Positions 1 to 64,000 of a stretch of 64,000 bases of DNA are shown one piece after another (positions within the stretch are counted from its first letter, which is position 1; every line of letters begins with the position of its first letter). The notes beneath the pieces were generated by a model that worked only from the letters and a program-made list of their open reading frames with translations, did no database searches and had not been told where the DNA came from. The position numbers and the translations under genes are program-made. Source of the stretch: a bacterium (GTDB lineage: Bacteria > Patescibacteriota > Patescibacteriia > UBA9934); contig JAGVNL010000026.1 of NCBI GenBank assembly GCA_020053275.1, positions 6,416 through 70,415 on the forward strand, in the 5' to 3' direction.

Positions 1-2
1 TT

Positions 3-1214
3 CTACTGCGACAAATAACTCATTGGGTTAACAGGAATACCACCTTTTCTTACTTCAAAGTGCAAATGTGGCCCAGTAGATAACCCAGCTCCTTGCATGC
101 CGGGCCTACCACCAGATAACCCAATCTGATCACCACGACTGACGAACTGATCTGCCTTCACATCCATGCGCATTAAGTGAGCATAAAGCGTCGCCATGCC
201 GTTAGTATGAATTATCATTACGTAGTTACCATACTGACTGCCAGTTTTAGCCCAAGCAACATAGCCAGGTGCGGCAGCAGCTACCGAAGTTCCAACTGGT
301 ACCGCAATATCTAGCCCAGGATGCTCAAATAGATTACGGAATGGATACGATGTGTCGTGAAATAAAGCAGTGATAATACCCCGCAAAGGCCAGGAAATAT
401 CCGACGACCCTTCCCCGCTTTGGTCATTCTGTTTCAGCTTCTCTTCAACAGAGTTCTGCAAAGCAGCAATTTGTGACGCCACACTCTGCTGCTCCTGTCG
501 CAGCTCACTCATTAATGTTATATACCCCGCCTGGTTGTTCTCTGTTTGCGCCATCAATACCTCCTTCGCCTGTTGCTGTGAAGCTAACTTTGCCACCTTC
601 GTAGCCAACTCACTAGCTAAATCGTTTAACGAAGCTATTTTAATTTCATGGTCAGCTTTATCTGCTTCCAAATCTGCCTGCACGGCCTGTGTGGCATCTA
701 CCGTCTGCTTTAAGCCTCTATTCACATCCTCAAGTTGTGCCACGCCATTAAACGCCTCATGAAAATTCTCTGCTCCAAAAAATGTCGCTACCAAACCATG
801 ATCCTCACGCTGATTAAGCGTAAATAGCATATCCGACAACATCGCTCGCTGGCGAGCAATGTCTGCAGTTTTCAAACTAATATCTGCCTCCAGTACACGC
901 ATCTCCAAGTTCTGTTGTTCGATCTCCGTCTCGGTCGCAGTAATATCAAGCTCCGCTATAGCCGCCTCATTCTCAAGCAACGCCACATCATTTTCTAACG
1001 AGGCAACCATCTTCGATGCCCCGGATATTCTTTTCCGCAAAGTATCAAGTTTACTATTTACATCACTTATCTTAGCCTTCTTTGCAGCGATCTGCTCCTG
1101 TAATTCCTGCGCAGTCGTGTCATCCGCCCAAACATAACCAATCCGACTACCAAACAAGACCACTACCATTAGTGGAATTATTGCCAACAAAGTAATTGTT
1201 TGGCGTTTAGTCAT
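3..1214 (-). CDS. M23 family peptidoglycan metalloendopeptidase with N-terminal membrane anchor and long coiled-coil region (EnvC-like activator/hydrolase)
   Basis: 403 aa ORF. N-terminal TM helix, ~250 aa of heptad-like Q/E/A/L-rich coiled coil, C-terminal LytM/M23 motifs (HxH 'GPHLHFE'). Stop TAG at 3-5. Confidence 0.75.
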   Translation of the reverse strand: MTKRQTITLLAIIPLMVVVLFGSRIGYVWADDTTAQELQEQIAAKKAKISDVNSKLDTLRKRISGASKMVASLENDVALLENEAAIAELDITATETEIEQQNLEMRVLEADISLKTADIARQRAMLSDMLFTLNQREDHGLVATFFGAENFHEAFNGVAQLEDVNRGLKQTVDATQAVQADLEADKADHEIKIASLNDLASELATKVAKLASQQQAKEVLMAQTENNQAGYITLMSELRQEQQSVASQIAALQNSVEEKLKQNDQSGEGSSDISWPLRGIITALFHDTSYPFRNLFEHPGLDIAVPVGTSVAAAAPGYVAWAKTGSQYGNYVMIIHTNGMATLYAHLMRMDVKADQFVSRGDQIGLSGGRPGMQGAGLSTGPHLHFEVRKGGIPVNPMSYLSQ

Positions 1215-1223
1215 GATAATAGA

Positions 1224-2696
1224 TTAACCGATTAATTTTTGTGCTTGCTGCAAACGAACAAGTGTTTCATCCTTACCCAAAACCCACAACAACTCATACG
1301 GGCTAGCAGACTTTTCAAGCCCCGATAAAGCAACGCGCAACGGCCACAGCACATTACCGTTCTGCAATCCGTTACTATTAATATACTCCTTTATCGCAGC
1401 CTCGAGAAGTGTCACCGAATCGAACACAGCATCTTCCAACAGAGATAGAACATTTGAAATATTCGTAAGCTGCAATAACGAATCCTCCTTTGTAGATTTC
1501 TTCCATACTAAGACCTCCGGATTATATGAGGCTATACTAACATATGAGCTCAATTTATCCGCAAATTCAGTCAACCGGCTTACTCGTTCTCGCTCTATCA
1601 TCAACGCTTTCTGCAAAGTTAGTGACGACAAATCTAATGTCGTAAAAGGTTGTACAACTGCTACCAACTCACCCTGCGATAATTGCATTAAGTATTGATG
1701 GTTCATCCAATCTAGCTTTTCAATGTTCATCACAGCCCCTGCCCTACTCACCTTAGATAAGTCAAATAATTTCACTAACTCAGCTCGCTCATATATTTCC
1801 TGATCAGCCTTCGGATTAAACCCAAGCGTACTAATAAAATTAATTAAGGTAGCTGGCAAATAACCTTTAGCTAAATAGCTTTCAACAGACACATCCCCCT
1901 TTCGCTTGCTAAGTTTTGTTTTATCCGGATTTAAAATTAACGGAACATGAGCATAGATTGGCATCTGTATGTCAAGCATCTCGCACAATATAATTTGTTT
2001 CGGTGTAGAAGAAATCCATTCCTCGCCCCGCAACACATGGCTTATCTTCATCAAATAGTCATCAACGACAACCGCCAAATGATAGGAAGCAAAACCATCA
2101 GACTTAACAATAACCTGATCGTCAACATCGGCATTATTAAAACTAATTTCCCCACGAATCGCGTCAACAAATCGTGACTCACCTTCCGGAATTCTCATTC
2201 TAACTACATATCTTTCTCCTGCATCCTGTCTAGCCTTTACCTCATCAGGACTGAGCGCCGCACAGCGACGATCGTACCTAGGATTTTGCTTAGCGGCCAT
2301 CTGTGCAGCGCGCATCTCAGTCAACCGCTCGGTAGTGCAAAAACAAACATAAGCATTACCGTCAGTCAGCAATTTATCTGCGTATGGTTTATACAAGTGC
2401 AATCGCTGTGACTGAGTATACGGCCCAAAATCACCCTTCTCGCCAAGCGTACCGTCAGTCAACAAAACGGGACCCTCATCGTAATCCAAATCAAGCTTCT
2501 TAAAAGTATTCAACAAACCCTCAACCGCTCCAGCAACCAGCCTAGCTTGGTCGGTATCCTCAATTCTCACTACAAACTGACCGCCAGTCTGGCGAGCTAA
2601 AAAATAGTCAAACATGACCGTCCGCAATGTGCCAATGTGCATGAAACCAGTTGGCGAAGGTGCAATTCGAGTACGAGTTACCATATTAGCGACCAA
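1224..2696 (-). CDS. gltX: glutamyl-tRNA synthetase
   Basis: 490 aa. Class I aaRS HIGH motif 'SPTGFMHIGTLRT' and KMSKS-like 'KLSKR'. Length and architecture typical of GluRS. Confidence 0.9.
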   Translation of the reverse strand: MVANMVTRTRIAPSPTGFMHIGTLRTVMFDYFLARQTGGQFVVRIEDTDQARLVAGAVEGLLNTFKKLDLDYDEGPVLLTDGTLGEKGDFGPYTQSQRLHLYKPYADKLLTDGNAYVCFCTTERLTEMRAAQMAAKQNPRYDRRCAALSPDEVKARQDAGERYVVRMRIPEGESRFVDAIRGEISFNNADVDDQVIVKSDGFASYHLAVVVDDYLMKISHVLRGEEWISSTPKQIILCEMLDIQMPIYAHVPLILNPDKTKLSKRKGDVSVESYLAKGYLPATLINFISTLGFNPKADQEIYERAELVKLFDLSKVSRAGAVMNIEKLDWMNHQYLMQLSQGELVAVVQPFTTLDLSSLTLQKALMIERERVSRLTEFADKLSSYVSIASYNPEVLVWKKSTKEDSLLQLTNISNVLSLLEDAVFDSVTLLEAAIKEYINSNGLQNGNVLWPLRVALSGLEKSASPYELLWVLGKDETLVRLQQAQKLIG

Positions 2697-3498
2697 TTAA
2701 TTGTTGAAAAATCTCTGGCAGAGTTCTATATACAGCACGCCAGAAACGACCCTCTCGTAGTGTAGTTGAAATAACCGTCGCTGGAAAGACAACCACAGCT
2801 CGCCAGATTCTAGGTAAACGGCTAGGCTCAACCCTTAAGCGCCACAGCCATTCTAATCCAAGCCGCTGCATTAGCCTTGGTGCTCGTGGCAATAAACCAC
2901 CAATCATCGCACAAGCACCACCAACACCAATCATAACCTGCACACTCGGCCAACGCCTTTTATACTTTTCAATACATGATTCCTGCTTTTGCTGACCGAG
3001 TCCAACTGCTATTACCGCAGGCTTGATTTCGTCAATTACATCTACCGCAAACCGTGGTAAATCCCCTTCTCTGTTTATAACTCCAGGATCATAAGCGACG
3101 ACATCTAAATTCGAAAACTGTTTACGAAGATTGGCTGCTGCCTGTTCGCTCACTACTCGCTCACCAAGAATTAACAATCGTTTGCTGGACGCAGCACTAA
3201 GTTCTGCCAGAATTATCAAAGCAGAAACACCTGGAACTCTTGAACGAATCACCCTGCTTTCCAGAGCCGCAGAAGCAAAACGCAAACCAACACCATCTGG
3301 CAAATTCAAATCAAAATCATTTAATAACCTGGCGAATAATTTATCAGACTTTGCTGCTAGCAAAAATTCAGAATTAGGAGTGCAAACTGTATGCGCCATC
3401 AAATGCTCATCCGTATCAAGCCACTCACTAAACATTGCCCGAGCGCAACATTCATCAACCTCATCAATTCTTACTCCAAATAAATATTGCGACTTCAT
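2686..3498 (-). CDS. WecB/TagA/CpsF family glycosyltransferase (N-acetylmannosaminyltransferase-like)
   Basis: C-terminal 'LGLEWLWRLRVEPSRLPRIW' signature of the TagA/WecG family. Start moved to the ATG at 3498, which forms an ATGA overlap with the upstream ORF stop; the ORF-track start at 3534 would overlap by 40 bp. Confidence 0.6.
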   Translation of the reverse strand: MKSQYLFGVRIDEVDECCARAMFSEWLDTDEHLMAHTVCTPNSEFLLAAKSDKLFARLLNDFDLNLPDGVGLRFASAALESRVIRSRVPGVSALIILAELSAASSKRLLILGERVVSEQAAANLRKQFSNLDVVAYDPGVINREGDLPRFAVDVIDEIKPAVIAVGLGQQKQESCIEKYKRRWPSVQVMIGVGGACAMIGGLLPRAPRLMQRLGLEWLWRLRVEPSRLPRIWRAVVVFPATVISTTLREGRFWRAVYRTLPEIFQQLIGR

Positions 3499-3911
3499 AA
3501 GCCACGCCACAAAACAACACAAGTCGCTCCACAAAAATCGAAGAGCAGATCCTTCATTGTATCAATAACGCTCGTCTGTGCCACCAACCAACCAAATTCT
3601 GGCGCCATTACATTATCGCTAATAAACTCATACCATTCCCAACCAACTCCAATCATCATCGTAAAACCAACCACCATCACAAAATAAAACAATCTCTTAT
3701 AAATTTTATTTTTATGAGTAAGGGAAATAGTTTTGATATTATGATCAAACAGAGCAAAAGCCAGCACGGCCACTGCTAACCCACCGGCAAAATGCATAAA
3801 AATATCATAGTGTGGATACCATGAATATAGAGCAATCAGTCCCAAAATATGAAAAAACACTACCCAAGCTATGGCTTTAACCGCTTGTTTATAAGTTGTC
3901 ATATTGCCCAA
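3495..3911 (-). CDS. small integral membrane protein, function unknown
   Basis: 138 aa, three or four hydrophobic helices, no recognisable motif. Confidence 0.5.
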   Translation of the reverse strand: MGNMTTYKQAVKAIAWVVFFHILGLIALYSWYPHYDIFMHFAGGLAVAVLAFALFDHNIKTISLTHKNKIYKRLFYFVMVVGFTMMIGVGWEWYEFISDNVMAPEFGWLVAQTSVIDTMKDLLFDFCGATCVVLWRGL

Positions 3912-3942
3912 TTCTAGCAGTAAAAATTATTGCAAGCAAGGC

Positions 3943-3983
3943 TTGACGACGCTCATCTAGCACTCTATACTTACGACTGCTAA
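3943..3983 (+). promoter_or_regulatory. sigma-A type promoter (TTGACG-N17-TATACT) overlapped by a CIRCE-like inverted repeat (CTAGCACTC-N9-GACTGCTAA), the HrcA operator upstream of clpB
   Basis: TTGACG at 3943-3948, 17-nt spacer, TATACT at 3966-3971. The inverted repeat at 3957-3983 matches the CIRCE consensus TTAGCACTC-N9-GAGTGCTAA in 15 of 18 positions. The same architecture precedes hrcA. Confidence 0.6.
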
Positions 3984-3995
3984 CGATTCCATTCT

Positions 3996-6647
3996 ATGAT
4001 GCCAAATAATTTTACCAGCAAGAGCAACCAAGCCATGCAGGCTGCTCAAATGATCGCTGCCGATAACGGCCAGCACGGTATTGAGCCAATTCATTTGCTC
4101 GCTTCTCTCCTCGCCCAAGATGATGGCATGGTCATGACTTTACTACAAAAACTCGGATCACCCATTCAAGCTATCCAAAACGATATTGTTCGCATGCTGG
4201 AAACAATCCCCCGTCATGCCAGCGTGGAGCAGCCAATCCCAGGTCAAATCTTTTTGACGCCGCCTCTCGCTCATGTTTTAGAAAATGCCATTGCTCTAGC
4301 CAAACAATTTGGTGATGAATATATTTCGACTGAACATCTTCTCCTTGCTCTACTCACAGAAAAGATGACCGGCCAACTCCTAGTCAATCACGGCCTAACC
4401 GCGGAAGATATAGTTAAAACTCTAAAAGAACTTCGCGGCGATAATAAAATTACCAGCCAAGATCCAGAAAAGAAGACACAGGCCATAGAACGCTTCAGCA
4501 TCAACCTAACAGAACTCGCCCGTCGTGGTAAACTCGATCCAGTGATTGGACGAGACGAAGAAATTCGCCGCGTCATGCAAGTGCTTTCTCGCCGTACAAA
4601 AAATAATCCAGTATTAATCGGCGAAGCTGGTGTTGGTAAAACCGCCATCATTGAAGGGCTAGCACAACGCATTATTGCGGGTGATGTACCAGAGTCGCTT
4701 AAAGAAAAAGAAATCGTTTCGCTTGACTTAGGCGCCATGGTAGCCGGTACTAAGTTTAGAGGTGAGTTTGAGGAACGACTCAAAGCTGTTGTTAATGAAA
4801 TCAACGCCAGCACTGGTAAAATAATTCTCTTCATCGACGAGCTGCATATGTTGGTTGGTGCTGGTCATGGTGAAGATGCGCCAATGGACGCCAGCAATCT
4901 ACTCAAACCAGCGCTTGCCCGCGGAGAAATTCGCGTAGTCGGTGCAACCACCACCAAAGAATATCAAAAACATATCGAAAAGGATCAAGCGCTAGAACGA
5001 CGCTTTCAGCCTATCATGGTGAACGAACCAAGTATTGACGACACCATCGCTATCCTGCGCGGCATCAAAGAGCGCTACGAAATTCATCACGGCGTGCGTA
5101 TTTCCGACAACGCTATTATTGCTGCTGCCGAGCTCTCTACCCGCTACATTACGGATCGCCAGCTACCAGACAAAGCAGTAGATTTGATTGACGAAGCTGC
5201 CTCCGCCCTCCGTTTGCAAATCGACTCCATGCCAGAAGAACTAGACAGACTAAAACGCGACGAAATGCGTTTACAAATAGAACGCCAAGCATTATTAAAA
5301 GAAGAAGATAAAGAATCAAAAAAGCGTCTCAAAGAAATTGAAAGGCAAATTGCCGATCTCAAAGAGCAATCAGGTGCGCTAGAAATTGCTTGGAACTCCG
5401 AGAAACAACTCATCGAGGCAATTCGCGCTGCCAAAAATGAAATGGATCAGTTAATTAACGAAGCTGAGTTTGAGGAACGCCGCGGAAATCTACAACGCGT
5501 AGCAGAAATCCGTTATGGTCAAATCCCCACCAAACGAGAAACACTCAAACAAACAGAAACAAATCTAAAAATCCTCCAGCAACAACGCGGACTATTAAAA
5601 GAAGTCGTCGGTGAAGAAGACATTGCTGCAGTTGTTGGCCGTTGGACGCATATCCCAGTCTCAAAAATGTTGGAAGGTGAACTCACAAAACTTGCCCGCA
5701 TGGAAGAAGCCTTGAGCAAACGAGTAATCGGCCAAGCAGAAGCAATTCACGCCGTCAGCAACGCCCTCCGCCGCTCTCGTGCTGGCATAAGTGAAGAGAA
5801 TCGCCCAATCGGTAGTTTTATCTTCATGGGGCCAACCGGCGTCGGCAAAACCGAGCTAGCCAAAGCATTGGCGGAGTTCATGTTTAACGACGAAAAGGCC
5901 CTCGTTCGCTTAGATATGAGCGAGTACATGGAGCGCCACTCTATGAGTAAAATGGTGGGCTCGCCACCAGGCTATGTTGGCTACGACGAAGCTGGCCAAC
6001 TAACAGAAAAAATTCGTAAGCACCCCTACTCCGTCGTCCTCTTTGACGAAATTGAAAAAGCTCATCCAGATGTCTTCAACTTACTCCTGCAAATTTTAGA
6101 CGACGGTAACATCACCGACGCCAAAGGCCGTAAAGTAAACTTCAAAAACACGGTTATCATCATGACGAGCAACATTGGTTCAGACGCAATCCTAACCAAC
6201 CAGCAGCAATCAAGCCTCGGTTTTCATGACGGTACAGTCACCGCCGACGATGCCACAAAAAATAAAGTTATCGAGTTACTAAAAGAACACTTCCGCCCAG
6301 AGTTCCTAAACCGTATAGACGAAACTATCGTCTTCCATGCTCTCAGCAAAGAACAAATCGCTGAGGTTGTCGAGCTCCAACTGGCACTCGTCAGTCAACG
6401 CCTAATTACCGAACGCGGAATTGGCCTCAAAGTCACCGAGAAGGCAAAAAAGTTGCTCGCTCTTCGTGGCTACGATCCACAGTACGGTGCTCGCCCCCTC
6501 AAACGCGTCATCCAATCCATGATTCTTGACCCACTCGCCATGAAAATAATCACGGGCGATATAAGTGACAGCTCATCCCTCACCATCGACGCCAACAAAC
6601 AGGAAGAAATAGAGATTCGTAATAAACAACGGGTTGGTAGTTTGTAG
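3996..6647 (+). CDS. clpB: ATP-dependent chaperone ClpB (AAA+ disaggregase)
   Basis: 883 aa. Clp N-domain, two AAA+ modules (Walker A '[10 protein letters not shown]' and '[12 protein letters not shown]') and a long coiled-coil M-domain between them. Confidence 0.93.
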
Positions 6648-6661
6648 TTAGTAGTTGGTAG
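6633..6661 (+). repeat. 'gtag' repeat block (ggtag-tttgtag-ttagtag-ttggtag) overlapping the last codons of clpB
   Basis: Tandem heptamer-like units (t/a)(t/a)(g/t)GTAG. Related blocks at 52627-52657, 53724-53747 and 56859-56882. Confidence 0.5.
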
Positions 6662-6671
6662 AATAAAGAAG

Positions 6672-6702
6672 AGCCCGGCCTGAGCCGAGCTTTTCATTTT
6701 TT
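6672..6702. terminator. rho-independent terminator between the convergent clpB and ppa genes, probably bidirectional
   Basis: Hairpin agcccggcc-tga-gccgagct followed by tttcatttttt; the complement carries a T-rich tail on the other strand. Confidence 0.55.
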
Positions 6703-6722
6703 AAACTACTTTCTACCAACTA

Positions 6723-7229
6723 TTATCTTTTATAATTCTCCATCGCAGCTACGATAATTTCTTTAGCAGCAGCGGCGTCGTGCCACTCCTCGATCTTCGT
6801 CATCTTTTTCTCCAATATCTTATAGCTCTCAAAGAAAAATGAAATCTCGTCCTTCAAGTGCTGCGTAACATCAGCTAAATCGGTAATATGCTTGAAGCGC
6901 ACATCATCTTTGGCCACTGCTAAAATCTTCTCGTCCTGCCCTTTATCATCGCTCATCACCAACACGCCAATCGGCCGAACATCAACGGCTACTCCAGGAA
7001 AAAGTGGATTGCTCACCATCACCAAAACATCTAGTGGATCGCCATCACCACCCAGCGTTTCTGGAAAAAATCCATAATCGCAAGGGTAAAACATTGGTGA
7101 GAACAAAACTCGATCCAGCTTGATTACGCCCTGTTCGTGATCAAACTCATACTTGTTCTGACTTCCACGAGGCACTTCTATGATTGCCTGACAAATGTCT
7201 GGTGCTTTGCTGCCGATTGTAAGTTGCAT
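6723..7229 (-). CDS. ppa: inorganic pyrophosphatase (family I)
   Basis: Family I PPase motifs 'DGDPLDVLV' and 'EIPRGS'. Start moved to the internal ATG at 7229 (168 aa) because the 203-aa ORF-track start at 7334 would overlap the divergent gene at 7318; the start choice is uncertain. Confidence 0.85.
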   Translation of the reverse strand: MQLTIGSKAPDICQAIIEVPRGSQNKYEFDHEQGVIKLDRVLFSPMFYPCDYGFFPETLGGDGDPLDVLVMVSNPLFPGVAVDVRPIGVLVMSDDKGQDEKILAVAKDDVRFKHITDLADVTQHLKDEISFFFESYKILEKKMTKIEEWHDAAAAKEIIVAAMENYKR

Positions 7230-7317
7230 AGATCCAATAGTTAGATTGATAGCCCTATAGTAAGGCTCATTTTGCCCTATGTCAAAGGCATTTCTGCCTG
7301 TGGTATAATAAAACCCT

Positions 7318-8679
7318 ATGAAACGACTCCTCATCAGTCTTGCTTTTAGCAGTCTTGTCCTAGCGCCTTTTGGTTCTGCGCTAGCTTTTGACCCAAATTA
7401 TATCATCTCAGACGAAGATCTTACCAACCCTTTCGCCCTCGACCGCAACCAAATTCAAGCGTACCTCGACCGCGGATTCCTCGGCACCTACCGTACGGAA
7501 GACAACACCGGGGTCGTGCGTTATGCTGCCGACATTATTTTACGCACAGCCCAAAGCGCCGGTGTCAGCCCAAAATTTCTACTCGTTCTGCTCCAAAAAG
7601 AACAAAGCTTAGTGGAGGACGACGCCCCAACCGACAGTCAACTCGACTGGGCTACTGGTTACGCGGTCTGTGACGACTGCTCCAAAGACGACGGCACCAT
7701 TCAACGCTGGCGTGGTTTTGGTAAACAAGTAAACTCTGCTGCACTCCAATTCAGTGAAGGCTATTTAGCAGATATCGAAAACTCTGGCAGCACTCAAGGT
7801 AAATACGGTCCCGATCTTCCAGTCAAAATCGACAGCACCACAGTCACCCCGGCCAACGCCGCCACCGCCGCGCTCTACGCTTATACACCGCACCTTCACG
7901 GTAACTCCAATTTCGCCTCAATTTGGGATCGCTGGTTTGGCGAAAATTACCCATCCGGGTCGCTACTTCAGGCAGTCGGCGATCCAAATGTCTATTTAAT
8001 TACCGATGGCTACAAACGACTAATCACCAGCTACAGCGCCCTTACTTCTCGCTTTAACTCAAGCTTAATCATTCAGGTAAACACAACATTACTCAGCAAT
8101 TATCCAGACGGCACACCTATCAACTTCCCAAACTATTCACTCCTACAGGATGAGGATAGTAATATTTTTCTACTTGTCGACGAAACTCTAAGGAAGATTG
8201 ACAGCGATAAAACTTTTAACAGTATTGGTTTCTCTAGCGACGAGATTGTTGACATCACAAATACAGAACGAGCTCAATATTCAGAAGGCCTGGCTATTAC
8301 CAGCGCTACCATCGCGCCCACTGGCCAACTCTACCAGCTAAAAACCAACAAAGCTGTTTATTATGTTCGTGACGGTGTAAGGCAAGTAATCGTAGATCCA
8401 GCTATTCTCGCAGCTCGTTTTCCGAATGAGGAGCCAACACCTGTCGACTCAGTCATCATCGAACAATATAAAGAAGGCAAAGCGCTACTCCTACCAGACG
8501 GCAATTTAGTTAAAGGCGCCGGCAGCCCTACAGTTTACATCATTACCGACGGCATGCGGCGTGCTATCGACTCCGAGTCTACCTTCTTAAGTTTTGGTTG
8601 GTCGTGGAATAAAATCCTCACCATCAGCGACGAAGCGCTTGCTCTCCACCCACTCGGTGCAGCACTTACCTCCGAATAA
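7318..8679 (+). CDS. secreted protein with Sec signal peptide, N-terminal conserved domain and three C-terminal ~90-aa repeats; function unknown
   Basis: Signal peptide 'MKRLLISLAFSSLVLAPFGSALA'. Three repeated modules marked by 'VYLITDGYKRLI', 'VYYVRDGVRQVI' and 'VYIITDGMRRAI'. Confidence 0.6.
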   Translation: MKRLLISLAFSSLVLAPFGSALAFDPNYIISDEDLTNPFALDRNQIQAYLDRGFLGTYRTEDNTGVVRYAADIILRTAQSAGVSPKFLLVLLQKEQSLVEDDAPTDSQLDWATGYAVCDDCSKDDGTIQRWRGFGKQVNSAALQFSEGYLADIENSGSTQGKYGPDLPVKIDSTTVTPANAATAALYAYTPHLHGNSNFASIWDRWFGENYPSGSLLQAVGDPNVYLITDGYKRLITSYSALTSRFNSSLIIQVNTTLLSNYPDGTPINFPNYSLLQDEDSNIFLLVDETLRKIDSDKTFNSIGFSSDEIVDITNTERAQYSEGLAITSATIAPTGQLYQLKTNKAVYYVRDGVRQVIVDPAILAARFPNEEPTPVDSVIIEQYKEGKALLLPDGNLVKGAGSPTVYIITDGMRRAIDSESTFLSFGWSWNKILTISDEALALHPLGAALTSE

Positions 8680-8680
8680 T

Positions 8681-9472
8681 ATGATCGTTTTTGCTGCCCA
8701 TGTTCCAAACTCTCCTCTCCTGCTGCCCTCAATCAGTGGTGACAGAATTGGTGCCGTAAAAAAAACCTGTTCGGCACTCGAACAACTCTCTGGCGAACTT
8801 TACGCAGCAAAACCAGATACCATCGTCCTCATCTCTGACCACCCAACCAGGTACAGCGAAGCCTTTTCAATTTCCGTCAGCGATCCTTTCATCGCTAATT
8901 TAGCGGAAGTCGGAGATCTCAGCTATCAAAAGTCATACCATCTAGATTTTGGTTTAATCGACGCCTTACAGCGCGGGCTACGAAAACTCGATGAACCTGT
9001 AACCCTAACCACAGATCCTCACCTCAACTTCGCATCTGCAATCCCACTTGATTATCTCACCAAGCACCTGCCAGGCATTAAACTGGTGCCAATAAGTCCG
9101 TGCGATCTTGACCCCAAATCTCATTTTAGTTTTGGCCAATCACTCAGTCACAATATAATCGAAAGCTCCAAACGCATTGCCGTAATTTCTACCGGTGACC
9201 TCGCACATACCCTTACCGACTTCGCTCCAGGCGGCCTGCATGCCAGCGGAGAACTTTATGATGACACGCTACTCACCATGCTCGAGCAACACAATGTCGT
9301 CGGTCTACTACAAATCGACGAACAACTCCGCCATGAAGCCCAAGAATCAGCCTATCATAAACTATTAATTTTGCTTGGCGTTCTAGACGGTATGCCAATT
9401 TCCACTAATTTATTAAGCTACGAATACCCATACGGAGTTGGCCTAGCCGTCATTAATTTTTTATTGGAGTAA
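8681..9472 (+). CDS. LigB/MEMO1-like protein (class III extradiol dioxygenase fold)
   Basis: N-terminal 'VFAAHVPNSPLLLP' and 'TIVLISDHP' resemble the 'HGSPM' and 'SAHW' metal-ligand motifs of the LigB/YgiD/MEMO family. Start moved to the ATG at 8681, 1 nt after the upstream stop; the ORF-track start is an in-gene TTG. Confidence 0.4.
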   Translation: MIVFAAHVPNSPLLLPSISGDRIGAVKKTCSALEQLSGELYAAKPDTIVLISDHPTRYSEAFSISVSDPFIANLAEVGDLSYQKSYHLDFGLIDALQRGLRKLDEPVTLTTDPHLNFASAIPLDYLTKHLPGIKLVPISPCDLDPKSHFSFGQSLSHNIIESSKRIAVISTGDLAHTLTDFAPGGLHASGELYDDTLLTMLEQHNVVGLLQIDEQLRHEAQESAYHKLLILLGVLDGMPISTNLLSYEYPYGVGLAVINFLLE

Positions 9473-9476
9473 TTCT

Positions 9477-11312
9477 GTGTACCTCCGAGTTTTTCCTATC
9501 CTTCGACTGCCCAGGAGGTTCGGCGTCTTTGACTACGAAATACCAGACGGACTAAATGTCTCAGCTGGAGACTTAGTGCATGTCCCTTTTCATAATCGAA
9601 TAATCCTAGCGGTTGCCGTTGCCACAACAGAACAAACCGAAGTCAGAAGTAAACTCGCTCAAGTTATAGATGTCGCTTACCATGCCGCCCTCACAGAATC
9701 AGACATCAGTCGCCTAGTGAGTCTGGCCGAATCAATTGCGCAGTCGCCCCCCACTATTTTTTTATCAACCTTCGGCAAACTCACCAACGAACAATCCGCC
9801 CCTCATCTAGTGTCGTCAAATAACTCCTCACTCTCTCTATCAAAAGACCAAGTTGAACAACTGCAGCACATTTTAAAATTAATTCGGCAGGACCCGACGA
9901 AAACTCTTACGCCCCAAAACCTCAGCGTTCAACATATCTGTTGCCAACTTGGCACCGAAGCTTCTTTTACTCTCGCCAAACTCCTCCGCCAAAAAACTAA
10001 AGAACAGATGCTCATCGTTATGCCGCGCGAACGCGATGTGGATCTTCTCGCAAAACTCATCAACCTCGGCCCGAGCACTGCCGTACTCCACGGCCACACA
10101 AAACCATACGAACGCGAAAAAATTATCCGCGCTTGGCGTTCAGGCCGCTTGTCAACATTAATCGGTACACTGCAAGCCACCCTTATCCCAGCCCAAAAAA
10201 TTGATACCGTTCTCCTCATGAACTCTGGCACAGACGATCACTTTTCTAACCGCCGCAATCCTCGCCTCGACAATCGCCTCACGGCCGCTGCACAAGCCTT
10301 ACAACATAATGCGCTCTTCATCACCACAGACTTTTTACCGCGCCCCGAAGAACTCGCTAACTCCTCATCTACTATCTACTCTCTACCTTCTACCAATCAA
10401 ATAATCATTGATCTTAAAAAACCAGACGAACAAACAGACACGCAATTACTGTCAGAAACACTCATTTCTGAGATAAATAAGGCTTTACAAAGCCGAAAAA
10501 AGGTGCTACTTTTCTACAACCGTAAGGGAGTAGCCAAACGCGTTGTCTGCTCAAGTTGCTGCGCCATGGTCATTTGCGGAGCCTGTGGCAATGTCCCGTC
10601 AATCAAGCCACCGAATGCGCATTGTCTGCGTTGCGGCAGCATCTGGCCAATCCCAGATAAATGCGGCGCCTGCACAACTGGTCGACTCAATCTCAAAGGA
10701 ATCGGTAATGCTCACCTCGAAAAAGCGTTAACAGCACTCTTCCCCGCTTTTACCGTCGGTCGCGTCGAGAAAAATCATACCGCAGGAACAGGCGCCCAAA
10801 TCCAACTTGTTACTGAGTATTTCTTTTCGAGCATCGTCAAACCATTCTCCAAAAAAGAGTATGGGTTAGTAGCGGACCTAGCAGCCGACCTGTCTCTCAA
10901 CCCAGAAAACTTTAGAGCAGAAGAAGAAACCGCCAGAAAGCTTCATCGAATATCAAACTTCGGTAAACAACAAAATGCGACTGTACTAATCCAAACATGG
11001 TTGCCGAATCTAATCGACGAAATGCGCAACGCCGAAGCATGGCTTAATAACGAAACTGCCACCCGGCAAAACTACAAACTACCACCCTTCGCCGCCCAGG
11101 TTACAGTTCGCCACGCCGACGCCGCTGCCCTCACTGCCATCACCAACCAAACATTCACCAACATTCCAGAAAAGCTTGAAGCAACCGGCCGGATTCCTTA
11201 CCATAAACTAAACGAGGTTATCACTGCAATTGCCTCACTACCTGACACCGCAGTTGTCTCTATTGATCAAACCTATGCCAGCTCTCACAGTACTCACGAA
11301 TCCAAATCCTGA
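9477..11312 (+). CDS. priA: PriA-like primosomal protein N' homolog with degenerate helicase ATPase motifs (zinc-binding module intact)
   Basis: GTG start with a GGAG Shine-Dalgarno 7 nt upstream. The N-terminal 3'-DNA-binding region aligns with PriA ('LPRRFGVFDYEIPDGLNVSAGDLVHVPFHNR'). The C4-C4 zinc module 'CSSCC...CGAC...CLRCG...CGAC' is present. Walker A reads 'GTEASFTL' instead of GSGKTEVY, Walker B DEEHD is replaced by 'NSGTDDH', and the motif VI arginine finger is absent. Confidence 0.7.
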   Translation: MYLRVFPILRLPRRFGVFDYEIPDGLNVSAGDLVHVPFHNRIILAVAVATTEQTEVRSKLAQVIDVAYHAALTESDISRLVSLAESIAQSPPTIFLSTFGKLTNEQSAPHLVSSNNSSLSLSKDQVEQLQHILKLIRQDPTKTLTPQNLSVQHICCQLGTEASFTLAKLLRQKTKEQMLIVMPRERDVDLLAKLINLGPSTAVLHGHTKPYEREKIIRAWRSGRLSTLIGTLQATLIPAQKIDTVLLMNSGTDDHFSNRRNPRLDNRLTAAAQALQHNALFITTDFLPRPEELANSSSTIYSLPSTNQIIIDLKKPDEQTDTQLLSETLISEINKALQSRKKVLLFYNRKGVAKRVVCSSCCAMVICGACGNVPSIKPPNAHCLRCGSIWPIPDKCGACTTGRLNLKGIGNAHLEKALTALFPAFTVGRVEKNHTAGTGAQIQLVTEYFFSSIVKPFSKKEYGLVADLAADLSLNPENFRAEEETARKLHRISNFGKQQNATVLIQTWLPNLIDEMRNAEAWLNNETATRQNYKLPPFAAQVTVRHADAAALTAITNQTFTNIPEKLEATGRIPYHKLNEVITAIASLPDTAVVSIDQTYASSHSTHESKS

Positions 11313-11754
11313 ATTACGGGTTCTCTCCGTCGCTTTAAGTAGCGAGGAAATCTTATTACCGCACACCCAGAAGATAATCGACGACTTGATAGAAACAATG
11401 CGCGTGGAAGATGGCGTTGGTATCGCCGCCCCACAAGTCGGCTCACACCTCCGTATCATAATCGCAGAAACCCCTCACGGTAACGAAGCATTCATCAATC
11501 CAGTCATCACCTCCAGGTCGGTCAGGCTCATCAACTCAATCGAAGGCTGTCTCTCCGTGCCCGGCATGTCAGGCACAGTAAAACGCAACTCAAGCGTCAA
11601 AGTAACAGCCCAGGACCGCACCGGCAAAACCGTCGACCTCAAAGCCAACGGCCTACTCTCGATAATCTTTCAGCACGAAATTGACCACCTAGACGGCATC
11701 CTCTTTATTGACCGCGCTGAAAAAGTAGTCACCGATGTCAAATCTCGTCTTTAA
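11275..11754 (+). CDS. def: peptide deformylase
   Basis: PDF motifs 'GIAAPQVG', 'EGCLSVPG' and 'QHEIDHLDG'. Start placed at the first ATG (159 aa); the ORF-track start at 11230 is a TTG inside priA. Confidence 0.9.
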   Translation: MPALTVLTNPNPELRVLSVALSSEEILLPHTQKIIDDLIETMRVEDGVGIAAPQVGSHLRIIIAETPHGNEAFINPVITSRSVRLINSIEGCLSVPGMSGTVKRNSSVKVTAQDRTGKTVDLKANGLLSIIFQHEIDHLDGILFIDRAEKVVTDVKSRL

Positions 11755-11762
11755 CTCAATCC

Positions 11763-11807
11763 TAGTCTACCCCAGAGGTAGACGCAGTCTTCCTCCGGGG
11801 TAGACTA
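11763..11807. repeat. nested perfect 11-bp inverted repeat (tagtctacccc / ggggtagacta) filling the def-fmt spacer
   Basis: The 11-bp perfect inverted repeat encloses a second imperfect 9-bp stem (gaggtagac / gtcttcctc). Predicted as a stable ~45-nt hairpin between co-oriented genes. Confidence 0.6.
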
Positions 11808-11811
11808 TACT

Positions 11812-12723
11812 ATGAAAATAATATTTTTCGGCACCCCACAATTTTCCGCTAACTTCCTTCAAGGACTCTTAAACGAGCCTTCTTTCGATGTCACTGGCGT
11901 CGTCTGCCAACCAGACGAACCAATCGGTCGTAAGAAGATTTTGACGGCGCCGCCTACCAAACAATTAGCCGAGTCTCACAGCATCCCAGTCTTTCAGCCA
12001 ACTAAACTCAAGGACGAAACATTCATCGAATCTCTCCGCCAGCTAAACGCCGACGCCTTCGTGGTCGTCGCTTATGGTCGCATCATCCCACAAATTATTT
12101 TAGATATTCCAAAACTCGGCGTAATCAATCTGCACCCGTCATTACTTCCAAAGTACCGTGGCCCGTCCCCCATGCAGTCCGCCATCGCAGCTGGGGAAAC
12201 GAAAACCGGCATATCCATCATGCTGCTCGACGCCCTCATGGATCACGGCCCAATCCTCGCCCAAACAAAACTCGCCATCACCCCAACTACCACCAGCAAA
12301 TCGCTTATGACCGAAGTTGTTGCTACTGGCGTGCCATTACTAATCGAAACTTTGCAGAAGCTTGAGCATAGCGAAATCACACCAACCGAACAAGACCACT
12401 CTGTAGCCACTACCTGTTCAATGTTGTCACGAGCTGATGGCATAATAAATTGGAACCAACCAGCAGCCCTCATCGACGCCAAAATCCGCGGCCTCAACCT
12501 CTGGCCAGGCACCAGCACCACCAACCTCAAAATATTCTCAGCTATCAACACCGACCGGTCCCTGCCACCAGGCCAAGTCCTCATCGCCGCTGACCACTTG
12601 TTCATCGGCACCGGCACCACCGCTCTAGAAATTACCGAACTCCAACCAACCGCTGGCAAACGCATGCCCGCCAAAGCCTTCATTGCCGGCCATCACGAAC
12701 TTAACGGTACGAGTCTCCTGTAA
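11812..12723 (+). CDS. fmt: methionyl-tRNA formyltransferase
   Basis: N-terminal 'KIIFFGTP' and 'HPSLLPKYRG' formyltransferase motifs. Canonical def-fmt arrangement. Confidence 0.92.
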   Translation: MKIIFFGTPQFSANFLQGLLNEPSFDVTGVVCQPDEPIGRKKILTAPPTKQLAESHSIPVFQPTKLKDETFIESLRQLNADAFVVVAYGRIIPQIILDIPKLGVINLHPSLLPKYRGPSPMQSAIAAGETKTGISIMLLDALMDHGPILAQTKLAITPTTTSKSLMTEVVATGVPLLIETLQKLEHSEITPTEQDHSVATTCSMLSRADGIINWNQPAALIDAKIRGLNLWPGTSTTNLKIFSAINTDRSLPPGQVLIAADHLFIGTGTTALEITELQPTAGKRMPAKAFIAGHHELNGTSLL

Positions 12724-12758
12724 ATTGTTTATTGAGCCTGAGCCTTATAAGAGCGAGT

Positions 12759-12918
12759 GACTGCACTAATCCTCACGACAACGCCAAGACCGCCTCGTGT
12801 GAATCTCTCTCGAGTTCGACGAGAGCCTTAGGAGATTCGCCGGTCGCCATTCCAAAATATAGTCAGCTATAAAATGTGGCGGGCGTGTCTGCAGCTAGAA
12901 GTAAGGATTAGTGCAGTC
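12759..12918. repeat. 15-bp perfect inverted repeats (gactgcactaatcct / aggattagtgcagtc) flanking a ~130-bp structured spacer; MITE-like element or structured RNA
   Basis: The inverted repeats are at 12759-12773 and 12904-12918. Internal stems include gaatctc/gagattc (7 bp), tctcg/cgaga and cacga/tcgtg. The element sits in the 222-bp gap between fmt and the truncated UvrA-like gene. Confidence 0.45.
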
Positions 12919-12945
12919 GCGAGCGACCTCAAGTTTTGGTTATTG

Positions 12946-14232
12946 TTAAAGTTCAATCACCGCATCGCAATTGTTTATAAGTTCATCACGATTGTCTGCA
13001 ATGAGAATCGTGTTATTTTTATCAATAATTTTTTGGAAAACTTTTATTATTACTGGAAGATCACTCAAGTGCAAACCACGAGAAGGTGTGTCGAGAATAT
13101 AAATACACCTATCGCCAAGCTTCTTAGACAATATCTTCGCCAACTTCACCCGCTGTGCCTCACCACCGCTCAATGTTCCAGAGCGTTGGCCGAGCGGTAA
13201 ATAACCAAGACCGACTTCCTGCAAAAAGCCCAGCTTTCGTTGCACAAGAGGAAATGCAGAAAACAGAGCAACAGCGTCATCAATAGTCAGCTTCAATAAA
13301 TCATTGATTGAAATATCCTTATACTCAATCTTCGCCACTGCTGCCGAGTCAGCCTTGCCGTCTTTAGTATTAAAACTGAAATGTGCCTTCTTTAGCTTAG
13401 CCTTTTTGCTAGCTGGCAAATTAGCATAAACTGCACGAATCACATCCCATACGCCAAGATAGGTCGCTGGCGTGCTGGTGGGCGAACCGCTTAATGGCCG
13501 CTGATCCACAAAGTATGATCGACGGACATCAGACTTGCCCTCTATCCCTTTGAAGCCAGTTTTAAGTTTCCAAGCACCATTACCCTTAAACAACGCACCA
13601 TAAACCACACTCAATAATGTCGACTTACCAGAACCGGAAGGCCCAGTAACGCACACCAAATTATTCAACGAAATCGTCACCGAATAATTTTTCAACGAAT
13701 TTTTAGTAATACCATTAATCGTCAACTCTCGTTTCCTCATGCGCAGAGCCTTCTCACTTGGCTTTCTAGCATAGTCGATAGTTTCGGCAAGACTAGAAAA
13801 AGCATAACGAGCGGTTGGCGTCTTAGCTTTCTTAAACTCGGCAATGCCACCAGCAAAAACCACCTCGCCACCTTTCGATCCAGACTCAGGGCCAAACTCA
13901 ATAACATATTCAGCGCCAGCAATAATATCTTTGTTATGCTCAACAACAATTACAGAAATATCTCGTGCTACCAATTCTCGTAGCAGCTTTAGCACCTCCT
14001 GTCGTTCCTTGTGAGCCAAACCTGCGCATGGTTCGTCAACAATCAACAAATCGTCCTTTTTCATTGTTCGTGCCGCCTCTCGTAGTAAATACCAATTAGT
14101 CTCACCCAAACTTTTACCAGGCAAAGCAACCACCTTCTGCGCCACCACATGAGTCTTCGGCAAACCGGTCACAACTGCCTCCACCTTCTTATCCGAGGTT
14201 GTTAGCCTTGGCGTTCTTAATAGAAATTTCAT
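12946..14232 (-). pseudogene. UvrA-like ABC ATPase fragment (degenerate or truncated excinuclease subunit A paralog)
   Basis: The 428-aa ORF aligns to UvrA from the end of NBD-I ('LLIVDEPCAGLAHKERQ...VIVVEHNKDII...FGPESGSKGGEVVF') through the NBD-II Walker A ('GPSGSGKST') and signature ('LSGGEAQRVKLAKIL'). The NBD-I Walker A, UvrB-binding and zinc-finger regions are missing, the third zinc finger is deleted, and the NBD-II H-loop His is replaced by Asp ('IADNRDEL'). The ORF ends about 70 aa before the usual UvrA C-terminus. Confidence 0.6.
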
Positions 14233-14267
14233 TTGCCATACAACTTAATTGTCCGTCAAATAAGCAA

Positions 14268-16025
14268 TTATGGCAAGAATCCGCCAGCCTGGATGCTCCA
14301 AAGCTTATTATAAGTCCCTTCGCGTTCAATAAGCTCTTGGTGCGTACCAGTGTCAACTACTCTGCCCTTTTCTATAACGACGATCCTATTCATCTGCATA
14401 ATTGTAGAAAGACGGTGCGCGATAACAATAACAGTTTTGCTCTTCATTAGTTCTCGTAACGCATCCTGAATAAGCGACTCACTTTCACTATCAAGGCTGC
14501 TGGTAGCCTCGTCAAGAACAAGAATTGGCGCGTTCTTAAGAATTGCTCTAGCAATAGCAACCCGTTGTCGCTCACCACCAGAAAGCTTAATGCCCCGTTC
14601 ACCAACCTTGGTATCGTAGCCATGTGGCAATTCAGAAATAAACTCATGACAATGCGCTTTCTTACTGGCTGCAATCACTTCCTTATCACTAGCATCCCGC
14701 CGGCCATAACGAATATTCTCCATCACCGTCCGGTGAAATAGCAACGAATCCTGCGGCACGAGCGAAACAAGTGTTCGCAAACTATCCTGCGTCACTTTAC
14801 TAATATCCTGCCCATCAATAGTTATCAAGCCTCTTGAAACATCAAAAAATCTCATCAGTAGCTTAATTATCGTACTCTTTCCCGCCCCACTTGGCCCAAC
14901 AAAGGCCACCTTTTCTCGTGGCTTTATCTCGAGCGTCATGTCACTCAAAATTTCTCGCCCATCGCTATAACTAAACGACACCTTATGAAAGTTTATTTCA
15001 CCTTTTTTAACCATTAGCTTCTTAGCGCCCCTCTTATCAACTAACTCATACGGCATCTCAAGAATATCTACCATCTCTCTGGCCTCTGCAAAACCGTCAT
15101 ACAAATCGCGAATAACTCGACCAAAATCGAACAACCGAATAAACAAACCAATGAGCGCCGTCTGGATAAGAGCAAAATCACCAAGCGTTATGACACCAGC
15201 AACATACATATTGATAGCTACAAACATCGACACCGCGTTCAACAGCAACATAAAACCACCTTGCACAGCGTCGTTGATCACACCAAGATTCCAAGTAAAA
15301 ACCGCCATCCTGTGCCATCGACCGTTGACTTCCGCAAATCTCGCTTCCTCAAATTTCTTACCAACAAACTGCTGAATGGTCACAGCGTTACCCACCGCAT
15401 CAGCCAAAACTCCACTTGATTCCGTATCTAGCTCAGCCCGTTTTATATCCCATTTCAACTTCCACCTAGCAACCATGATATTAATAACAACAAACAGCAC
15501 TGCCCAAATGCTAAGTATAAACGCAAACAACGGACTACGAAGATAAAAAATAACAATCGTACCAACAATCGCCACTACAATCTGTATCAACTTCCAGGTC
15601 AGCAAGTCCATCAGCCGCTCAAAAGATCTGCCAAAACGGTGCACCTTTTTAACCAGTGAACCTGCAAAATTATCAGTGAAAAACCGGTACGAATGATTCA
15701 ATAAGTGCGCAAAAGCGGTCTGCTCAAGGTCGACGATAATCCGTGGCTGCAAATAGTTATTAAGAAAATCGGCAATACGGCGCACCACCCACATACCAAC
15801 ATCAAGCCCTACCATCAAGAACAGTACACCAAACAAAGTTGCTGCCAAAGCAGTCCCCGATTGGCCTGTCGCGAATGAGTCAAAAAACTTTTTACTTAAC
15901 AGCGCAGGTACCAAATTAGCTAAATCTAGCACCAGTAAAGCAACAATAAAAATCGAAAATCTAATCGGGTAGCGCCTAACATGAGCCCAATATATTTTGA
16001 TTGTTGGCCTAACAGATAATGACAT
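14268..16025 (-). CDS. ABC transporter, fused permease/ATPase (MsbA/exporter type)
   Basis: 585 aa. Six N-terminal TM helices, Walker A 'GPSGAGKST', signature 'LSGGERQRVAIARA', Walker B 'ILVLDEATS'. Confidence 0.9.
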   Translation of the reverse strand: MSLSVRPTIKIYWAHVRRYPIRFSIFIVALLVLDLANLVPALLSKKFFDSFATGQSGTALAATLFGVLFLMVGLDVGMWVVRRIADFLNNYLQPRIIVDLEQTAFAHLLNHSYRFFTDNFAGSLVKKVHRFGRSFERLMDLLTWKLIQIVVAIVGTIVIFYLRSPLFAFILSIWAVLFVVINIMVARWKLKWDIKRAELDTESSGVLADAVGNAVTIQQFVGKKFEEARFAEVNGRWHRMAVFTWNLGVINDAVQGGFMLLLNAVSMFVAINMYVAGVITLGDFALIQTALIGLFIRLFDFGRVIRDLYDGFAEAREMVDILEMPYELVDKRGAKKLMVKKGEINFHKVSFSYSDGREILSDMTLEIKPREKVAFVGPSGAGKSTIIKLLMRFFDVSRGLITIDGQDISKVTQDSLRTLVSLVPQDSLLFHRTVMENIRYGRRDASDKEVIAASKKAHCHEFISELPHGYDTKVGERGIKLSGGERQRVAIARAILKNAPILVLDEATSSLDSESESLIQDALRELMKSKTVIVIAHRLSTIMQMNRIVVIEKGRVVDTGTHQELIEREGTYNKLWSIQAGGFLP

Positions 16026-16066
16026 GGCAGGATTATACCATAGTGAATACCCCAGGTGTATTCACA

Positions 16067-17578
16067 CTACAAACTCCGCAACACCCGATAAATCTCCACC
16101 ATCGCCCAGGTGTCCAGTGCGCAATAGTCGAGCAAGTCGCGTGCAATCTTCTCTTTTTCAGTCGCCGAAGTTTTTGCCGAAATCAACTTCTCCCACCTCT
16201 CACTCGCCTGATCACCTTTACTAATATTCATCACCGAGTAATTAAGGGCTGGCACAAGCACCGGCAACACCTTTTTGATACTTGCACTCCCCTTAAAAGC
16301 CGGGTCAACATAGTGGCCATCGGAAAAAATTGTCATCAAATCAAACATCTTGTCATTAATCTCCTTCAAGAAACTCGCGTACTCCGGGTGTAATTCGGCT
16401 AGTTTATCGTTCCGCTGTTTCTCATAACTACTGTACCAACTAATCACCGTTCCCGCAGGATCAATGTCCACCTTCATTCGCTCAATAAGTGGTAAGGTCA
16501 AATCCCCAGTCGGCTCGGTGATGATGAATTCACGATGTTCAATCTCCCCACCAGCTTGCATGATATGAAGTGAATACTGAAACGGTACCTGCTCGTACGC
16601 CCCAAAACCATCGAACATTGGAATCGCACTGCCATAACCCTCATAGTCAAAAAACTGGAGCGGAAATACCAAACCATCCAGCGCTTTCCTAACTGCAGCG
16701 TAATCGATTATTGCCTTGTCCAACAGGCAAGCTGTGTACTGCAATTTCTGCGCTTTATTCAAATCTTCTGGATTATGAATCTCAGTCAACGCCAATTCCC
16801 CCCTATCCACCCAATCCTCAAGCTTCTTCTTACTCATGCCAATCCGATTGAAGTTATGAACAGAATAAGCCGGCACCTCTGGATTAGAATAAGCAAATGT
16901 TGAGCAATGGTTGCTCCTCCCCTCATACAAACACGCACAACCAGCCTGCTCTGGCTGCTCCAAGCATTCCTTCATCTGCTCCATCTCTCCCCTTACCTGT
17001 TCTTCCGCGGCCATCACCTCCGCCGTCAAATCCTCCTCCATGAATAATGCGTGATTATTCACCTCACCATTCTTTCTGTATTCGCGATTAAGGTGAATGA
17101 CGCCAGCCTTAACTATTTTCACCCCGCAAGCCTCAATCACGATCTTCTGAAAAGCTAAATCGTTGACATGGTGATGCGGCGCTCTTCGTTTCACCTCATT
17201 CGTCGCCTTCACCTCAAACAACTCCCATCCACCAAGCCCTGAAGTGACGATTCCATCGTCTACTACCGGGCCAACACACTTCAAAATATCTGCCCGCAAA
17301 TAAAACACATCATTCTGGAATGTTGCCTGAAAAACCGTCTGCCTATCCGCCATCACCTCCTTAGTATCAATTATCGCCTGCCCATGATGGCTCTCAATCA
17401 ACACTCCCTCCGGATAAAGCAACCTACACGCCGCCTCCGCCAAGTTACCGTCCTCAATAATCTTCTTCTCAAAATCACTAAACTCCATACCCTCAAACAA
17501 CTCTGGCTTATGCTTCCGCAACCACAAATTCTTTTTGCAAAATGTGTACTCTAGGTAATCAGTTTTAGTGATTAACAT
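16067..17578 (-). CDS. PD-(D/E)XK-superfamily nuclease-like protein (DUF2779-like)
   Basis: N-terminal 'ITKTDYLEYTFCKKNLWL' matches the characteristic start of DUF2779/Cas4-like proteins. A D...ExK signature lies around 'RADIL...ELFEVKATNEVK'. Confidence 0.45.
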   Translation of the reverse strand: MLITKTDYLEYTFCKKNLWLRKHKPELFEGMEFSDFEKKIIEDGNLAEAACRLLYPEGVLIESHHGQAIIDTKEVMADRQTVFQATFQNDVFYLRADILKCVGPVVDDGIVTSGLGGWELFEVKATNEVKRRAPHHHVNDLAFQKIVIEACGVKIVKAGVIHLNREYRKNGEVNNHALFMEEDLTAEVMAAEEQVRGEMEQMKECLEQPEQAGCACLYEGRSNHCSTFAYSNPEVPAYSVHNFNRIGMSKKKLEDWVDRGELALTEIHNPEDLNKAQKLQYTACLLDKAIIDYAAVRKALDGLVFPLQFFDYEGYGSAIPMFDGFGAYEQVPFQYSLHIMQAGGEIEHREFIITEPTGDLTLPLIERMKVDIDPAGTVISWYSSYEKQRNDKLAELHPEYASFLKEINDKMFDLMTIFSDGHYVDPAFKGSASIKKVLPVLVPALNYSVMNISKGDQASERWEKLISAKTSATEKEKIARDLLDYCALDTWAMVEIYRVLRSL

Positions 17579-17591
17579 ACATTTATAATAA

Positions 17592-19187
17592 TTATATCTT
17601 CTGTCCCCTCGTAGTCACCGTCTGCGCCAGCTTCGGCAATCGTAAAGGTACCTTCTCACCTTCTTGTTTAATCATCGACGCTGTGAGGCCCTCCCAATCA
17701 AAGAACGGCAACACAAAAATCATATAGCCTAAGCCGATCGGGTGATTGAGGTACGGCGAGAAAATGTGAGTCACGAAGAGCGCCACCAAGCCAGCGTAAA
17801 GACCAATGACTAGCCATCTATTACCGTGAGTTTGGTAGGTGTAGTAGAACGCACGACTAACAACAACCATATACCAAACAAAAGCAATCAGGCCGAGCAA
17901 GCCCATCTTGAGCCAAATGTCCTGATAACCCCACTCAAAACGATAGGTTGTATATTCACCAGTTTGGTTCAAGGCGCGAATACGAGGGTCGTCCGTGATG
18001 AAAGTAACATCATGGCCAAAACCACGGCCGAGCATCGGGCTGGCCACGATTTCCTGATACATCGGGTAAAGCAAGTTCCAGCGGCTACTAACGGCTAGAT
18101 TCCTATCGTCAGCTTGCGTCGACTTATAAAAAGCGGCCTCTTTTAGATTAGGATGTTTAGGAATCGGCGACACTATTACCGCCCAGAACAATACCGCTCC
18201 GATAACTATTAACACACCAACTCTAACACTATTGAGGAGGTGTTTACTGACAGTTTTTTTTGCCTCAAGCCACACAAACAACATTGTGATAATTGCCCCA
18301 ACAAAAGCACCAATCATAAAGCTTCGTGAGAGGCTGGCAATAAATGTTGCAACACATAAAACAAATGTGGCCCGAGCAGCAAGCGGCATCTTCTCACTTT
18401 TCCATACCGTAAACTTTGCAGCCACCAGCGCAAAAATCATTACTAGTGGAAAGAAATGAGCTGGCTCAAAAACCCTAAAATACCACGAACTAGCATTTGA
18501 TAAGAAGTTATTTACAAACCAGCTCGGCCCAGTCAACAGCGTTACCTCGGCAATCCGAGCGTCGCGCACAAACTCATAAACGCCGCGCAAAACTCCGCCA
18601 GGCAGATGGGTGAATAGGAAGACAACAAGCAAAGTGTTAACGCAAATAAAGATGGTGCTGGCAAAAAATACCTGGAGCAATTCGCGTTTTTTATTGCTAT
18701 CCCAAGCAATAGACAACATCGGTAAGAGGTAGGCAATCGTAATGTAGCTATTAGCGTCGTCAAAAACCTGTCCGGCATTGTTCTGCAGGAAGCCAATGAC
18801 AGTACCGACCACCACAGCAACGAGCAGCAACACCCACGGCGTGTCGCGTAGTACCATGAACTTCGGCCAGTTGTTTGTCCGTATCGACGAGATGAGCCAA
18901 GCCAACATCACGGCCACAAAAATTACCATCCTGATCGACAAACTGAATCCGCCAACGGAAGCATCTATTAAGTGCCCGTGCCCTCCCACCATAATCTCGG
19001 CAAAAGCAATCAGCAAGCCGTTTATCGGCGAGCGAGACGACATGACAGCCGTCATCACAAATATCAAACCGAGCACGATCAACGACGGAATTTGCTGGTG
19101 TTGGATAGGAATCGCTACCAGCGCCGTCAGCGTCAAAGCCACAATGGTGATTAACGAAGTCCTACCTATGAATTGTTTAGTAAACAT
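17592..19187 (-). CDS. polytopic membrane protein, O-antigen ligase/Wzy-polymerase-like
   Basis: 531 aa with 10 or more predicted TM helices and a long loop. First gene of a glycosyltransferase/flippase cluster. Family assignment is tentative. Confidence 0.35.
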   Translation of the reverse strand: MFTKQFIGRTSLITIVALTLTALVAIPIQHQQIPSLIVLGLIFVMTAVMSSRSPINGLLIAFAEIMVGGHGHLIDASVGGFSLSIRMVIFVAVMLAWLISSIRTNNWPKFMVLRDTPWVLLLVAVVVGTVIGFLQNNAGQVFDDANSYITIAYLLPMLSIAWDSNKKRELLQVFFASTIFICVNTLLVVFLFTHLPGGVLRGVYEFVRDARIAEVTLLTGPSWFVNNFLSNASSWYFRVFEPAHFFPLVMIFALVAAKFTVWKSEKMPLAARATFVLCVATFIASLSRSFMIGAFVGAIITMLFVWLEAKKTVSKHLLNSVRVGVLIVIGAVLFWAVIVSPIPKHPNLKEAAFYKSTQADDRNLAVSSRWNLLYPMYQEIVASPMLGRGFGHDVTFITDDPRIRALNQTGEYTTYRFEWGYQDIWLKMGLLGLIAFVWYMVVVSRAFYYTYQTHGNRWLVIGLYAGLVALFVTHIFSPYLNHPIGLGYMIFVLPFFDWEGLTASMIKQEGEKVPLRLPKLAQTVTTRGQKI

Positions 19188-19197
19188 ATTGTTAAAG

Positions 19198-20082
19198 CTA
19201 ACCTCGCTTAATTACTGCCGCCCCATACGCTAGCACGATGAACAACGGTGCCAGAATCCACAATATCATCGCCGGGCCTACACCGTGGTGCTTGGCAAAA
19301 TATTTTCGCATACTCTCCCTCACCCACTTCTGTTTGCGGATTGTTGCCAATTGGTCAAAAGTGTGACCCTTATGATGAACAATCTCTACATCCGCATAAT
19401 GACGAATCTTAAAGCCAGCGTCATATGCCATTTTACAATAATCCACCTCCTCAAACCAAATAAAGTAGCGCTCATCAAACAAACCAATCTTCTCAATCAC
19501 ACTCCGGCGAATCATCATGAACGCCCCCATGATCGAATCCACATCCTGCGTTTTAAAAGCATCCACATCTCGCATCATATAGTCATCAATGCTCCATACT
19601 CGACGAATGAAATGCGGCACCTTGAGCATGATCAGTAGCTGGTCTATCATCCTAGGGAAACGGCGAATACTGTCCTGTAGCTCACCGTTCGGATAACGAA
19701 TAATGCAACTCCCAATCCCCACCTCCGTATCCGCATCCATATGCTTGACCATTTGTTCGATGGCATCTGGCGGCACAACAGTATCCGGGTTCAAAAGAAG
19801 AACATAGCGCCCAGTCGCCAACCTCATTCCCTGATTCACCGCCGCCGCGAACCCTCGATTAATATTATTCGCGATGTACTCAGCATCGGGCAATAACTCA
19901 TTAACGAGTTCCTTCGTGGCCAAACTTCCAGCGTTATCGACCACTATCAATTCATAATCACAGGTCTCTAAGTGACCTGCCCTGTCTCTAAGAGACCTGG
20001 AGCTCGCAACCGCCGCCAAACACGCCGCCAGCACTTCAGGCGCTTCTTTGTAAGTTAGGATAACGATTGATACATCGGTCAT
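19198..20082 (-). CDS. family 2 glycosyltransferase
   Basis: N-terminal 'VSIVILTYKE', 'VVDNAGS' and DxD-like 'LNPDTVV' motifs; ~290 aa GT-A fold. Confidence 0.8.
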   Translation of the reverse strand: MTDVSIVILTYKEAPEVLAACLAAVASSRSLRDRAGHLETCDYELIVVDNAGSLATKELVNELLPDAEYIANNINRGFAAAVNQGMRLATGRYVLLLNPDTVVPPDAIEQMVKHMDADTEVGIGSCIIRYPNGELQDSIRRFPRMIDQLLIMLKVPHFIRRVWSIDDYMMRDVDAFKTQDVDSIMGAFMMIRRSVIEKIGLFDERYFIWFEEVDYCKMAYDAGFKIRHYADVEIVHHKGHTFDQLATIRKQKWVRESMRKYFAKHHGVGPAMILWILAPLFIVLAYGAAVIKRG

Positions 20083-20813
20083 ACAAGATGATGTTTTTTA
20101 ACAATTATCTTCCGCGCTGCCTCGTACCGGCTAACTCGTGCTGGCTTCCACGGCAACCAACGCCACGGTAGCTGGTAGACAAATGACGGCAACCAACTGG
20201 AACCAATTCGCGAAGCTCCTTCAATACGGACATTAAACCAAACACCCCCACGAATAGCTGAGCTGGCAGGCACCAACACACCCTCGAACCCGCGTTCGAG
20301 CATAGTCAACCAAACATCCCAATCCTGGAATCGTTTGATGGTCTCGTCAAAGCCAGAAAAGACGCTGTGCTTAACCAAACAAGTTGTATGAATATAATTT
20401 ACGCGTCGTAAACGAGCGGCAGAGAAAGGCACCCCGCGAAATACCTTCCAACCAAAACGGAATCCAGTATACGCATAACCAACATTACTTGGCGCCGACT
20501 CAAGTGTCGCAAAACATTTAGTCAACATTCCTGGCTTCAGAACGACATCCGCATCTGCAAACATGAGATACTTACCCGTCGCCGCATACAGGCCTCGGTT
20601 GCGAGCTGGGTTAGAACCTTTGTTCTCTTGGCGAATAACCGTCACTCTATTCGCATATTTCTTCAACACCGCTGGCGTATTATCCGTACTCCCATCGTCG
20701 ACAACAATCACTTCAATCCCAACTCCCGCCTGTGCCAAAATAGAATCCAAACAAGCCGGTAGTGTTGCCGCGTGTTGATATGTTGGCACAATTACGGAAA
20801 TGAGTGGCTTCAT
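20079..20813 (-). CDS. family 2 glycosyltransferase
   Basis: 'ISVIVPTYQ...IEVIVVDDGSTDNT' motif. 4-bp overlap with the downstream glycosyltransferase. Confidence 0.8.
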   Translation of the reverse strand: MKPLISVIVPTYQHAATLPACLDSILAQAGVGIEVIVVDDGSTDNTPAVLKKYANRVTVIRQENKGSNPARNRGLYAATGKYLMFADADVVLKPGMLTKCFATLESAPSNVGYAYTGFRFGWKVFRGVPFSAARLRRVNYIHTTCLVKHSVFSGFDETIKRFQDWDVWLTMLERGFEGVLVPASSAIRGGVWFNVRIEGASRIGSSWLPSFVYQLPWRWLPWKPARVSRYEAARKIIVKKHHLV

Positions 20814-20814
20814 A

Positions 20815-21870
20815 CTAACTCAGTAATTCATCTAACTTCGACATCTGCGCCAACCTTGTAAACTCCGCCAACACTCGTTCTCTCCCCCTCTTTCCTTGTT
20901 CCTCGCCGAGCCTCTCATCGTTTTGATATCTCTCGATGGCCTTCGTTAGTTCTTCGACCGAGCCATCGATAAGTGTGCCAGTCATATTATCGATAACTGC
21001 CTCGTCAACACCGGGTGTGTTATTGGCGATAACTGGCAAGCCGAACAGCCCAGCCTCAAGATAAACTATACCGAACCCCTCGCGATCCGTCGCCGTCTTC
21101 TTAGCTGGCATCACAAACACATCAGCATCACGGTAAAACTGCACCAGTTCATCATTACTAACGATACTATGCACAGTTACACGGTTGCCTAAACCGAGTT
21201 CTACAATCTTCTCCTCGATGACCTTTAGGTATGGTCCATCACCCACAATATCATATCTAACCTCAGGCAAGTTCTTAATGGCTTCGAGTACCGGCAAATG
21301 GCCTTTGCGTTCCACCAACCTCGCCACCGTCAGCAGCCTTAGCCCAACCTCATCGTTTTTTATTCCATCGATTACCTTCGCGGCAGCCACCATCTCATCC
21401 GCCACACACGGATAAACCACTAACGGCTTCACACCTAGCACAAAGCCCGCCACCTCACCCGCCAATGCAGCTGAGTTCGTCACCACCTTCTTAGCGAGCC
21501 TCAATATTCTCTTCGTTAATTCTCTTCTGATAAGTCCTTGTCGAGCTAAGTCAAAATCCAACCCATGCAGAAAAATAACATACGGTTTACCACCAAGTAA
21601 CTTCGCTGCCAACGCCGCCGTCCCCAATGGCAACACATGCTGAATCCACAGCTGATCATAGTCTTTTCGTCTCAACCACAACATTTTCAACATGCCATAG
21701 TAACTCCAGGTCTCCAAGTGACCTGACAGGTCTCTAAGAGACCTTGGTGCCATCGTAAAAACCGTCACTTCCACATTCCCAGGAAAAGTTTTCTTGATAG
21801 CCTCAATATAGCGAGCAATCCCGCCCTTGAAACCTGGCGCTTCAATTGTCGGCAAAAGAATGCGAGCCAT
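20815..21870 (-). CDS. family 1 (GT4-type) glycosyltransferase
   Basis: C-terminal 'EGFGIVYLEAGLFGLPVIANNTPG' GT4 motif. Start moved to the internal ATG at 21870, 1 nt from the upstream stop; the 373-aa ORF-track start would overlap the flippase gene by 65 bp. Confidence 0.75.
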   Translation of the reverse strand: MARILLPTIEAPGFKGGIARYIEAIKKTFPGNVEVTVFTMAPRSLRDLSGHLETWSYYGMLKMLWLRRKDYDQLWIQHVLPLGTAALAAKLLGGKPYVIFLHGLDFDLARQGLIRRELTKRILRLAKKVVTNSAALAGEVAGFVLGVKPLVVYPCVADEMVAAAKVIDGIKNDEVGLRLLTVARLVERKGHLPVLEAIKNLPEVRYDIVGDGPYLKVIEEKIVELGLGNRVTVHSIVSNDELVQFYRDADVFVMPAKKTATDREGFGIVYLEAGLFGLPVIANNTPGVDEAVIDNMTGTLIDGSVEELTKAIERYQNDERLGEEQGKRGRERVLAEFTRLAQMSKLDELLS

Positions 21871-21871
21871 A

Positions 21872-23302
21872 TTAACGGCGACGCAGTAACGCCCGGAATG
21901 ACCTGGCATGATCAAGAGTAAAGGCTCGGCTGACAAATATACAAATAAGATAAACTACAGCCCCGACTATCATCGACACAACAAACGGCACATATGACTT
22001 TACTGCAAAGACAGCTAACGCCATTACCAAACCAGAAGCATAAAAGCCACCAACGCTCTTAACCAACTCGACAAATTTGAGGGAGGCTATTGGCGACACA
22101 AAATACCAGCCAACAACGAACATGAAGACGAAAGATATAATAGCTGCCACACAGGCGCCGGCAATACCGAGGATTGGAATTAGAATTATATTTGCGACGG
22201 CATTAATAACCATGACGACTCCCATGATGGCAGTTTTTATGTGCTGGCGACGGGTGGCGTTGAGCAGTGATCCGATCGGGAAGTCGAGAAATATTGGCAA
22301 GAGGACGAAAATTAAAATCGACAAAGGAATGGCAGCATTCGCGTAGTCAGGGTTAAAGTAACTAATAATTTCTGGCGCCAAGGACCAAATACCAAAAACT
22401 ATTGGTGCGGCTAAAAACGAAACATACCATTCAGCATCAAGGAAAATCTTTTTCAAGCGAGCAGGGTCATCCGCCGCCGCGCTCATGGTTGGGTAGAGCG
22501 CTCCAACAAATGCTAATGGCAAGAACTGAAAAGCATAAGTCAACTTATAGGCGACGCTATAAACACCAACCGATGCTTGACCAAGAATAGCATTCAGCAC
22601 AAAGCTGTCAAAGTAGGAATAGACCTTAACAAAGATGGCTGCCAAGAAAAACGGTAGGGCCATACGCAACAGTACGGCGTCAAACTTGATTGAAGGCACT
22701 AAAGCTTTTATGCCCAAACGACGGGTAACCTGCCATGCACCGAATATAAGATTGAAACAACTGCCGAGCGTCAATGCAATAACTAAACTCGTCAGGGTGG
22801 CATGATGCGTAACAATCAATCCTATACCGAGCAGCGTCGACAACAACTGCCCAGTAAAGATACCAAGTGATTCATACTGCAAAATTTGCAGGCCGCGCAG
22901 TACACCATAAAATGTGAGCGACAGAGTGTCCGCTATCATGATACCGAGCGCTACTATCACCAAACCCTGCACCTCGTGGCTGTAGCCAAGCGTCGACGGC
23001 AATACAAAAAGAGCAATGATCGATAACGGAATAGTAAACACTTTGTAACCAAGCACGCTGCGCAACCACCTTACTGCGTCCCCTGGCGTTCTAGCCACCT
23101 CGCGAGTCAAGACACTCGTCAACCCAATGTCATCAAAGACGCCAATCATGACAACTAAGCCGAGCGCTAAAAAGTAAGCACCGTTCCCGCTACTCCCCAA
23201 ATAATTCGCCAGTACAGCAAAATAGGCAAAAGCTATGCACTTCTGCCCAATACTCGCCGCTGTCAAAAACAAGGTATTTTTAGCCAATATGCTACCTGCC
23301 AT
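21872..23302 (-). CDS. oligosaccharide/polysaccharide flippase (Wzx/MOP superfamily)
   Basis: 476 aa, ~12 TM helices. N-terminal 'KNTLFLTAASIGQKCIAFAYFAVLANYLG' is typical of the polysaccharide biosynthesis protein family. Confidence 0.75.
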   Translation of the reverse strand: MAGSILAKNTLFLTAASIGQKCIAFAYFAVLANYLGSSGNGAYFLALGLVVMIGVFDDIGLTSVLTREVARTPGDAVRWLRSVLGYKVFTIPLSIIALFVLPSTLGYSHEVQGLVIVALGIMIADTLSLTFYGVLRGLQILQYESLGIFTGQLLSTLLGIGLIVTHHATLTSLVIALTLGSCFNLIFGAWQVTRRLGIKALVPSIKFDAVLLRMALPFFLAAIFVKVYSYFDSFVLNAILGQASVGVYSVAYKLTYAFQFLPLAFVGALYPTMSAAADDPARLKKIFLDAEWYVSFLAAPIVFGIWSLAPEIISYFNPDYANAAIPLSILIFVLLPIFLDFPIGSLLNATRRQHIKTAIMGVVMVINAVANIILIPILGIAGACVAAIISFVFMFVVGWYFVSPIASLKFVELVKSVGGFYASGLVMALAVFAVKSYVPFVVSMIVGAVVYLICIFVSRAFTLDHARSFRALLRRR

Positions 23303-23391
23303 GTGGCTGTATGGTAGCGCAAAATGGCAATTACGACAACAGAAATCCCCCGTAAACGGAGGATGTCTGCTGGCCGTAGTTAATCAGAGGA

Positions 23392-23787
23392 TTAACGCTT
23401 GCGCCACTGTGGTGAACGGCGAGCACCATGCTTACCGAACTTCTTGCGTTCCTTCTTGCGAGGATCACGAGTTAAGAGGCTCTGGGCCTTCAAAGTTGCC
23501 TTGAGAGCTTCGTCCATCATGACGAGGGCTCGAGCAATACCGAGCTTTACGGCGTCGGACTGACCGGTTGGGCCACCACCAACAGTCTTGATAGTGACAT
23601 CCATGCTGGTCAGGTTGCCTGTCTCCTTGAGTGGGCGTTCCACCGAGGCTTGTAAGGTTGGAGTGGTGAAGAACTCCTTATATGGTTTACCGTTTACAGT
23701 GATCTTGCCACTGCCAGCTGGGTACAAACGAACCTGAGCTATTGCAGTTTTACGACGACCGACGGATTGGAAATATTTTTCAGCCAT
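23392..23787 (-). CDS. rpsI: 30S ribosomal protein S9
   Basis: 'GRRKTAIA' N-terminal motif and basic C-terminus ending in ...WRKR. Confidence 0.9.
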   Translation of the reverse strand: MAEKYFQSVGRRKTAIAQVRLYPAGSGKITVNGKPYKEFFTTPTLQASVERPLKETGNLTSMDVTIKTVGGGPTGQSDAVKLGIARALVMMDEALKATLKAQSLLTRDPRKKERKKFGKHGARRSPQWRKR

Positions 23788-23788
23788 A

Positions 23789-24157
23789 TTAGGAAATTGA
23801 CAACCGCTTCATACGGTTCGTGCGGTGCTTGTTCTTTGGAAGCATACGGGACACTGCGGCGCGGAGAACGGAAGCTGGATCCTTTTCCCACATAACTCGC
23901 ATAGTAGTCTCGTGAATACCGCCTGGGTGACCGCTATGGTGGAAATACTTTTTGTCTTCGTACTTCTTACCAGTCACTTTAATACCGGAGCAGTTGGTAA
24001 CGACCACGATGTTGCCAGCGTCTACATTCGGCTGGTAAACAGCACTGGTCTTGCCCATCAGGTTCATGGCAATTTGTGTTGCCAAGCGACCAAGGATCTT
24101 ACCAGCGGCGTCAAAGGCCACCGTCTTACGGACTGGATTGATTATAGTATTTGCCAT
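23789..24157 (-). CDS. rplM: 50S ribosomal protein L13 (short form)
   Basis: 'AAGKILGRLATQIAMNLMGK' L13 signature. 122 aa; located immediately upstream of rpsI as usual. Confidence 0.85.
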   Translation of the reverse strand: MANTIINPVRKTVAFDAAGKILGRLATQIAMNLMGKTSAVYQPNVDAGNIVVVTNCSGIKVTGKKYEDKKYFHHSGHPGGIHETTMRVMWEKDPASVLRAAVSRMLPKNKHRTNRMKRLSIS

Positions 24158-24159
24158 AT

Positions 24160-24510
24160 TTAGACGAATTCGATGAGTGCCAAGTCGGCCGCATCACCCT
24201 GACGAGCACCGAGTTTGGTAATCCGAGTATAACCACCAGTACGGGTCATGAAACGAGGTCCCAAGACTTCGAGCAGCTTTTTGACTGGCTGTTCAGTAGT
24301 GAAGTAGCCAAGCAAGGCGCGGCGAGTGGCCAGGTCATTCTTGCGAGCCAAGGTAACCAACTTCTCTACCGCTGGCCTGGCATACTTAGCCCGAGCAATG
24401 GTTGTCTCTACCTTCTCGTAGGTAATGAGACTGGTAACCAAGTCGCGTAGTAATGCTTTGCGGCCAGAGGTATGGCGACTAAAGGTTTTCTTATTTTTAC
24501 GATGTCGCAT
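24160..24510 (-). CDS. rplQ: 50S ribosomal protein L17
   Basis: 'MRHRKNKKTFSRHTSGRKALLRDLVTSLITYEKVETT' L17 signature. Follows rpoA. Confidence 0.92.
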   Translation of the reverse strand: MRHRKNKKTFSRHTSGRKALLRDLVTSLITYEKVETTIARAKYARPAVEKLVTLARKNDLATRRALLGYFTTEQPVKKLLEVLGPRFMTRTGGYTRITKLGARQGDAADLALIEFV

Positions 24511-24515
24511 AACTG

Positions 24516-25259
24516 TTAGCCTTCGGCCGAAGCATCAGATGCTTTCGCAATCTGTTCGGTGAGTGAGGCGTGACTCAACTGGCTTTGAATCCAGGTGAAG
24601 TGATTGAGAATAATTTTGGTGGCGTGTTCGACTGCTTCCTGCGGCGTCACCGTGCCGTCTGTGATGATGTTCATGATGACCTTGTCGTAGTTGGTAATTT
24701 CACCAACGCGCGTGTTCTCAATGCGGATACCACACTGGCGCACCGGGCTGAACAAAGCGTCCACACCGATCATACCAATCTCTGTGTTTGGTACTTCGCG
24801 CTCCTCGGTTGGCATGTAACCACGGCCACGAGATACCACGATGTCCATTTCGAAGTTGATGCTGTCGGTCAGCGTGCAAAGTACTAAGTCTGGGTTCATG
24901 ATTTCCACATCAGCGTTGGCAGAAATGTCTGCAGCGGTGACGATACCTGGCTTGTTAGCTGTTACGCGTAAAATTACAGGCTCTTCTGAGTGTACCTTCA
25001 TGCGCAACTGCTTCAGGTTCAACATGACCTCCAAACCATCTTCTTTGACACCGGTGATGGCAGCAAACTCATGCTGCACACCCTTGATCTTCATGGCTGT
25101 AACTGCCGCACCAGGCAAAGACGAAAGCAATACTCGGCGCAGTGAGTTGCCAACTGTAGTGCCATATCCATGATGGAGAGGCTCGATGGTAAGAATGGCC
25201 TCGTGCTCTTGTTCACCGGTCGTGAAGTACATCTTTGACGGAAGAAGAATGTTCTCCAT
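24516..25259 (-). CDS. rpoA: DNA-directed RNA polymerase alpha subunit, N-terminal domain only (no alpha-CTD encoded)
   Basis: 247 aa. Alpha-NTD motifs 'LTIEPLHHGYGTTVGNSLRRVLLSSLPGAAVTA'. The ORF stops about 10 aa after the NTD and is followed directly by rplQ. No linker or CTD ('…NCLK…' HhH) region is present. Confidence 0.85.
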   Translation of the reverse strand: MENILLPSKMYFTTGEQEHEAILTIEPLHHGYGTTVGNSLRRVLLSSLPGAAVTAMKIKGVQHEFAAITGVKEDGLEVMLNLKQLRMKVHSEEPVILRVTANKPGIVTAADISANADVEIMNPDLVLCTLTDSINFEMDIVVSRGRGYMPTEEREVPNTEIGMIGVDALFSPVRQCGIRIENTRVGEITNYDKVIMNIITDGTVTPQEAVEHATKIILNHFTWIQSQLSHASLTEQIAKASDASAEG

Positions 25260-25271
25260 AGGATGATGGGA

Positions 25272-25895
25272 TTAGCGCATCGAGTAAAACTCGACGATAA
25301 GTTTAGGATCAAACACTTCCTTAAGGTCCTCGCCTGCCGGAATGCTGACCACTTTGCCCACATTATTCTCCATATTGAGCCAACCAGGAACGGTTGTGGT
25401 CTTCAAACGATCACTGAGGTCGCTGAATACTTTCTTTTCCTTCTTGTTCTCACGAAGCCCTACCACATCGCCGACACGGACCTGATATGAAGGAATGTTT
25501 ACCTTGATACCATTCACCGTGAACATACCGTGGCTAACCATTTGACGAGCCTGTGGCCTAGTCTTGGCAAAACCGAGACGGAAGGCTGCATTGTCCAAGC
25601 GAAGCTCGAGCAAGCGGCACAACTGTTCGCCAGTGTTACCTTCCGCTTTCTCTGCCTTGGCAAAGTAGTTGCGGAACTGTCGCTCCATGATGCCGTACAA
25701 TCGTTTAGCTTTTTGCTTCTCTCGTAGCTGCTGGCCATAGACCGAGAGGCGTGATGGGCGACCCATGTTCTTTTTACCGTGCACACCCGGTGGGTATGGA
25801 CGCTTTTGCATGAGCTTGAGGATGCTGGAACTCGTGGAAAGTGGGACGCCTTCACGACGACTCATCTTGCCGAGTTTATTTAATGTTTTTCCCAT
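25272..25895 (-). CDS. rpsD: 30S ribosomal protein S4
   Basis: 'LGKMSRREGV' N-terminus and S4 domain. Sits in the rpsM-rpsK-rpsD-rpoA order. Confidence 0.9.
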   Translation of the reverse strand: MGKTLNKLGKMSRREGVPLSTSSSILKLMQKRPYPPGVHGKKNMGRPSRLSVYGQQLREKQKAKRLYGIMERQFRNYFAKAEKAEGNTGEQLCRLLELRLDNAAFRLGFAKTRPQARQMVSHGMFTVNGIKVNIPSYQVRVGDVVGLRENKKEKKVFSDLSDRLKTTTVPGWLNMENNVGKVVSIPAGEDLKEVFDPKLIVEFYSMR

Positions 25896-25898
25896 AGA

Positions 25899-26366
25899 TT
25901 ACATGCGTCGTGCTCGACGAGGACGGCAGCCGTTGTGGGCTACTGGTGTCAAGTCGTTGATCGAGAGAACATTGAAACCGTTACCGTTCAAAGCGCGCAG
26001 GGCTCCGTCGCGGCCATTGCCGATACCACTAACGAAAACATGCAAATCTTTGAGTCCGTACACTGCACTAGCCTCCGCAATCTTTTTGACGATGACGCTA
26101 GCAGCGTATGGAGTAGCCTTCTTAGGACCTTTGAAGCCACAGTTACCGGCGCTAGACCAAGTAACAGTGTTGCCGTTTGGATCCGTCAGAGTAACGATGG
26201 TGTTGTTGAAACTGGCTTGGATGTAAGCACGACCCTGTGGAATAGTCCGCATCACGCGCTTCTTACCTTTGGCTGTGCGGAGTGTCTTGTCGGCCTTACC
26301 TTTACCAACTGGAGCTTTCGCCTCAGTTGGCTCGGCAGCCTTATCTTGGATTATTTCATCAGTCAT
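25899..26366 (-). CDS. rpsK: 30S ribosomal protein S11
   Basis: 'GRAYIQASFNNTIVTLTDPNGN' S11 signature, with an N-terminal Lys/Ala-rich extension. Confidence 0.9.
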   Translation of the reverse strand: MTDEIIQDKAAEPTEAKAPVGKGKADKTLRTAKGKKRVMRTIPQGRAYIQASFNNTIVTLTDPNGNTVTWSSAGNCGFKGPKKATPYAASVIVKKIAEASAVYGLKDLHVFVSGIGNGRDGALRALNGNGFNVLSINDLTPVAHNGCRPRRARRM

Positions 26367-26374
26367 AGTCAGGC

Positions 26375-26761
26375 TTATGTCTTGGTGAGCATTCGGCGAC
26401 CACTGCCGGCCGTCTTACGAACATTGCCTCGTACTGTACGAGAGTTCGACTTGGTTCGTTGACCACGAACTGGCAAGTTCTTAGAGTGACGGGATCCGCG
26501 GTAAGAACCAATGTCTTTCAGGCGCTTAATGTGACCCATTACTTCGCGACGCAATTCACCTTCTACGCGGAATTCTTTTTCCACAATCAAGCGGATGGAG
26601 TTTTCCTCGTCTGGGGTTAAATCCTTGACGCGAGTCTCGGCACTTACCTTAGAACGGGTTAAAATGTCTGCTGCACGGGTCTCACCAACTCCGTAAATAT
26701 ATTGGAGGGCAATGACGATGCGCTTGTTGTTTGGGAGTGTTACTCCAGCAATGCGGGCCAT
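26375..26761 (-). CDS. rpsM: 30S ribosomal protein S13
   Basis: '[26 protein letters not shown]' S13 signature. Confidence 0.92.
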
Positions 26762-26763
26762 AG

Positions 26764-26880
26764 GCTAACCTTGTCGTTGTTTATGTTTTGGACTCTTTGG
26801 GCAAATGACATGTACTCGACCCTGGCGGCGAACCACCTGGCAGTCGCGACACATCGGCTTCACTGATGCACGAACTTTCA
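26764..26880 (-). CDS. rpmJ: 50S ribosomal protein L36 (not in ORF track, below 60 aa)
   Basis: Hand translation gives [38 protein letters not shown], 38 aa with the CxxC...C...H zinc ribbon of L36. Sits between infA and rpsM. Confidence 0.85.
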
Positions 26881-26979
26881 TACGCAGATTAATTGACGAA
26901 CTAGGTTTTAGCGTGTCTTACGACAAAATCATCCGGCAAACGGGGGATGATTTTGACGAAGGATGTCATGCCTTCCCGC

Positions 26980-27195
26980 CTAGAAACGGAAAGTGATGCG
27001 TCCTTTTGTGAGATCGTACGGACTGATCTCTACTTTGACATCGTCACCTGGCAGGATACGAATGCGGTTTTGACGCATTTTTCCGGACAAATGAGCGAGA
27101 ATCTCTTGGTCGTTCTCGAGTGTTACTCGGAACGCTCCTGCGGGCAAGGCCTCCATAACCTCTCCCCGCATCTCAATGAACTGCTTTTCTACCAT
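26980..27195 (-). CDS. infA: translation initiation factor IF-1
   Basis: 71 aa S1-like OB fold. '[30 protein letters not shown]' is nearly identical to bacterial IF-1. Confidence 0.93.
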
Positions 27196-27206
27196 AGTGT
27201 AGCGGG

Positions 27207-27235
27207 ACTATAGCAAATCTTCGCTAAGTATGCAA
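27207..27235 (-). promoter_or_regulatory. candidate promoter P2 of infA-rpmJ-rpsM (TTGCAT-N17-TATAGT), giving a near-leaderless transcript
   Basis: On the minus strand, TTGCAT-N17-TATAGT ends 11 nt before the infA ATG. Confidence 0.4.
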
Positions 27236-27263
27236 GAAAAGCCTGGTTTCTTGAGCTGGCGAT

Positions 27264-27292
27264 ATGGTAATGCATGCAAGATTTACTGTCAA
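27264..27292 (-). promoter_or_regulatory. candidate promoter P1 upstream of infA (TTGACA-N17-TACCAT)
   Basis: Consensus -35 TTGACA, 17-nt spacer and TACCAT -10 on the minus strand, about 70 nt upstream of infA. Confidence 0.4.
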
Positions 27293-27304
27293 TTATTTGA
27301 TGTA

Positions 27305-27874
27305 TTATTTCTTCTCACTATTCCCAAACATCTTATTGAACCAACCCTTCACATTCTCAACTAATCCTTTTGCTGGCTTTTTCTCGGTAGAGCTGTAAGT
27401 CCTGTCCCACCCGCTTCTCCCTTCTGTTAGTACCGCTGTTTTTACGCCACCGAGCTCTGGAGGCAAGCCTGGCCGAGATGGCACCCCCTTAACAGCCGCC
27501 GTCCTGACACCCTTCAATTCTGGCGGTAAAGGCGCTGCATCGACCACAGGCTCTCCTTCGCCTCCCTCCACCACCAAATTACCCTTTTTATCCAAAACCA
27601 AATACTCGGTATCCGCCTCAGGTCGAGCCTTCATCCCCTTGCCTGCCTCTAGTTTAGCTCGAATCTCACCCACACGCTTGTCTGCAAAAGTGGTATCAAC
27701 CGCCTTCCAATCTTCAAGTTGTGCCTTGCCACTTGCAGCCTCAACTAATCTACCTCGCATAGCGGCATCCTCCTTAGCGTTTTGCCTCCTTGCCTGCTGT
27801 TCAGGCGACATCCGAATATAAGTTTCAGGCCTTTTATCACCTCCTCGCTCCCCGCCAGATGATCGTTCTACCAT
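27305..27874 (-). CDS. hypothetical Lys/Glu/Gly-rich protein with internal 'LPPELxGV(K/R)TA' repeats
   Basis: 189 aa, moderately GC-rich, low complexity, no recognisable domain. Internal duplication PLPPELKGVRTAAV / GLPPELGGVKTAVL. Confidence 0.45.
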   Translation of the reverse strand: MVERSSGGERGGDKRPETYIRMSPEQQARRQNAKEDAAMRGRLVEAASGKAQLEDWKAVDTTFADKRVGEIRAKLEAGKGMKARPEADTEYLVLDKKGNLVVEGGEGEPVVDAAPLPPELKGVRTAAVKGVPSRPGLPPELGGVKTAVLTEGRSGWDRTYSSTEKKPAKGLVENVKGWFNKMFGNSEKK

Positions 27875-27911
27875 AAAATTGATTCAATTTTTAATCTCTT
27901 AAAGTATACCA

Positions 27912-29756
27912 CTAAACTCCCAATACCGCCTTAATGCGCCGTACACCAGCCGACACCGCCTCTTCCTTAACAATCTTAAAGCCGCCAAGCTCACCCGTGC
28001 GTAGAACATGCGGCCCGCCACAAATCTCCTTGCTATAGTCGCCTACGAAATAGACTTTGATTTTGCCGCCGACGCTGGCGTATTTATCTTCAAACAAGCC
28101 GATGGCTCCGCGAGCCTTGGCTTCCTCCACCGTCAGCAACTCAAACCTAACGGGCAAATCTTTCTTAATCTGCTCGTTGACGATCCTCTCCACCTCCGTA
28201 ATCTGCTCTGGAGTCATCTTCTCGCCGTGGCTAAAGTCAAACCTCATCCGTTCCGCCGTAATGTTGCTCCCTTTTTGACCAACATGACCGCCGAGCACAT
28301 CTCGCAACGCTTGCTGCAACAAATGCGTCGCCGTATGCAACCGCGTCGTTTCCACTGAATGATCCGCCAGCCCACCAGCGAACTTCTGCTCCGAACCAGC
28401 CCGCGACAAATCTTGATGTGCCTTGAAATCAGTCTTGAATTGATTTTCGTCCACACTCAAATTATAGGTCCTAGCTAATTCTTCGGTAGTAAGCTCCAGC
28501 GGAAAACCAAACGACTGATAAAGATTAAAAGCATCAGTCCCAGTTATTGCCTGATTCTTCTCCACAATCTTCTTCAGCTCTCGCAAACCCTGCTCAACAG
28601 ATTTCCCAAACTTAGTCTCTTCATTCTCAAGCTCCTTCAGAATCATCTCTCGCTTTTCTATCAGTTCTGGGTACGCATCTTTATAGGTCTCAATATAAGC
28701 TGTGGAAACCTGCCTAATCAACGCCTCTTCAACCCCGAGCCGACGAGCCAAACGAACAGCCCTCCTGATTAAACGACGCACAAAGTAACCCTGATCCTTA
28801 TTACCAGGCAAAACGCCGTCACCAATCAAGAAGGTTGCTGCCTTAATATGATCAAGCACGACTCGGAAAGCAAAAGTCTCGTCTACATTGACACCGTATT
28901 TCTTACCAGACGCTTGCTCAATTATTGCTCTAGCCTCATCAAACAAACTACTCATGAATATATCCGGATTGTTCAACACTGCCGCCGCTAAGCGCTCTAA
29001 ACCTCCGCCAAAGTCAACATTGCGTTTTGGCAACGGCACAAAACCGCTCTCCGTCTTCATGTACTGCATGAAAACATTATTACCAATCTCCATGTATCTC
29101 CCGCAATCACAGTTCACATGACACGCTTCATCCTTCCAGACCGAAACCTCATGCAAGCCAAGTGCTGCACCAAAGTCCCAAAACATTTCAGTGTCAGGGC
29201 CACCTGGTTCGCCAACTGGCATCTTGTCAGGCGTGCCAGATCGTGACCACCAGTTCTTGCTTTCTGGATAAAAGAAAATTCTTTCACCTACCTTCGCCTC
29301 AAGGCCGACACTCGCAAAACATGATTGCCACAAAGCTACCGTTTCGTCGTCCTGCGGAATGTTAATAGCCGGCGAACCAGCGAACACAGACACATAAAGC
29401 TGTGCAGGATTAAGCCCCAACTCCTTAGTTAAAAACTCAAACATCCAGGTAACCTGCTCTTGCTTAAAATAATCACCAAGCGACCAATTACCAAGCATTT
29501 CAAAAAAAGTTGTATGACGGTTGTCGCCCACCTCCTCAATATCCTGCGACCTAAAACACTTCTGACTATCCACCAAACGCGTGCCGAGCGGATGCGTTTC
29601 ACCAAGCAAGTACGGCACCATCGGTTGCATGCCGCTACCAGTAAACAAAGTGGACGGATCATTCTCCGGTACCAGCCTGGCCGATGGAATTACCACATGA
29701 CCCTTACTCTTAAAAAAATCCAAGTACTTCTGACGCAATTGATTGGCAGTAATCAT
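27912..29756 (-). CDS. alaS: alanyl-tRNA synthetase, short form lacking the C-terminal C-Ala domain
   Basis: The N-terminal catalytic core ('FTGSGMQPMVPYLLG', 'SQKCFR') and the editing domain ('HTATHLL', 'CGGPHV') are present. The protein is 614 aa versus about 870 aa for the canonical enzyme. Confidence 0.88.
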   Translation of the reverse strand: MITANQLRQKYLDFFKSKGHVVIPSARLVPENDPSTLFTGSGMQPMVPYLLGETHPLGTRLVDSQKCFRSQDIEEVGDNRHTTFFEMLGNWSLGDYFKQEQVTWMFEFLTKELGLNPAQLYVSVFAGSPAINIPQDDETVALWQSCFASVGLEAKVGERIFFYPESKNWWSRSGTPDKMPVGEPGGPDTEMFWDFGAALGLHEVSVWKDEACHVNCDCGRYMEIGNNVFMQYMKTESGFVPLPKRNVDFGGGLERLAAAVLNNPDIFMSSLFDEARAIIEQASGKKYGVNVDETFAFRVVLDHIKAATFLIGDGVLPGNKDQGYFVRRLIRRAVRLARRLGVEEALIRQVSTAYIETYKDAYPELIEKREMILKELENEETKFGKSVEQGLRELKKIVEKNQAITGTDAFNLYQSFGFPLELTTEELARTYNLSVDENQFKTDFKAHQDLSRAGSEQKFAGGLADHSVETTRLHTATHLLQQALRDVLGGHVGQKGSNITAERMRFDFSHGEKMTPEQITEVERIVNEQIKKDLPVRFELLTVEEAKARGAIGLFEDKYASVGGKIKVYFVGDYSKEICGGPHVLRTGELGGFKIVKEEAVSAGVRRIKAVLGV

Positions 29757-29840
29757 AATGTACAGAGTGTAGCTGAGCCCAGCTTCCTTGCCAACCCCTG
29801 GGGTCGGTCAACCCCCGGGGTTGATTATGAAGATGCCGTG

Positions 29841-29876
29841 AAAAAAAGTCGACGCCCCCATTTCTGGAGGCGTCAT
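29841..29876 (-). terminator. rho-independent terminator for the GC-rich ORF 29900-30358
   Basis: On the minus strand: gacgcc-tccagaaatgg-ggcgtc followed by gacttttttt. Confidence 0.55.
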
Positions 29877-29899
29877 ACGAGGAGCAATAGTCACGATTG

Positions 29900-30358
29900 T
29901 CACGAACGGAGCGAGAACGGCCGCCTACCACTACCCCGGCTAGAGTTTCTGCCTAGGCCGAGCCGGCGAATCGGCGCTGGCCGTGGCACAGCTGGTTCAC
30001 CTCCCAACTCCTCGTCGAACAGGCAGGCTTGAGCTTCAACCTCAACTAAAGGTAGCAAACCGACTGGCCGCATCCGACAATCTGCCAAGAAGTGTATTGG
30101 CTCGTCAGGAAGCGTCGGCAAAATATGTACTGGACACTCCTCATGTATTACCTCCTCCCCTGTATCGTCATCGACCACTACTAGGACAGCAACCGCAGGT
30201 GCCTCCGTCACCGGATCGCTTGCGATTATGGGTAGAGGACCGATCTGTATTCCAGCAGGAACTCGATCCTTCCGCCGCACACGGTACGACTCTAATCCAA
30301 ACGCCAACCATAGCGCAGCCGTCACCAAGCAGCAACAGCCGCCGAGCAATTGTTGCAT
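29900..30358 (-). CDS. small secreted protein or lipoprotein, unknown function, in a high-GC islet
   Basis: 152 aa. GGAGG Shine-Dalgarno 4-5 nt before the ATG, signal peptide 'MQQLLGGCCCLVTAALWLAFG', own terminator. Codon usage is GC3-rich, unlike its neighbours. The overlapping plus-strand ORF 29983-30381 was rejected. Confidence 0.4.
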   Translation of the reverse strand: MQQLLGGCCCLVTAALWLAFGLESYRVRRKDRVPAGIQIGPLPIIASDPVTEAPAVAVLVVVDDDTGEEVIHEECPVHILPTLPDEPIHFLADCRMRPVGLLPLVEVEAQACLFDEELGGEPAVPRPAPIRRLGLGRNSSRGSGRRPFSLRS

Positions 30359-30402
30359 CGTGCCTCCAAGAGCAACACTAAACTATCAAAAATAAGCTAA
30401 TC

Positions 30403-31068
30403 TTACAAGCCTTCGTCCCAGGTCACCTGTCCGTCACCGGTAATATCTATCGTTGCCCCCTGGTACTCTGGCAATGCTCCGAACAACACCTCCACATACG
30501 CTTTAACTATCGCAAATCTCTCCCGCAACGCAAACTGCTCATCTTGAGCATAGGCTTGTTTCTCTACCGCCACTCCATAAGCATCAATCCCTAGCGCCTG
30601 ACCTATATACAAAGCCCGTGGCAAATGAAATGTCTGACTCGCTACAATCGCCGACTTCACCCCAAAAATATGTGCTGCTCGGTACATTGTATCGTAAGTG
30701 TCCACTCCAGCATGATCAAGAAATATATCCTGTGGAGCGACACCAAGCGTCAGCAAATACTTACGCATCGCGTTCACCTCGTCATAGTCGTCAGTCGTGT
30801 GGTCACCAGAGAGCAAAATCTTCGGCGCCTTGCCGGCCGCATACAATTCATTCGCCATCAATAACCTGTCTCGTAACACATCGGAAGGTTGACCGCTTGG
30901 CAAGACACTCGCCCCAGGCACAATTATCACCTGAACCGCCGGCACCTCGTCGACGCTAAGAATACGGTTTGCTAACGACCCAACCGCCGCCTGCGCCGAA
31001 ATAAATAGAGCAATCGCCAAACCAATCAGCACAACAATTCCTCCCCAAACTAAGCGAGCTAACCTCAT
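30403..31068 (-). CDS. SanA/YdcF (DUF218) family envelope protein
   Basis: N-terminal TM helix plus the DUF218 core ('IIVPGASVLPSGQPSDVLRDRL...AGKAPKILLSGDHTTDDYDEVNAMRKYL'). Confidence 0.7.
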   Translation of the reverse strand: MRLARLVWGGIVVLIGLAIALFISAQAAVGSLANRILSVDEVPAVQVIIVPGASVLPSGQPSDVLRDRLLMANELYAAGKAPKILLSGDHTTDDYDEVNAMRKYLLTLGVAPQDIFLDHAGVDTYDTMYRAAHIFGVKSAIVASQTFHLPRALYIGQALGIDAYGVAVEKQAYAQDEQFALRERFAIVKAYVEVLFGALPEYQGATIDITGDGQVTWDEGL

Positions 31069-32675
31069 AAGCCGGTACTCATTTCTGTTGGCTGAGCAGA
31101 TCTCAATAATTTTCGTTTCAAACCACTAACTACTGAACGCATTTCAGGACTTCCTGAATAATATGCCACAACAGAATAAACAATAAGTCCAACGCCACCA
31201 GCCACTACTGTTTGCAAAAACACATGCCAGAATGTATCCAACTCCCACACGGCCGACATTCCATACTTAACCAACTGCATAACCCCAGCTGCCACTCCAC
31301 CAGCAAATAATAATACCGACACCGACCATAAAATTTTCTTCTCATCCAAATCCCCCAGCCGCTTATGCAGTAACGCCCACAACACACCAGCCTGGAAAAT
31401 CGCTGTTAGCGTAAAAGATAACCCAAGCCCTTCCACGCCCATACTCCGCGTAAATATCCACGCTCCAGCAACATTCAACAACGCCGAACCTAAGCCTACT
31501 AAGAACGGTGTTACTGTATCCTCATAAGCAAAGTAAGCTCGCACCAAAACATACACCAACGACTGGGCAAAAAAACTGATCGCGAAGAAACCAAGTATAT
31601 TGGCCGTGGTAATGGTCGCTGCCCAATCAAAACTAGGCGATCCATAAAGTACCCGCACAATCTGCGCTCGCAGCAATAGTGTTACCGCGGTAATTGGAAT
31701 TATAAAAAACATAACCTGCCGTACAGTTTCGGAAAATGAATTACGGAAAGCTTCAATATTCTTCTTGTTCGCGAAATCACAAAAAGTTGGATATGCCGCA
31801 ATCGCATAAGACACCGCAAAAACGCCAATCGGAAAATAATTGAGAGCGTAAGAAATATTTAGTAAAGTTGCGGAACCAGCCACCAGTGACGACGCCAAAA
31901 TATCCATCACTAAAAAATTGACCTGGTTAATTGCCAACCCCATGACTCGCGGCCCCATTTGCTTAAGTGAACGCCAGACATCCGACTCCTGCCAAAACTT
32001 TACAAAAGCAAACCTATAACCCAAACCAAACACACCTACCAACTGAATTGAAGCGTGGAGTAGGGCACCGAAAACAGTTCCGTAAGCCAAGCCAATCGGA
32101 CCAAAAATCGGGACAAAAAATATCGCACCAAAAATAATTCCTAAATTATTCAAGATCGGCGCAAATGAATATAGGAAAAATCGCTTAGCTCCCTGCAAAA
32201 CAGAACCAAACACCATGGAAATACTGAAGAACGCTTGCCCAATAAACATTATGCGCATCATTTTAACCATCAGTGCTCGCGTTTCTGGTGGGAAGTTAAT
32301 ACCAAGCGGTATCGCCAAAACTGGCGCTAGTATTTCACCAAGAATCGCCAATCCTAAAAACCCTATCACTAGCGTCACCAACATCGCATTCGTATAACGC
32401 CAAGCCTTCTCCTCATTATTAGCAAAGTAATAGCGCGAGAATATCGTAATGAAACTCGCCGACAGTGCACCTATAACAAACAGTTGGAGTAGAATGTCTG
32501 GAATCCGCAACGCCTGATAATAAGCATCAGTTATCTGATCTTGACCGTAAAATAAATGCAGTAATATCCTATCGCGAACAAAACCAGCAATTCGGGATGC
32601 TATAGAAAAGACACCAACAATTATCGCCGCACTCGCAATCGTCGGTGAAACATTGTTAAACAATTTTTTCATCAT
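31065..32675 (-). CDS. murJ: lipid II flippase MurJ (MviN)
   Basis: 536 aa, 14 TM helices. N-terminal 'SRIAGFVRDRILLHLFYG...DAYYQALRIPDILLQLF' is diagnostic of MurJ. Confidence 0.85.
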   Translation of the reverse strand: MMKKLFNNVSPTIASAAIIVGVFSIASRIAGFVRDRILLHLFYGQDQITDAYYQALRIPDILLQLFVIGALSASFITIFSRYYFANNEEKAWRYTNAMLVTLVIGFLGLAILGEILAPVLAIPLGINFPPETRALMVKMMRIMFIGQAFFSISMVFGSVLQGAKRFFLYSFAPILNNLGIIFGAIFFVPIFGPIGLAYGTVFGALLHASIQLVGVFGLGYRFAFVKFWQESDVWRSLKQMGPRVMGLAINQVNFLVMDILASSLVAGSATLLNISYALNYFPIGVFAVSYAIAAYPTFCDFANKKNIEAFRNSFSETVRQVMFFIIPITAVTLLLRAQIVRVLYGSPSFDWAATITTANILGFFAISFFAQSLVYVLVRAYFAYEDTVTPFLVGLGSALLNVAGAWIFTRSMGVEGLGLSFTLTAIFQAGVLWALLHKRLGDLDEKKILWSVSVLLFAGGVAAGVMQLVKYGMSAVWELDTFWHVFLQTVVAGGVGLIVYSVVAYYSGSPEMRSVVSGLKRKLLRSAQPTEMSTGL

Positions 32676-33655
32676 ACTTCGCGTTCGTTCTCTTCATTCA
32701 CAACAGCCACACTTGAACCGCGAGCATTACGCCTACGAACAACTATCACACTCAATAAGCAACCAATAGCCAACAGACCAAGCACAATGACCAAAATCTG
32801 AATGACTGGATTACTCAAACGCCAAAACGAAACCGTAGAATTACCTGGTTCTGCTTCAGCAGCTACGGCATTGTCAAAAATACCATACGCCTTATCTGGC
32901 CAAACTATTCCAGCCTTGGCGTTCGTCGAATCACTTGCTAATTCGGAGTTTGCAAAGGCTACAGCACTGCCAGTACTCGCACCATCAACTATGGAATTAG
33001 CTATAGTTGTCGGCGTTTGGGCTTCAGTGTTCTGTATCACCGTCTTAGCCAAAGTTACAGCTGGTGCAACAGCTACCGTCTTCACAGGAACAGCTGTTGG
33101 CAGCGGTGTCACCGGCGGGACGATTACTGGCTTAGGAGTATTGTCGACACTATCACAAGCGTCACCAATGCCATCATTATCAAGATCAGCCTGATCTGCA
33201 TTCGCGTTGTCCCGACAATTATCAACATCATCTAGCACACCATCTTTATCCGCATCAAGAATAGTCGCATAGAGCACGGTCATTGCAGAATCGTTACTTG
33301 AGTTCTGATCGGCTGGTACTGAACCAGCCAAAACTGCATAAATATTAAATGATGTACTTGGCAGTAAAAAGTCGACGAACACTTCTTCTGGTGCTCCACC
33401 CACTCGCAAGGAAACCGGCTGTGTAGCACCAACCACCTTAGAACCATTATAAAAAACCACACTCGCCTGCATATCAACATCGCCTAAATTGCGGACGCGA
33501 GCATAAATCCTGACAATATCGCCGCTATAAAAAGTAGACGAGGAGAAAGTAATGGAATTGTTATCAATCGCTATATCAGCAACTGCTGCCTGAGCTCGCG
33601 AAGGTAGCCAAAAAATAAAGAGGAGACTGAGAAAAAATAATCCTATTTTTTTCAT
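32672..33655 (-). CDS. cell-surface protein: signal peptide, CARDB-like beta domain, thrombospondin type-3 calcium-binding repeats, Pro/Thr/Ala linker, C-terminal TM anchor
   Basis: 'DKDGVLDDVDNCRDNANADQADLDNDGIGDACD' TSP3 repeats; 'VRIYARVRNLGDVDMQASVVFYNG' CARDB-like; C-terminal 'VIQILVIVLGLLAIGCLLSVIVVRRRN'. Confidence 0.6.
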   Translation of the reverse strand: MKKIGLFFLSLLFIFWLPSRAQAAVADIAIDNNSITFSSSTFYSGDIVRIYARVRNLGDVDMQASVVFYNGSKVVGATQPVSLRVGGAPEEVFVDFLLPSTSFNIYAVLAGSVPADQNSSNDSAMTVLYATILDADKDGVLDDVDNCRDNANADQADLDNDGIGDACDSVDNTPKPVIVPPVTPLPTAVPVKTVAVAPAVTLAKTVIQNTEAQTPTTIANSIVDGASTGSAVAFANSELASDSTNAKAGIVWPDKAYGIFDNAVAAEAEPGNSTVSFWRLSNPVIQILVIVLGLLAIGCLLSVIVVRRRNARGSSVAVVNEENEREV

Positions 33656-34227
33656 ACAACACGAAGTTTACCATGCACCACCCCGCTAATCCAATATTCG
33701 CGAGCAATATCTGGATGAATATGCAATCGCAAACGATAGCTTGGGTGCACGCGAACAATAATATTCGTCAATATAACTGGCTGGTCACCAATAATCTCCA
33801 CCTCCACAATCTTGCCGTTTGTCAGGTGTAAACTCGCCGCTTCCGTGTCAGAACAATGCAAATGCGCTTGCGGAATAATCACACTCGCTTCCGCCATAAC
33901 TTCCCCAGCTGGCCCAACCAAACGGCAAGTTGCAGCTCGACTAGCATCGCCGGACCTGGCAACTAGTGCATTCAAACCAAGCAAAGCCGCTTCTGTCGGC
34001 GTCAATTCAACTTGCGTATTCTGACGATACGGCCCAAGCACTCGTAAAGTTATTGATCGCTTGAGCTTACCAAAAACCTCAAGCGACTGTGCATAAGCGA
34101 ACTGCCCACTCTGCGCCAAGGTGTGAGTAATGGTCGACGCCATACCAACGCCAAACAACACCACCTGATGCTCTTCAGACAAGTGAATATGCGAAGGCAC
34201 GATTTCTATCGGAATAGGACGCGACAT
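33652..34227 (-). CDS. pduL: PduL/EutD-type phosphate acyltransferase
   Basis: Two PduL half-domains with 'PSHIHLSEEH' and 'PQAHLHCSDTE' (SxRHxH-like) motifs; ~190 aa. Confidence 0.65.
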   Translation of the reverse strand: MSRPIPIEIVPSHIHLSEEHQVVLFGVGMASTITHTLAQSGQFAYAQSLEVFGKLKRSITLRVLGPYRQNTQVELTPTEAALLGLNALVARSGDASRAATCRLVGPAGEVMAEASVIIPQAHLHCSDTEAASLHLTNGKIVEVEIIGDQPVILTNIIVRVHPSYRLRLHIHPDIAREYWISGVVHGKLRVV

Positions 34228-34239
34228 AGCTTTAGTATA

Positions 34240-34956
34240 TCACTTCTTTACTTTATCGTAAGCGTTACCATACGACGGCCGCTTAATTGAGCCGAATAAC
34301 ATAATATAAGGCTCAGCCAAACCGTTGACGAGGAGAAAACGCAGTCTGCCAATCTTCTCTTGCCGACGCATCGTAATGCCGACTTTGACGCTGTTCAGTA
34401 CGCCGAATTTATAACCAGCGTCTCTTACCAGCAAGCCATAATCATGATCTTCAGCAAATGTTACTGCTGGATCAAAGCCACCAATCGCGTTGTGCACCTT
34501 GCGCCAGACCATCATCATCGTGCCAATCGGATGCGGGTGCCTACTTCCCCACAACCGTACATAACGGTTATAAAATTTAAACGATAATCTATCAAGCCTC
34601 GTGCCGCCCTTTACCGCTACATCACAAGTTACCAAATCAAATTTTCGTTCCTCAAACTCAGCCACCGCCTTCGCCAACCAATCATTGCCCTCAATAATCG
34701 CATCGGCGTCCAAAAATAATACAATCTCTGCCGTCGACGCCTTAACGCCAGCGTTCCTACCAACTGCCGCAATCCCACCGTGCACCACCGTCACGCCCAC
34801 AAAACTCCTGGCAACCTCCCTCGTACCATCCGTACTCCCAGCGTCCGCCACAATAATCTCATCTGGTACCCTCGTCTGCCGCAAAAGCGCCGTCAGCAAC
34901 ACCGGCAAATACTTCGCTTCATTCTTCGCTGGAATCACCACGGCAAGACGCATCAT
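34240..34956 (-). CDS. family 2 glycosyltransferase
   Basis: 'LAVVIPAKNEAKYLPVLLTALLRQTRVPDEIIVADAGSTDGT'. Start set at the Met13 ATG. Confidence 0.75.
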   Translation of the reverse strand: MMRLAVVIPAKNEAKYLPVLLTALLRQTRVPDEIIVADAGSTDGTREVARSFVGVTVVHGGIAAVGRNAGVKASTAEIVLFLDADAIIEGNDWLAKAVAEFEERKFDLVTCDVAVKGGTRLDRLSFKFYNRYVRLWGSRHPHPIGTMMMVWRKVHNAIGGFDPAVTFAEDHDYGLLVRDAGYKFGVLNSVKVGITMRRQEKIGRLRFLLVNGLAEPYIMLFGSIKRPSYGNAYDKVKK

Positions 34957-35068
34957 AATATAAGTATTGTAACATATATCGCTGCCAGGCATATGCTAGG
35001 CAGCAGACTGATATTTTTTTGACATCTCAGGCCTATCATGCCAACATTCAGCGACCCAGGAGCCCATC

Positions 35069-35641
35069 ATGACCATCCCCCTTCTCACCTTCCTCGCCCT
35101 CTTCACACCAACCGCCGCGGCTGGAGTGTCCGCCCAACTCAACATCAAAGTTGCAGGTAGCGCCAAACTCACGGAGAAGATTGACCTCGGCGTGTTCGCC
35201 AACGCCATGCTACTACCCGGTACCACCGCCTACTACTGCACCTACACTGGCCCAGGATTCCAGCTCACCCCGTGGTGGTGGGCAAGCCCCCGTGGTGGCG
35301 TCATCCTCAACTGGCCGGCCACCGGCCAAGCATCGCCCATCGCCTCGCTCTGGAACTACTTCACGCTCCACGGCGGCGACCTCTCGCTCTTCACGGAAAC
35401 CGAGGTATACCCGTTGCCAGGCGGCGGCGTTGACTACTTTGGCTTCTACCAGGCCGACTACAACTTCACGGCGCTGAGCCTTGGACTCATGGCGGAACAG
35501 GTGAACACGAGCATCACGGCTGGGCCAATAGTGTCTTACTCCTTCAACAAGAACCTGAGCGCTGGCGTGGAGTACCACCTCAACCCCCTCGACCTCACCG
35601 CCCAGACCATCCGCGGCAACCTGTCCCTCAAGTTCAACTGA
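35069..35641 (+). CDS. secreted beta-strand-rich protein of unknown function (high-GC islet)
   Basis: AGGAG Shine-Dalgarno 7 nt upstream. Signal peptide 'MTIPLLTFLALFTPTAAAG'. Alternating hydrophobic beta pattern, Trp/Tyr/Gly-rich, ends ...LSLKFN. About 62% GC with a G/C third-position bias. Confidence 0.55.
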   Translation: MTIPLLTFLALFTPTAAAGVSAQLNIKVAGSAKLTEKIDLGVFANAMLLPGTTAYYCTYTGPGFQLTPWWWASPRGGVILNWPATGQASPIASLWNYFTLHGGDLSLFTETEVYPLPGGGVDYFGFYQADYNFTALSLGLMAEQVNTSITAGPIVSYSFNKNLSAGVEYHLNPLDLTAQTIRGNLSLKFN

Positions 35642-35666
35642 CACCACGGTCAGTTTCCCTCTCCTA

Positions 35667-35709
35667 CGCCGCCCCAGAAGCCCTCGTGCTTCACGGGCGG
35701 CTTCTTAAT
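35667..35709 (+). terminator. rho-independent terminator after the beta-rich secreted protein gene
   Basis: gccgccc-[gaagc-cctcgt-gcttc]-gggcggc followed by ttcttaatt. Confidence 0.5.
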
Positions 35710-35737
35710 TACCAAAAATAAAGTATACTTGCAATAT

Positions 35738-36046
35738 ATGATAAATCCAAAAGAACAATTCCCAGCACTTCACGATTTCCTAAGTGCCTACTATCACGAA
35801 GACTGGAATGTGAACGCACAAACAGCAAATAATGTTATAATTCATTTTCTTTCCAACGCCAGTGCATCCGAAATTCCAACTCAAATCGCTGAAGAAATTG
35901 ATGAACTGCTCACAGCTAAAATTAATGATTCGGAACTAAACAACCTAATCTTCGATCATCTTGGTTGTTATTATAGCCCCGAAGCAGATAATCTAACCGT
36001 CCGAGACTGGCTCGCATCAATCGCGAAACAAATGCGTAATCATTAA
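35738..36046 (+). CDS. CdiI-like polymorphic-toxin immunity protein, candidate orphan immunity gene
   Basis: AT-rich (about 36% GC) gene inside a GC-rich islet. 'FPALHDFLSAYYHEDWNVN...ELNNLIFDHLGCYYSPEAD...RDWLASI' matches, from memory, the pattern of CDI-system immunity families (F/YxxAYFHQDW...LGxYY...W). TATACT sits 8 nt before the ATG. The ORF-track start is a TTG three codons earlier. Confidence 0.4.
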   Translation: MINPKEQFPALHDFLSAYYHEDWNVNAQTANNVIIHFLSNASASEIPTQIAEEIDELLTAKINDSELNNLIFDHLGCYYSPEADNLTVRDWLASIAKQMRNH

Positions 36047-36095
36047 AACAAAAGCGGACGCCCGACCCGAGAGTCGTGCGTCCAGTTGTTACCGC
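36046..36095. terminator. bidirectional rho-independent terminator between the CdiI-like gene and the convergent small ORF
   Basis: ggacgc-ccgacccgagagtcgt-gcgtcc. On the minus strand it is followed by gcttttgtttt. Confidence 0.5.
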
Positions 36096-36110
36096 CGTTG
36101 TTCTTGGCAG

Positions 36111-36377
36111 CTAGGCATGTCCCAACATCCGTACTCCATCCTCGCACCGCTGCTTCTCCGCCTCGAGATACCCGGACACATCGTAGGTCACAGGCACAGC
36201 ACCAAGCAGCTTGACGCGCTTCTCCCAGGCCGCCTTGATGATGTCATGGTCAGCCGGGATGGCAGTTCTCCGGTAGACGATGAGGTTGGCCAGGCAGGCC
36301 ATGTCGATCTCATCTGCCTCCTTGATCGCCTCGACGATCGACTTGTGGAAAGGCACCGGCTTCTTGTTCTCGTCCAT
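36111..36377 (-). CDS. small hypothetical protein (88 aa), GC-rich
   Basis: GGGAG Shine-Dalgarno 4 nt before the ATG, own terminator, no recognisable motif. The overlapping plus-strand ORF 36117-36419 was rejected. Confidence 0.45.
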   Translation of the reverse strand: MDENKKPVPFHKSIVEAIKEADEIDMACLANLIVYRRTAIPADHDIIKAAWEKRVKLLGAVPVTYDVSGYLEAEKQRCEDGVRMLGHA

Positions 36378-36443
36378 GACTCACTCCCTGATTGCAGGTT
36401 ACTTGCTCGGCCACCATAGCCTAAAGCAGGCTAAGACTAACAA

Positions 36444-36470
36444 ACAAAAAAGGCTCGGTCAACCCGAGTC
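36444..36470 (-). terminator. rho-independent terminator immediately after tRNA-Arg
   Basis: On the minus strand: ctcgg-gttga-ccgag followed by cctttttt. Confidence 0.5.
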
Positions 36471-36475
36471 TCTCT

Positions 36476-36552
36476 TGGTGTATCTGGCGGGATTCGAACC
36501 CACGACCTTCTCCTTCGGAGGGAGACACTCTATCCAGCTAAGCTACAGATAC
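36476..36552 (-). tRNA. tRNA-Arg (anticodon CCG), CCA encoded
   Basis: Cloverleaf GTATCTG...TTCGAATCC...CAGATAC-A-CCA. Anticodon loop CUCCGAA, read as CCG. Confidence 0.85.
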
Positions 36553-36557
36553 ATAAA

Positions 36558-36995
36558 CTACTGGGCCTTCGTTAAGACATACATCGCGATTCCACTGGCT
36601 ACCGAGACATTCAGCGACTGCTTCTTGCCCATGGGGATAACTACCAATCCGTCGAGTAATCGCCGAGTTTCAACATCAATTCCCGCCACTTCGTTGCCTA
36701 ACACCAGCGCAATTTTTCTCACTCCAATCACCCCAATATCCTTTGCCTCATCCCCCGTTTCCAAACCGAGCACAGTGTAACCCGCCGTCCGGCACTCGTC
36801 GATAGCTTGGCTAATCTCAGCCTTAACCCAGTCAACCAAAAGCTCGGCACCCAAAGCGACCTTAGCAATCTCCTTGCGTGGCGGCGTCTCCGTAAACCCC
36901 GTCAAATATAGCTTTTCTATGTTAAAAGCAGCCGCATTACGGAATATACTACCAACATTGTGCAGGCTGCGAATGTCGTGGACGATAATGATCAT
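36558..36995 (-). CDS. SpoU/TrmH-family tRNA 2'-O-methyltransferase (TrmL-like)
   Basis: 145 aa SPOUT fold. 'LGNEVAGI' and 'SLNVSVASGIAMY' motifs. Confidence 0.75.
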   Translation of the reverse strand: MIIIVHDIRSLHNVGSIFRNAAAFNIEKLYLTGFTETPPRKEIAKVALGAELLVDWVKAEISQAIDECRTAGYTVLGLETGDEAKDIGVIGVRKIALVLGNEVAGIDVETRRLLDGLVVIPMGKKQSLNVSVASGIAMYVLTKAQ

Positions 36996-37078
36996 AGCGG
37001 TGTGAGCATACTAGGATTAGCCAAAAACGACAATTTCTGGCATAGTCGCGGCAAATCAACCTGTAATCTCAATTCAAT

Positions 37079-38233
37079 ATGAGCCAGTTCCCTACTCTCC
37101 GTACCAACCTTTGTCCCAACCCCGACCTCTGCGGCAGCTGCGGCTGGTCACATATTCCCTACGACAAACAGCTCCAACAAAAAATGTCGGACATTAACGG
37201 CAGCTTTGCGATCAAAAAATTACGCTACCAGGTCGAGGAAATTATTGGCGCTAACCAAACCGAACACTACCGCAACCGCATGGACTTCGTAATTGACTTC
37301 CAAGGTAAAGTTGGCCTACGCGAAAAAGGTAAATGGTGGAGCGTGATTGACGACCACACCTGCTTCCTGGGCGACGAGAAAATCGAAGAGCTCTTCCACA
37401 CTACCCGTACCTGGAGCAAAACCGCCGGCCTCACCTTCTTTGACCGCAAAGCCCATACCGGCCTACTCCGTTACGCCGTCATTCGTGCCACGAGCACTGG
37501 CGAAAGCATGATTACCATCGTGACTAGTGCGCCAACAGACGAAATCGAAAAAGCCGCCATCACCACAGCCCTACAGAATTTAGCCGAAGTCTCCAAGGCT
37601 ACCACCGTTGTTTGGTCAATCAATCACACTATTACTGATGTCAGTTTCGGCGACGAGCTCATTACCATCACGGGTGAGGGCGTAATCAACGAGGAAATCG
37701 GTGGTGTTAAGTATTGCATTTCACCTAATGCCTTCTTCCAAACAAACTCCCACATGGCCGCCGTGCTACTCGACACCGTCCGCGAGTTTGCTGGCGACCT
37801 AACAGATAAAACTCTACTCGACCTCTACTGCGGCACTGGTTTCTTTGGCCTAGCCCTCGCCTCCCATGCTAAAAAAACCATCGGCGTAGAACTTAACGCC
37901 GACGCCATCAAGGATGCCAAGGTCAACGCCGCCATAAATAAAGTCGAAATTGACTTCCACGATTTCGCCACAGAAAAGTTTGATTGGATGTCGCTCGGCG
38001 CCGATGTCGTAATTCTCGACCCACCTCGCAGCGGCATGCACGACAAAGCCCTGGCCGACATCATCGCCACTAAACCAGAACGCATCGTCTATATCTCCTG
38101 CAACTACAAAAACTTCGCCCGCGAGCTAGTACAACTGCAAACCTACTACACCATCGAATCCATGCGCGCCATTGATATGTTCCCCCACACTCCCCATGTA
38201 GAACTGGTCACCGCCCTTGTCCGTCGTCCATAA
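37079..38233 (+). CDS. RNA (uracil-5-)-methyltransferase, RlmD/RumA/TrmA family
   Basis: N-terminal Cys cluster 'CPNPDLCGSCGWSH', SAM motif 'DLYCGTGFFGLALA', 'ILDPPRSGM', and catalytic 'YISCN'. Confidence 0.8.
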   Translation: MSQFPTLRTNLCPNPDLCGSCGWSHIPYDKQLQQKMSDINGSFAIKKLRYQVEEIIGANQTEHYRNRMDFVIDFQGKVGLREKGKWWSVIDDHTCFLGDEKIEELFHTTRTWSKTAGLTFFDRKAHTGLLRYAVIRATSTGESMITIVTSAPTDEIEKAAITTALQNLAEVSKATTVVWSINHTITDVSFGDELITITGEGVINEEIGGVKYCISPNAFFQTNSHMAAVLLDTVREFAGDLTDKTLLDLYCGTGFFGLALASHAKKTIGVELNADAIKDAKVNAAINKVEIDFHDFATEKFDWMSLGADVVILDPPRSGMHDKALADIIATKPERIVYISCNYKNFARELVQLQTYYTIESMRAIDMFPHTPHVELVTALVRRP

Positions 38234-38296
38234 TCGTGCTACTCTCTCCCCTTATTTAATCGGCGCCGAGTAACCCTCGACGATCACCTAACCTCT

Positions 38297-39154
38297 ATGA
38301 AAAAGTCAGGATTCGTGTCAATCATCGGCCGCAGCAATGTCGGCAAATCAACCCTGCTCAACAGCTTAGTCGGCAGCAAGGTCTCCATCACCACGCCAAA
38401 GCCACAAACAACTCGTCGCCCAATCCAAGGTGTTATTACTTGCGACCAGGGTCAAGCAGTGCTCGTCGACACCCCAGGCTTCATGCAAAAAGCTCGCGAT
38501 CCACTAACCCAAAAATTAACCGGTTGGATTAAAGACGCTTTGCGCGATGTTGAACTGGTAATTTATGTAGTGGACCCTACTCGTCAGATTGGCGACGAAG
38601 AAAAAGCATCACAGCGCATGATTGAGCATGTCACCGTGCCAAAACTCCTCGTCATCAATAAAATGGACGACCCAACATTCCGTTACAATGTAGACTTCTA
38701 CCGCGACCTCGCCAAAAAGTTTGACGCTTATGTAGAGGTTTCTGCCCTCACTGGTAAAGATGTTAACCTAATCAAGCGCTGGATCTTCGACAACCTGCCA
38801 GAAGGCGAAGCACATTACCCAGACTTCCAGCTCACCAACCAAAGCAACAAAGAATGGCTGAGCGAACTCATTCGTGAAAAACTCTTCCTCCGTTTGCGTG
38901 AAGAATTGCCATATTCCACCCATGTCGAGGTTGAAGACATCAACGAACGCCAAAACGGTGTAGTCTATGTCAAAGCCACCGTTTTCACCTCTGCCGCTCG
39001 TTACAAACCGATGATCATCGGCGTTGGTGCGCGAGGCATAAAAGAAATAGGCCAAGCCACTCGCCGCGAACTCGAGGCCATCACCAACAAAAAATATTAT
39101 CTTGATCTCAATGTTGAGGTCGACGCCAGCTGGCTCAACCGTTTGGAAATATAA
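38297..39154 (+). CDS. era: GTPase Era
   Basis: G1 'GRSNVGKST', G2 'TTR', G3 'DTPG', 'NKMD', and a C-terminal KH domain. Confidence 0.9.
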   Translation: MKKSGFVSIIGRSNVGKSTLLNSLVGSKVSITTPKPQTTRRPIQGVITCDQGQAVLVDTPGFMQKARDPLTQKLTGWIKDALRDVELVIYVVDPTRQIGDEEKASQRMIEHVTVPKLLVINKMDDPTFRYNVDFYRDLAKKFDAYVEVSALTGKDVNLIKRWIFDNLPEGEAHYPDFQLTNQSNKEWLSELIREKLFLRLREELPYSTHVEVEDINERQNGVVYVKATVFTSAARYKPMIIGVGARGIKEIGQATRRELEAITNKKYYLDLNVEVDASWLNRLEI

Positions 39155-39205
39155 AAAAACATCTCCCGGAGGCAAGCAAGCCCTCCGGGAGATGTTTTTT
39201 GTTTT
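39153..39205. terminator. strong bidirectional rho-independent terminator after era
   Basis: 13-bp perfect stem catctcccggagg / cctccgggagatg flanked by an A-run and a T-run. Confidence 0.7.
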
Positions 39206-39215
39206 TGATTCAGAA

Positions 39216-39467
39216 TTAATCTTTTCTTACAATACCGACAATACCACCAAGCACTGCACCCAACACTGTACCAACAGTCATGGAACCGACTGAAAGATAG
39301 CTAACGGCTCCAGCGTAACTACCAGCGTCACCATACCTAGCAATCAAAGCCATAATGGCGCCGAGGACAATGCCCCCTACCAAGCCAAACAAGCTACCCA
39401 AGAAAGCGTGAGCCACTGTGCGGTAAAATGGGTCGCTGAAAGTGTTCAACTTCATGTTCAATTTCAT
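39216..39467 (-). CDS. small glycine-zipper membrane protein
   Basis: 83 aa with GxxxG-rich helices ('LGSLFGLVGGIVLGAIMAL', 'VGTVLGAVLGGIVGIV'). Confidence 0.45.
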   Translation of the reverse strand: MKLNMKLNTFSDPFYRTVAHAFLGSLFGLVGGIVLGAIMALIARYGDAGSYAGAVSYLSVGSMTVGTVLGAVLGGIVGIVRKD

Positions 39468-39476
39468 ACACGAAAA

Positions 39477-40376
39477 TTAATAACTAACTGAGTTAATTGT
39501 ATACCCTGCTAAGGATTTTACCAGACTCATAGAAGAAAGCATAGTAAACCCTAACGATAGCGGTTTTATTGACACCTTGAGGATGAGTGGATTCTCCGGA
39601 TTTGCCAAAACCACATAGTCGGCCAATTTACTGCTGGCCTTCACCGTTCGCACTTTTGTCGCTACTCCATTCACCAGCAACTCGTAACTCCCCCAATCCT
39701 CGGCCGCTGTCAGTTTTGTAATGTCAGTATTACTGGTAGAGTCACCGTCGGCCAGCTTACCTTGCAATTTGTCTAACGCCGATGTCACATTACTACCGAA
39801 ATTCAAAACATTTTGTAACGATGAATCAAACAATCCCAGCGCTATATGACTCTCGCGTTCAGTTACTAATTCATCATACTGTGCCTTAGAAAGCCATAGC
39901 AAACTATTCTGCTCTCCATTCACATCATAATCACCCGTTGGCCAATACGCTGGCAACAAAATCCGTTCCGCATTGCCAAGCGCGTCTGTAGTGATGGAAC
40001 CCTCAGTATCAATGTCCACATAAACTGGATCCGGTATCTTCGCGATCTGTCCAACTGGTACTTTTGACGCCGCTGCTCGTGCTGCCACAGACTCTACCGT
40101 TTCTTCTCGCGACTTCAGTGTCCATGATAGCTTAGTTGACAATCCAGTCTGCCAATCATCAATAACAATCTGCCGTTTACCATAAATAGGATCGCTTGGC
40201 GTAGTAATACCAAACCAATTTTGCCCAACTGTAATAGTCGACCCAGCCTTAAAATCTACCACCTCCGCTGTTTCAGCTGCGGGTGCTTCTTGCTGCCATG
40301 GCAAGCAGCCACTGCCAATCGTCAGCAGCAACGATCCAGTCAGCAGAAAAGAACTAACACGATTATAAATCTTCAT
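39477..40376 (-). CDS. lipoprotein, unknown function
   Basis: Signal peptide ending in a lipobox 'TIGSGC'. 299 aa, no known motif. Confidence 0.5.
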   Translation of the reverse strand: MKIYNRVSSFLLTGSLLLTIGSGCLPWQQEAPAAETAEVVDFKAGSTITVGQNWFGITTPSDPIYGKRQIVIDDWQTGLSTKLSWTLKSREETVESVAARAAASKVPVGQIAKIPDPVYVDIDTEGSITTDALGNAERILLPAYWPTGDYDVNGEQNSLLWLSKAQYDELVTERESHIALGLFDSSLQNVLNFGSNVTSALDKLQGKLADGDSTSNTDITKLTAAEDWGSYELLVNGVATKVRTVKASSKLADYVVLANPENPLILKVSIKPLSLGFTMLSSMSLVKSLAGYTINSVSY

Positions 40377-40377
40377 A

Positions 40378-40638
40378 TTATTTTCCTAAAGCCCAAGCCT
40401 TCAACGCTTCATAATCTGCACTCCCACAAATGTTTTTCTTGCTTTCAGTATTGTAAAAAAACGGTACACCACCACATTCACCAGAATCACACTTTTCAAG
40501 GTTGGCGGCGTTCTGTTCATTATTCCAAACCTCAAATTTCTCTACACTGACACCTAACTCATTCTCCAACTGCTCGACGAGCGGCCTCATAGTGATACAA
40601 TGCGGACAAGTCTCCCCGTAAAATTCTTGCAAAGCCAT
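40378..40638 (-). CDS. thioredoxin-fold CxxC protein (glutaredoxin/NrdH-like)
   Basis: 'FYGETCPHCITMRPLV' CPHC active site in an ~86-aa protein. Start at the internal Met; the ORF-track start at 40677 adds 13 aa. Confidence 0.55.
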   Translation of the reverse strand: MALQEFYGETCPHCITMRPLVEQLENELGVSVEKFEVWNNEQNAANLEKCDSGECGGVPFFYNTESKKNICGSADYEALKAWALGK

Positions 40639-40679
40639 AACTATTTTAATAGTATTAAACCGATTATAGTTTATCACTT

Positions 40680-41309
40680 ATGACCAATCGTCGCACTATT
40701 ACTCTTATTGCCTGCATAGTATCACTAGCAACCCTGCTACTTGTTGGTAATCGATTAGGCTATTTCTGGGCTGGTGGTGATAGTGTTATTGAACCCGAAA
40801 CTACCGAGCTTATTGATGTCTTTGCTGCCACCAGTAACAGTCATGCCGCCGACACCCAGCTTACCACCTATCTCCCTGGAGAAATTATCTCGACGCCAGC
40901 CGACCAGTTCTTCGCCCTCCGCACCAACGGCCCTACCAACGCCCCAGTCTTTAATCTAGACATTAACTCACAATTAAAAATCGTGGAGACCGCTGGCGAC
41001 GATATTACCATCAACCTAATTACTGGTCGCTTAGTAGTCGACGGCCGGGTAACTGTTGTTGTCCGCGATACCACCATCAGCCTCGACGGTATTGCTACTC
41101 TAGTAAACTATAACTGGCTTGAAAAAATGGATGTCAGCGTGCTCTCAGGCACTGCCACAATTCATCAGGGCCAGTACTCCACCGTCGTCCGCGATAATCA
41201 TGCTGTGAGCCTAGACACGCTGCCGCCATTTAACGAAATCAAACCGACCTCGTTCAGTCTTGACGCAACTTCCGTAAAAGTCTTTTACGACTGGGCACTC
41301 GGGCGCTAA
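40680..41309 (+). CDS. membrane-anchored secreted protein, beta-rich (FecR-like?), with an N-terminus paralogous to the M23 peptidase at 3-1214
   Basis: 'MTNRRTITLIACIVSLATLLLVGNRLGYFWAGG' versus 'MTKRQTITLLAIIPLMVVVLFGSRIGYVWADD' in gene 3-1214. The rest is beta-rich. Confidence 0.5.
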   Translation: MTNRRTITLIACIVSLATLLLVGNRLGYFWAGGDSVIEPETTELIDVFAATSNSHAADTQLTTYLPGEIISTPADQFFALRTNGPTNAPVFNLDINSQLKIVETAGDDITINLITGRLVVDGRVTVVVRDTTISLDGIATLVNYNWLEKMDVSVLSGTATIHQGQYSTVVRDNHAVSLDTLPPFNEIKPTSFSLDATSVKVFYDWALGR

Positions 41310-42682
41310 AGCTCAAACGATTGACCAAGCTGAGGAACTGTAACATTAGTAATTCCTTGCGTTTTTAGAAAATCAGTAAAACGATTTTTAATATCAGTTT
41401 CCCCGTGCGTCAAAAAAATCTTCGGCACTGCACCATGCAACGGATGCATAAATTTTAACAACTTAGTTCTATCGCCATGTGCAGAGAATGATTCAATGTT
41501 ATGGATTGACGCCTTAACCGCAACCTTGTCATGAAAAATCTCAACCGTTTTAGCGCCATCCTGTATTTGCCTGCCCAATGCGTAAGCCGCCTGATAACCA
41601 ATGATCAGAATAGCCGACTTTACATCACCAAGATACCGCAACATATGGTGTAAAATACGCCCACCAGACATCATACCGTTACCAGCAATAATAATTTTCG
41701 GCTTGTGGTTCACATTAATTTCTAATGACTCCCGTTGCGTTAGCGTCTCATGCAAATTTGGAAAAGCAAAAAAGTCACCATCATTGCTGGCTGGATGATC
41801 AAACACTAAATACGCTTTGCAATCACGGTAAATCTCCGTCGCTCTAATGGCTAGCGGGCTATCAAGATAAATCGGCACCTCTGGTATCTTTTTCTCACTA
41901 AGTAAAATATCAAGTTCATACAATAACTCCTGCGTTCGCTCAATCGAGAAAGCTGGAATCATCAGCGTCCCTCCCCTGCCAATTACCGTATTAACTACCT
42001 CTGCTAATTTAGCCCCTCTTGTTGACACCTCTTCGTGCACTTTATCGCCATAAGTTGACTCGCAAATTAAAATATCTGCATGATCGAGCGGTTCAGTATC
42101 TGGCAAAATCGGCGTATTGTCATTGCCCAAGTCACCACTAAACACGATTCGTTCCAGTTTACCTGTCGCTGTCTCACTACCATCAATATCAAGCGTAATA
42201 TACGACGACCCCAAAATATGACCAGCGTCATGAAACATGGCGAGCACTCCCGGTGCCACTTGTACCTGCTCCCCATAACTCACACCCTTCATGTGACCCA
42301 TGCAAGCCACCACATCCGCCTCCTCGTACGGCACACCATGGCCACATTTCGCCGCCTGACTACGCATTACGCTAAGCGAATCCTCCAGCACGATATGCGC
42401 CAAACTCTTGGTTGGCGTGGTGGCATAAATAATTCCAGTAAACCCATCTCGTACTAACTTTGGTAAACGGCCAGTGTGGTCAAAATGCGCGTGCGTCACC
42501 AAGGCCACAGAAATTTCTGACGCCTCAAACGAAAAATCCTTCATGTTAGTTGTCGCACAAGCTGGCTCACCCTGAATGGCACCACAGTCAATCAATATAT
42601 TCGCCTTACTGGTTTGCAATAAAAAACAAGACCCAGTAACAGACTCGGTGGCGCCATAAAATGTGAGTTTCATACCAATCAA
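41306..42682 (-). CDS. MBL-fold beta-CASP RNA-metabolising nuclease
   Basis: 'VTHAHFDHTGRLP' HxHxDH motif plus a C-terminal beta-CASP/RMMBL region; 458 aa. Confidence 0.65.
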   Translation of the reverse strand: MIGMKLTFYGATESVTGSCFLLQTSKANILIDCGAIQGEPACATTNMKDFSFEASEISVALVTHAHFDHTGRLPKLVRDGFTGIIYATTPTKSLAHIVLEDSLSVMRSQAAKCGHGVPYEEADVVACMGHMKGVSYGEQVQVAPGVLAMFHDAGHILGSSYITLDIDGSETATGKLERIVFSGDLGNDNTPILPDTEPLDHADILICESTYGDKVHEEVSTRGAKLAEVVNTVIGRGGTLMIPAFSIERTQELLYELDILLSEKKIPEVPIYLDSPLAIRATEIYRDCKAYLVFDHPASNDGDFFAFPNLHETLTQRESLEINVNHKPKIIIAGNGMMSGGRILHHMLRYLGDVKSAILIIGYQAAYALGRQIQDGAKTVEIFHDKVAVKASIHNIESFSAHGDRTKLLKFMHPLHGAVPKIFLTHGETDIKNRFTDFLKTQGITNVTVPQLGQSFEL

Positions 42683-42892
42683 TTATTCTTTTGGAACACG
42701 AGCTACATATTCGTCAAACCTATCCTTCAAATGCGTCTCCTGCCCTTCAGTATTTTGATCTAAATCTAAGCCACCAATATCGATGTTATCATTTATTACA
42801 CTCTCAACTATCGAGTCATAACCCTCCTTATCCAAAACCATATCCAACTCTCCTCGTTCCACAATCTGCTCGAACAATTCATCTTCAGTCAT
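42683..42892 (-). CDS. small acidic hypothetical protein (69 aa)
   Basis: Abuts the beta-CASP gene stop; Asp/Glu-rich; no motif. Confidence 0.35.
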   Translation of the reverse strand: MTEDELFEQIVERGELDMVLDKEGYDSIVESVINDNIDIGGLDLDQNTEGQETHLKDRFDEYVARVPKE

Positions 42893-42989
42893 AAGATATA
42901 ATCAATTATCGTAGCCTTAGTATAGCATGAGAGGCGGGGTAGACCGAACAGCTTGCCAGGAACGCTAAAATCTGCTATTATTCTCGCTT

Positions 42990-44120
42990 ATGTCAGCCCT
43001 TAATTGGTCATCAATTCCTCGTCCGATTATCGCCCTCTCACCGATGGCAGACATGACCGACTCCGCCTTTTGTCAGGTTGTAAAAGAAGTAACAGATAAT
43101 CAGCGCTTCGAACTAGAGGCTTCGTCACAGCGGGTGGCGACGAGCAGGTGCCCTGCGGGTCGCGCCGTTGCAGCCTCTGCAACTAGCGACTCGGAGGGTG
43201 CGAGTCAGACAGGACCCGCTGCAACCAAAAAGAGATCCAATGAGCTCATTGTTTTCAGAGAAATGGTTTCGGCGGAAGCTGTTGTACGCGGCAATAACAA
43301 AACTTTAGAAATGACGGCAATCAACGACGCCGAACGGCCGCTCGTACAACAACTCTTTGGTAGCGATCCGGTATCCATGGCCAACGCTGCAAAAATGATT
43401 GAAGCAGAACATCACCCTGAGGGCTTTGGCATCAACATGGGTTGCCCAGTTTACAAAATCGTGCACAATTTTAATGGTGCTGCACTAATGCAGAATATGG
43501 AACTAGCGAGCAACATCGTTCGTGCCGTGAAGGCGGCCATCACCGTCCCCTTGTCTGTAAAAATCCGTCTTGGTTGGAGCAATCCAAACGACTGCGTCGC
43601 CTTTGCGCAAGCTTTGGAAGCCGCCGGTGCCGACTTGATCACCGTTCATGGTCGTACTAAAGTACAGGGTTATGGCGGCGTAGCGGACTGGCGCCAAGTC
43701 GGCGAGGTAAAAAAAGCTGTCAGCATTCCAGTCCTCGTCAACGGCGACATTCACACCGCAGAAAAAGTGGTTGAGGCACTTGCGCAAAGTAACGCCGACG
43801 GTGTCCTTATAGCTCGTGGTGCGCTCGGCAACCCCTGGATTTTCTCCCAGATAAACGAGGTGTTAGCTGGCCTGCCAATCACCCAAGTAACTATCAGTGA
43901 ACGACTGCGCGTCGTCCGTCGCCATCTCGATTTACACCTTGAACAATACGGCGAATCGTCAGTTCCAACATTCCGCAAACATCTCTCATGGTACTTTAAG
44001 GGCCAGCCTCACATGAAGGACTATAAACAAAGTATGATGACGGCCTCGACCAAGGTTGAACTGACAGCTATACTTGACGCATTCCTCGCCGCACATAACA
44101 CTACCAAAACTATTATATGA
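42990..44120 (+). CDS. dus: tRNA-dihydrouridine synthase with a ~48-aa low-complexity insertion
   Basis: 'SPMADMTDSAF', 'GFGINMGCPV' and 'VKIRLGW' Dus motifs. GC-rich insert 'QRFELEASSQRVATSRCPAGRAVAASATSDSEGASQTGPAATKKRSNE' lies between conserved blocks. Confidence 0.8.
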   Translation: MSALNWSSIPRPIIALSPMADMTDSAFCQVVKEVTDNQRFELEASSQRVATSRCPAGRAVAASATSDSEGASQTGPAATKKRSNELIVFREMVSAEAVVRGNNKTLEMTAINDAERPLVQQLFGSDPVSMANAAKMIEAEHHPEGFGINMGCPVYKIVHNFNGAALMQNMELASNIVRAVKAAITVPLSVKIRLGWSNPNDCVAFAQALEAAGADLITVHGRTKVQGYGGVADWRQVGEVKKAVSIPVLVNGDIHTAEKVVEALAQSNADGVLIARGALGNPWIFSQINEVLAGLPITQVTISERLRVVRRHLDLHLEQYGESSVPTFRKHLSWYFKGQPHMKDYKQSMMTASTKVELTAILDAFLAAHNTTKTII

Positions 44121-45061
44121 AGATCGGTATCCTCACATTCAGCAAAACAAAAAAAGCCTTAGCGGTTGGTACGCTTAGTATTGCCAAAGAAGCAAAAAAA
44201 CGGGGCCACGAAGTCACCTTCCTGTACAGCAATAATGTTGGTCTCGTTTTTGGCAACGGTAAACGCATTTCCTACGAAGGCCAAAACATCACACCAGCCG
44301 ACTTTGCAGTAATTCTTGTTCGTCCCGGCTTTACCGGCGACCCTAGTATTAACGCTAGCATCATTAAGCAGTTTCAACTCGCAGGATTTTTTGTAATAAA
44401 TAATTACCTAGCAGTCTTCCGTGCCAAAAACAAAATTCGTACCATGCAGATGCTCGACTACTTCGGCGTGCCTGTACCAAAAACACTGGTCGTAGCTAAT
44501 CCAGCACAAATCGCAGCTGCTGCTGCCGAGTTTACCTTCCCAGTTATTATCAAAACAATTTTTGGCACACACGGCACCGGCGTCTTCATTGCAGAAAGCA
44601 TGCGTTCACTTTCCCCAATCGTCGACTACCTAACTAAAAAAGAACGAGGTCCAATCAAACTCCAAGAATATATTGCCGAAGCTCAAGGCAAAGACATCCG
44701 CGCCTTCGTCTGCGGTAAAAAAATTGTCGCCGCCATGGAACGCGTTGCCAAGGACGGCGAGTTCCGCGCCAACTTTCACAAAGGTGGTAGTGTTGGCAGC
44801 GTCATCCTAACAAAGCTCGAGCAACAGCTCGCCATTAAAGCTTCCCTAATTCTCGGCCTAGACATTTCTGGCGTTGACATTCTGCGCACTAACTCTGGCC
44901 CAAAAATTATCGAAGTTAACAGCAACCCCGGCTTGGAAGGTATCAGCAAAGCAACTAATATCCCCGTCGCCGCCAAGGTGGTAGACTTCATCGAACACCG
45001 CGTCGCCACCGTCGGCCTCAAACGCGCCAAGCCACTACCGAAACGGAGGATGATTGAGTAA
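44117..45061 (+). CDS. rimK: RimK-family ATP-grasp alpha-L-glutamate ligase
   Basis: 'QEYIAEAQGKDIRAFVCGKKIVAAMERVAKDGEFRANFHKGG' closely parallels RimK '[42 protein letters not shown]'. Confidence 0.7.
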   Translation: MKIGILTFSKTKKALAVGTLSIAKEAKKRGHEVTFLYSNNVGLVFGNGKRISYEGQNITPADFAVILVRPGFTGDPSINASIIKQFQLAGFFVINNYLAVFRAKNKIRTMQMLDYFGVPVPKTLVVANPAQIAAAAAEFTFPVIIKTIFGTHGTGVFIAESMRSLSPIVDYLTKKERGPIKLQEYIAEAQGKDIRAFVCGKKIVAAMERVAKDGEFRANFHKGGSVGSVILTKLEQQLAIKASLILGLDISGVDILRTNSGPKIIEVNSNPGLEGISKATNIPVAAKVVDFIEHRVATVGLKRAKPLPKRRMIE

Positions 45062-45112
45062 TTGACGCTAACCCCCCAAAATGTTATCTTCCTCTCGCAA
45101 TACATAGATTCA

Positions 45113-45186
45113 TCCGGGATCGTCTAGCGGCAGGACACCTCCCTCTGGAGGAGGGTACCGTGGTTCGAATCCACGTCCCGGAACCA
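45113..45186 (+). tRNA. tRNA-Gln (anticodon CUG), CCA encoded
   Basis: U1:A72 acceptor pair TCCGGGA/TCCCGGA, T-arm CGTGGTTCGAATCCACG, anticodon loop CUCUGGA. Confidence 0.75.
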
Positions 45187-45188
45187 AC

Positions 45189-45217
45189 AAAAAATCAGCC
45201 TCTGGCTGGTTTTTTGT
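45189..45217 (+). terminator. rho-independent terminator after tRNA-Gln
   Basis: aaaaaatcagcc-tct-ggctggttttttg. Confidence 0.55.
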
Positions 45218-45271
45218 CTACTATTAGACACTTATTGCGGATTTTACTAAAAAACCGTACTCTTTCGCTAT

Positions 45272-45730
45272 ATGGATCATAATACTTTTAAGGAATTAGA
45301 CGGCGGCAAAATCCGCGTCGCGATTGTTCGCGCGCGATTCAACGAGGAAATTACGCAAGGCTTATTAAACGGTGCTGTTGAGGCTCTACACCAGGCTGGC
45401 GTCACCGACGACAAAATTAAAGTTATCGAGGTTCCTGGCTCGTTTGAAATCATTCACGCCGCCAATGTTATCGCCAAGCAAAACACCTACAACGCAATTA
45501 TCTGCCTCGGTTGTATTATTCGCGGTTCTACCAAGCACGACGAGTACTTGGCAAGCGCCGTATACAGTGCGATGAAGGATATTATAATCGAACACAGCGT
45601 GCCAGTAATCGCCGCCGTACTAACTGTGAACGACAAGCAACAGGCGGTGGAGCGATCAAGCACTGGCCCCATGAACCGCGGCACCGAAGCTGCACTCGTG
45701 GCACTCGAAATGGCTAACCTCTCACTATGA
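45272..45730 (+). CDS. ribH: 6,7-dimethyl-8-ribityllumazine synthase
   Basis: 'IRVAIVRARFNEEITQGLLNGA' and 'VPGSFEI' lumazine synthase motifs; 152 aa. Confidence 0.8.
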   Translation: MDHNTFKELDGGKIRVAIVRARFNEEITQGLLNGAVEALHQAGVTDDKIKVIEVPGSFEIIHAANVIAKQNTYNAIICLGCIIRGSTKHDEYLASAVYSAMKDIIIEHSVPVIAAVLTVNDKQQAVERSSTGPMNRGTEAALVALEMANLSL

Positions 45731-46086
45731 TAATCCGAGGTACAGTAACCGCTGGCTTAGGAATAGCCAGCAAAGTATTCGGCATACCAACTGCCAATCT
45801 TATTATCAACGAACCATTAAGTCTAAACTCTGGCGTCTACATTGGCCACACAAGCTTCAACGGTACTTCATATCCATCTATTATTTGCTATGGAATCGGA
45901 TCCACAAACAAATTCGAGGTACATTTACTTAATACAAATCTCAATCTATACGGAGAGACCTTAACTGTCGACATCGGTGAAAAAATAAGTGAGATAGTTG
46001 CCGAACCAGACCTAGAAAAGCTCAAAACAAAAATACTAGCAGATGTTGAAAAAGCTAAACAACATTTCCGCCAAATGCATCCGTAA
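45727..46086 (+). CDS. riboflavin kinase domain protein (monofunctional RFK)
   Basis: 'GTVTAGLGIASKVFGIPTANL' is the RFK glycine-rich flavin-binding motif. 119 aa. ATGA overlap with ribH. Confidence 0.6.
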   Translation: MIIRGTVTAGLGIASKVFGIPTANLIINEPLSLNSGVYIGHTSFNGTSYPSIICYGIGSTNKFEVHLLNTNLNLYGETLTVDIGEKISEIVAEPDLEKLKTKILADVEKAKQHFRQMHP

Positions 46087-47602
46087 GTAATGCTACAGCA
46101 GCTTCCTCTTTGGCAGACGCTGCCACAACCTCCGTCACAATAATCGGCCGTTGCATCATCACACCAGCAATCGCGTCCTCAAGCAAACGCAAATTTTTAG
46201 CGTCCTTCAGGGCGTCGGCATGAAAAGCATACGGAAAAGAAACGGTTAGTTTAGAACCATTGATCGCAATCGGCTTGCCAGTTCGCAAAGTAATCGGCAA
46301 CGAGACATTTAGATCATTTACTTTGTCACAGCAGCGCTCCCATTTATCTTGAATTTCTGCCAGCGTAAATGTAATCGGCATAACACTATTTATGTTATCA
46401 GCGATATTCAATGGCGGTAACGAAGCCTCAACAGCAACGATTTTAACATCAGATGCCGAACGAGGTGCTACTAAGCCTCCAATATTACCAGTAGCTGCGT
46501 TCGGTTGCATCGCTGCAATACTAGACGAAACAGGCAGGTTCGCAGTCTCCCGCACTACCGAGTCATCGCCAAGCATAAACTCCACCAACGCCAGCTCTAG
46601 CGGTAATTGAGGTAAAGCCGACAACGAGTGTCTACCACGAGCAGTCAACAACAAATCAAGCAATCGCCTGGCCTGAACGGACTCAAATACTGCCTGCTTT
46701 CCGGAGATCGAGTTCATTAAATCCTCACGGACTTCTTCGATAAGTTCGTCAGTAAAATGCTTGATCGAACCACCATCAACCACGAACGCACTAATCTTAT
46801 CGAGTGTAGCACCCACATCCTTCTTCACTAACAAATCGATAATTTCACGAACAAGCGTAATTGTAGTTACGGGTAAAATCAAAGAGGCTAACGAGGCCGT
46901 AATGTGTTTATCGCCAAGTGACAAAACTTGGCCAAGCAAGCTTTCTGCATCACGCAAACACCCTTCAGAAATCTTGACGATAACCCGCAAGACCTCGTCG
47001 TCCACCTCAACGCCCTCTTTTTTAGAAATTGATAATAAACGAGCTACCATCTCGGGAGCAGCAATCTTATGAAAATCAAACCGTTGACACCTACTAACAA
47101 TCGTCGCTGGTATTTTATGTAGTTCAGTCGTCGCCAATATAAATATGACATGAGCTGGCGGCTCCTCCAGTGTTTTCAATAATGCATTGAACGCAGACGC
47201 AGAAAGCATGTGAACTTCATCTATAACAAAAACCTTATACTTCCCTTGCTGCGGCACAAACCGCACATTCTCAATTATATTCTCCCGCACATTATCTACA
47301 CCCGTATTACTCGCCGCATCAATTTCTACTGTATCCAAAAACCGTCCATCGCCAAAAGCCAAGCAGTGATCGCAAATACCACACGGCTCACTCTCACCTT
47401 CTTTTCGATTTAAACAATTAACAGCCTTTGCAAGTAGTCGAGCAATGGTGGTCTTGCCAATCCCTCGTGAACCCGAAAACAAATAGGCATGCGCCAATGT
47501 ACCGCTGGCTATTTGGTTCTGAATAGTTTTTACAACATGTTCCTGCTCAGCGACATCCTCAAACCTAGCCGGGCGATATTTTCTATACAATGTCTCACTC
47601 AT
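46055..47602 (-). CDS. dnaX: DNA polymerase III subunit gamma/tau
   Basis: 'AYLFSGSRGIGKTTIARLLAKAVNC' Walker A, zinc module 'CGICDHC', 'VFVIDEVHML', SRC motif. Confidence 0.9.
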   Translation of the reverse strand: MSETLYRKYRPARFEDVAEQEHVVKTIQNQIASGTLAHAYLFSGSRGIGKTTIARLLAKAVNCLNRKEGESEPCGICDHCLAFGDGRFLDTVEIDAASNTGVDNVRENIIENVRFVPQQGKYKVFVIDEVHMLSASAFNALLKTLEEPPAHVIFILATTELHKIPATIVSRCQRFDFHKIAAPEMVARLLSISKKEGVEVDDEVLRVIVKISEGCLRDAESLLGQVLSLGDKHITASLASLILPVTTITLVREIIDLLVKKDVGATLDKISAFVVDGGSIKHFTDELIEEVREDLMNSISGKQAVFESVQARRLLDLLLTARGRHSLSALPQLPLELALVEFMLGDDSVVRETANLPVSSSIAAMQPNAATGNIGGLVAPRSASDVKIVAVEASLPPLNIADNINSVMPITFTLAEIQDKWERCCDKVNDLNVSLPITLRTGKPIAINGSKLTVSFPYAFHADALKDAKNLRLLEDAIAGVMMQRPIIVTEVVAASAKEEAAVALLTDAFGGNVV

Positions 47603-47628
47603 AGACCCCTATCCTACCCTAATTCAAG

Positions 47629-50178
47629 CTACAGGCCAACCGGAGGCAGGGGGACAACTGGTTGCACTTGTTTAGGCACACCGACGCCAGAACGCAGAGC
47701 AATCTCGCGCTCCACAATCTTCTTGTCGCGACCATAAAGCAAACGAGAAATTTCTTTGAGAGCCTGGCCAACTTTTGGACTGCCTTCTTGTTTATTGTCG
47801 ACGCGAAGTGTAAACGGCTTACCCTGAGCGTTGTCGATGATAATCTTACAATTCCATGTTAACGCCTCATTATTCATCAGGTCGTAAGCAGAAAATGTAG
47901 GCTCAAACACTTTCTCCAGTACCTCGGTATCATCAGGGCCGACACGCGACACAAACATGCTGCCCACATTGCCGAGCACAGCATCACGAATCTCACTCTT
48001 GCCGTCCTTCACCAACTGGCCCATATACTGGTGCGCCATGATCAAGTTAAGACGATACTTACGAGCCTCGGACAAAATAGTAGCAATACTTGGCGTCACG
48101 AAGTTTTGGAATTCGTCGACATAAAGATAAAAATCTTTGCGTTTACTCTCCTCCATATCAGCACGAGCAAAAGCCGCCATCTGCAACTTGGCCACAATAA
48201 TCAAACCAAGCAGCGACGCATTAACTTCGCCAGTTTTACCTTTAGACAAATTGACCAAAAGAATCTTACCCTCGTCCATTATTTCACGGAAGTTGAAGGC
48301 GGATTTACTTTGACCGATAATGTTACGCATCATCTCGTTCTCCACAAACCTACCAACCTTACTCACTAGATATCCCATGGTTTCACTCTTGTGGTAGTCA
48401 CTAGTCTTGGCCTGCTCATCCTCCCAGAAACTACGCACAACAGGGTCCTTAACACGAGCAATCCACTCCTTCTGGAAAGCGTCGTCCGCAATCATGCGTG
48501 GGATTTCTGCAATCGTACCAGGGTAAGTCGGGTCCGCCATCAAGGTAAGCATGAAGTTACGCATGGAGTGCTCAAACATCGGGCCGATCATTTCCGGTGG
48601 GAACAACATATAGAAGATGCTGATCATCTCCTGCACCGCAAAGTCGCGCATGTCCTCACTTGGTGCCTCCAGCATGTTTAAGCCCATTGGTCGTTCGGTA
48701 TCGCTTGGGTTGAAGTAAACAACATCATCGTATCGTTCTTTTGGAATAAGCTCCATTATGCCGTCTGCCAAGTCTCCGTGCGGATCAATAACACCAACAC
48801 CTTTACCAGCAATAATATCTTGAATAACCAAGTTCTTAATAAACTCAGACTTACCAGAACCAGTCTTACCAATAATGTACATGTGGCGACGGCGGTCACC
48901 GTCTTTGATAAATACTGGTTTTGTAGCGCCGCGATAGGTGTTGGTACCCAAACGCAAACCTTCAGTTGGCGTGTTAGTTGGGGCCGGGGCGACACGCGCC
49001 ATCATCCACAAAATATTCGGCGTATCAGTACTTGGCAACGGCAAATGCCACATAGACGCCATTTCTTCGGTATTCAAAATAATTTTCTGATACCTGGCAA
49101 AAGTACGATAAATGAAGTGCTCGATTAAACGGCGCTTGCGGAGCGGCAACACCTTCTGCAAGGAGTTACCATACTCATAAATGTTATATTGACCGAACGC
49201 TTGCAATGCATTGTTTAGGTTCGCCAACGCCATTTGAGCGGATTTCGCCGAAGAAACGATGCGAATATTTACTTCCATTCCGGCCTTAGAAATTTTATTT
49301 CCAACTCCCTCCAACATCTTAGATTCCGTTTGTGACAACTGTTTTTGATCTCTTCGTTCAGACTTTTGTTTCTCAATATCTTCTTTACTCGCAAACCAGC
49401 TACCAACAGTTTTACCCTTTTTCGCTTCTTCAAGCGACATGCCATTCTGCATGTTCCTTATAATCTTAGTACCCAGTTCACGCCAATTATGGTGAGTTGG
49501 GCGAATAATATATTGTACTACCAAACCATCGCCTTCTTCTACCTTAGACAAAGCATTGGTTAATGAATTCAACGGGTCTGAATCATTTTCTTTATAAGTC
49601 TTGAGAGGGAAAATAGACTCTCGTTTCAACTCTAAATAGCCGCCGAGAACAATGCCAGTAGTTGAAAAAATATTATAATCCTCAACCTCCTTCAAGCTGG
49701 CGTCACTATACTGAGCGTGCAACTGCTGCTGCACAAAATCATACATGTTGCGCGGTACATTAATGTAAAAAGAAACGAGCTTGTTATGAGCTACAATTTC
49801 TAATGCAATGGAATCTGTTCTCCCAGCAAACCAAGCATGAATACCAAAACCATGATGTGGTTTTACGCCACCAATAGCCGCAAAAAAAGTTTCCGCAATA
49901 GCAATCGACTCCTTAATAACTTGTGCTGTTTCATTACCCTTAGCTTCTTCTTGGTTGCGGTACCGAGGAATGGTTACTAGTAATGTAATGTTGGTATGCT
50001 TGCCTCCCTGCTGTCTAAACCTGCGATGCATCTTGTAACGCAACAGAAATATACCGCCAATTATTGCCCCAACAATCAGCAAAGCAATTATTAAACGCAA
50101 CCAAATGGACGAGCCACCGGTTGCAACATACTGTGTAGTTGCTACTTCGCCTGCAATGAGAAATAAGCCTGGAAGCAC
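47629..50178 (-). CDS. type IV secretion-type ATPase (VirD4/TraG/TraD coupling-protein-like or VirB4-like) with two N-terminal TM helices
   Basis: 849 aa. Two N-terminal TM helices, Walker A 'IIGKTGSGKSEF' at roughly residue 430, Walker B 'LYVDEFQNF' (a T4CP-like DEFxN). Confidence 0.5.
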   Translation of the reverse strand: MLPGLFLIAGEVATTQYVATGGSSIWLRLIIALLIVGAIIGGIFLLRYKMHRRFRQQGGKHTNITLLVTIPRYRNQEEAKGNETAQVIKESIAIAETFFAAIGGVKPHHGFGIHAWFAGRTDSIALEIVAHNKLVSFYINVPRNMYDFVQQQLHAQYSDASLKEVEDYNIFSTTGIVLGGYLELKRESIFPLKTYKENDSDPLNSLTNALSKVEEGDGLVVQYIIRPTHHNWRELGTKIIRNMQNGMSLEEAKKGKTVGSWFASKEDIEKQKSERRDQKQLSQTESKMLEGVGNKISKAGMEVNIRIVSSAKSAQMALANLNNALQAFGQYNIYEYGNSLQKVLPLRKRRLIEHFIYRTFARYQKIILNTEEMASMWHLPLPSTDTPNILWMMARVAPAPTNTPTEGLRLGTNTYRGATKPVFIKDGDRRRHMYIIGKTGSGKSEFIKNLVIQDIIAGKGVGVIDPHGDLADGIMELIPKERYDDVVYFNPSDTERPMGLNMLEAPSEDMRDFAVQEMISIFYMLFPPEMIGPMFEHSMRNFMLTLMADPTYPGTIAEIPRMIADDAFQKEWIARVKDPVVRSFWEDEQAKTSDYHKSETMGYLVSKVGRFVENEMMRNIIGQSKSAFNFREIMDEGKILLVNLSKGKTGEVNASLLGLIIVAKLQMAAFARADMEESKRKDFYLYVDEFQNFVTPSIATILSEARKYRLNLIMAHQYMGQLVKDGKSEIRDAVLGNVGSMFVSRVGPDDTEVLEKVFEPTFSAYDLMNNEALTWNCKIIIDNAQGKPFTLRVDNKQEGSPKVGQALKEISRLLYGRDKKIVEREIALRSGVGVPKQVQPVVPLPPVGL

Positions 50179-50179
50179 A

Positions 50180-50689
50180 TTATATTGCGTTCATGCTATG
50201 GTGAGCTTTGCCTTCACCGTAAGCGATAATAAGATCTGTCTTAATCTTAGCCTCCTGCTCAAGGAAAAACCGATTGATACCAGGAATACTGTGCAGCCAC
50301 TCCTTAATCATTTTAAGTACGGCGTGAACCTTTATTTTTCCTTTGGCAATCATCTCCCTTATTTTGTGCGCAACTTCCTCACCCTTCGCTCTAAACTTTG
50401 GTTTTCTATCTTCCGCTAAATTCTTATACAAATCAGCTATACCTTTAGACAATATATCCTCAACGCCCTTCAGAATCTCATCCTTAGCTAAAACAACAGG
50501 AGCTTCAGAAATTGTCGTAGCGACTGGAACTGTTACCGGTGCCTGTTCCTCCTCCGGAACATTCTCAACACCACTATCTTCCCCCTCCCGACCCAACGAT
50601 TCCTGTTCCACCTCTTGAGCCTCAACAATGCCCGGTACTTCCGGGTTCAGCATATTGACGCCTAACTTTTCCATTACTTCATCACTCAT
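50180..50689 (-). CDS. hypothetical protein, acidic N-terminus; possibly coupled to the upstream ATPase gene
   Basis: 169 aa. 1-nt spacing to the downstream gene suggests co-transcription. Confidence 0.45.
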   Translation of the reverse strand: MSDEVMEKLGVNMLNPEVPGIVEAQEVEQESLGREGEDSGVENVPEEEQAPVTVPVATTISEAPVVLAKDEILKGVEDILSKGIADLYKNLAEDRKPKFRAKGEEVAHKIREMIAKGKIKVHAVLKMIKEWLHSIPGINRFFLEQEAKIKTDLIIAYGEGKAHHSMNAI

Positions 50690-50706
50690 GGCAACATTAT
50701 ACCACG

Positions 50707-52098
50707 CTATCGTCGCTCACGCAGCTTCTGACCACTCGAACTATCCTGAACCGCATAGCCCAACCCAAACAACTCATCGCGTAGTAAATCTGACCTCTCC
50801 CAATCCTTAGCAATTCGTGCTAATTCTCGTTCTTTAAGTAATTTCTGTGCTTCATCACTCACCCTGACCGGCCTAGCAACCACATCTTCCAACGCCAAAC
50901 CAAACACTTCATCCATCTTCAAAACCGTCGCCGCCTTCACATCAGTACCAATGGCACCATTGTTCACAAAATTCCACATTATCGCCAAAGCAGCTGGCGT
51001 GTCCAAATCATTATTCACCGCCGTCATGAATGTCTCCATCACCCCACTATCCACACTACTCGGCTTCTGCCAGTCGCGAACCATGTCGACTAAATTATTT
51101 AACGCATTCTGCGCAGCCTCCGCACCCTCCCAAGTAAAGTTCAACTGCGTTCGGTAATGCGCGCCAAGTATAAAATAACGGAAAGCCAACGGCGAAATTT
51201 CTTTAGCCTGCAAATCATCAAGTGAATACACATTACCAAGCGACTTGCTCATCTTTCCGTTATCAATCAAGACAAATTCGTTGTGCAGCCAATAATTGGC
51301 CTCCATAACACCACGAGCTGCTAGCGTTTGGGCAATCTCATTCTCATGATGCACAGCAATATGGTCGACGCCACCCGTATGAATATCAAAAGGCACACCC
51401 AAATATTTTTCGCTCATCGCCGAGCATTCCAAATGCCAACCCGGAAAACCCTTACCCCACGGCGACTCCCATTCCATATGTCTCTGTTCACCTTCTGGCG
51501 AAAACTTCCACAAAGCAAAGTCGCTCAGATTGCGTTTTTCTGCATTGACGCCCACCCGAGCACCTGCCTCCTTCTCTTCACTTTTCTGACCCGATAGTTG
51601 GCCGTACTCTGGCAACTTGGCAGTATCAAAATAAATCCCATCGTGAGTTGCGTAAGTAAAACCTTTCGCTTCCATTGCCTCAATTAAGGCAATCTGCTCA
51701 GCGATGTGATCCGTCGCCTTAGGCATGACATGTGGCGTTTCAATATTTACCCGTCTTATATCGTCAACAAATAGTCTAGTGTATTCAGCTGCAATATCCC
51801 ACGCCGTTTTGCTCGCCTTGTCCGCCGACATTTGCAACTTATCCACACCCTCATCGCCATCACCAACTAAATGGCCAACATCAGTGATATTCATCACCTC
51901 CGTAACGCTCAAATCATTAGCTTGTAGCACACGACGCAAAGTATCGCCAAAAATATAAGAGCGTAAATTCCCCACATGCGCTCTGGCATAAACAGTCGGG
52001 CCACAAACATAAAGACCAACTTTTCCAGGTGTTATTGGTACAAACTCGTCAGTCGCCTTAGTTAATGTGTTATGAAGAAATATTTGCATAATAGACAC
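50707..52098 (-). CDS. cysS: cysteinyl-tRNA synthetase
   Basis: 'CGPTVYARAHVGN' HIGH region and 'KMSKSLGN' motif. Confidence 0.92.
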   Translation of the reverse strand: MSIMQIFLHNTLTKATDEFVPITPGKVGLYVCGPTVYARAHVGNLRSYIFGDTLRRVLQANDLSVTEVMNITDVGHLVGDGDEGVDKLQMSADKASKTAWDIAAEYTRLFVDDIRRVNIETPHVMPKATDHIAEQIALIEAMEAKGFTYATHDGIYFDTAKLPEYGQLSGQKSEEKEAGARVGVNAEKRNLSDFALWKFSPEGEQRHMEWESPWGKGFPGWHLECSAMSEKYLGVPFDIHTGGVDHIAVHHENEIAQTLAARGVMEANYWLHNEFVLIDNGKMSKSLGNVYSLDDLQAKEISPLAFRYFILGAHYRTQLNFTWEGAEAAQNALNNLVDMVRDWQKPSSVDSGVMETFMTAVNNDLDTPAALAIMWNFVNNGAIGTDVKAATVLKMDEVFGLALEDVVARPVRVSDEAQKLLKERELARIAKDWERSDLLRDELFGLGYAVQDSSSGQKLRERR

Positions 52099-52115
52099 AC
52101 TTTAATGAAAAAACA

Positions 52116-52601
52116 CTAACCGCGCAACAAGGCCATCGTAACCAACGGCGCAAAAATTAAAATCGAACGAATAATCGGATCCATAAAGACCCGAGCAAAG
52201 TTTGGTGAAAAGTCACCAGTTACTGCTAATGGCAGCATAGTTACCAAAATGACTACAACTACAATCACTTGCAATAACGAATAAACAGCTACGCGCCAGC
52301 CATGCGGATTATATACATCGTCAAAAAAAGTACTGCGCGCCAAAACGAACATCATGAGCGCCGTCATAATAGCCAATAAACCGAGCGACAACCATAAACT
52401 TGGAATTGGTATTAAAGTTTTCAGCATGGCCAGGACTGGCGCCAACAAAATAACCGCCCCAGCCAAGTACAACGCCACGAGCAGCATGATGATCCTGTAC
52501 TTACCGATAGTGTAGTTGTAAAACAACAGCACTCCAAACAAAATCACGACCGCACCAACATCAACTGGTACGCCAGCCACTAATGTATGCAAGACCTCCA
52601 T
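52116..52601 (-). CDS. small polytopic membrane protein, unknown function
   Basis: 161 aa, four or five hydrophobic helices. Confidence 0.45.
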   Translation of the reverse strand: MEVLHTLVAGVPVDVGAVVILFGVLLFYNYTIGKYRIIMLLVALYLAGAVILLAPVLAMLKTLIPIPSLWLSLGLLAIMTALMMFVLARSTFFDDVYNPHGWRVAVYSLLQVIVVVVILVTMLPLAVTGDFSPNFARVFMDPIIRSILIFAPLVTMALLRG

Positions 52602-52626
52602 GGTGAGGAAAGTATAGCATACTTAG

Positions 52627-52657
52627 AGTTGGTAGATGGTAGTTAGTAGTTGGTAGT
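52627..52657 (+). repeat. 'gtag' repeat block (ttggtag-atggtag-ttagtag-ttggtag) immediately 3' of the dnaJ stop and 5' of the membrane protein gene
   Basis: Same heptamer family as at 6633-6661 and in the elements upstream of dnaK and dnaJ. Confidence 0.5.
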
Positions 52658-53716
52658 TTATTTCTCATTCAGTTCCAGTTCTTCCAGTAACCTTCGTTGT
52701 TCTTTATCGAGCTTACGCGGCGTCACCACCTGAATAGTGACTATCTGATCACCTCGTCCTCTACCTTGTGGCACACCCTTGCCGCGTAGTCGCAGTTCCT
52801 CACCAGACTGCGTACCAGCTGGAATCTTCATGCTCACCTTGCCGTCCACTGTATCAACCTCTACTTCACAACCAAGCGCCGCCTGAGTAAAACCAACAAG
52901 CCGCGTCACAAAAATATTATCACCTTCGCGCACAAACCGAGCATCTGGTTGCACCCTTACTTGGAGGTACAAATCTCCAGCTTCACCGGCAGCACCAAGT
53001 GCCTCGCCATGCCCGCGTACTCTAATTTGCATGCCATTGTCGACGCCAGCCGGAATCTCCACTCGCACCGACTTCTTGCCTTGCTGTACGCCCTTCCCAG
53101 CACAAACAGCACAAACCTTTTCGGGCATTTCTCCGCGACCGTGACAAGCGCTACAAGCATTTCGTGTTTGAATGGTGCCAAAAACAGTGCGCTGCTGACC
53201 AATTACATGGCCCTGGCCGTTACAAGTATTACATTTCTTAAGGCTCGTTCCAGGCTCTGCACCCACGCCACCACAGCGCTCACAACTAAAAGATTTGTTG
53301 AGCGTAATCTCTTTTTCGACACCAAACACGGCCTCCTTAAACGACAATGTCACTTGCACCGCCAAGTCCTGGCCTTTCTGTCGACCGCCACCTCCCCCGC
53401 CACCAAACATATCACCAAACATGCTTCCCAAGTCGCCAAACATACTCGGGTCAAAACCTTGGAAGCCACCTTGACCACCAGCAAACGGATTACCGCCACC
53501 GCTACCATCAAACGCCGCGCTGTCAAACTGATCATACTTAGTGCGCTTTTCAGCATCACCAAGCACCTGGTAGGCCTCATTCACCTCCTTGAACTTCTCC
53601 TCTTTACCTCCCTTATCTGGGTGGTGCGTATGCGCCAATTTTCTGAACGCACTCTTAATCTCATCAGCACTCGCCGACTTACTCACTCCCAGCGTTGCGT
53701 AGTAATCTTTAGACAT
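52658..53716 (-). CDS. dnaJ: chaperone DnaJ
   Basis: J-domain 'HPDKGG', Gly/Phe region, four CxxCxGxG zinc motifs. Confidence 0.93.
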   Translation of the reverse strand: MSKDYYATLGVSKSASADEIKSAFRKLAHTHHPDKGGKEEKFKEVNEAYQVLGDAEKRTKYDQFDSAAFDGSGGGNPFAGGQGGFQGFDPSMFGDLGSMFGDMFGGGGGGGRQKGQDLAVQVTLSFKEAVFGVEKEITLNKSFSCERCGGVGAEPGTSLKKCNTCNGQGHVIGQQRTVFGTIQTRNACSACHGRGEMPEKVCAVCAGKGVQQGKKSVRVEIPAGVDNGMQIRVRGHGEALGAAGEAGDLYLQVRVQPDARFVREGDNIFVTRLVGFTQAALGCEVEVDTVDGKVSMKIPAGTQSGEELRLRGKGVPQGRGRGDQIVTIQVVTPRKLDKEQRRLLEELELNEK

Positions 53717-53723
53717 AGGTACA

Positions 53724-53771
53724 AGTTTGTAGTTGGTAGTATGTAGTTGGGCCTGCCCGGCTCCGCCGGGT
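53724..53771 (-). promoter_or_regulatory. conserved 48-nt element in the dnaJ 5' region (gtag repeats plus GC hairpin), paralogous to the element upstream of dnaK
   Basis: agtttgtag-ttggtag-tatgtag-ttgggcctgcccggctccgccgggt matches 56859-56906 at 43 of 48 positions. Contains the hairpin cccgg-ctccg-ccggg. Confidence 0.5.
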
Positions 53772-53791
53772 CTCGCGTTGACGAGAGCTTT

Positions 53792-53962
53792 CTAATCCAC
53801 AATCTTACCCTCAACTATCTTAACTCCTCTTTTTACATCAATCCTCCCAGTCACCCAACGCCTAATAAACCTAAACGATAACAGCCACATAGCGAATGAC
53901 GCCATTCCAAGTAACCCTTTTATCACCCATAATTGCTTATTAGGCGTTTGAGTGTTGGTCAT
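53792..53962 (-). CDS. candidate unannotated small single-TM protein (56 aa)
   Basis: Hand translation gives MTNTQTPNKQLWVIKGLLGMASFAMWLLSFRFIRRWVTGRIDVKRGVKIVEGKIVD. Starts 1 nt after the upstream stop and fills an otherwise empty 247-nt spacer. Confidence 0.3.
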   Translation of the reverse strand: MTNTQTPNKQLWVIKGLLGMASFAMWLLSFRFIRRWVTGRIDVKRGVKIVEGKIVD

Positions 53963-53963
53963 A

Positions 53964-54353
53964 TTATTTCGCTACTTCCGTCTTCCGTTCTGCGACCCAG
54001 TTGCAAAGAGCAATAGGTTCGCCGCCGTCAATACGCGCTGCAAAACGATACTCGCCTGCTTTATCCACCTTCAACCCGTGCATCTTGGCGATGATGTGCA
54101 CTTGCGGCCCCTTCACTGCTTGCTTGAACACGCTACTCTTGTCTACCAACACATTCTTTTCGTCCGTAATATAAATCTCCAGGTTGGCATCCACTGGTAC
54201 ATCGCGCAATCTCACGGCCAAAAAGCCATTAAGCGTAATCGGCCCTTCACCCACCGTATTCGTCCGGTCAAACACATGAGCATAAGTATAGAGCCCGTTG
54301 GTCGACTGCGTCAGAAACTCACAGAGCAAAGCGTATTCTTTTAATGGGTTCAT
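53964..54353 (-). CDS. hypothetical protein inserted between dnaK and dnaJ
   Basis: 129 aa, soluble, no motif. Confidence 0.5.
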   Translation of the reverse strand: MNPLKEYALLCEFLTQSTNGLYTYAHVFDRTNTVGEGPITLNGFLAVRLRDVPVDANLEIYITDEKNVLVDKSSVFKQAVKGPQVHIIAKMHGLKVDKAGEYRFAARIDGGEPIALCNWVAERKTEVAK

Positions 54354-54361
54354 GTATTAGC

Positions 54362-54940
54362 TTATGGTGAGTTAGGTAGATCGAGACCAATATTGCCTGT
54401 CACAAAATCATAATAATAAAGACCACCATAAATCCAGAAGTACAAACCTGGGCCAGAATACTCTAACTCTGGGCGCAATGGATCACTACCCGTTGTTTCA
54501 TCGTACGGTATGTTGTAGCCAGTAGTCCGGTCTTCATCGATCTCGAATATTTTCTGAATTGATGAGTCAAACCACAATGGATCATTGACGAATTCACGAG
54601 TAAGTTTTGTCACTCGACCTGTTTCGAACTCGGTAAATGTAAGATCAACTACAGTACCTGGTTGATCAAGTACCTCTGCACTACGAGGCTTACTCATGGT
54701 CATTTGGAAACCAAACTGACCAATCGTAACATTGTAGACACCGTCGAGCTTATACCAGCTGCCTTCGCTAAATTGATGATCATCTACACCGCCAGTTGAA
54801 GTCGGTGTATCATTTTCTGAACCTATTGTAGTTGGTAGATCCTTCACGAAGTTATTGTCGTTGTGAATTGCAACCCAAAAGATAACAAAGCAAACTGCGA
54901 GAGCTGCAACTATTACGCCGATAGTTTCTTTAAATGTCAT
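54362..54940 (-). CDS. membrane-anchored hypothetical protein inserted between dnaK and dnaJ
   Basis: N-terminal TM helix 'IGVIVAALAVCFVIFWVAI' plus a ~160-aa extracytoplasmic domain rich in Tyr, Gly and Asp. Starts 2 nt after the dnaK stop. Confidence 0.5.
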   Translation of the reverse strand: MTFKETIGVIVAALAVCFVIFWVAIHNDNNFVKDLPTTIGSENDTPTSTGGVDDHQFSEGSWYKLDGVYNVTIGQFGFQMTMSKPRSAEVLDQPGTVVDLTFTEFETGRVTKLTREFVNDPLWFDSSIQKIFEIDEDRTTGYNIPYDETTGSDPLRPELEYSGPGLYFWIYGGLYYYDFVTGNIGLDLPNSP

Positions 54941-54942
54941 AA

Positions 54943-56841
54943 TTATTCTTTTGGCGCGTCCTTAAACTCCGCATCCTTTGGCCCTTCTTCGGGCTTCGGT
55001 TCGCCGCCGTTCATATCTGGCATCGGGCCTGCACCACCATCTGCTGGTTTGTAGAAAGCCGCCCCTACGCGCTGTGCTTCCGTGGTCAAAGCGTCGGCCG
55101 CAGTCTTGATTGCCTCAACATCCTCGCCGTCCTTCACAGCTTTCACCGCCACCATCTTTTCGTCGAGAATCTTCTTATCTTCCTCACTAACCTTGTCCTT
55201 ATTGTCAGCGAGCATCTTCTCCACCGTGTAAACCATACTGTCCGCCAAGTTTCGAGTCTCAATCAATTCCTGCTTCTTCTTATCTTCCTCAGCGTGACTT
55301 TCAGCGTCGGCAGTCATCTTGGCAATCTCATCCTTACTCAAACCGGATGACGAAGTGATGGTGATGTTCTGGGTTTTATTTGTTCCCTTATCCGTTGCAG
55401 AAACATGAAGAATACCGTTTGCATCAACATCGAACTTAACCTCAATCTGTGGCGTACCACGAGGGGCTGGTGGAATACCAGAGAGATCAAACTGGCCGAG
55501 CAACTTGTTGTCGCCAAACATTGGTCGTTCACCTTGGGCGACGCGAATCGTCACGGCTGGCTGGTTGTCCGCCGCTGTACTAAAAACCTGACTCTTACTT
55601 GTAGGAATCGTGGTGTTGCGTTCAATGAGCTTGGTCATGACGCTGCCCATGGTTTCAATACCGAGCGACAACGGAGCGACATCTAGCAACAACACATCCT
55701 TTACGTCACCTTGCAACACACCAGCTTGCACAGCCGCACCAACGGCCACAACTTCGTCTGGGTTGACGCTGACATTTGGCTTCTTGCCAAAAAAATCTTC
55801 CACCTTCTTAAGTACAAGTGGCATACGGGTCATACCACCCACCATTACAATCTCCGCAATACTACCCTTGTCCATCTTGCTATCCTCGAGTGCCTTGCGC
55901 ACTGGGCCAAATGTTTGCTCAACCAAACCAGCGACAAGTTCCTCCAACTTCGAGCGAGAAATCTTGAGTACCAAGTGCTTAGGGCCTTCGTTGCTGGAAG
56001 TAATAAACGGTTGATTGACCTCAGTCTCCTGCGCGGTGGAGAGTTCAATCTTGGCGCGTTCAGCCGCGTCCTTAATACGCTGCATGGCCAAAGCGTCGCC
56101 AGACAGATCCACGCCTTCCAACTTTTTAAACTCTTCAAGAATATATTTCATGATGAGCAAGTCAAAGTCATCGCCACCTAAATGAGTGTCACCATTCGTC
56201 GCCAAAACTTCTACTGTGCCTTCGCTAACATCAAGCACGGAAACATCAAAAGTACCACCACCAAGGTCGTAAACCATTATCTTCTGGCCAACTTTCTTAT
56301 CGAAGCCGTAAGCCAAAGCCGCGGCAGTAGGTTCATTAATAATGCGCAAAACCTTGAGGCCGGCAATTTCACCAGCGTCCTTAGTCGCCTGGCGTTGCGC
56401 GTCGTCAAAATAAGCTGGAACAGTAATGACGGCCTCAGTAATGGTCTCACCAGTACGCTCTTCAGCGTCCGCCTTCATCTTGCCCAAAATCATGGCGCTG
56501 ATCTCCTGTGGCGTCATGTCCTTCTCGCCGAGCGTCACAGCCACACCTTCGCCCTTCTTAACAATGGCGTACGGCATCAACTTAATGTCGCGCTGCACTT
56601 CCTCGTCGCCAAACCGTCGGCCAATTAAACGCTTAATCGAATAAAGCGTATTCTTTGGGTTCGTCACCGCCTGCCTTTTAGCTGGCATACCAACCAATCT
56701 TTCCCCATTCTTCGCCACCGCAACTATACTCGGCGTAGTGCGCATCCCCTCCTTATTCTCCAAAACCTTTGGCTGACCACCTTCCATAATGGCCATGCAG
56801 CTGTTGGTTGTTCCTAAGTCGATACCAAGAATCTTGCTCAT
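54943..56841 (-). CDS. dnaK: chaperone DnaK (Hsp70)
   Basis: 'IDLGTTNS', 'DLGGGTFD' and other Hsp70 signatures; 632 aa. Confidence 0.95.
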
Positions 56842-56858
56842 ATATTTTTTAAGTTAGT

Positions 56859-56906
56859 AGTTTGTAGATAGTAGAATGTAGATGGGCCTGCCCAGCTCCG
56901 CCGGGT
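56859..56906 (-). promoter_or_regulatory. conserved 48-nt element in the dnaK 5' region (gtag repeats plus GC hairpin)
   Basis: agtttgtag-atagtag-aatgtag-atgggcctgcccagctccgccgggt, the paralog of 53724-53771. Confidence 0.5.
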
Positions 56907-56908
56907 AG

Positions 56909-57475
56909 TTAACTCGTTAGTTTTTCGTTCACAATCACCTTCGATGGCCTTAGCACAATCTCGCCGAGCTTCCAGCCTTTAATCAGCTCCTCGACCACTT
57001 CATGCTCTGGCCGAGCCTCGTCAAACTTACTCCCACCAGATTCGTGAATGTTAGGATTGAACGGTTCGCCCACGGCTTTGATTGGTTCAACGCCGAGCGT
57101 CTTAAGCACTTCCTCAAACTGCCGAGCGATGTGTGTTATTCCAGCAAACCAACTTTTGAGATTATCTGGCACTTCAGTTGGCGCAAACTTGATCGCCTGA
57201 TCAAAGTTATCCACAACCGGCAGTAACTCTTGCGCCATGTTGATGCGGACTCGTCGTCGATCGTCATCTCGCGCTTCCGAGTTTCGTTTCTGCAAATTCT
57301 CGTAATCGGCGAGCGCTCGTTTCCAACCTGCGAGATATTCAGCGTTTTGTTCTTCCAAAGTTGGCGTCGACCCACCTACTGGCGAGCCAGCACCCTCATT
57401 ATTTACATCCTCCCCTAGCCCCTCCATACCTGGAGAGGTATTTACAATGTCATCGTTTAAATTTTGATCGGTCAT
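56909..57475 (-). CDS. grpE: nucleotide exchange factor GrpE
   Basis: GrpE coiled-coil plus beta domain; 4-bp overlap with hrcA. Confidence 0.88.
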   Translation of the reverse strand: MTDQNLNDDIVNTSPGMEGLGEDVNNEGAGSPVGGSTPTLEEQNAEYLAGWKRALADYENLQKRNSEARDDDRRRVRINMAQELLPVVDNFDQAIKFAPTEVPDNLKSWFAGITHIARQFEEVLKTLGVEPIKAVGEPFNPNIHESGGSKFDEARPEHEVVEELIKGWKLGEIVLRPSKVIVNEKLTS

Positions 57476-58182
57476 ACATCTGTAAAATTACTATCAAGCA
57501 TTTTTTTCACTTCTTGCAGTAAACCGATGTTGCGCCCGTACTTCATTCGTAACGGCCCGAGCAGTCCGAGCAAACCAACACTCCCGTCGGGCAGTCGCAC
57601 ACGAACAACGACCGTAGCCATCTCCGCACTTATGGGACTCTCACTCCCCAGCCACACTCTAACATCCTCTTGCGCTAGCTTTAGTAAAGCGTCCACCGCG
57701 TTATCTACCCGATCAATCGCGTCAGCAATCTCTTCACGATGACCTTCTACCTCGAACTCAGGTTTACGCATCAAGTTAGATAACCCCGTGTACTGCGTGG
57801 CGTGATTGTCACTCGCCACAAAGGCTGTTTCGCCACTCATCGAGGACAATGCTCGACTGACAGCGCGCAACACTTCTTCACTCGTCGACGCTTGTCCGAC
57901 GGCGACCTTCAGCTCTGCCGCGATCCTGTCCGCTCGTTCCACTTTCATGAAGTGGTCCAGGTAATAGCGGTAGGCAGCCTCGGTTGGCACACGCCCCGCC
58001 GAAGTATGCGGCTGGAGCAGAAACAGTGCCTCGGTTAACGCCATCAAGTCATTGCGCACTGTCGCCGGCGACACCGCTGGCAAGTGAGTATCTGCAATCA
58101 TTTTGCTGGCCACTGGTTCGGCTGTGCGGATATATTCCTCCACCACAGCTCGTAATATATTGGCTTGTCGGTCATTCAACAT
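57472..58182 (-). CDS. hrcA: heat-inducible transcription repressor HrcA (short, 236 aa)
   Basis: N-terminal wHTH 'RQANILRAVVEEYIRTAEPVASKMI'. First gene of the hrcA-grpE-dnaK operon with a CIRCE element upstream. Confidence 0.85.
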   Translation of the reverse strand: MLNDRQANILRAVVEEYIRTAEPVASKMIADTHLPAVSPATVRNDLMALTEALFLLQPHTSAGRVPTEAAYRYYLDHFMKVERADRIAAELKVAVGQASTSEEVLRAVSRALSSMSGETAFVASDNHATQYTGLSNLMRKPEFEVEGHREEIADAIDRVDNAVDALLKLAQEDVRVWLGSESPISAEMATVVVRVRLPDGSVGLLGLLGPLRMKYGRNIGLLQEVKKMLDSNFTDV

Positions 58183-58196
58183 ACGCCTAAAACAAA

Positions 58197-58237
58197 TTAG
58201 CAGTCTATAGTATAGAGTGCTAACTATTCTTCGTCAA
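58197..58237 (-). promoter_or_regulatory. hrcA promoter (TTGACG-N17-TATACT on the minus strand) overlapped by CIRCE (TTAGCAGTC-N9-GAGTGCTAA)
   Basis: CIRCE at 58197-58223. The -10 is the complement of 58209-58214 and the -35 the complement of 58232-58237. Same architecture as the clpB promoter. Confidence 0.65.
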
Positions 58238-58245
58238 TAGTCATT

Positions 58246-59910
58246 TTAGGCCGCTTTTTGCTGCTTCGCGAGCTTCCGCCAACCGCTTTTTGCAATTTTC
58301 TTCTCTTTTAAGTACTGCCCCAAATGCTCGCCACCTAACACACTCGGAATAACAGCATAGGTTGCACCGAGCTTATAACAACGCGCTGCCTCCTCCGCAT
58401 TTTTTACAGTTACGATAATCGTCCCGTGAGCATGATGAGTTCGTAGGTAATCAAGCAAATCGATAGTAACTAGAATATCAGGAATAGTAGAAATTATCAG
58501 CTTCGCTCTAGCTACGCCAATAAAATGCAAAAGATCATCGCTCCCAGCGTCGCCATACATTGCAGCTATACCAGCACTCGCCAACTCTTCAATCACGACT
58601 GGATTATAATCGACAACCAGAGATGTGCCTGTCATTTTTTTAAGTTGCGGCCACAACCTACGGCCAGAGCGGCTATAACCAAAAAGTATATAATCCGCCA
58701 CCTCGGCAGACCGCTTGTCAATATGCTTACCAAGACCAAAGCGTTCCAGAACAACAGAGAAGTGTTCGTAAAGCTGTTCGTTGTAAGCAATAAAATATGA
58801 CGACAGCGTAATCGTAATCAACGCAACAATGGTAGCTAGAGCAAGCGAACTCTGCGTTACCAAACCAGCAGCAATTCCAGCCGTCAATAAAATAAATGAG
58901 AACTCACTAATCTGCGCCATGGTCGTACCAGTCAAAAAAGCAGTTCGTGGATGATAGCCTAATAACCGCATCAGTAACCAAGCGATAAGCGGATTACCCA
59001 CTAGAATATAGAGACTGATGACCACAGCCGGCAAGAGCAAAGCCTGCAAACTGCCGAGCGTCAACCCAGTACCGAGTACGATGAAGAATATAATGAGAAA
59101 AAAATCGCGCAGCGTTCGAATCTTTGCTTCAATCTCGTGCTGAAATCCACTAGCTGCCAAACTAATACCAGCCAACAACGCACCAATTTCAATACTAAAA
59201 CCAATATTAAGTAATATCGACGCCACCGCAAAACACCAACCAAGCGCCACCAAAAATAGTAATTCTTGCGAACGAGCAACAAACTTAAACAATAACGGCA
59301 ACACCGTTTTTGATAATAAGAAAAGGGCAACAACTACCAATACGCCCTTAACTAGTGATGTTGTTACAATTTGCGAAATAGAACCACCGTCATGCCAAGC
59401 ACCAAGCATGAGTAGCGCAAACATGGCCATCATGTCCTGCACAATTAGCATGCCGACGCTGATCCGACCGTAAAGCCGATCAAGGTCGTCTTTATCCGAC
59501 AGCAGCTTAACAATAATGATGGTTGACGAGAATGAAAACGCTAGGCCTAAAAATAAGCTCGTCGTTGTATCAAACCCAAGTGCGGTAGTAATGCCGTAAC
59601 CAATCGCGGAAGTAATAATCACCTGACAAATACCACCAATAAGAACAACTGGCCCGACATCACGAATACTCCGCCAATTCAGATTCAATCCCACAATAAA
59701 CAACAAGAGCGCAATCCCAAACTTTGACAAGCCACCAAGCACATCCGTGGACTGCACCAAGTTCATCACCCCCGGCCCCACCAATACACCAGTCAAAATG
59801 TATGCAATAATCAGCGGTTGCCTTAATTTATACGCCAAAATTGCGAGTATTCCCGCTATCACCATGACAACTCCCACCTCTACAAATAAATACTCCATCA
59901 TAGCCTCCAA
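58246..59910 (-). CDS. monovalent cation:proton antiporter (CPA2, Kef-type) with a C-terminal TrkA-N/RCK domain
   Basis: 554 aa. About 12 TM helices plus a C-terminal Rossmann-like 'GYSRSGRRL...' RCK domain. Confidence 0.8.
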   Translation of the reverse strand: MEAMMEYLFVEVGVVMVIAGILAILAYKLRQPLIIAYILTGVLVGPGVMNLVQSTDVLGGLSKFGIALLLFIVGLNLNWRSIRDVGPVVLIGGICQVIITSAIGYGITTALGFDTTTSLFLGLAFSFSSTIIIVKLLSDKDDLDRLYGRISVGMLIVQDMMAMFALLMLGAWHDGGSISQIVTTSLVKGVLVVVALFLLSKTVLPLLFKFVARSQELLFLVALGWCFAVASILLNIGFSIEIGALLAGISLAASGFQHEIEAKIRTLRDFFLIIFFIVLGTGLTLGSLQALLLPAVVISLYILVGNPLIAWLLMRLLGYHPRTAFLTGTTMAQISEFSFILLTAGIAAGLVTQSSLALATIVALITITLSSYFIAYNEQLYEHFSVVLERFGLGKHIDKRSAEVADYILFGYSRSGRRLWPQLKKMTGTSLVVDYNPVVIEELASAGIAAMYGDAGSDDLLHFIGVARAKLIISTIPDILVTIDLLDYLRTHHAHGTIIVTVKNAEEAARCYKLGATYAVIPSVLGGEHLGQYLKEKKIAKSGWRKLAKQQKAA

Positions 59911-59970
59911 TCTATGATAAGATTATAGCACATTATTTTGACCTCACCCCTACTCCCCACTTAATTTATT

Positions 59971-60405
59971 TTGTTTCTTTACAATATGGACAAAAAAGAT
60001 TTGGTGGCAATATCCACCATTGTTACGAACGCAATTCAAGCCACGGTACCAAACATGATCGAGTCCGTAATCAAGAAAACGGTACCTGGCATGATTGAGG
60101 CTGCCATCAAGAAAACTGTACCTGACATAATCGAATCGGGAATCCAGAAAACAGTACCAGGCATGATACGAGAAACCGTCAAAGACTTACTCGAACAGAA
60201 TAACCACATCTTTAAACTGGAACTGCGTGACGAAATGTACGCCATGAACAAAGCCATGGAAAATCGCCTGACCAAAAAAATCGAGGACACCAGATCCGAA
60301 ACCATCACCGACATCGGCGAAATCCTTGACCAATCAATCCTTCCACAAATCGGCAACCACGAGCACCGTCTCTTTAAAATCGAAAATCGTCTAGCAATTT
60401 GCTGA
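59971..60405 (+). CDS. hypothetical protein with four tandem 11-residue repeats (I/V-x-K-K-T-V-P-x-M-I-E)
   Basis: 'TVPNMIESVIKKTVPGMIEAAIKKTVPDIIESGIQKTVPGMIRETVKD', followed by a coiled-coil-like tail. Confidence 0.5.
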   Translation: MFLYNMDKKDLVAISTIVTNAIQATVPNMIESVIKKTVPGMIEAAIKKTVPDIIESGIQKTVPGMIRETVKDLLEQNNHIFKLELRDEMYAMNKAMENRLTKKIEDTRSETITDIGEILDQSILPQIGNHEHRLFKIENRLAIC

Positions 60406-60427
60406 CCTGTTGGCTTGCTGTAGAGTC

Positions 60428-60460
60428 ACAAAAATACCTGACATCTGTCAGGTATTTTTT
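60428..60460. terminator. bidirectional rho-independent terminator between the repeat-protein gene and tRNA-Glu
   Basis: Perfect stem aaaaatacctgaca-tct-tgtcaggtattttt. Confidence 0.65.
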
Positions 60461-60534
60461 GGTGACTCTACCGGGAATCGAACCCGGATTAAAGGCTTGA
60501 GAAGCCTCTGTCCTAACCGTTAGACGATAGAGCC
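60460..60534 (-). tRNA. tRNA-Glu (anticodon CUC), CCA encoded
   Basis: GGCTCTA...TTCGATTCC...TAGAGTC-A-CCA. Anticodon loop UUCUCAA. Confidence 0.75.
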
Positions 60535-60658
60535 ATGCTCTTAATTTCGTGCGAAGTGTAGCAAAACTAAGAATAAAAACAAGACCCCACGCCAGAAACG
60601 ACACGAGGCCGCTCCGGGTGGAGTACCTGTCGCCTAGCACGGGGTAGAAGTTCGCAGC

Positions 60659-61243
60659 CTACTGGCCATCAGCCTCGACTGTAGCGAAATAGTCGAACAC
60701 CGCCTGGTTGTTGCTGATCTTGGCTACAACCATGACACTATCAATGGCCTGCCAGCCGAGTGCCAAGCCAATCAGGTGATCCGCCAGCTCGTCGACAGGT
60801 GAAGCAAAACCCGAGGTCGAGACGATCCGTTCGCACTCCCCCATACGAACAGCACCCTGGTAGATGTGCTCCATGGAGTTGCGGCTACTCGTGTCCTGGA
60901 TCTCGAAGCTGAGGACACGGTCGTCGTACAAGCTGAGGCTGTACCCCTTCTTGATGCTGTGAAAGCCGTAGCGCAGCGACTGGTCCGCACTGATGTCGCC
61001 GATGGACACCACACAGATCAGCTTCCAGTGCGTGATTGGTTCGATCACCTTCTCCCACAGGGCAACGCAACAACCAGTGTCGGTTGGGTCGCCGCGCAAG
61101 GCGATGGGGATGACGATGTCTGTCACCACCCGGCGAGCAACCGCTGCAAAATGAGCCATGAAGGCTTCTTCTCGAGGAGTTCTTTTGATGTCGTCAATAA
61201 GCAAAGTAGCCTCACAGAGTTGAGTATGCCACAGGGAATCCAT
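60659..61243 (-). CDS. hypothetical protein in a high-GC islet, divergent from 61398-62147
   Basis: 194 aa; about 58-60% GC with GC3-biased codons; no motif. Several overlapping shadow ORFs were ignored. Confidence 0.45.
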   Translation of the reverse strand: MDSLWHTQLCEATLLIDDIKRTPREEAFMAHFAAVARRVVTDIVIPIALRGDPTDTGCCVALWEKVIEPITHWKLICVVSIGDISADQSLRYGFHSIKKGYSLSLYDDRVLSFEIQDTSSRNSMEHIYQGAVRMGECERIVSTSGFASPVDELADHLIGLALGWQAIDSVMVVAKISNNQAVFDYFATVEADGQ

Positions 61244-61280
61244 AGCAATACCATCAGACTAACAGAATATATTGCTTGCG

Positions 61281-61313
61281 TCCACTTAGTGGAGTCGTCT
61301 TCCACTAAGTGGA
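61281..61313. promoter_or_regulatory. double-palindrome operator-like site (TCCACTTAGTGGA-N7-TCCACTAAGTGGA) in the divergent promoter region
   Basis: Two 13-bp self-complementary half-sites in mirrored arrangement between the two GC-rich genes. Confidence 0.5.
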
Positions 61314-61397
61314 ATGAGTTGACCAAAAAACTAAAATGGGCTAATCTCAGCCTCGTCGATTGCTGGCAATCAAGCCAAAACTCGACCTGGAGCACTC

Positions 61398-62147
61398 ATG
61401 TCCATCGAACTCGTCAAAACTGAGCCAGCCAACCCAACCTCACAGGACGACAACACGAGCCTGGAACTCCACGGCCTCATGCCTCGCCCGTATATCGACA
61501 TCGTCCTCGAGCACCTAGCACTGCTCGCCGACACTCCCCGTTGCGACTGGCTGGCCGGCAATGTCCCCTTCGGCCAGTTGCCTCCCAACCTGCAGGGTCT
61601 CGCCGAGCTGCTGATCTGCGACGAGCTGGCCTGTCTGATTGGCCTGTTCATCCCCGAGGGCATCCGCGCCACCACCTGCAACAAGATCGTGCGCTACCTC
61701 AAGGCCATCAGCAAGAAGGTCAGCGGGATCGACAACCGTCTGTGCGTTGCCCTCGCCATCACCTGGTTCAACGACTACCGACGAGACAGGCAGAGCCTCA
61801 GTCCACAGATCCTCGACGCCGATCAGCGTGCCATCAACGCCATCACGGCGCTGAACCACGAGCCGCTAGCTCGCTGGTCGTTCAACAGTCGTACCTACAA
61901 GGAGCTCAACTCTGAGGGCAATGTGGCTATCCACGACTTGGTGGAGAACACCGTCGTCTGGCGCATCGACCGTATGGTCAAGCGAGTAGAGATCCCGGCC
62001 AGCCGCCGCCCCGCCACCTGCCATCGCCTGATCAGCGAGCTCAAGCATCTCAACGACTGGCGCGTCAGTAGAGCCTCGAACCGTCAGGTTGTTCTGCACA
62101 ACCAGGTCTGGCTCGCCCGCTACCGTGAAGGGTTGCTGCGGCCATGA
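61398..62147 (+). CDS. hypothetical protein in a high-GC islet
   Basis: 249 aa, GGAG 8 nt upstream, own terminator, strongly GC3-biased codons (ctc, gac, ggc, atc, aag). Confidence 0.5.
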   Translation: MSIELVKTEPANPTSQDDNTSLELHGLMPRPYIDIVLEHLALLADTPRCDWLAGNVPFGQLPPNLQGLAELLICDELACLIGLFIPEGIRATTCNKIVRYLKAISKKVSGIDNRLCVALAITWFNDYRRDRQSLSPQILDADQRAINAITALNHEPLARWSFNSRTYKELNSEGNVAIHDLVENTVVWRIDRMVKRVEIPASRRPATCHRLISELKHLNDWRVSRASNRQVVLHNQVWLARYREGLLRP

Positions 62148-62152
62148 CCCCT

Positions 62153-62190
62153 GTCTCCCCTCGCTTCGGCGAGCGGGAGACTCCTTTTTA
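62153..62190 (+). terminator. rho-independent terminator after 61398-62147
   Basis: gtctcccctcgc-ttcg-gcgagcgggagac followed by tcctttttatg. Confidence 0.6.
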
Positions 62191-62208
62191 TGTTATACTT
62201 TTCGTAGT

Positions 62209-63330
62209 ATGAACCACGAATCCCTACAACCAAGAATAGATATTGATAAGGGTAGTATTATATTTCTACCTGACGCTGATAAAACAAGAACTCACCGAAA
62301 TAAATTAGACACACTCCGAGTAGCTGAACGCAACCGAATATTGCGCGAAGAACACAACAAACTGCTACAAATAGAAAGGAGTCAATCAGAAAACGACGAT
62401 ATAATTAAAACCACAGTTTTCCACGATGTTCTAAGAATGCAAAGCGAACTAGATTTTGATACTCGTGTCGTCGACTATTACAATAACCTAGCTGACAAAC
62501 GAGCCACTGCCTGGGAAGCTGGCGATCCAAAAGCCATTCACAATCTACAGATCAAAATTACCACACTAAGCAAAATCGCGCCGCTGCAAATCTCAGGGTT
62601 AGCTGCCGCCGACACCTCAAAAACATGGTATAATAAAAACAATATGACTGAAAAATTTTCCCAAAGCACAGCCGACCACGACTGGCAAGCACCCCGTCCC
62701 ACAATCGGTGAGCTACCAACCCCTGATTATCGTGGCGTTCACGCCAAAGAAGTCCATTCTGCACCAAATACCTTCGGCCGCGAAGCTTATTTGCATAACA
62801 TAAAACAACAAGACGCTGACATTGCAAACCTCGCAAAAACAGAAATACATAAAGATCTGCAAAATCTAGACCTCGATGTTTATAGCCGTGGCCTAAACAA
62901 AAGAATTAAATCTATAGAAAACAACATGGAAGACGCACCCGATTCCGACATTCGGGAATTACAATTACTTCGCGAAAAGCAAAAAGAAGTAAATGCAAGA
63001 TTAGCTATAAAGCCAGCAGCAGGCGTGCCAAAATTAGATAGTCAATTCGCCAGACGCCAAGAAATCGAAAAAGTTCGTCGCGAAGCAACAAAAATTATCG
63101 ATCAAATTAAATCCGTTACAGCCGAACGAGCTAAGCTGAGCTCCTGGAACCCCTTCAACTGGAGCCGCATTCGCGATCTTGATACTCACCTAGACACTCT
63201 CAAATCACGCAAGGAAGAATGGCAACTTCGCTCTAAGAGCAACGCCCTCCAAGAAAAACTATTCGCATCAAAAACCCCAGAATACAAAATTAACGACGAA
63301 GCAGATTTAGAAGAGTTGGAAACTGGCTAG
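62209..63330 (+). CDS. hypothetical coiled-coil-rich protein (AT-rich, host-like codon usage)
   Basis: Start placed at the first ATG after the terminator (373 aa); the ORF-track start lies inside the previous gene. Lys/Glu/Gln-rich with heptad patterns. Confidence 0.45.
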   Translation: MNHESLQPRIDIDKGSIIFLPDADKTRTHRNKLDTLRVAERNRILREEHNKLLQIERSQSENDDIIKTTVFHDVLRMQSELDFDTRVVDYYNNLADKRATAWEAGDPKAIHNLQIKITTLSKIAPLQISGLAAADTSKTWYNKNNMTEKFSQSTADHDWQAPRPTIGELPTPDYRGVHAKEVHSAPNTFGREAYLHNIKQQDADIANLAKTEIHKDLQNLDLDVYSRGLNKRIKSIENNMEDAPDSDIRELQLLREKQKEVNARLAIKPAAGVPKLDSQFARRQEIEKVRREATKIIDQIKSVTAERAKLSSWNPFNWSRIRDLDTHLDTLKSRKEEWQLRSKSNALQEKLFASKTPEYKINDEADLEELETG

Positions 63331-64000
63331 TGCCGTAACCAATATTTTTCCTGACGAACCAGCAGTTTAGCAGCATTAAGTGGATCCGCCACAATGTCCT
63401 TGACTGCTTTTTCTATTCTAGCACTTTGCGAACCCTTACAGAAAACTATATCGCCAGGCCGCACATTGGCATCTAAATAACGGCCAGCCTCCACCGGCGT
63501 CGCAAACCACACCACACAGTCTGCTGCCATGCCGGCCTCTACCGCCGCCTGCGCCGCGTCTTTCATTTCCTCACCAACTGCCACAAATAAATTTGCTACC
63601 TCGGCCACCCGCTTGCCAACCGCAATATGCTCATCACGGCTAATGCTACCAAGCTCCGCCATCTTGCCAAGAACCGCAATCCGGCGCATTTCCATCCTGT
63701 GCGGCACAAAACTATGCAGCACCTCTAAACCCGCTTTCATCGACGCTGGCGCTGCGTTATACGAATCATCAAGAATAAGGCTGCCACGAATCCCAGCCAG
63801 CGGGTTAAGTCGCCCGGCCACTGGTTGCATTCCCTTATTCAGTCTCTCAACCGCATCCGCCAGACTAACGCCAAGCTGATGAGCTACCGCAATCGCCGCC
63901 AAACAAGCCGAGATTGACGACCTGCCGAGGCAGTTCTTGAGTACCAGCTCCGCTTCCTCCCCAAACGCTTTAACTATTGCACGAGTACAGATGGTTGGTT
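63327..64000 (-). CDS. murF: UDP-N-acetylmuramoyl-tripeptide--D-alanyl-D-alanine ligase, C-terminal part (runs off the window)
   Basis: Mur ligase C-terminal domain 'ILDDSYNAAPASMKAGLEVL'. The reading frame stays open to position 64000. Confidence 0.7.
   Translation of the reverse strand, partial: PTICTRAIVKAFGEEAELVLKNCLGRSSISACLAAIAVAHQLGVSLADAVERLNKGMQPVAGRLNPLAGIRGSLILDDSYNAAPASMKAGLEVLHSFVPHRMEMRRIAVLGKMAELGSISRDEHIAVGKRVAEVANLFVAVGEEMKDAAQAAVEAGMAADCVVWFATPVEAGRYLDANVRPGDIVFCKGSQSARIEKAVKDIVADPLNAAKLLVRQEKYWLRH

Follow-up and report, generated by a model that had tools for sequence, protein, structure and literature searches.

Why does an Uhrbacteria-like CPR bacterium from groundwater, with a small genome, carry a gene for a CdiI-type immunity protein with no toxin beside it, how did the gene reach its present position, and what might it do there? 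We approached these questions within the window, by which we mean the whole 64-kb stretch of DNA that was analysed. The gene was first assigned to the immunity families of contact-dependent inhibition by a first-pass annotation made from the sequence alone, and its identity is considered first.

35738–36046, plus strand: CdiI_2 immunity gene; cytoplasmic protein of 102 aa with eight helices

The open reading frame runs from the ATG at 35738 to the TAA at 36044–36046 (sequence and ORF list). The first-pass annotation had placed this frame correctly; the protein is 102 aa long, and the 103 aa given for it counts the stop codon. The two motifs on which the assignment was founded, FPALHDFLSAYYHEDW and LGCYYSPEADNLTVRDWL, are both present in the protein exactly as described. 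They are more than a chance resemblance, as the protein matches Pfam CdiI_2 (PF18593) with E = 2.3e-20 and 73.6 bits against a gathering cut-off of 26.7 bits. The HMM search of the Pfam CdiI and Imm families proposed as a check has in this way given a significant match over the full length of the profile (positions 1–91 of 91), and the precomputed Pfam assignment of the protein is also PF18593. A match was further obtained to chain 5e3e_A, the CdiI of Yersinia kristensenii (E = 5e-9). Residue conservation was read from a family alignment of 41 sequences. The invariant columns Y79 and W91 are kept in the window protein, as are the near-invariant L11, Y18, H20, D22, W23, L67, G76, C77, P81 and L92, so that all 12 such positions are retained; the family motifs AYxHxDW, LGCYYxP (G-C-x-Y-x-P) and the C-terminal WL are likewise all kept. 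The AlphaFold (AF2) model built from the same alignment has a pLDDT of 95 and consists of eight helices. When this model was compared with the PDB using Foldseek, the sole significant matches were 5e3e_A and 5e3e_C (TM 0.83–0.89, rmsd 1.5–1.6 Å). Sequence, motif and fold show that the protein is a genuine, very divergent member of the CdiI_2 family, and the original assignment is borne out by Pfam, by PDB entry 5E3E and by the predicted fold.

The CdiI of Y. kristensenii ATCC 33638 (PDB 5E3E) is the founding structure of CdiI_2. The window protein belongs to the same length class (102 aa, compared with a 5E3E chain of 104 aa in which Met1–Asn98 are resolved), its model has the same eight-helix globular fold and the mechanism is presumably shared. 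The two differ in sequence, with 28–29% identity in the structural alignment, and in setting: the window gene does not stand behind cdiA, neither CdiB nor CdiA was seen, and the gene belongs to a CPR bacterium instead of a proteobacterium. The eight-helix Y. kristensenii CdiI covers the active site of its RNase A-fold toxin and blocks access of RNA (PMC5435912). By analogy, the window protein would bind an RNase A-fold toxin (PF18431) over the active-site cleft and would block RNA access in the same manner.

The usual genetic context of the family was established from the 80 best homologous CdiI_2 loci of GTDB species representatives. In 66 of the 80 loci the immunity gene directly follows the end of a PF18431 (RNAse_A_bac) toxin domain, at a distance of a few tens of bases at most; 13 loci contain no toxin, and the last is an immunity array whose toxin is distant. 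Pfam PF18431 was matched by 58 of the 61 closely upstream ORFs. Ten upstream ORFs were scanned in full and nine carry the toxin domain; one is a TPS/CdiA protein, one an Rhs protein, one a WXG100-like type VII substrate, and the remaining six are ORFs of 140–625 aa with no other Pfam domain. The tenth (L033) matches only an unrelated family.

The window presents a different picture. A profile built from these toxins found nothing in the six frames of the 64-kb window (best E = 1.4). The CdiI_2 immunity profile found the single gene only (E = 1e-37), and there is no second immunity gene in the 64 kb. As the six-frame toxin search was empty, the gene counts as an orphan within the limits of the 64-kb window; about one in six (13/80) of the homologous loci examined are likewise orphans. 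The first-pass observation that no toxin C-terminal domain lies upstream therefore holds. The broader search for toxin domains suggested at the time was run with the PF18431 profile and was empty, its reach being the 64-kb window of a genome of about 1 Mb. The genes flanking the locus are conserved housekeeping or uncharacterised genes (GT2, PTAC, MurJ, SpoU, RlmD, Era), and among them we found neither a CdiA with TPS domain nor a CdiB beside the immunity gene, as a CDI locus would have. CPR bacteria are not known to have the outer membrane that a CdiB/CdiA/CdiI system needs. Nor does the locus have the look of a defence island, with several immunity genes and mobility genes, there being one CdiI_2 copy in the window.

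The position of the gene can be judged against two related contigs, L001 and L003, which share the gene order of the window: AlaRS, DUF218, MurJ, PTAC, GT2, the 190-aa gene, a variable slot and then the tRNA side. To the right of the slot all three have tRNA-Arg(CCG), SpoU methylase, an RlmD-like gene and Era. The slot lies between the 190-aa gene and tRNA-Arg(CCG) and comprises 35642–36475 in the window, L001:6574–7348 and L003:6556–7221.

35069–35641, plus strand: 190-aa gene with a signal-peptide-like N-terminus; syntenic core neighbour, outside the immunity module
35668–35710, plus strand: left hairpin with CTTCTTAATT; arms 35668–35681 and 35688–35701 (inverted repeat I1)
36046–36083, minus strand: right hairpin (36056–36083) with the minus-strand T-tract CTTTTGTTTT; match of the terminator scan
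36111–36377, minus strand: 88-aa gene, convergent with the CdiI gene; shortened homolog of the 140-aa gene of L003
36476–36552, minus strand: tRNA-Arg(CCG), found by ARAGORN and Rfam; conserved right-hand anchor of the slot
Slot cargo in the window: CdiI gene (plus strand) and 88-aa gene (minus strand)
Slot cargo in L003: 140-aa gene (minus strand), homologous to the 88-aa gene
Slot cargo in L001: unrelated 195-aa membrane protein, 38% GC

The tRNA-Arg(CCG) is found at the same place in L001, L003 and L004. The left hairpin (dG −23.3 kcal/mol, z −4.5) is conserved in L001 and L003, and in DNA alignments the sequence similarity stops right behind it; it probably ends transcription of the 190-aa gene as an intrinsic terminator, and it bounds the variable slot on the left. 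At the other edge of the inserted segment stands the right hairpin, which terminates the convergent 88-aa gene and has a dG of about −20 kcal/mol whichever strand is folded. L003 keeps it too, and there some 28 nt separate the two hairpins, with no CdiI gene between them. In the window the two hairpins enclose about 340 bp of 39% GC with the CdiI gene as the sole ORF. The CdiI ORF has a GC of 0.39 and a GC3 of 0.32, and both its neighbours have a GC of 0.59–0.61 and a GC3 of about 0.8. Compared with the genes of the window as a whole (mean GC 0.48, sd 0.046; GC3 0.50), CdiI lies about 2 sd below the mean, and a few native window genes are just as AT-rich.

Because the conserved hairpins are about 28 nt apart in L003, because the segment contrasts in composition and because the cargo of the slot varies, the CdiI segment is most likely a small horizontal insertion between two convergent terminators, as judged from three genomes without an outgroup. 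The segment of about 340 bp and 39% GC would most likely have arrived by horizontal transfer into the slot beside tRNA-Arg(CCG). A possible alternative is that the CdiI gene was present ancestrally and was lost in L001 and L003. No integrase or transposase is visible with the insert or slot, and target-site duplications or inverted repeats around the insert were sought, giving only short imperfect repeats that are not convincing.

Several further observations concern this region. An imperfect direct repeat, AAACAAATGCG (36026–36036) and AAACAAAAGCG (36046–36056), straddles the CdiI stop codon and the right insert junction, and L003 has a single AAACAAAAAAAGCG at the matching place; the repeat may be insertion microhomology or chance. 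The 88-aa protein is 36% identical to the L003 140-aa protein over 80 aa (BLASTP, E = 7e-15) and is shortened at its C-terminus relative to this homolog; the GC3 values are 0.80 and 0.77 respectively. It belongs to no Pfam, NCBIfam or PHROG family; one source names it 'DUF608 family', and no Pfam match backs that name. The genes of the window with a GC of about 0.6 and GC3 of about 0.8 are 35069–35641, 36111–36377 and 61398–62147, and the same high-GC3 bias is seen in the relatives at L001:6001–6573, L003:6001–6555 and L003:6689–7111. The 249-aa gene at 61398–62147 shares this bias without sequence similarity to the 190-aa protein. An 849-aa protein (47629–50178, minus strand) matches type IV secretion coupling proteins (T4SS-DNA_transf, TrwB_AAD_bind, TraG-D_C), which hints at a conjugation- or DNA-uptake-type machine and so at a conceivable route of gene gain.

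The hexamer TATACT, reported at first pass to precede the ATG by 8 nt, was confirmed.

35724–35729, plus strand: TATACT, −10-like hexamer; 8 nt (35730–35737) before the ATG

There is no Shine-Dalgarno motif between TATACT and the ATG, and the putative mRNA folds hardly at all over its first 80 nt (−1 kcal/mol). The best −35 candidate is TTCTTA (16-nt spacer, three of six matches); the −35 region is poor and overlaps the tail of the preceding terminator. The sigma-70 scan called no promoter at TATACT, and a hexamer alone is weak evidence. The arrangement is enriched among the genes of the window: 10 of 58 have a −10-like hexamer 4–12 nt before the start against 2.3 expected (binomial P = 8e-5), the gaps cluster at 6, 8 and 9 nt with that of CdiI among them, and a loose Shine-Dalgarno match is found in only about 10 of 63 window ORFs. 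From the sequence, this suggests that leaderless expression is widespread in the host genome. We note as examples of TATAAT-like boxes those of 7318, 14268–16025, 33652–34227, 50180–50689 and 52116–52601 (the last four on the minus strand).

Genes of the leaderless kind, whose −10 box stands a few bases ahead of the start codon, are known from Actinobacteria, Deinococcus and others. The CdiI gene resembles them in having TATACT 8 nt before the ATG, no Shine-Dalgarno motif and an unstructured 5′ end, and it falls within the leaderless class when this is defined by a −10 box 6–10 nt before the start and no Shine-Dalgarno. It differs in being known from predicted start geometry and in its poor −35 region. 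The near-leaderless promoter described in the first-pass annotation is thus plausible as a prediction; such a transcript would follow the usual style of this genome and does not set CdiI apart. The CdiI gene would probably form its own transcription unit from the −10 box 8 nt upstream, with a leaderless or near-leaderless mRNA.

Taken as a whole, we think it fairly probable that the locus holds a horizontally acquired orphan CdiI_2 immunity gene, forming its own near-leaderless unit and having a protective role. The protein would shield a small-genome CPR cell from RNase toxins injected or secreted by neighbours or by the host, and not from a toxin of its own. Orphan immunity genes are an established route to resist the toxins of neighbours, and orphan or acquired interbacterial defence genes reportedly occur in Bacteroidales. 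The window gene is like these in being toxin-less, apparently horizontally gained and expected to protect from foreign toxins; it differs in being a single gene with no array, island or mobility gene and in its CPR host. The CdiA/TPS, Rhs and WXG100-like (type VII) proteins that carry the toxin domain are a plausible threat, and the type VII carriers of PF18431 matter for cells without an outer membrane. A preprint describes the use of Esx/type VII secretion by actinobacterial hosts to limit Saccharibacteria (PMC13622651), which makes a defensive role of the window CdiI conceivable. Counting against the acquired and protective gene are its GC, only about 2 sd below the window mean, the sigma-70 scan that called no promoter, an insert with no mobile-element gene, a gain drawn from three genomes without an outgroup and the usual restriction of an immunity protein to the toxin with which it is paired.

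The same facts could describe what is left of a past transfer, a gene now silent or in decay and without a function, and this we regard as unlikely. The gene is a singleton with no close relative, so that purifying selection is not measurable; the support for its promoter is a consensus match only, and the shortening of the adjacent 88-aa gene suggests a decaying region. Against decay, the ORF is intact and of full length relative to the family model, none of the 12 invariant or near-invariant positions has been lost, the confidence of the structural model is high (pLDDT 95) and the start context is like that of native genes.

The distance of the protein from its relatives bears on a further possibility, namely that the CdiI fold has been recruited for another role, for example with a different partner, and no longer confers toxin immunity. 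The window CdiI is a singleton at 90% identity in a collection of 5.8 billion clusters. When 1.84 billion representatives, which cover about 15 billion proteins, were searched exhaustively with HMMER, 894 relatives emerged at E ≤ 1e-3, none of them above 45% identity. The nearest named relatives (39–43% identity) belong to filamentous cyanobacteria (Microcoleus, Tychonema, Kamptonema), and others to Proteobacteria, Dormibacterota, Actinobacteria and further phyla. Neither the 80 best GTDB loci nor the 120 CdiI_2 proteins listed include a Patescibacteria name, and no exact 24-mer of the gene was found in the metagenome contigs scanned. The cyanobacterial proteins are, like the window CdiI, single-domain and of about 100 aa. 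They differ in context, the genes of L006 (Microcoleus) and L008 (Kamptonema) following an ORF of 140–184 aa that ends in PF18431, which the window gene does not; that of L022 (Coleofasciculus) has a 166-aa ORF upstream. An identity of at most 45% to any relative, in a lineage where CdiI_2 is otherwise unseen, leaves room for recruitment, but the AYxHxDW, LGCYYxP and WL positions are all retained and neither a fusion nor a new neighbour points to another function. Recruitment is improbable.

Equally, the protein could serve ordinary self-immunity if its RNase A-like toxin were encoded elsewhere in the genome, beyond the window. The window covers 64 kb of a 74-kb contig in a genome of about 1 Mb, and one of the 80 homologous loci does have its toxin at a distance, within an immunity array. 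Set against this, 66 of the 80 have the toxin almost adjoining the immunity gene, a few tens of bases upstream at most; where it would stand, the window has a terminator and an unrelated gene, both conserved; and no Patescibacteria were seen among the named CdiI_2 members listed. We consider a remote toxin of this kind a poor prospect.

There remains the gene immediately upstream, for which the first-pass annotation had raised the idea of an unrecognised small toxin partner. The gene at 35069–35641 does encode 190 aa, as had been described, and the protein has a hydrophobic N-terminus (MTIPLLTFLALFTPTAAAGVSAQ). Homologs of 79%, 78% and 52% identity were found, one of the closer pair coming from a Candidatus Uhrbacteria of groundwater, and there are no relatives in the metagenome contigs scanned. 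In L001 and L003, both of which are without CdiI, the gene stands between GT2 and tRNA-Arg. Its GC is 0.61 and its GC3 0.81, and the GC3 bias is kept in all relatives. No Pfam family was found for the protein, Porin_1 at E = 0.15 being noise; NCBIfam has no model for it, for CdiI or for the 88-aa gene. An AF2 model built from four sequences reached a pLDDT of only 30. That this protein is a novel small toxin with the CdiI-like gene as its immunity partner is very improbable: the genes are neighbours with a shared orientation, and the protein has a signal-peptide-like N-terminus, matches no Pfam or NCBIfam family and gave no usable structure, but the gene is 78–79% identical and in the same position in two contigs without CdiI, where a toxin lacking its immunity gene would harm its own cell, between the two genes stands a conserved hairpin of −23 kcal/mol, their compositions are opposite (GC3 0.81 versus 0.32), the protein has no similarity to PF18431 and it looks exported, while CdiI_2 proteins act on RNases in the cytoplasm. 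We have rejected it as a toxin on the grounds of synteny without CdiI, the terminator, composition, its exported look and the lack of PF18431, and the proposal of a toxin partner upstream is unsupported.

A phage origin of CdiI was also considered and is unsupported. Viral contigs scanned with the CdiI family alignment gave no relatives, and the only PHROG match is weak, to a function-less family (phrog_16822, E = 6e-5).

Returning to the acquired, protective immunity gene, the orphan immunity gene is a type already known; what is new is a divergent member whose host lineage is unusual: the bacterium is an Uhrbacteria-like CPR organism of small genome, and no other named CdiI_2 member was seen in such bacteria. 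The event is also unusually clean, amounting to about 340 bp and one ORF between two convergent terminators. More tentatively, and as a possibility only, we suggest that a CPR cell, dependent as such cells are on intimate contact with other bacteria, took up a lone immunity gene of foreign descent from a lineage unrelated to its own, gave it a leaderless-type start and survives by it the RNase A-like toxins of its host or neighbours, delivered for example by type VII, Rhs or CDI carriers. If true, this would be acquired interbacterial defence in Patescibacteria; a limited full-text literature search found no earlier report of orphan immunity in this group. Such capture would fit the use of Esx/type VII secretion by hosts against Saccharibacteria (PMC13622651). 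If the gene is functional, CPR bacteria would join the toxin–immunity arms race as defenders, which bears on the survival of epibionts or symbionts upon armed hosts or close to them. The locus would, moreover, be a small case of a foreign gene gaining a working start in a genome largely without Shine-Dalgarno sites.

Finally, we note two features of the wider family. Some CdiI_2 homologs are evidently misnamed at source (P0167, P0180, P0188, P0259), examples being 'phenylalanyl-tRNA synthetase beta subunit' and 'HD superfamily phosphohydrolase YqeK'. Others, P0007 (539 aa), P0008 (518 aa), P0009 and P0010, contain tandem CdiI_2 domains, two to four per polypeptide, and in Mycolicibacterium three consecutive CdiI_2 genes stand behind a degenerate toxin (L024:5249–6806); these multi-domain proteins and the Mycolicibacterium row look like fused or arrayed immunity modules.

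Follow-up and report, generated by a model that had tools for sequence, protein, structure and literature searches.

Paired 48-nt elements ahead of dnaK and dnaJ in a Ca. Uhrbacteria operon: a maintained CTAC heptad array joined to a lineage-specific hairpin

What are the two nearly identical 48-nt elements that stand in front of dnaK and dnaJ in a chaperone operon of an uncultured Patescibacteria lineage? Within the window (the whole 64,000-nt stretch of DNA that was analysed) they lie on the minus, coding strand at 56906-56859 and 53771-53724, are identical at 43 of 48 positions and lose their similarity sharply on both sides. The paralogy described in the first-pass annotation is thus real. 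Both elements do precede an ATG, at 17 nt (dnaK) and 7 nt (dnaJ) rather than at the 18 and 8 nt given there, and the count of three heptamers per element falls short for the dnaK copy, which has four units 3′ of its hairpin and one 5′ of it. As one conserved unit, the 48-mer does not hold up: the hairpin is missing from both leaders of a sister species and from the dnaK leader of the related locus L001. Judged by sequence comparison, each 48-mer is a composite of a CTAC array and a GC hairpin with different histories, since the hairpin occurs at two sites only, whereas arrays occur at five loci. Because close relatives lack the hairpin, the arrays alone look like a lasting signal. The proposal that the elements are conserved intercistronic signals therefore survives for the heptamer part and not for the hairpin part, whose absence in close relatives is what the annotation itself had named as grounds for refutation. 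The leader features are the following.

56857..56881, minus strand: CTAC array ahead of dnaK, CTACATT CTACTAT CTACAAA CTAC, with 15 nt between its end and the ATG at 56841
56884..56905, minus strand: GC hairpin, dnaK-leader copy CCCGGCGGAGCTGGGCAGGCCC, a 27-nt indel relative to L001 and L003
53729..53746, minus strand: CTAC array ahead of dnaJ, three units; the conserved AAACTTGTACCT separates it from the ATG at 53716
53749..53770, minus strand: GC hairpin, dnaJ-leader copy CCCGGCGGAGCCGGGCAGGCCC, at the junction of an indel of ~515 nt relative to the sister species
about 53772-53787, minus strand: second small hairpin, CTCTCG TCAA CGCGAG, 5′ of the dnaJ-leader hairpin

The operon, hrcA-grpE-dnaK-X-Y-s56-dnaJ, is tightly packed: its junctions measure −4 to 8 nt, and only two gaps, of 67 and 75 nt, are longer. 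Arrays occupy these only two long intercistronic gaps, plus a site after dnaJ. A scan of the sense strand of both gaps found no consensus promoter and no U-tract terminator, which, together with the tight junctions, supports the earlier suggestion that hrcA to dnaJ would form a single long unit. Promoter-like and terminator-like matches overall were no more frequent than in shuffled sequence. The CIRCE operator at hrcA had been considered the only one, but a second lies upstream of clpB. The CIRCE sequence TTAGCACTC-N9-GAGTGCTAA is absent from the 48-mers, and its matches in the window are the hrcA and clpB sites only.

58197..58223, minus strand: CIRCE operator overlapping the hrcA promoter (TTGACG-17-TATACT, 58237-58209)
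3957-3983: second CIRCE, upstream of clpB
52611..52619, minus strand: promoter-like box of the extended −10 type, TGCTATACT, 9 nt 5′ of the ATG of the gene for a 161-aa membrane protein (mem161)

The spacing of the last box is of the leaderless type, and the sister species keeps the box as TGTTATACT.

Comparison with relatives shows the 22-nt hairpin, CCCGGCGGAGCYGGGCAGGCCC, to be a lineage-specific module. Allowing up to three mismatches, it matches within the window only at 56884-56905 and 53749-53770 (chance expectation 0), and no further copies beyond chance level turned up in 1.48 Mb of collected loci with up to five mismatches. It folds into a 6-bp stem with a GGA loop; the copies differ by a single C/T, so that a G-C pair in one is G-U in the other. 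In a MAFFT alignment with L001 and L003 the dnaK copy is contained in a clean 27-nt indel inside the dnaK array. This copy is flanked by AACTAC and ATCTAC, that is, by (A/T)CTAC on either side, and its first C is common to the CTAC unit at 56905-56908, directly 3′ of the grpE stop codon. The simplest origin would be ectopic copying or deletion between CTAC repeats. A check for a REP/MITE-like mobile element, covering the 64-kb window and the 1.48 Mb of loci, revealed just the two hairpin copies, the dnaK one being CTAC-flanked.

A conserved structured non-coding RNA was rejected, given the loss of the hairpin in relatives, the fold z-scores (−0.01 and −0.67, not significant) and the outcome of Rfam searches: the whole window at the gathering threshold gave three tRNAs only, and the region 52500-58400 at E ≤ 1 likewise left the leaders without a match. 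An intrinsic terminator or attenuator was rejected as well, the dnaK and dnaJ hairpins being followed by CAGGCCCA(A/U)CUAC with no U-run. ROSE and fourU thermometers likewise lie 5′ of heat-shock genes and involve a hairpin, and a thermosensor had indeed been suggested here. Unlike them, however, the present hairpin is not conserved and masks neither a Shine-Dalgarno (SD) sequence, of which there is none, nor the AUG: it sits 45-55 nt from the AUG and in predicted folding never pairs with the −12..+6 region. Between 20 and 50 °C folding predicts no melting switch, and the start region becomes hardly more accessible: its probability of being unpaired is 0.61 at the lower and 0.81 at the higher temperature for dnaK, and 0.43 and 0.50 for dnaJ; an RNA thermometer was rejected. 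Any effect of the hairpin is probably small; at most, it would stabilise or insulate the 3′ end of the upstream cistron.

The array unit consists of CTAC and three further nucleotides, repeated in 7-nt tandem with G-free spacers, and each locus has 3-5 units. The pattern CTAC-N3-CTAC-N3-CTAC has 11 matches in the window against 0.15 expected, and the spacers of 12 arrays of the genus contain a single G in 135 positions. The heptamers are not peculiar to the dnaK and dnaJ leaders; arrays occur at five loci of the window: in these two leaders, behind dnaJ, in the terminator spacer between clpB and ppa, and within priA. Four of the five are intergenic, while intergenic DNA makes up 10.5% of the window. 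The density of five loci per 64 kb is suggestive of dispersal, but three of them belong to one operon. Exact look-ups of the window's DnaJ and of P0121, a homologue whose aligned region is fully identical to the window's ppa, matched no record, so that this census covers the 64-kb window. The features outside the two leaders are as follows.

52632..52656, minus strand: CTAC array after dnaJ, four units, no hairpin, directly 3′ of the dnaJ stop
6637..6661, minus strand: CTAC array, four units, in the convergent clpB/ppa spacer; the plus strand reads GTAG four times
6668..6702, no single strand: bidirectional terminator hairpin with core CCCGGCCTGAGCCGAG and T-tracts, flanked by inverted GTAG/CTAC arrays
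6706..6723, plus strand: short CTAC array, two units and one degenerate, on the other side of the clpB/ppa terminator
10369..10393, plus strand: CTAC array, four units, sense, within the priA coding sequence, encoding part of a hypervariable linker

The array region of the clpB/ppa spacer extends overall over 6637-6723. Its plus-strand GTAG array provides the clpB stop codon (TAG, 6645-6647), the terminator region as a whole folds with z of about −5, and among the hairpins tested this one alone has the U-tract feature of a terminator. The arrays are unpaired in minimum-free-energy folds. Those of dnaK and dnaJ stand in the forward orientation 15 and 12 nt from the start codon, with no SD; the post-dnaJ array is 31 nt from the start of mem161, with the promoter box in between; the clpB/ppa and priA arrays have no forward start-codon placement. 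A heptamer match adjoining grpE in L028 was set aside as G-containing coding sequence of a different family.

How stable are these arrays over evolutionary time? The sister Ca. Uhrbacteria species, to which we take all of the assemblies L201-L204 to belong, keeps all three dnaK-operon arrays in place. Between the window and this species, 46 of 47 positions of the CTAC cores are identical, against 353 of 678 fourfold-degenerate sites (52%, near saturation; Fisher p ~1e-11); the array spacers are identical at 22 of 33. Since the cores are held while spacers and synonymous sites drift, the comparison shows the arrays to be maintained cis elements of this Uhrbacteria genus. The core conservation could alternatively stem from concerted evolution (slippage or gene conversion) and not from selection. 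The dnaK array, with orthologs in L001, L003 and L201, has four units in all three lineages. The sister dnaJ array has four units (three in the window) and an identical 12-nt tail, and the whole post-dnaJ spacer is identical at 62 of 70 positions. At the clpB/ppa site, symmetric 4+4 arrays are found in L207 and none in L205 and L206, so that arrays can be gained or lost. A pattern scan of metagenomes was heterogeneous, with many matches resembling eukaryotic telomeres or satellites, and served for coarse orientation counts only. Among the matches listed, CTAC-type arrays occur in many unrelated contigs and varied contexts, and a forward ORF start lies ≤40 nt downstream in 21 of 97; in L134, L136 and L092 a start codon follows at 4-13 nt.

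We tentatively prefer the reading, to which we give somewhat less than an even chance, that the arrays are selected, unstructured and start-codon-free intercistronic leaders that aid SD-independent initiation. In the mRNA, the array would present a single-stranded platform 12-18 nt upstream of the dnaK and dnaJ start codons. Because it lacks G, it cannot self-fold and contains no AUG, GUG, UUG or SD-like sequence. Such a G-free stretch might let ribosomes initiate at internal cistrons that are too distant from the upstream stop for direct coupling; they could arrive via S1 or another single-stranded-RNA-binding protein, or as post-termination scanning ribosomes. An SD-like motif accompanies only 8 of 67 crude gene calls in the window, and a TATAAT box is found 6-9 nt upstream of the ATG in many genes. 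By a crude classification, 21 of 61 genes show no coupling, promoter or SD signal; the idea that dnaK and dnaJ are the sole genes of this kind was rejected. Our search of the literature found no link between Patescibacteria and SD usage.

Several observations sit uneasily with a leader role. Two of the five loci do not fit it, since one flanks the clpB/ppa terminator and the other lies in the priA coding sequence. The post-dnaJ array precedes the −10 box of the gene that follows and would for this reason be absent from that gene's own transcript. The dnaK-leader hairpin of the window, placed between the grpE stop and the array, would impede simple ribosome scanning. A more far-reaching version, which we regard as quite improbable, would make the CUAC heptads a lineage-specific initiation or recruitment code that replaces the SD at internal cistrons of the CPR. 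Under such a code, CUAC in strict 7-nt phase might be read by a multi-domain single-stranded-RNA-binding protein or by the ribosome itself, and RNAs bearing the complementary GUAG arrays, the clpB 3′ tail for one, might adjust in trans how much chaperone is made.

How does the leader reading compare with other explanations? The arrays may instead be neutral or selfish heptanucleotide SSRs, arising by slippage or gene conversion and persisting, functionless, wherever their position and orientation are harmless; we consider this unlikely, though deserving of real weight. Heptameric SSRs are over-represented in bacterial intergenic DNA (PMC4692102). The variable presence of the clpB/ppa array among close relatives, the array in the hypervariable priA linker, the many unrelated metagenome contigs with arrays in varied contexts and the location of three of the four intergenic loci within 4.3 kb, as expected from local spread, all agree with such an origin. 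It is harder to square with the near-invariant cores set against 52% identity at neutral sites, with a unit number stable over three lineages, with the exclusion of G from the spacers or with the conservation of array flanks; moreover, spacers differ between units, whereas slippage should homogenise whole units. We think it improbable that a stress-related regulator, be it a protein or an RNA, binds the arrays and so co-ordinates chaperone genes. Each of the four intergenic loci touches dnaK, dnaJ or clpB, although by a rough estimate only ~6 of ~30 sizeable spacers touch chaperone genes, a coincidence that would be unlikely for independent loci; however, three of the four share one operon and are not independent. 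Heptad direct repeats do serve as operators in other stress systems, the CtsR box being an example, and CIRCE here marks two HrcA-controlled promoters, those of hrcA and upstream of clpB. Yet the arrays lie away from promoters, differ in orientation (a CUAC leader at dnaK and dnaJ, GUAG at the clpB 3′ end), are lacking at clpB in L205 and L206 and, in metagenomes, precede unrelated genes such as a DnaQ-like ORF in L136.

The remaining explanations appear weaker still. That hairpin and heptamers together serve dnaK and dnaJ as a dedicated RNA signal, in the 5′UTR or between cistrons (a thermosensor, processing or stability site), as initially supposed, strikes us as very unlikely. The similarity of the two copies, the pairing-preserving nature of the single hairpin difference and the position of the hairpin close behind the upstream stop codon, where a 3′ stabiliser might sit, are in its favour, and processing of the Bacillus subtilis dnaK operon mRNA offers a precedent; but the orthologous leaders of the closest relatives do without the hairpin, and neither the folding across temperatures, the z-scores nor Rfam lend it support. 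It is highly improbable that GUAG-array RNAs act in trans or antisense by pairing with the CUAC arrays of the dnaK operon mRNA. Candidates would be the clpB 3′ tail (four GUAG units and the terminator) and a dnaK-leader antisense RNA (GUAG array, hairpin and T-rich tail). For duplexes between the clpB 3′ tail and the arrays the predicted energies are −31 to −46 kcal/mol, whereas shuffled targets give ~−19 ± 3, and the tail matches the post-dnaJ array perfectly over 18 nt. On the plus strand the scan picked out a promoter-like site (56819-56846) and weak hairpins of terminator type (56902-56916 and 53771-53786). However, complementarity is a trivial consequence of shared repeats, such promoter- and terminator-like matches are no commoner than in shuffled sequence, and L201-L204 retain the operon arrays, whereas L205 and L206 have no array at clpB. 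The least probable of all, in our estimate, is that the arrays are Rho-loading (rut) sites attenuating transcription between cistrons. They are C-rich, G-free, unstructured and directly 3′ of stop codons, but typical rut regions span 60-80 nt and the arrays merely 18-32 nt; the conserved part is the CUAC core rather than YC dimers, and attenuation just upstream of essential chaperone genes would bring no obvious benefit.

CTAC arrays resemble the TAACTGA and STRR heptamer repeats. TAACTGA direct repeats, found in marine Beggiatoaceae and in some Cyanobacteria and Bacteroidetes, form sets of 2-6 mostly forward copies a few nt from SD-less start codons, are predicted to be unstructured and have been proposed to act in translation (MacGregor 2015, PMC4679880). 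Both families consist of 7-nt tandem units with TAACT in common (TAACTAC here), are overwhelmingly intergenic, if occasionally overlapping ORF ends or inside ORFs, and combine predicted unstructured repeat RNA with an SD-poor host genome. In contrast to the mostly perfect TAACTGA copies, CTAC arrays keep only their 4-nt core constant, next to a variable 3-nt spacer (C/T/A, A, A/T/C); the arrays are G-free, while TAACTGA contains G; inverted GTAG/CTAC pairs around terminators are common, against one inverted case reported for TAACTGA; the host belongs to Patescibacteria (CPR), unlike the TAACTGA hosts; and core conservation has direct cross-species evidence. The STRR heptanucleotides of heterocystous cyanobacteria and the GGGAATC and GGGGA(T/C)T heptamers of Xanthomonas and Nostoc (PMC4692102) share with CTAC arrays the intergenic enrichment of tandem heptamers, frequent inverted arrangements capable of forming stem-loops, and variation in length and sequence between close relatives. 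Their units, G-rich or mixed, are able to adopt G-quadruplexes, whereas the CTAC strand, being G-free, has no predicted structure of its own. The unit of CTAC and a G-free 3-mer matches no described family sequence (TAACTGA, CCCCAGT, GGGAATC and so on), and 14-mers drawn from the arrays were not found in the papers searched. The TMV omega leader is a CA-rich, G-poor translational enhancer. It, too, is unstructured, with short direct repeats and CAA motifs, and supports SD-independent initiation, but it is viral/eukaryotic and lacks strict 7-nt phase; the CTAC array would be an enhancer by analogy only.

The published heptamer cases, TAACTGA and STRR, rest on position statistics in single genomes. 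What is added here is a cross-species contrast, in which core and 7-nt phase are held at 46 of 47 positions while neighbouring spacers and synonymous sites drift, and this contrast pinpoints the bases to mutate. As the host lineage makes almost no use of SD sequences, the arrays may bear on how its internal cistrons are translated. The comparison with relatives also corrects a first impression: the conspicuous hairpin, which gave the elements the look of a dedicated paralogous regulator, is the dispensable part.

The three open reading frames between dnaK and dnaJ are present as first described.

54362..54940, minus strand: gene X, 192 aa, N-terminal membrane anchor, no family match
53964..54353, minus strand: gene Y, 129 aa, Pfam DUF6941, predicted all-beta Ig-like sandwich
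53792..53962, minus strand: gene for a 56-aa single-TM peptide adjoining dnaJ, 59% identical in the sister species

Gene X is strain-specific cargo. Peptides that resemble the 56-aa peptide and end in a C-terminal K(V/I)IDxE motif are encoded upstream of dnaJ in L004, L011 and L044. Inserted genes as such, initially thought atypical, are normal here: at least 8 related loci have a DUF6941 gene between dnaK and dnaJ, the sister species has five ORFs in this interval, and across Patescibacteria the dnaK-dnaJ gap ranges from ~6 nt to ~2.8 kb.

The dnaK operon is compact: its gene junctions measure −4 to 8 nt, with the exception of a 67-nt gap between grpE and dnaK and a 75-nt gap between the 56-aa ORF (s56) and dnaJ. 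The 48-nt elements (56859-56906 and 53724-53771) are located in precisely these two gaps. Upstream of hrcA there is a sigma-70-like promoter with an overlapping CIRCE, the HrcA operator.

58182-57472, minus strand, hrcA, matches Pfam HrcA
57475-56909, minus strand, grpE, matches Pfam GrpE
56841-54943, minus strand, dnaK
54940-54362, minus strand, X
54353-53964, minus strand, Y, matches Pfam DUF6941
53962-53792, minus strand, s56, 56-aa ORF
53716-52658, minus strand, dnaJ
52601-52116, minus strand, mem161, 161-aa membrane protein gene

The first-pass annotation recognized a CIRCE upstream of hrcA alone, but the window contains matches upstream of both hrcA and clpB, and nowhere else. The second one (3957-3983; CTAGCACTC-N9-GACTGCTAA, two mismatches) overlaps a TATACT box upstream of clpB, and therefore clpB appears to belong to the HrcA regulon of this organism. 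Adjoining the cysS-dnaJ neighbourhood is a gene for an 849-aa VirB4/TrwB-like ATPase (47629-50178); its orthologue in the sister species matches Pfam DUF8128, T4SS-DNA_transf and TrwB_AAD_bind, and the arrangement is kept there.

The likeness of the two 48-nt elements is real: on the coding strand they are identical at 43 of 48 positions, with sharp edges on both sides. They are, nevertheless, composites of a CTAC heptad array (7-nt units of CTAC plus three nucleotides) and a 22-nt GC hairpin. The hairpin piece, CCCGGCGGAGCYGGGCAGGCCC, folds into a 6-bp stem with a GGA loop and is confined to the two elements, no other match being found in the window at up to three mismatches; the single difference between the dnaK and dnaJ copies changes a G-C pair to G-U. 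The array halves, on the other hand, resemble each other just as any two CTAC arrays do. Nor are such heptamer runs particular to the dnaK and dnaJ leaders. CTAC-N3-CTAC-N3-CTAC has 11 matches in the window against 0.15 expected, distributed over five loci: before dnaK, before dnaJ, after the dnaJ stop (directly 3′ of the stop codon and without a hairpin), in the clpB/ppa spacer and within the priA coding sequence.

A DnaK search assigned the window to Candidatus Uhrbacteria (Patescibacteria) and recovered loci whose DnaK is 70-99% identical; four assemblies (L201-L204) represent a sister species, in which DnaJ identity is 91%. The elements had been read as conserved intercistronic signals, and a comparison of leaders among relatives supports this reading for the arrays, which are kept in the sister species, but not for the hairpin, which is missing from the relatives' leaders. 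In a relative (L001) and in the sister species (L003, L201), the dnaK leader contains four CTAC units without a hairpin; in the MAFFT alignment the difference is a clean 27-nt indel within the array, bordered by AACTAC and ATCTAC. The dnaJ leader of the sister species likewise has four CTAC units, followed by an identical 12-nt tail to the ATG, and 5′ of its array there is no homology to the window hairpin. Instead, about 515 extra nucleotides are found at that position, comprising a long stem-loop and a membrane ORF of 93-110 aa with its stop codon within the array, and the window hairpin sits exactly at the junction of this indel. Since more distant Uhrbacteria have neither CTAC arrays nor the hairpin, they do not polarize the change; judging from these alignments, the hairpin would have been either gained in the window lineage or lost in the others, and in neither case is it conserved. 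As a module it is lineage-specific, and recombination between CTAC repeats probably copied or deleted it. The sister-species stem-loop (L201, 9434-9610, between the small TM peptide gene and the extra ORF upstream of dnaJ) is about 175 nt long and nearly perfect (−74 kcal/mol for a folded stretch of 176 nt) and is missing from the window. Possible identities are a structured RNA and a small inserted element; the NCBI assembly contig DOZH01000009 breaks within this stretch.

The proposal that the elements might act as thermosensors is not supported by folding predicted at temperatures from 20 to 50 °C. With 45-55 nt separating it from the AUG, the hairpin forms no pairs with the start codon, and over this temperature range the mean probability of being unpaired at positions −12 to +6 rises from 0.61 to 0.81 at dnaK and from 0.43 to 0.50 at dnaJ. 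The hairpin also lacks the following U-tract of an intrinsic terminator. The fold z-scores of the dnaK and dnaJ leaders are −0.01 and −0.67, and the leaders matched no known RNA family. Thus, of the earlier interpretation, the arrays stand as conserved intercistronic signals, while the conserved hairpin and the thermosensor do not; any effect of the hairpin is modest at most.

The conservation of the arrays is best appreciated against neutral sites. Between the window and the sister species, 353 of 678 fourfold-degenerate sites in five genes (52%) are identical, and neutral sites are therefore close to saturation. Yet the CTAC cores of the three operon arrays are identical at 46 of 47 positions (Fisher p ~1e-11 versus fourfold sites), the alignment register having been checked by MAFFT as well as by eye. 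The 3-nt spacers (22/33 identical) do not differ from the neutral rate. What the spacers do avoid is G, found at 1 of 135 positions in 12 arrays of the genus, compared with 28% G on the strand. Taken together, these comparisons indicate that a CUAC (or CTAC) motif is constrained, in strict 7-nt phase and in a G-free context. Concerted evolution through slippage or gene conversion is an alternative explanation for the conserved cores; simple slippage, however, fits poorly with heterogeneous spacers and a stable number of units, the dnaK array having four in all three lineages.

The arrays are conserved, G-free and unstructured. With no G available, self-pairing of array RNA is impossible, and every predicted fold leaves the arrays unpaired; nor can they include AUG, GUG, UUG or a Shine-Dalgarno (SD)-like run. 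They lie 12-18 nt upstream of the dnaK and dnaJ start codons, in the sole long gaps of an operon whose genes are otherwise tightly coupled. The genome is SD-poor: an SD-like motif stands ahead of only 8 of 67 crude gene calls in the window. TATAAT or extended −10 boxes are present 6-9 nt before many start codons (e.g. 7318, 16025, 50689, 52601 and 34227), the TATAAT-ATG spacing at many first genes being of the leaderless type. For internal genes, tight coupling to the upstream neighbour is the usual arrangement. The −10 boxes near starts and the scarcity of SD motifs point to widespread leaderless or SD-independent initiation. By a crude classification, 21 genes have no recognisable initiation signal, so the lack of one does not set dnaK and dnaJ apart. 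We tentatively suggest, with somewhat less than even confidence, that in mRNA the arrays provide a single-stranded, start-codon-free platform for SD-independent initiation. The array would act as an unpaired region ahead of the dnaK and dnaJ starts, where ribosomes might initiate via S1 or another single-stranded-RNA-binding protein, or along which post-termination ribosomes might travel through the spacer to the start codon.

The clpB/ppa, priA and post-dnaJ arrays do not fit a pure leader role, and for this reason the arrays may instead be a protein-binding motif employed in several contexts, with a broader role, or a tolerated repeat without a role. On the opposite strand, three GTAG units are enough for a TAG stop in every frame, and the clpB stop codon is one such TAG. 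It is also common for inverted GTAG...hairpin...CTAC pairs to surround a terminator, as in the clpB/ppa spacer (fold z about −5) and in loci L207, L083, L101, L104 and L199. At the clpB/ppa site, L207 has symmetric 4+4 arrays and L205 and L206 have the hairpin alone; arrays can therefore be gained or lost. The four-unit priA array (10369-10393, codons ~296-308) encodes part of a hypervariable PriA linker (SSSTIYSLPSTNQ), which in relatives is unrelated in sequence and of near-equal length, one residue shorter; the gene looks as though it had received a copied patch of array sequence.

Among the matches listed in a metagenome scan, (CTAC-HHH)n arrays occur on many unrelated contigs whose GC content spans 0.32-0.73, and many of the matches resemble eukaryotic satellite or telomere repeats. 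These matches include 97 usable arrays (loci L081-L200). In 41 of the 97, a GTAG-strand ORF of 80 aa or more terminates inside the array or no more than 40 nt from it, often taking the array's own TAG as stop codon, and in 21 an ORF on the CTAC strand starts within 40 nt downstream; the two opposite placements account for 12 and 13. The bias of ORF ends towards the GTAG-reading strand is marked. Both recurrent placements are seen in the window, the first at clpB and the second at dnaK and dnaJ.

The searched CTAC repeat strings had no match in the literature covered. Among described phenomena, the CTAC arrays come nearest to the TAACTGA heptamer direct repeats of Beggiatoaceae, which form sets of 2-6, mostly forward, a few nucleotides from SD-less starts and are predicted to be unstructured; the candidates proposed to bind them are S1, Csp and CsrA-like proteins (PMC4679880). 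Bacterial intergenic DNA is enriched in heptameric SSRs, other examples being cyanobacterial STRRs and the G-rich heptamers of Xanthomonas and Nostoc (PMC4692102); for Nostoc repeats near start codons, reporter work indicates a regulatory role (10.1101/2022.06.06.494920). The CTAC arrays can be classed as a variant of a poorly understood intergenic heptamer-repeat phenomenon, distinguished by a fixed 4-nt core with a variable G-free spacer, a different host phylum and cross-species evidence of core conservation.

The genes inserted between dnaK and dnaJ had been considered atypical. In this lineage, however, the interval is a cargo slot whose size varies between about 6 nt and about 2.8 kb, and a DUF6941 gene (Y) occupies it in at least eight related loci. 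The database search returned only 33 homologues of Y, those with a source name being from Uhrbacteria or other Patescibacteria; its predicted model is an Ig-like β-sandwich (pLDDT 74) with generic structural neighbours only. X is strain-specific; at the corresponding position the sister species has a second DUF6941 paralogue together with other small ORFs. Relatives keep the 56-aa TM peptide beside dnaJ: directly upstream of dnaJ, the window (53792-53962), L004, L011 and L044 encode a small single-TM peptide whose C-terminus carries a K(V/I)IDxE-like motif and which may be a conserved DnaJ partner.

Across the window, the plus-strand GC skew is strongly and uniformly negative, at about −0.2 in almost all 2-kb bins regardless of gene orientation; the whole 64 kb therefore seems to belong to a single replichore whose strand asymmetry is unusually strong. 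The region 60460-62150, beside tRNA-Glu (60460-60534), has a GC content of 0.53 and long ORFs overlapping on both strands, and may be foreign or integrated DNA.

What the first reader, a model, noticed from the sequence alone, without database searches (positions are those of the whole stretch)
60659..62190. High-GC divergent gene pair controlled from a shared double-palindrome operator
Two unknown proteins (194 aa and 249 aa) are encoded divergently. Both have about 60% GC and GC3-rich codon usage foreign to this genome. The 154-bp region between them contains TCCACTTAGTGGA-N7-TCCACTAAGTGGA, in which each 13-mer is itself palindromic. This is a classic autoregulated divergent-promoter layout. 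The module is bounded by tRNA-Glu on one side and a strong terminator on the other. Neither protein shows a recognisable motif, so this is a candidate novel acquired two-gene module, possibly a regulator plus effector or a toxin plus antitoxin.
Basis: seen in the sequence. Interest (0 to 1): 0.6.

Follow-up and report, generated by a model that had tools for sequence, protein, structure and literature searches.

The report
GC-rich variable island beside tRNA-Glu
The two GC-rich genes are this genome's short version of an old, fast-evolving island that related uncultured Patescibacteria carry at the same spot; only the 194-aa gene and the double palindrome are unique to this genome, and their function is still unknown.

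Summary
Two divergent ORFs (194 aa, 249 aa) have GC3 of 0.70 and 0.81, against 0.49 ± 0.08 for 52 other ORFs in the window. A perfect 13-N7-13 inverted repeat lies between them, with tRNA-Glu on one side and terminators at both ends.

The interpretation as a recently acquired two-gene module is only partly supported.
- **The 249-aa protein (orfB)** is the single local copy of a family confined to one Patescibacteria clade. Four related lineages carry 2-6 tandem copies at this same locus. Their islands are equally GC3-rich, although synonymous divergence exceeds 1.
- **Structure of orfB:** it is two tandem ~110-aa helical repeats with no conserved catalytic residues and no homolog in Pfam, NCBIfam, PADLOC or the PDB.
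- **orfB expression signals:** it has its own promoter and a structured-leader cassette. The same cassette precedes island genes in relatives that lack the palindrome.
- **The 194-aa protein (orfA) and the palindrome** occur only in this genome. The palindrome overlaps the candidate orfA -35 and ends 5 nt upstream of the orfB -35.

The palindrome is therefore best read as an operator that arrived with orfA. No helix-turn-helix was detected in either protein, and orfA is acidic, so the binding protein is unknown. There is no integrase, no att repeat, no toxin-antitoxin signature and no high-GC donor. Interest is moderate.

The parts
60460..60534 (-). tRNA-Glu (anticodon CUC). It is the conserved left anchor of the island.
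   Evidence: ARAGORN and Rfam tRNA at 63 bits. The same tRNA flanks the island in L001, L009, L010, L069 and L200.
60535..60565 (-). Conserved block upstream of the tRNA, presumably its promoter. This is the last DNA that aligns with relatives before the island.
   Evidence: blastn homology to L001, L009, L010 and L069 (82-87% identity) ends at window 60565.
60573..60610 (-). Intrinsic terminator after orfA: hairpin 60610..60583 followed by a T-run.
   Evidence: Terminator scan. RNA fold gives -22.9 kcal/mol, z = -3.4.
60659..61243 (-). orfA, 194 aa. An acidic (pI 4.8) soluble protein with no known relatives, unique to this genome.
   Evidence: The GC3 > GC1 > GC2 pattern appears only in this frame. 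No homologs found. pI. The single-sequence AlphaFold2 model has pLDDT 43 and is unusable.
61256..61293 (-). Candidate orfA promoter. Either TCCACT-16-TATATT (61293..61266) or TGGACG-17-TAGTCT (61284..61256). In both, the -35 overlaps the left dyad.
   Evidence: Relaxed consensus scan and reading of the sequence. These are consensus matches only, not shown experimentally.
61281..61313 (.). Double dyad TCCAC-TTA-GTGGA / N7 / TCCAC-TAA-GTGGA. It contains four TCCAC half-sites, and the two dyad centres are 20 bp apart (two helical turns). Candidate operator.
   Evidence: Absent from all relatives. As RNA it would fold at -21 to -23.5 kcal/mol, but no T-run follows it.
61319..61347 (+). orfB promoter: -35 TTGACC (61319-61324), 17-nt spacer, -10 TAATCT (61342-61347).
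   Evidence: The same TAAYCT hexamer sits in the invariant block GCTAAYCT upstream of every + strand island gene in relatives. L021 has TTGACT-17-TAATCT. This is an inference from conservation.
61340..61400 (+). Island-specific promoter and leader cassette. Outer stem GTCGA 61355-61359 / TCGAC 61382-61386. Inner stem TGGC 61364-61367 / GCCA 61374-61377. Shine-Dalgarno GGAG 61389-61392. ATG at 61398.
   Evidence: Covariance model R1 scores 59.7 bits here and nowhere else in the window; 15 strong hits in all, every one inside the islands. Pair counts: 78.5% of cells paired against 70.2% in shuffles (0 of 500 shuffles as high) and 18-34% with slid partners.
61398..62147 (+). orfB, 249 aa. The only local member of the island family. 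Two tandem ~110-aa helical repeats: residues about 26-130 (nt 61473-61787) and about 132-248 (nt 61791-62141).
   Evidence: Family found. Alignment A1. N-half against C-half by hhalign: probability 99.3%, E = 4.6e-20. Repeat profile A2 hits both halves of every member.
62153..62191 (+). Intrinsic terminator after orfB: stem 62153-62181 followed by TCCTTTTTAT.
   Evidence: RNA fold gives -25 kcal/mol, z = -4.9. It resembles the terminators between genes in relatives (...CTTCCTTTTT).

Best explanation
**What the region is.** Window ~60566-62200 is this genome's minimal version of an old, vertically inherited, fast-evolving, GC3-rich island. A clade of Patescibacteria, whose closest genomes are labelled 'Candidatus Uhrbacteria', carries it between tRNA-Glu(CUC) and the MurF side of the chromosome.

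**orfB.** It is the one remaining copy of the island's signature family here, and the ortholog of the last array member in relatives. It is a soluble protein built from two ~110-aa helical repeats. Only hydrophobic and aromatic residues are conserved, so it most likely works by binding something, not by catalysis. It is transcribed from its own TTGACC-17-TAATCT promoter through a short conserved hairpin leader just upstream of the Shine-Dalgarno sequence.

**orfA and the palindrome.** orfA and the 33-bp double dyad are a lineage-specific addition that replaced the rest of the array. The two dyads are 20 bp apart centre to centre, so two dimers, or one tetramer, could bind on one face of the DNA. 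They cover the candidate -35 of the orfA promoter and end 5 nt upstream of the orfB -35. Occupancy should therefore repress orfA and could also modulate orfB.

**Shown versus inferred.**
- Shown: the anatomy, the synteny, the family and its repeat structure, the persistent composition, and conservation of the cassette.
- Inferred: promoter positions, operator function, the identity of the binding protein (OrfA autoregulation is the most economical guess, since orfA and the site arrived together), and the biological role of the family.
For: **Synteny.** The order GrpE-HrcA-Kef-small gene-tRNA-Glu-[island]-fast-evolving coiled-coil gene-MurF holds in five lineages. Kef identity to the window ranges from 75% to 86%.

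**Homology boundaries.** DNA homology to relatives stops at 60565 and resumes at ~62626 or 63326.

**Composition.** Island GC is 0.56-0.69 and GC3 is 0.64-0.88 in every lineage, against 0.37-0.62 in flanking genes. Island intergenic GC is 0.56 against 0.37 for core intergenic DNA.

**Rates.** Between L069 and L001, core genes have dS 1.4-1.8 and dN/dS 0.02-0.07. Family orthologs have dS 1.1-1.3 and dN/dS about 0.3.

**Family distribution.** It has 2-6 tandem copies in relatives and 1 here. It is absent from genera whose Kef is 52-58% identical, and L018 has only 1.1 kb between MurF and Kef.

**Protein features.** Internal duplication. Conserved residues are L43, W51, L61, P86, L101, I104, Y127, W160 and W238 only.

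**Cassette.** Covariance-model hits are restricted to the islands, with covariation support.

**Palindrome.** It is not a chance feature, and both it and orfA are unique to this genome.
Against: **No binding protein identified.** Neither protein shows a DNA-binding domain in Pfam or NCBIfam. OrfA is acidic (pI 4.8), and family pI values range from 5.5 to 8.6.

**Weak promoter calls.** The orfA promoter candidates are weak consensus matches. The stricter scan called no promoter in the intergenic region.

**orfA unconfirmed.** No second genome carries it, so its coding status rests only on ORF length, the codon-position GC pattern and a terminator.

**Leader hairpin.** RNAalifold did not predict it on its own. 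The sequences are few and related, and the 5' arm starts about at the predicted transcription start.

**Rates.** dS values above 1 are close to saturation, so the rate comparison is approximate.
Confidence: 0.5

Rival explanations
1. This is a recently acquired foreign two-gene module, either a regulator plus an effector or a toxin-antitoxin pair, in which one product autoregulates both divergent promoters through the shared operator.
For: The layout is divergent with a central operator-like repeat that is not a chance feature. The composition is atypical. orfA and the palindrome are indeed specific to this genome.
Against: orfB was inherited vertically with the locus and is never paired with orfA elsewhere. 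There are no hits in high-GC taxa. There is no helix-turn-helix and no toxin or antitoxin domain. The sizes (194 and 249 aa) and divergent orientation are untypical of type II toxin-antitoxin pairs. The orfB promoter and leader are conserved without the palindrome.
Confidence: 0.12
2. The inverted repeat acts at the RNA or DNA-structure level and is not a protein operator. For example, it could be a 13-bp hairpin in a long 5' UTR of orfA or orfB that affects stability or translation, or a cruciform or insulator between the divergent genes.
For: It folds strongly on both strands (-23.5 and -21.1 kcal/mol, z about -5). The island otherwise uses hairpin leaders.
Against: With the conserved TTGACC-17-TAATCT promoter, the orfB transcript starts about 40 nt downstream of the repeat. 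Each arm is itself a 5-3-5 dyad, which gives four half-sites at 20-bp phasing. A plain hairpin does not need that, but dimeric DNA binders typically do. No T-run follows it on either strand.
Confidence: 0.1
3. orfA is not a real gene. It would be a chance ORF in GC-rich, stop-poor DNA left over from array decay, and the palindrome would be a relic such as a former recombination or insertion scar.
For: There is no homolog and no second genome. No clear Shine-Dalgarno sequence precedes the ATG. The antisense frame also has only one stop.
Against: At this GC content about 3% of codons would be stops, so a 194-codon open frame has a chance of roughly e^-6. The frame shows the coding pattern GC3 0.70 > GC1 0.57 > GC2 0.41. 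A dedicated terminator follows it. No six-frame similarity links the segment to decayed family or island genes.
Confidence: 0.13
4. The dyads are binding sites for a protein encoded elsewhere, such as a global regulator, a DnaA-type protein or HrcA, and have no specific link to orfA or orfB.
For: Neither local protein looks like a DNA binder. TCCAC/GTGGA dyads are widely used in other genomes, for example in TTTTCCACnnnGTGGAAAA pairs and in arrays with a 20-bp period on viral contigs.
Against: No other copy of the 13-mer, even with 2 mismatches, occurs in 64 kb. The site lacks the TT(A/T)T prefix and the final A of DnaA boxes. This genome's HrcA operator is the canonical CIRCE element, present at 58197-58223 and 3957-3983. 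The site occurs only where orfA occurs.
Confidence: 0.15

Closest known systems
Flexible or hypervariable genomic islands with conserved flanks, often beside tRNA genes
   Same: Fixed chromosomal position between conserved core genes. A tRNA sits at one edge. Gene content and size vary between close lineages (1.6 to ~7.5 kb). Composition is atypical, and the genes are lineage-specific with no known function. Genomic islands are reported to be common in Patescibacteria (PMC12455944).
   Different: No integrase, no att direct repeats, and the island lies on the 5' side of the tRNA, not the 3' side. It is GC-richer than the genome, not AT-richer. Ortholog dS is about equal to core dS, which points to vertical descent rather than repeated replacement. 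High GC3 persists although dS exceeds 1.
Tandem dyad operators between divergent promoters, such as the controller-protein 'C-boxes' of restriction-modification systems or phage repressor operators (comparison from general knowledge)
   Same: Two adjacent dyad-symmetric sites about two helical turns apart, lying between or over back-to-back promoters. This geometry suits cooperative binding by two dimers.
   Different: No small helix-turn-helix gene is present. The sequence is unrelated to any operator I could test. No methyltransferase or endonuclease domain was detected. Binding has not been tested.
SAP / helix-extension-helix DNA-binding motif
   Same: The repeat profile A2 matches the SAP domain of SIZ1 (PDB 2rnn) over 47 residues, including a V-x-[IF]-P loop between two helices, at E = 0.0086.
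   Different: Only one of the many SAP structures in the PDB is hit, and the E-value is borderline. None of the 13 members matches Pfam's SAP model even at E up to 1. The family's pI is not consistently basic. This is a lead, not a membership.
Arrays of orphan immunity genes for polymorphic toxins
   Same: Tandem, co-directional, highly diverged paralogs of small soluble non-enzymatic proteins in a variable region. Each gene has its own expression signals. The same window holds a clear orphan CdiI_2 immunity gene beside another tRNA.
   Different: No similarity to any immunity family. No toxin gene, toxin fragment or recombinase lies nearby. This is analogy only.

Membership tests
Integrase-mediated tRNA-targeting genomic island | A tyrosine or serine recombinase gene within the island | tested here: not met
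   Pfam gives no hit for orfA or orfB or for 10 other island proteins of relatives. The gene tables of L001, L069 and L200 show no recombinase family.
Integrase-mediated tRNA-targeting genomic island | Direct repeat of the tRNA 3' end at the far boundary, with the island on the 3' side of the tRNA | tested here: not met
   The island abuts the 5' side of tRNA-Glu. The repeat search found only short imperfect two-copy matches.
Recent horizontal transfer from a high-GC donor | Closest homologs in high-GC taxa or mobile elements | tested here: not met
   A full HMMER scan of 1.84 billion representatives finds orfB relatives only in this clade and at this locus. orfA has no match in the 5.8-billion protein set (word-indexed search), in phages, in plasmids or in viral contigs.
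Recent horizontal transfer from a high-GC donor | The island is absent from close relatives, or its divergence is out of step with the core genome | tested here: not met
   The island is present in all five lineages. Family dS is 1.1-1.3 against core dS of 1.4-1.8.
Type II toxin-antitoxin module | A known toxin or antitoxin domain and a co-directional, usually overlapping, small gene pair | tested here: not met
   No Pfam, NCBIfam or PADLOC hit. The genes are divergent, 154 bp apart, and encode 194 and 249 aa.
Helix-turn-helix autoregulator with divergent operator | A recognisable DNA-binding domain in one of the two proteins | tested here: inconclusive
   No sequence-level hit. The structure models are too poor to judge (pLDDT 39 and 43). 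There is one weak SAP-like match.
Helix-turn-helix autoregulator with divergent operator | Specific binding of the protein to the dyads | not testable with these tools
   This needs EMSA, footprinting or reporter assays.
DnaA-box cluster | 9-mers close to TTATCCACA, several per cluster, near dnaA or a GC-skew switch | tested here: not met
   The sites read GCGTCCACT and TCTTCCACT. Cumulative GC skew is monotonic across the window. No further copies exist.
CIRCE / HrcA operator | TTAGCACTC-N9-GAGTGCTAA | tested here: not met
   Canonical CIRCE sites lie elsewhere, at 58197-58223 and 3957-3983. The finding's repeat does not match within 3 mismatches.
Known Rfam RNA family (for the palindrome or the orfB leader) | A covariance-model match | tested here: not met
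   Only the tRNA scored in 59900-62600 at E up to 1.
SAP domain (Pfam PF02037) | A match to the family model | tested here: not met
   None of 13 family members matches at E up to 1. There is a single borderline PDB hit.

The most novel reading that the evidence does not exclude
The island would be a long-lived local hotspot of recombination or gene conversion. Its GC3, and even its intergenic GC, would be actively held about 20-30 points above the genome, for example by GC-biased gene conversion. It would encode a diversifying family with a previously unseen two-repeat helical fold, each gene driven by a dedicated promoter plus structured-leader cassette. In this genome an orphan gene (orfA) with its own four-half-site operator would have been recruited as a new regulator of the locus.
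Probability: 0.12. Interest if true: 0.6.

Novelty: new variant of a known kind. Interest (0 to 1): 0.38.

Why it matters
The original claim of a novel acquired regulator-effector pair would have been a modest curiosity, and it is mostly not borne out.

The region does offer three things:
1. A clean example, in a streamlined uncultured Patescibacteria clade, of a chromosomal island that keeps a foreign-looking composition although it has diverged alongside the core genome for a long time. Standard amelioration reasoning does not predict this, and it cautions against reading high GC3 as recent transfer.
2. A clade-restricted protein family with a clear internal duplication and no detectable relatives, which is a candidate new fold.
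3. A compact, conserved promoter and leader cassette that could help define promoters and 5' UTR regulation in organisms where neither is known.

The orfA-plus-dyad unit is a small, directly testable case of a protein with no known relatives sitting next to a high-quality operator-like site.

Tried and rejected
- **Structure prediction.** Single-sequence AlphaFold2 gave pLDDT 39 and 43. The Foldseek search with the orfA model gave nothing below E = 0.26.
- **Word-indexed homolog searches.** They returned only the query itself for both proteins. The profile search with A1 added just one known member.
- **Exact-sequence look-ups.** Look-ups of the window's own proteins found no contig on record.
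- **Dyad scan of viral and metagenome contigs.** It returned many sites, but they are unrelated classes: TTTTCCACnnnGTGGAAAA pairs at 22-bp spacing in clusters, which look like inverted DnaA boxes, and iteron-like arrays with a 20-22 bp period. None lies near an orfA or orfB homolog. One near-identical site, in L141, sits in a high-GC contig near an Xre/ImmA pair and is probably coincidence.
- **PDB searches.** Sequence and profile searches gave only chance-level hits for orfA (glycosylasparaginase, E = 0.085) and for A1.
- **P0010.** The 1322-aa hit is a repetitive surface protein and a spurious match.
- **Operators in relatives.** I looked for analogous palindromes in the divergent intergenic regions of relatives' islands and found none.
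- **PD-(D/E)xK nuclease motif in orfA.** I considered D83...E114-x-Q116. It rests on a low-confidence secondary structure and nothing else, so I dropped it.
- **Outer leader helix (CCTCAG/CTGAGG) that would hide the Shine-Dalgarno sequence.** Only 65% of cells are paired, and its 5' arm overlaps the -10, so it is not claimed.
- **Leader-versus-gene incongruence as evidence of recombination.** It is only suggestive. Two adjacent L069 leaders are 98% identical, and the L001 fam251 leader is closest to a non-orthologous L069 leader.
Full report
**1. Observation**

The coordinates and features are correct. orfA (60659-61243, minus strand, 194 aa) and orfB (61398-62147, plus strand, 249 aa) diverge from a 154-bp spacer.

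Composition:
- orfA has GC 0.56 and GC3 0.70. orfB has GC 0.61 and GC3 0.81. The window GC is 0.475.
- Against 52 other ORFs in the window (GC3 0.493 ± 0.080), the two genes lie at z = 2.6 and z = 4.0.

The spacer holds TCCACTTAGTGGA-N7-TCCACTAAGTGGA at 61281-61313. The arms are exact reverse complements of each other. Each arm is a 5-3-5 near-dyad whose centre, TTA or TAA, is not self-complementary.

The repeat is not a chance feature. Only three perfect inverted repeats of 12 nt or more with short loops exist in the 64-kb window. The other two are A/T-flanked bidirectional terminators. No shuffle of the window gave a 13-nt arm.

The flanks:
- tRNA-Glu(CUC) lies at 60460-60534.
- Terminators close both genes. 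The one after orfA is on the minus strand at 60610..60583. The one after orfB is at 62153-62181 plus a T-run.

**2. Organism and locus**

The Kef-like neighbour was used as an anchor. It recovers 61 loci. The nearest are Patescibacteria MAGs, several labelled 'Candidatus Uhrbacteria bacterium', with Kef 85-86% identical.

A full HMMER scan of 1.84 billion representative proteins found only six real relatives of orfB, at 24-33% identity. Every one of them maps to the same chromosomal place. The order there is:

GrpE - HrcA - (small ORF) - Kef - small repeat protein - tRNA-Glu(CUC) - [island] - fast-evolving Lys/Glu-rich protein - MurF - PBP

Five lineages are now known: the window, L001/L009, L069 (same genome as L004 and L008), L010, and the more distant L200 (Kef 75% identical).

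DNA homology between the window and its relatives stops 31 bp beyond the tRNA's 5' end, at 60565. It resumes only inside the downstream gene or at MurF.

Genera whose Kef is 52-58% identical lack the family. L018 has only 1.1 kb between MurF and Kef, and L029 has housekeeping genes there.

**3. The island is old but stays GC-rich**

In every lineage the island has GC 0.56-0.69. Its genes have GC3 0.64-0.88 with normal GC2 (0.37-0.49; 0.56 in the Pro-rich 102-aa gene). Flanking genes have GC3 0.37-0.62. Island intergenic DNA is also GC-rich, at 0.56 against 0.37 for core intergenic DNA. The bias is therefore regional, not a codon-level effect.

Island size varies:

| Lineage | Island size |
|---|---|
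| Window | 1.6 kb |
| L010 | ~2.8 kb |
| L001 | ~4.4 kb |
| L069 | ~7.5 kb |

Nei-Gojobori estimates between L069 and L001:

| Genes | dS | dN/dS |
|---|---|---|
| Kef, MurF, PBP (core) | 1.4-1.8 | 0.02-0.07 |
| Three family ortholog pairs | 1.1-1.3 | ~0.3 |

The low protein identity of island genes is 50-59% between lineages whose Kef is 95-97% identical, and 31-33% to the window. It reflects weak or diversifying constraint, not separate acquisition. The island has been resident for longer than one synonymous substitution per site without drifting to the genomic composition.

What maintains the GC is unexplained. GC-biased gene conversion in a recombining tandem array is one candidate. Near-identical leaders in front of very different neighbouring genes (98% identity) hint at conversion. 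These dS values are near saturation and should be read as approximate.

**4. orfB**

Relatives carry 2-6 tandem, co-directional copies. The window has exactly one, and no other ORF of 60 aa or more in the 64 kb matches the family profile. It groups with the last array member of each relative.

Alignment A1 (13 sequences) conserves only L43, W51, L61, P86, L101, I104, Y127, W160 and W238. No polar catalytic residue is conserved.

The protein is an internal duplication. The N-half aligns with the C-half at hhalign probability 99.3%, E = 4.6e-20. This defines a ~110-residue all-helical repeat with the consensus P-x-P-x-H ... W-x-x-G ... L-x-E ... G-V-x-I-P-x3-R ... N-R ... W-L-x-x-Y (A2).

Other properties:
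- There is no signal peptide or membrane segment, and pI ranges from 5.5 to 8.6.
- Pfam, NCBIfam, PADLOC and PHROGs gave no credible match; the best score was a chance-level PHROG hit at E = 0.21. PDB sequence searches gave only chance-level hits.
- The repeat profile gives one borderline hit to the SAP domain of SIZ1 (E = 0.0086). Pfam's SAP model does not support it, so I keep it only as a lead.

My inference is a non-enzymatic binding protein under rapid diversification. Its target is unknown.

**5. A conserved promoter and leader cassette**

Upstream of orfB and of every plus-strand island gene in relatives lies the block GCTAAYCTNAGSCNCGTYGA..., followed by about 40 nt and then the start codon.

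The TAAYCT hexamer is best read as the -10:
- Relatives carry TG-n-TAACCT, an extended -10, directly after the previous gene's terminator.
- The window has instead a good -35: TTGACC (61319-61324), 17 nt, TAATCT (61342-61347).
- A locus from another genus, L021, shows TTGACT-17-TAATCT.

The leader can form a two-tier hairpin. In the window the outer stem is GTCGA/TCGAC (61355-61359 with 61382-61386). The inner stem is TGGC/GCCA (61364-61367 with 61374-61377). The Shine-Dalgarno GGAG follows at 61389-61392.

Pair counts on A3:
- 78.5% of cells are paired, against 70.2 ± 1.8% in shuffles (0 of 500 as high).
- With slid partners the figure is 18-34%.
- Five pairs show changes on both sides. One pair is CG in 5 sequences, GC in 4, AU in 1 and GU in 1.

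A covariance model (R1) finds 15 strong matches of 40-76 bits. All lie inside the islands, one was new, the only one in the window is at 61340-61400, and none falls in other genera.

Caveats: RNAalifold alone did not call the structure. The sample is small and its sequences are related. The 5' arm begins about at the predicted transcription start. The symmetric GTCGA...TCGAC could equally be a DNA site. There is no Rfam match.

**6. orfA and the double dyad**

orfA has no detectable relative:
- in the word-indexed search of 5.8 billion proteins;
- in the relatives' islands, by tblastn at E up to 10 and by tblastx;
- in phage or plasmid records or viral contigs;
- in the PDB.

Its frame shows the coding pattern GC3 > GC1 > GC2, and a terminator follows it. 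It is probably a real gene, but this is unconfirmed. The protein is acidic (pI 4.8, net charge -11) and soluble.

The dyads are absent from all relatives, and the 13-mer occurs nowhere else in the window even with two mismatches. The relatives' own divergent intergenic regions have no comparable repeat.

orfB's promoter and leader are ancestral, and orfA plus the dyads are unique. The dyads therefore most probably came with orfA.

Geometry:
- There are four TCCAC half-sites, with the two dyad centres at 61287 and 61307, 20 bp apart. Two dimers could sit on one face of the DNA.
- The left dyad overlaps both candidate orfA -35 elements: TCCACT-16-TATATT and TGGACG-17-TAGTCT (and the sequence).
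- The right dyad ends 5 nt upstream of the orfB -35.

The simplest mechanism is repression of orfA, with possible modulation of orfB, by a dimer-of-dimers. OrfA autoregulation is the most economical guess, but nothing in its sequence supports DNA binding.

HrcA is excluded as the binding protein, because canonical CIRCE elements are present elsewhere, at 58197-58223 and 3957-3983.

Scanning public contigs for the dyad architecture returned many sites, but of unrelated classes, and none lies next to homologs of either protein.

**7. Comparison with known systems**

- **Integrative island:** no recombinase, no att repeat, and the wrong side of the tRNA.
- **Toxin-antitoxin pair:** no such domains, and the layout is wrong.
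- **Known defence system:** no PADLOC hit.
- **Closest analogy for the locus:** a flexible or hypervariable chromosomal island, unusual in being GC-rich and vertically inherited.
- **Closest analogy for the site:** tandem dyad operators between divergent promoters.
- **Orphan immunity arrays:** the arrays of diverged small soluble paralogs recall these. The same window carries a genuine orphan CdiI_2 gene beside tRNA-Arg. No sequence evidence links the family to them.

**8. Verdict**

The 'recently acquired two-gene module' framing does not hold.

The finding is a new variant of a known kind of feature. It comes with three by-products of moderate interest: persistent GC3 elevation, a new two-repeat protein family, and a conserved promoter and leader cassette. 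Function remains inferred. The decisive tests are alignment-based structure prediction, transcription-start mapping and binding assays.

Noticed in passing
window 58197-58223 and 3957-3983: Canonical CIRCE elements (TTAGCAGTC-N9-GAGTGCTAA with 1 mismatch, and a second with 2 mismatches). They lie upstream of the hrcA-grpE-dnaK operon and of an 883-aa ORF. HrcA heat-shock control therefore appears intact in this Patescibacteria genome.
   Followed up: partly
window 35069-35641 (+): A second strongly GC3-rich gene (GC 0.61, GC3 0.81), encoding a 190-aa protein with a signal peptide, much beta-strand and a C-terminal ...LSLKFN. It has no Pfam hit and is unrelated to orfA. It lies about 0.8 kb from tRNA-Arg, so small GC-rich patches recur in this genome.
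   Followed up: partly
window 35729-36046 (+): An orphan CdiI_2 contact-dependent-inhibition immunity protein (Pfam PF18593, E = 2.6e-20). No CdiA-type toxin was identified nearby (not systematically searched), and the gene lies between the GC-rich gene above and tRNA-Arg.
   Followed up: no
window 59971-60405 (+); L001 1738-2184; L069 3283-3663 and 5366-5734: The small protein between Kef and tRNA-Glu carries tandem ~11-aa repeats (I-x-x-T-V-P-x-M-I-x). Repeat number varies between lineages, and the gene is duplicated in L069.
   Followed up: no
window 62209-63330 (+) and homologs L001 7622-9025, L069 14190-15524: The low-GC gene flanking the island on the MurF side evolves even faster than the island family. 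It is 39% identical between lineages whose Kef is 97% identical, with dN 0.59. It is rich in Lys and Glu and has no Pfam hit.
   Followed up: partly
L080-L159 (metagenome contigs), e.g. L098, L104, L112: A very common motif class, TTTTCCAC-N3-GTGGAAAA, occurs in pairs 22 bp apart, often as clusters of 3-9 within a few hundred bp. They look like head-to-head DnaA boxes at replication origins of some lineage.
   Followed up: no
L074 9895-10007; L078 13145-13237; L140 7374-7466; L073 770-848 (viral contigs): Arrays of 4-6 TCCAC-N3-GTGGA dyads at exact 20- or 22-bp periodicity, resembling iterons or centromere-like sites of phages or plasmids.
   Followed up: no
L141 2021-2053: A near-identical double dyad (TCCACTTGGTGGA-N7-TCCACTAAGTGGA, inside a longer inverted repeat) in a high-GC contig. 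It lies between an Xre-type HTH plus ImmA-like metalloprotease pair and an MBL-fold hydrolase. There are no orfA or orfB homologs there.
   Followed up: partly
L069 9156-9869 (+): An intact family gene, identical to P0007 of L006, was not called in assembly GCA_964355955.1. Three minus-strand ORFs were called over it instead. This is a gene-calling artefact typical of GC-rich DNA.
   Followed up: partly
L008, L011, L012, L015, L019 and other record titles: Several MAGs that clearly belong to Patescibacteria, by synteny and protein identity, are titled 'uncultured Gammaproteobacteria bacterium' in their public records. These are probably mislabelled.
   Followed up: no
L200 4720-4794; L018, L022, L029: tRNA-Glu(CUC) is in the opposite orientation relative to Kef in L200 and in other genera, compared with the window, L001, L010 and L069. 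This implies a small inversion at the island edge in the window's subclade.
   Followed up: no
window 36810-36823 (+): The only other GCTAATCTCAG match in the window. It lies in the 36558-37079 region next to tRNA-Arg and matches only the promoter part of the cassette (13.8 bits). It may be an ordinary promoter of the same -10 type.
   Followed up: no
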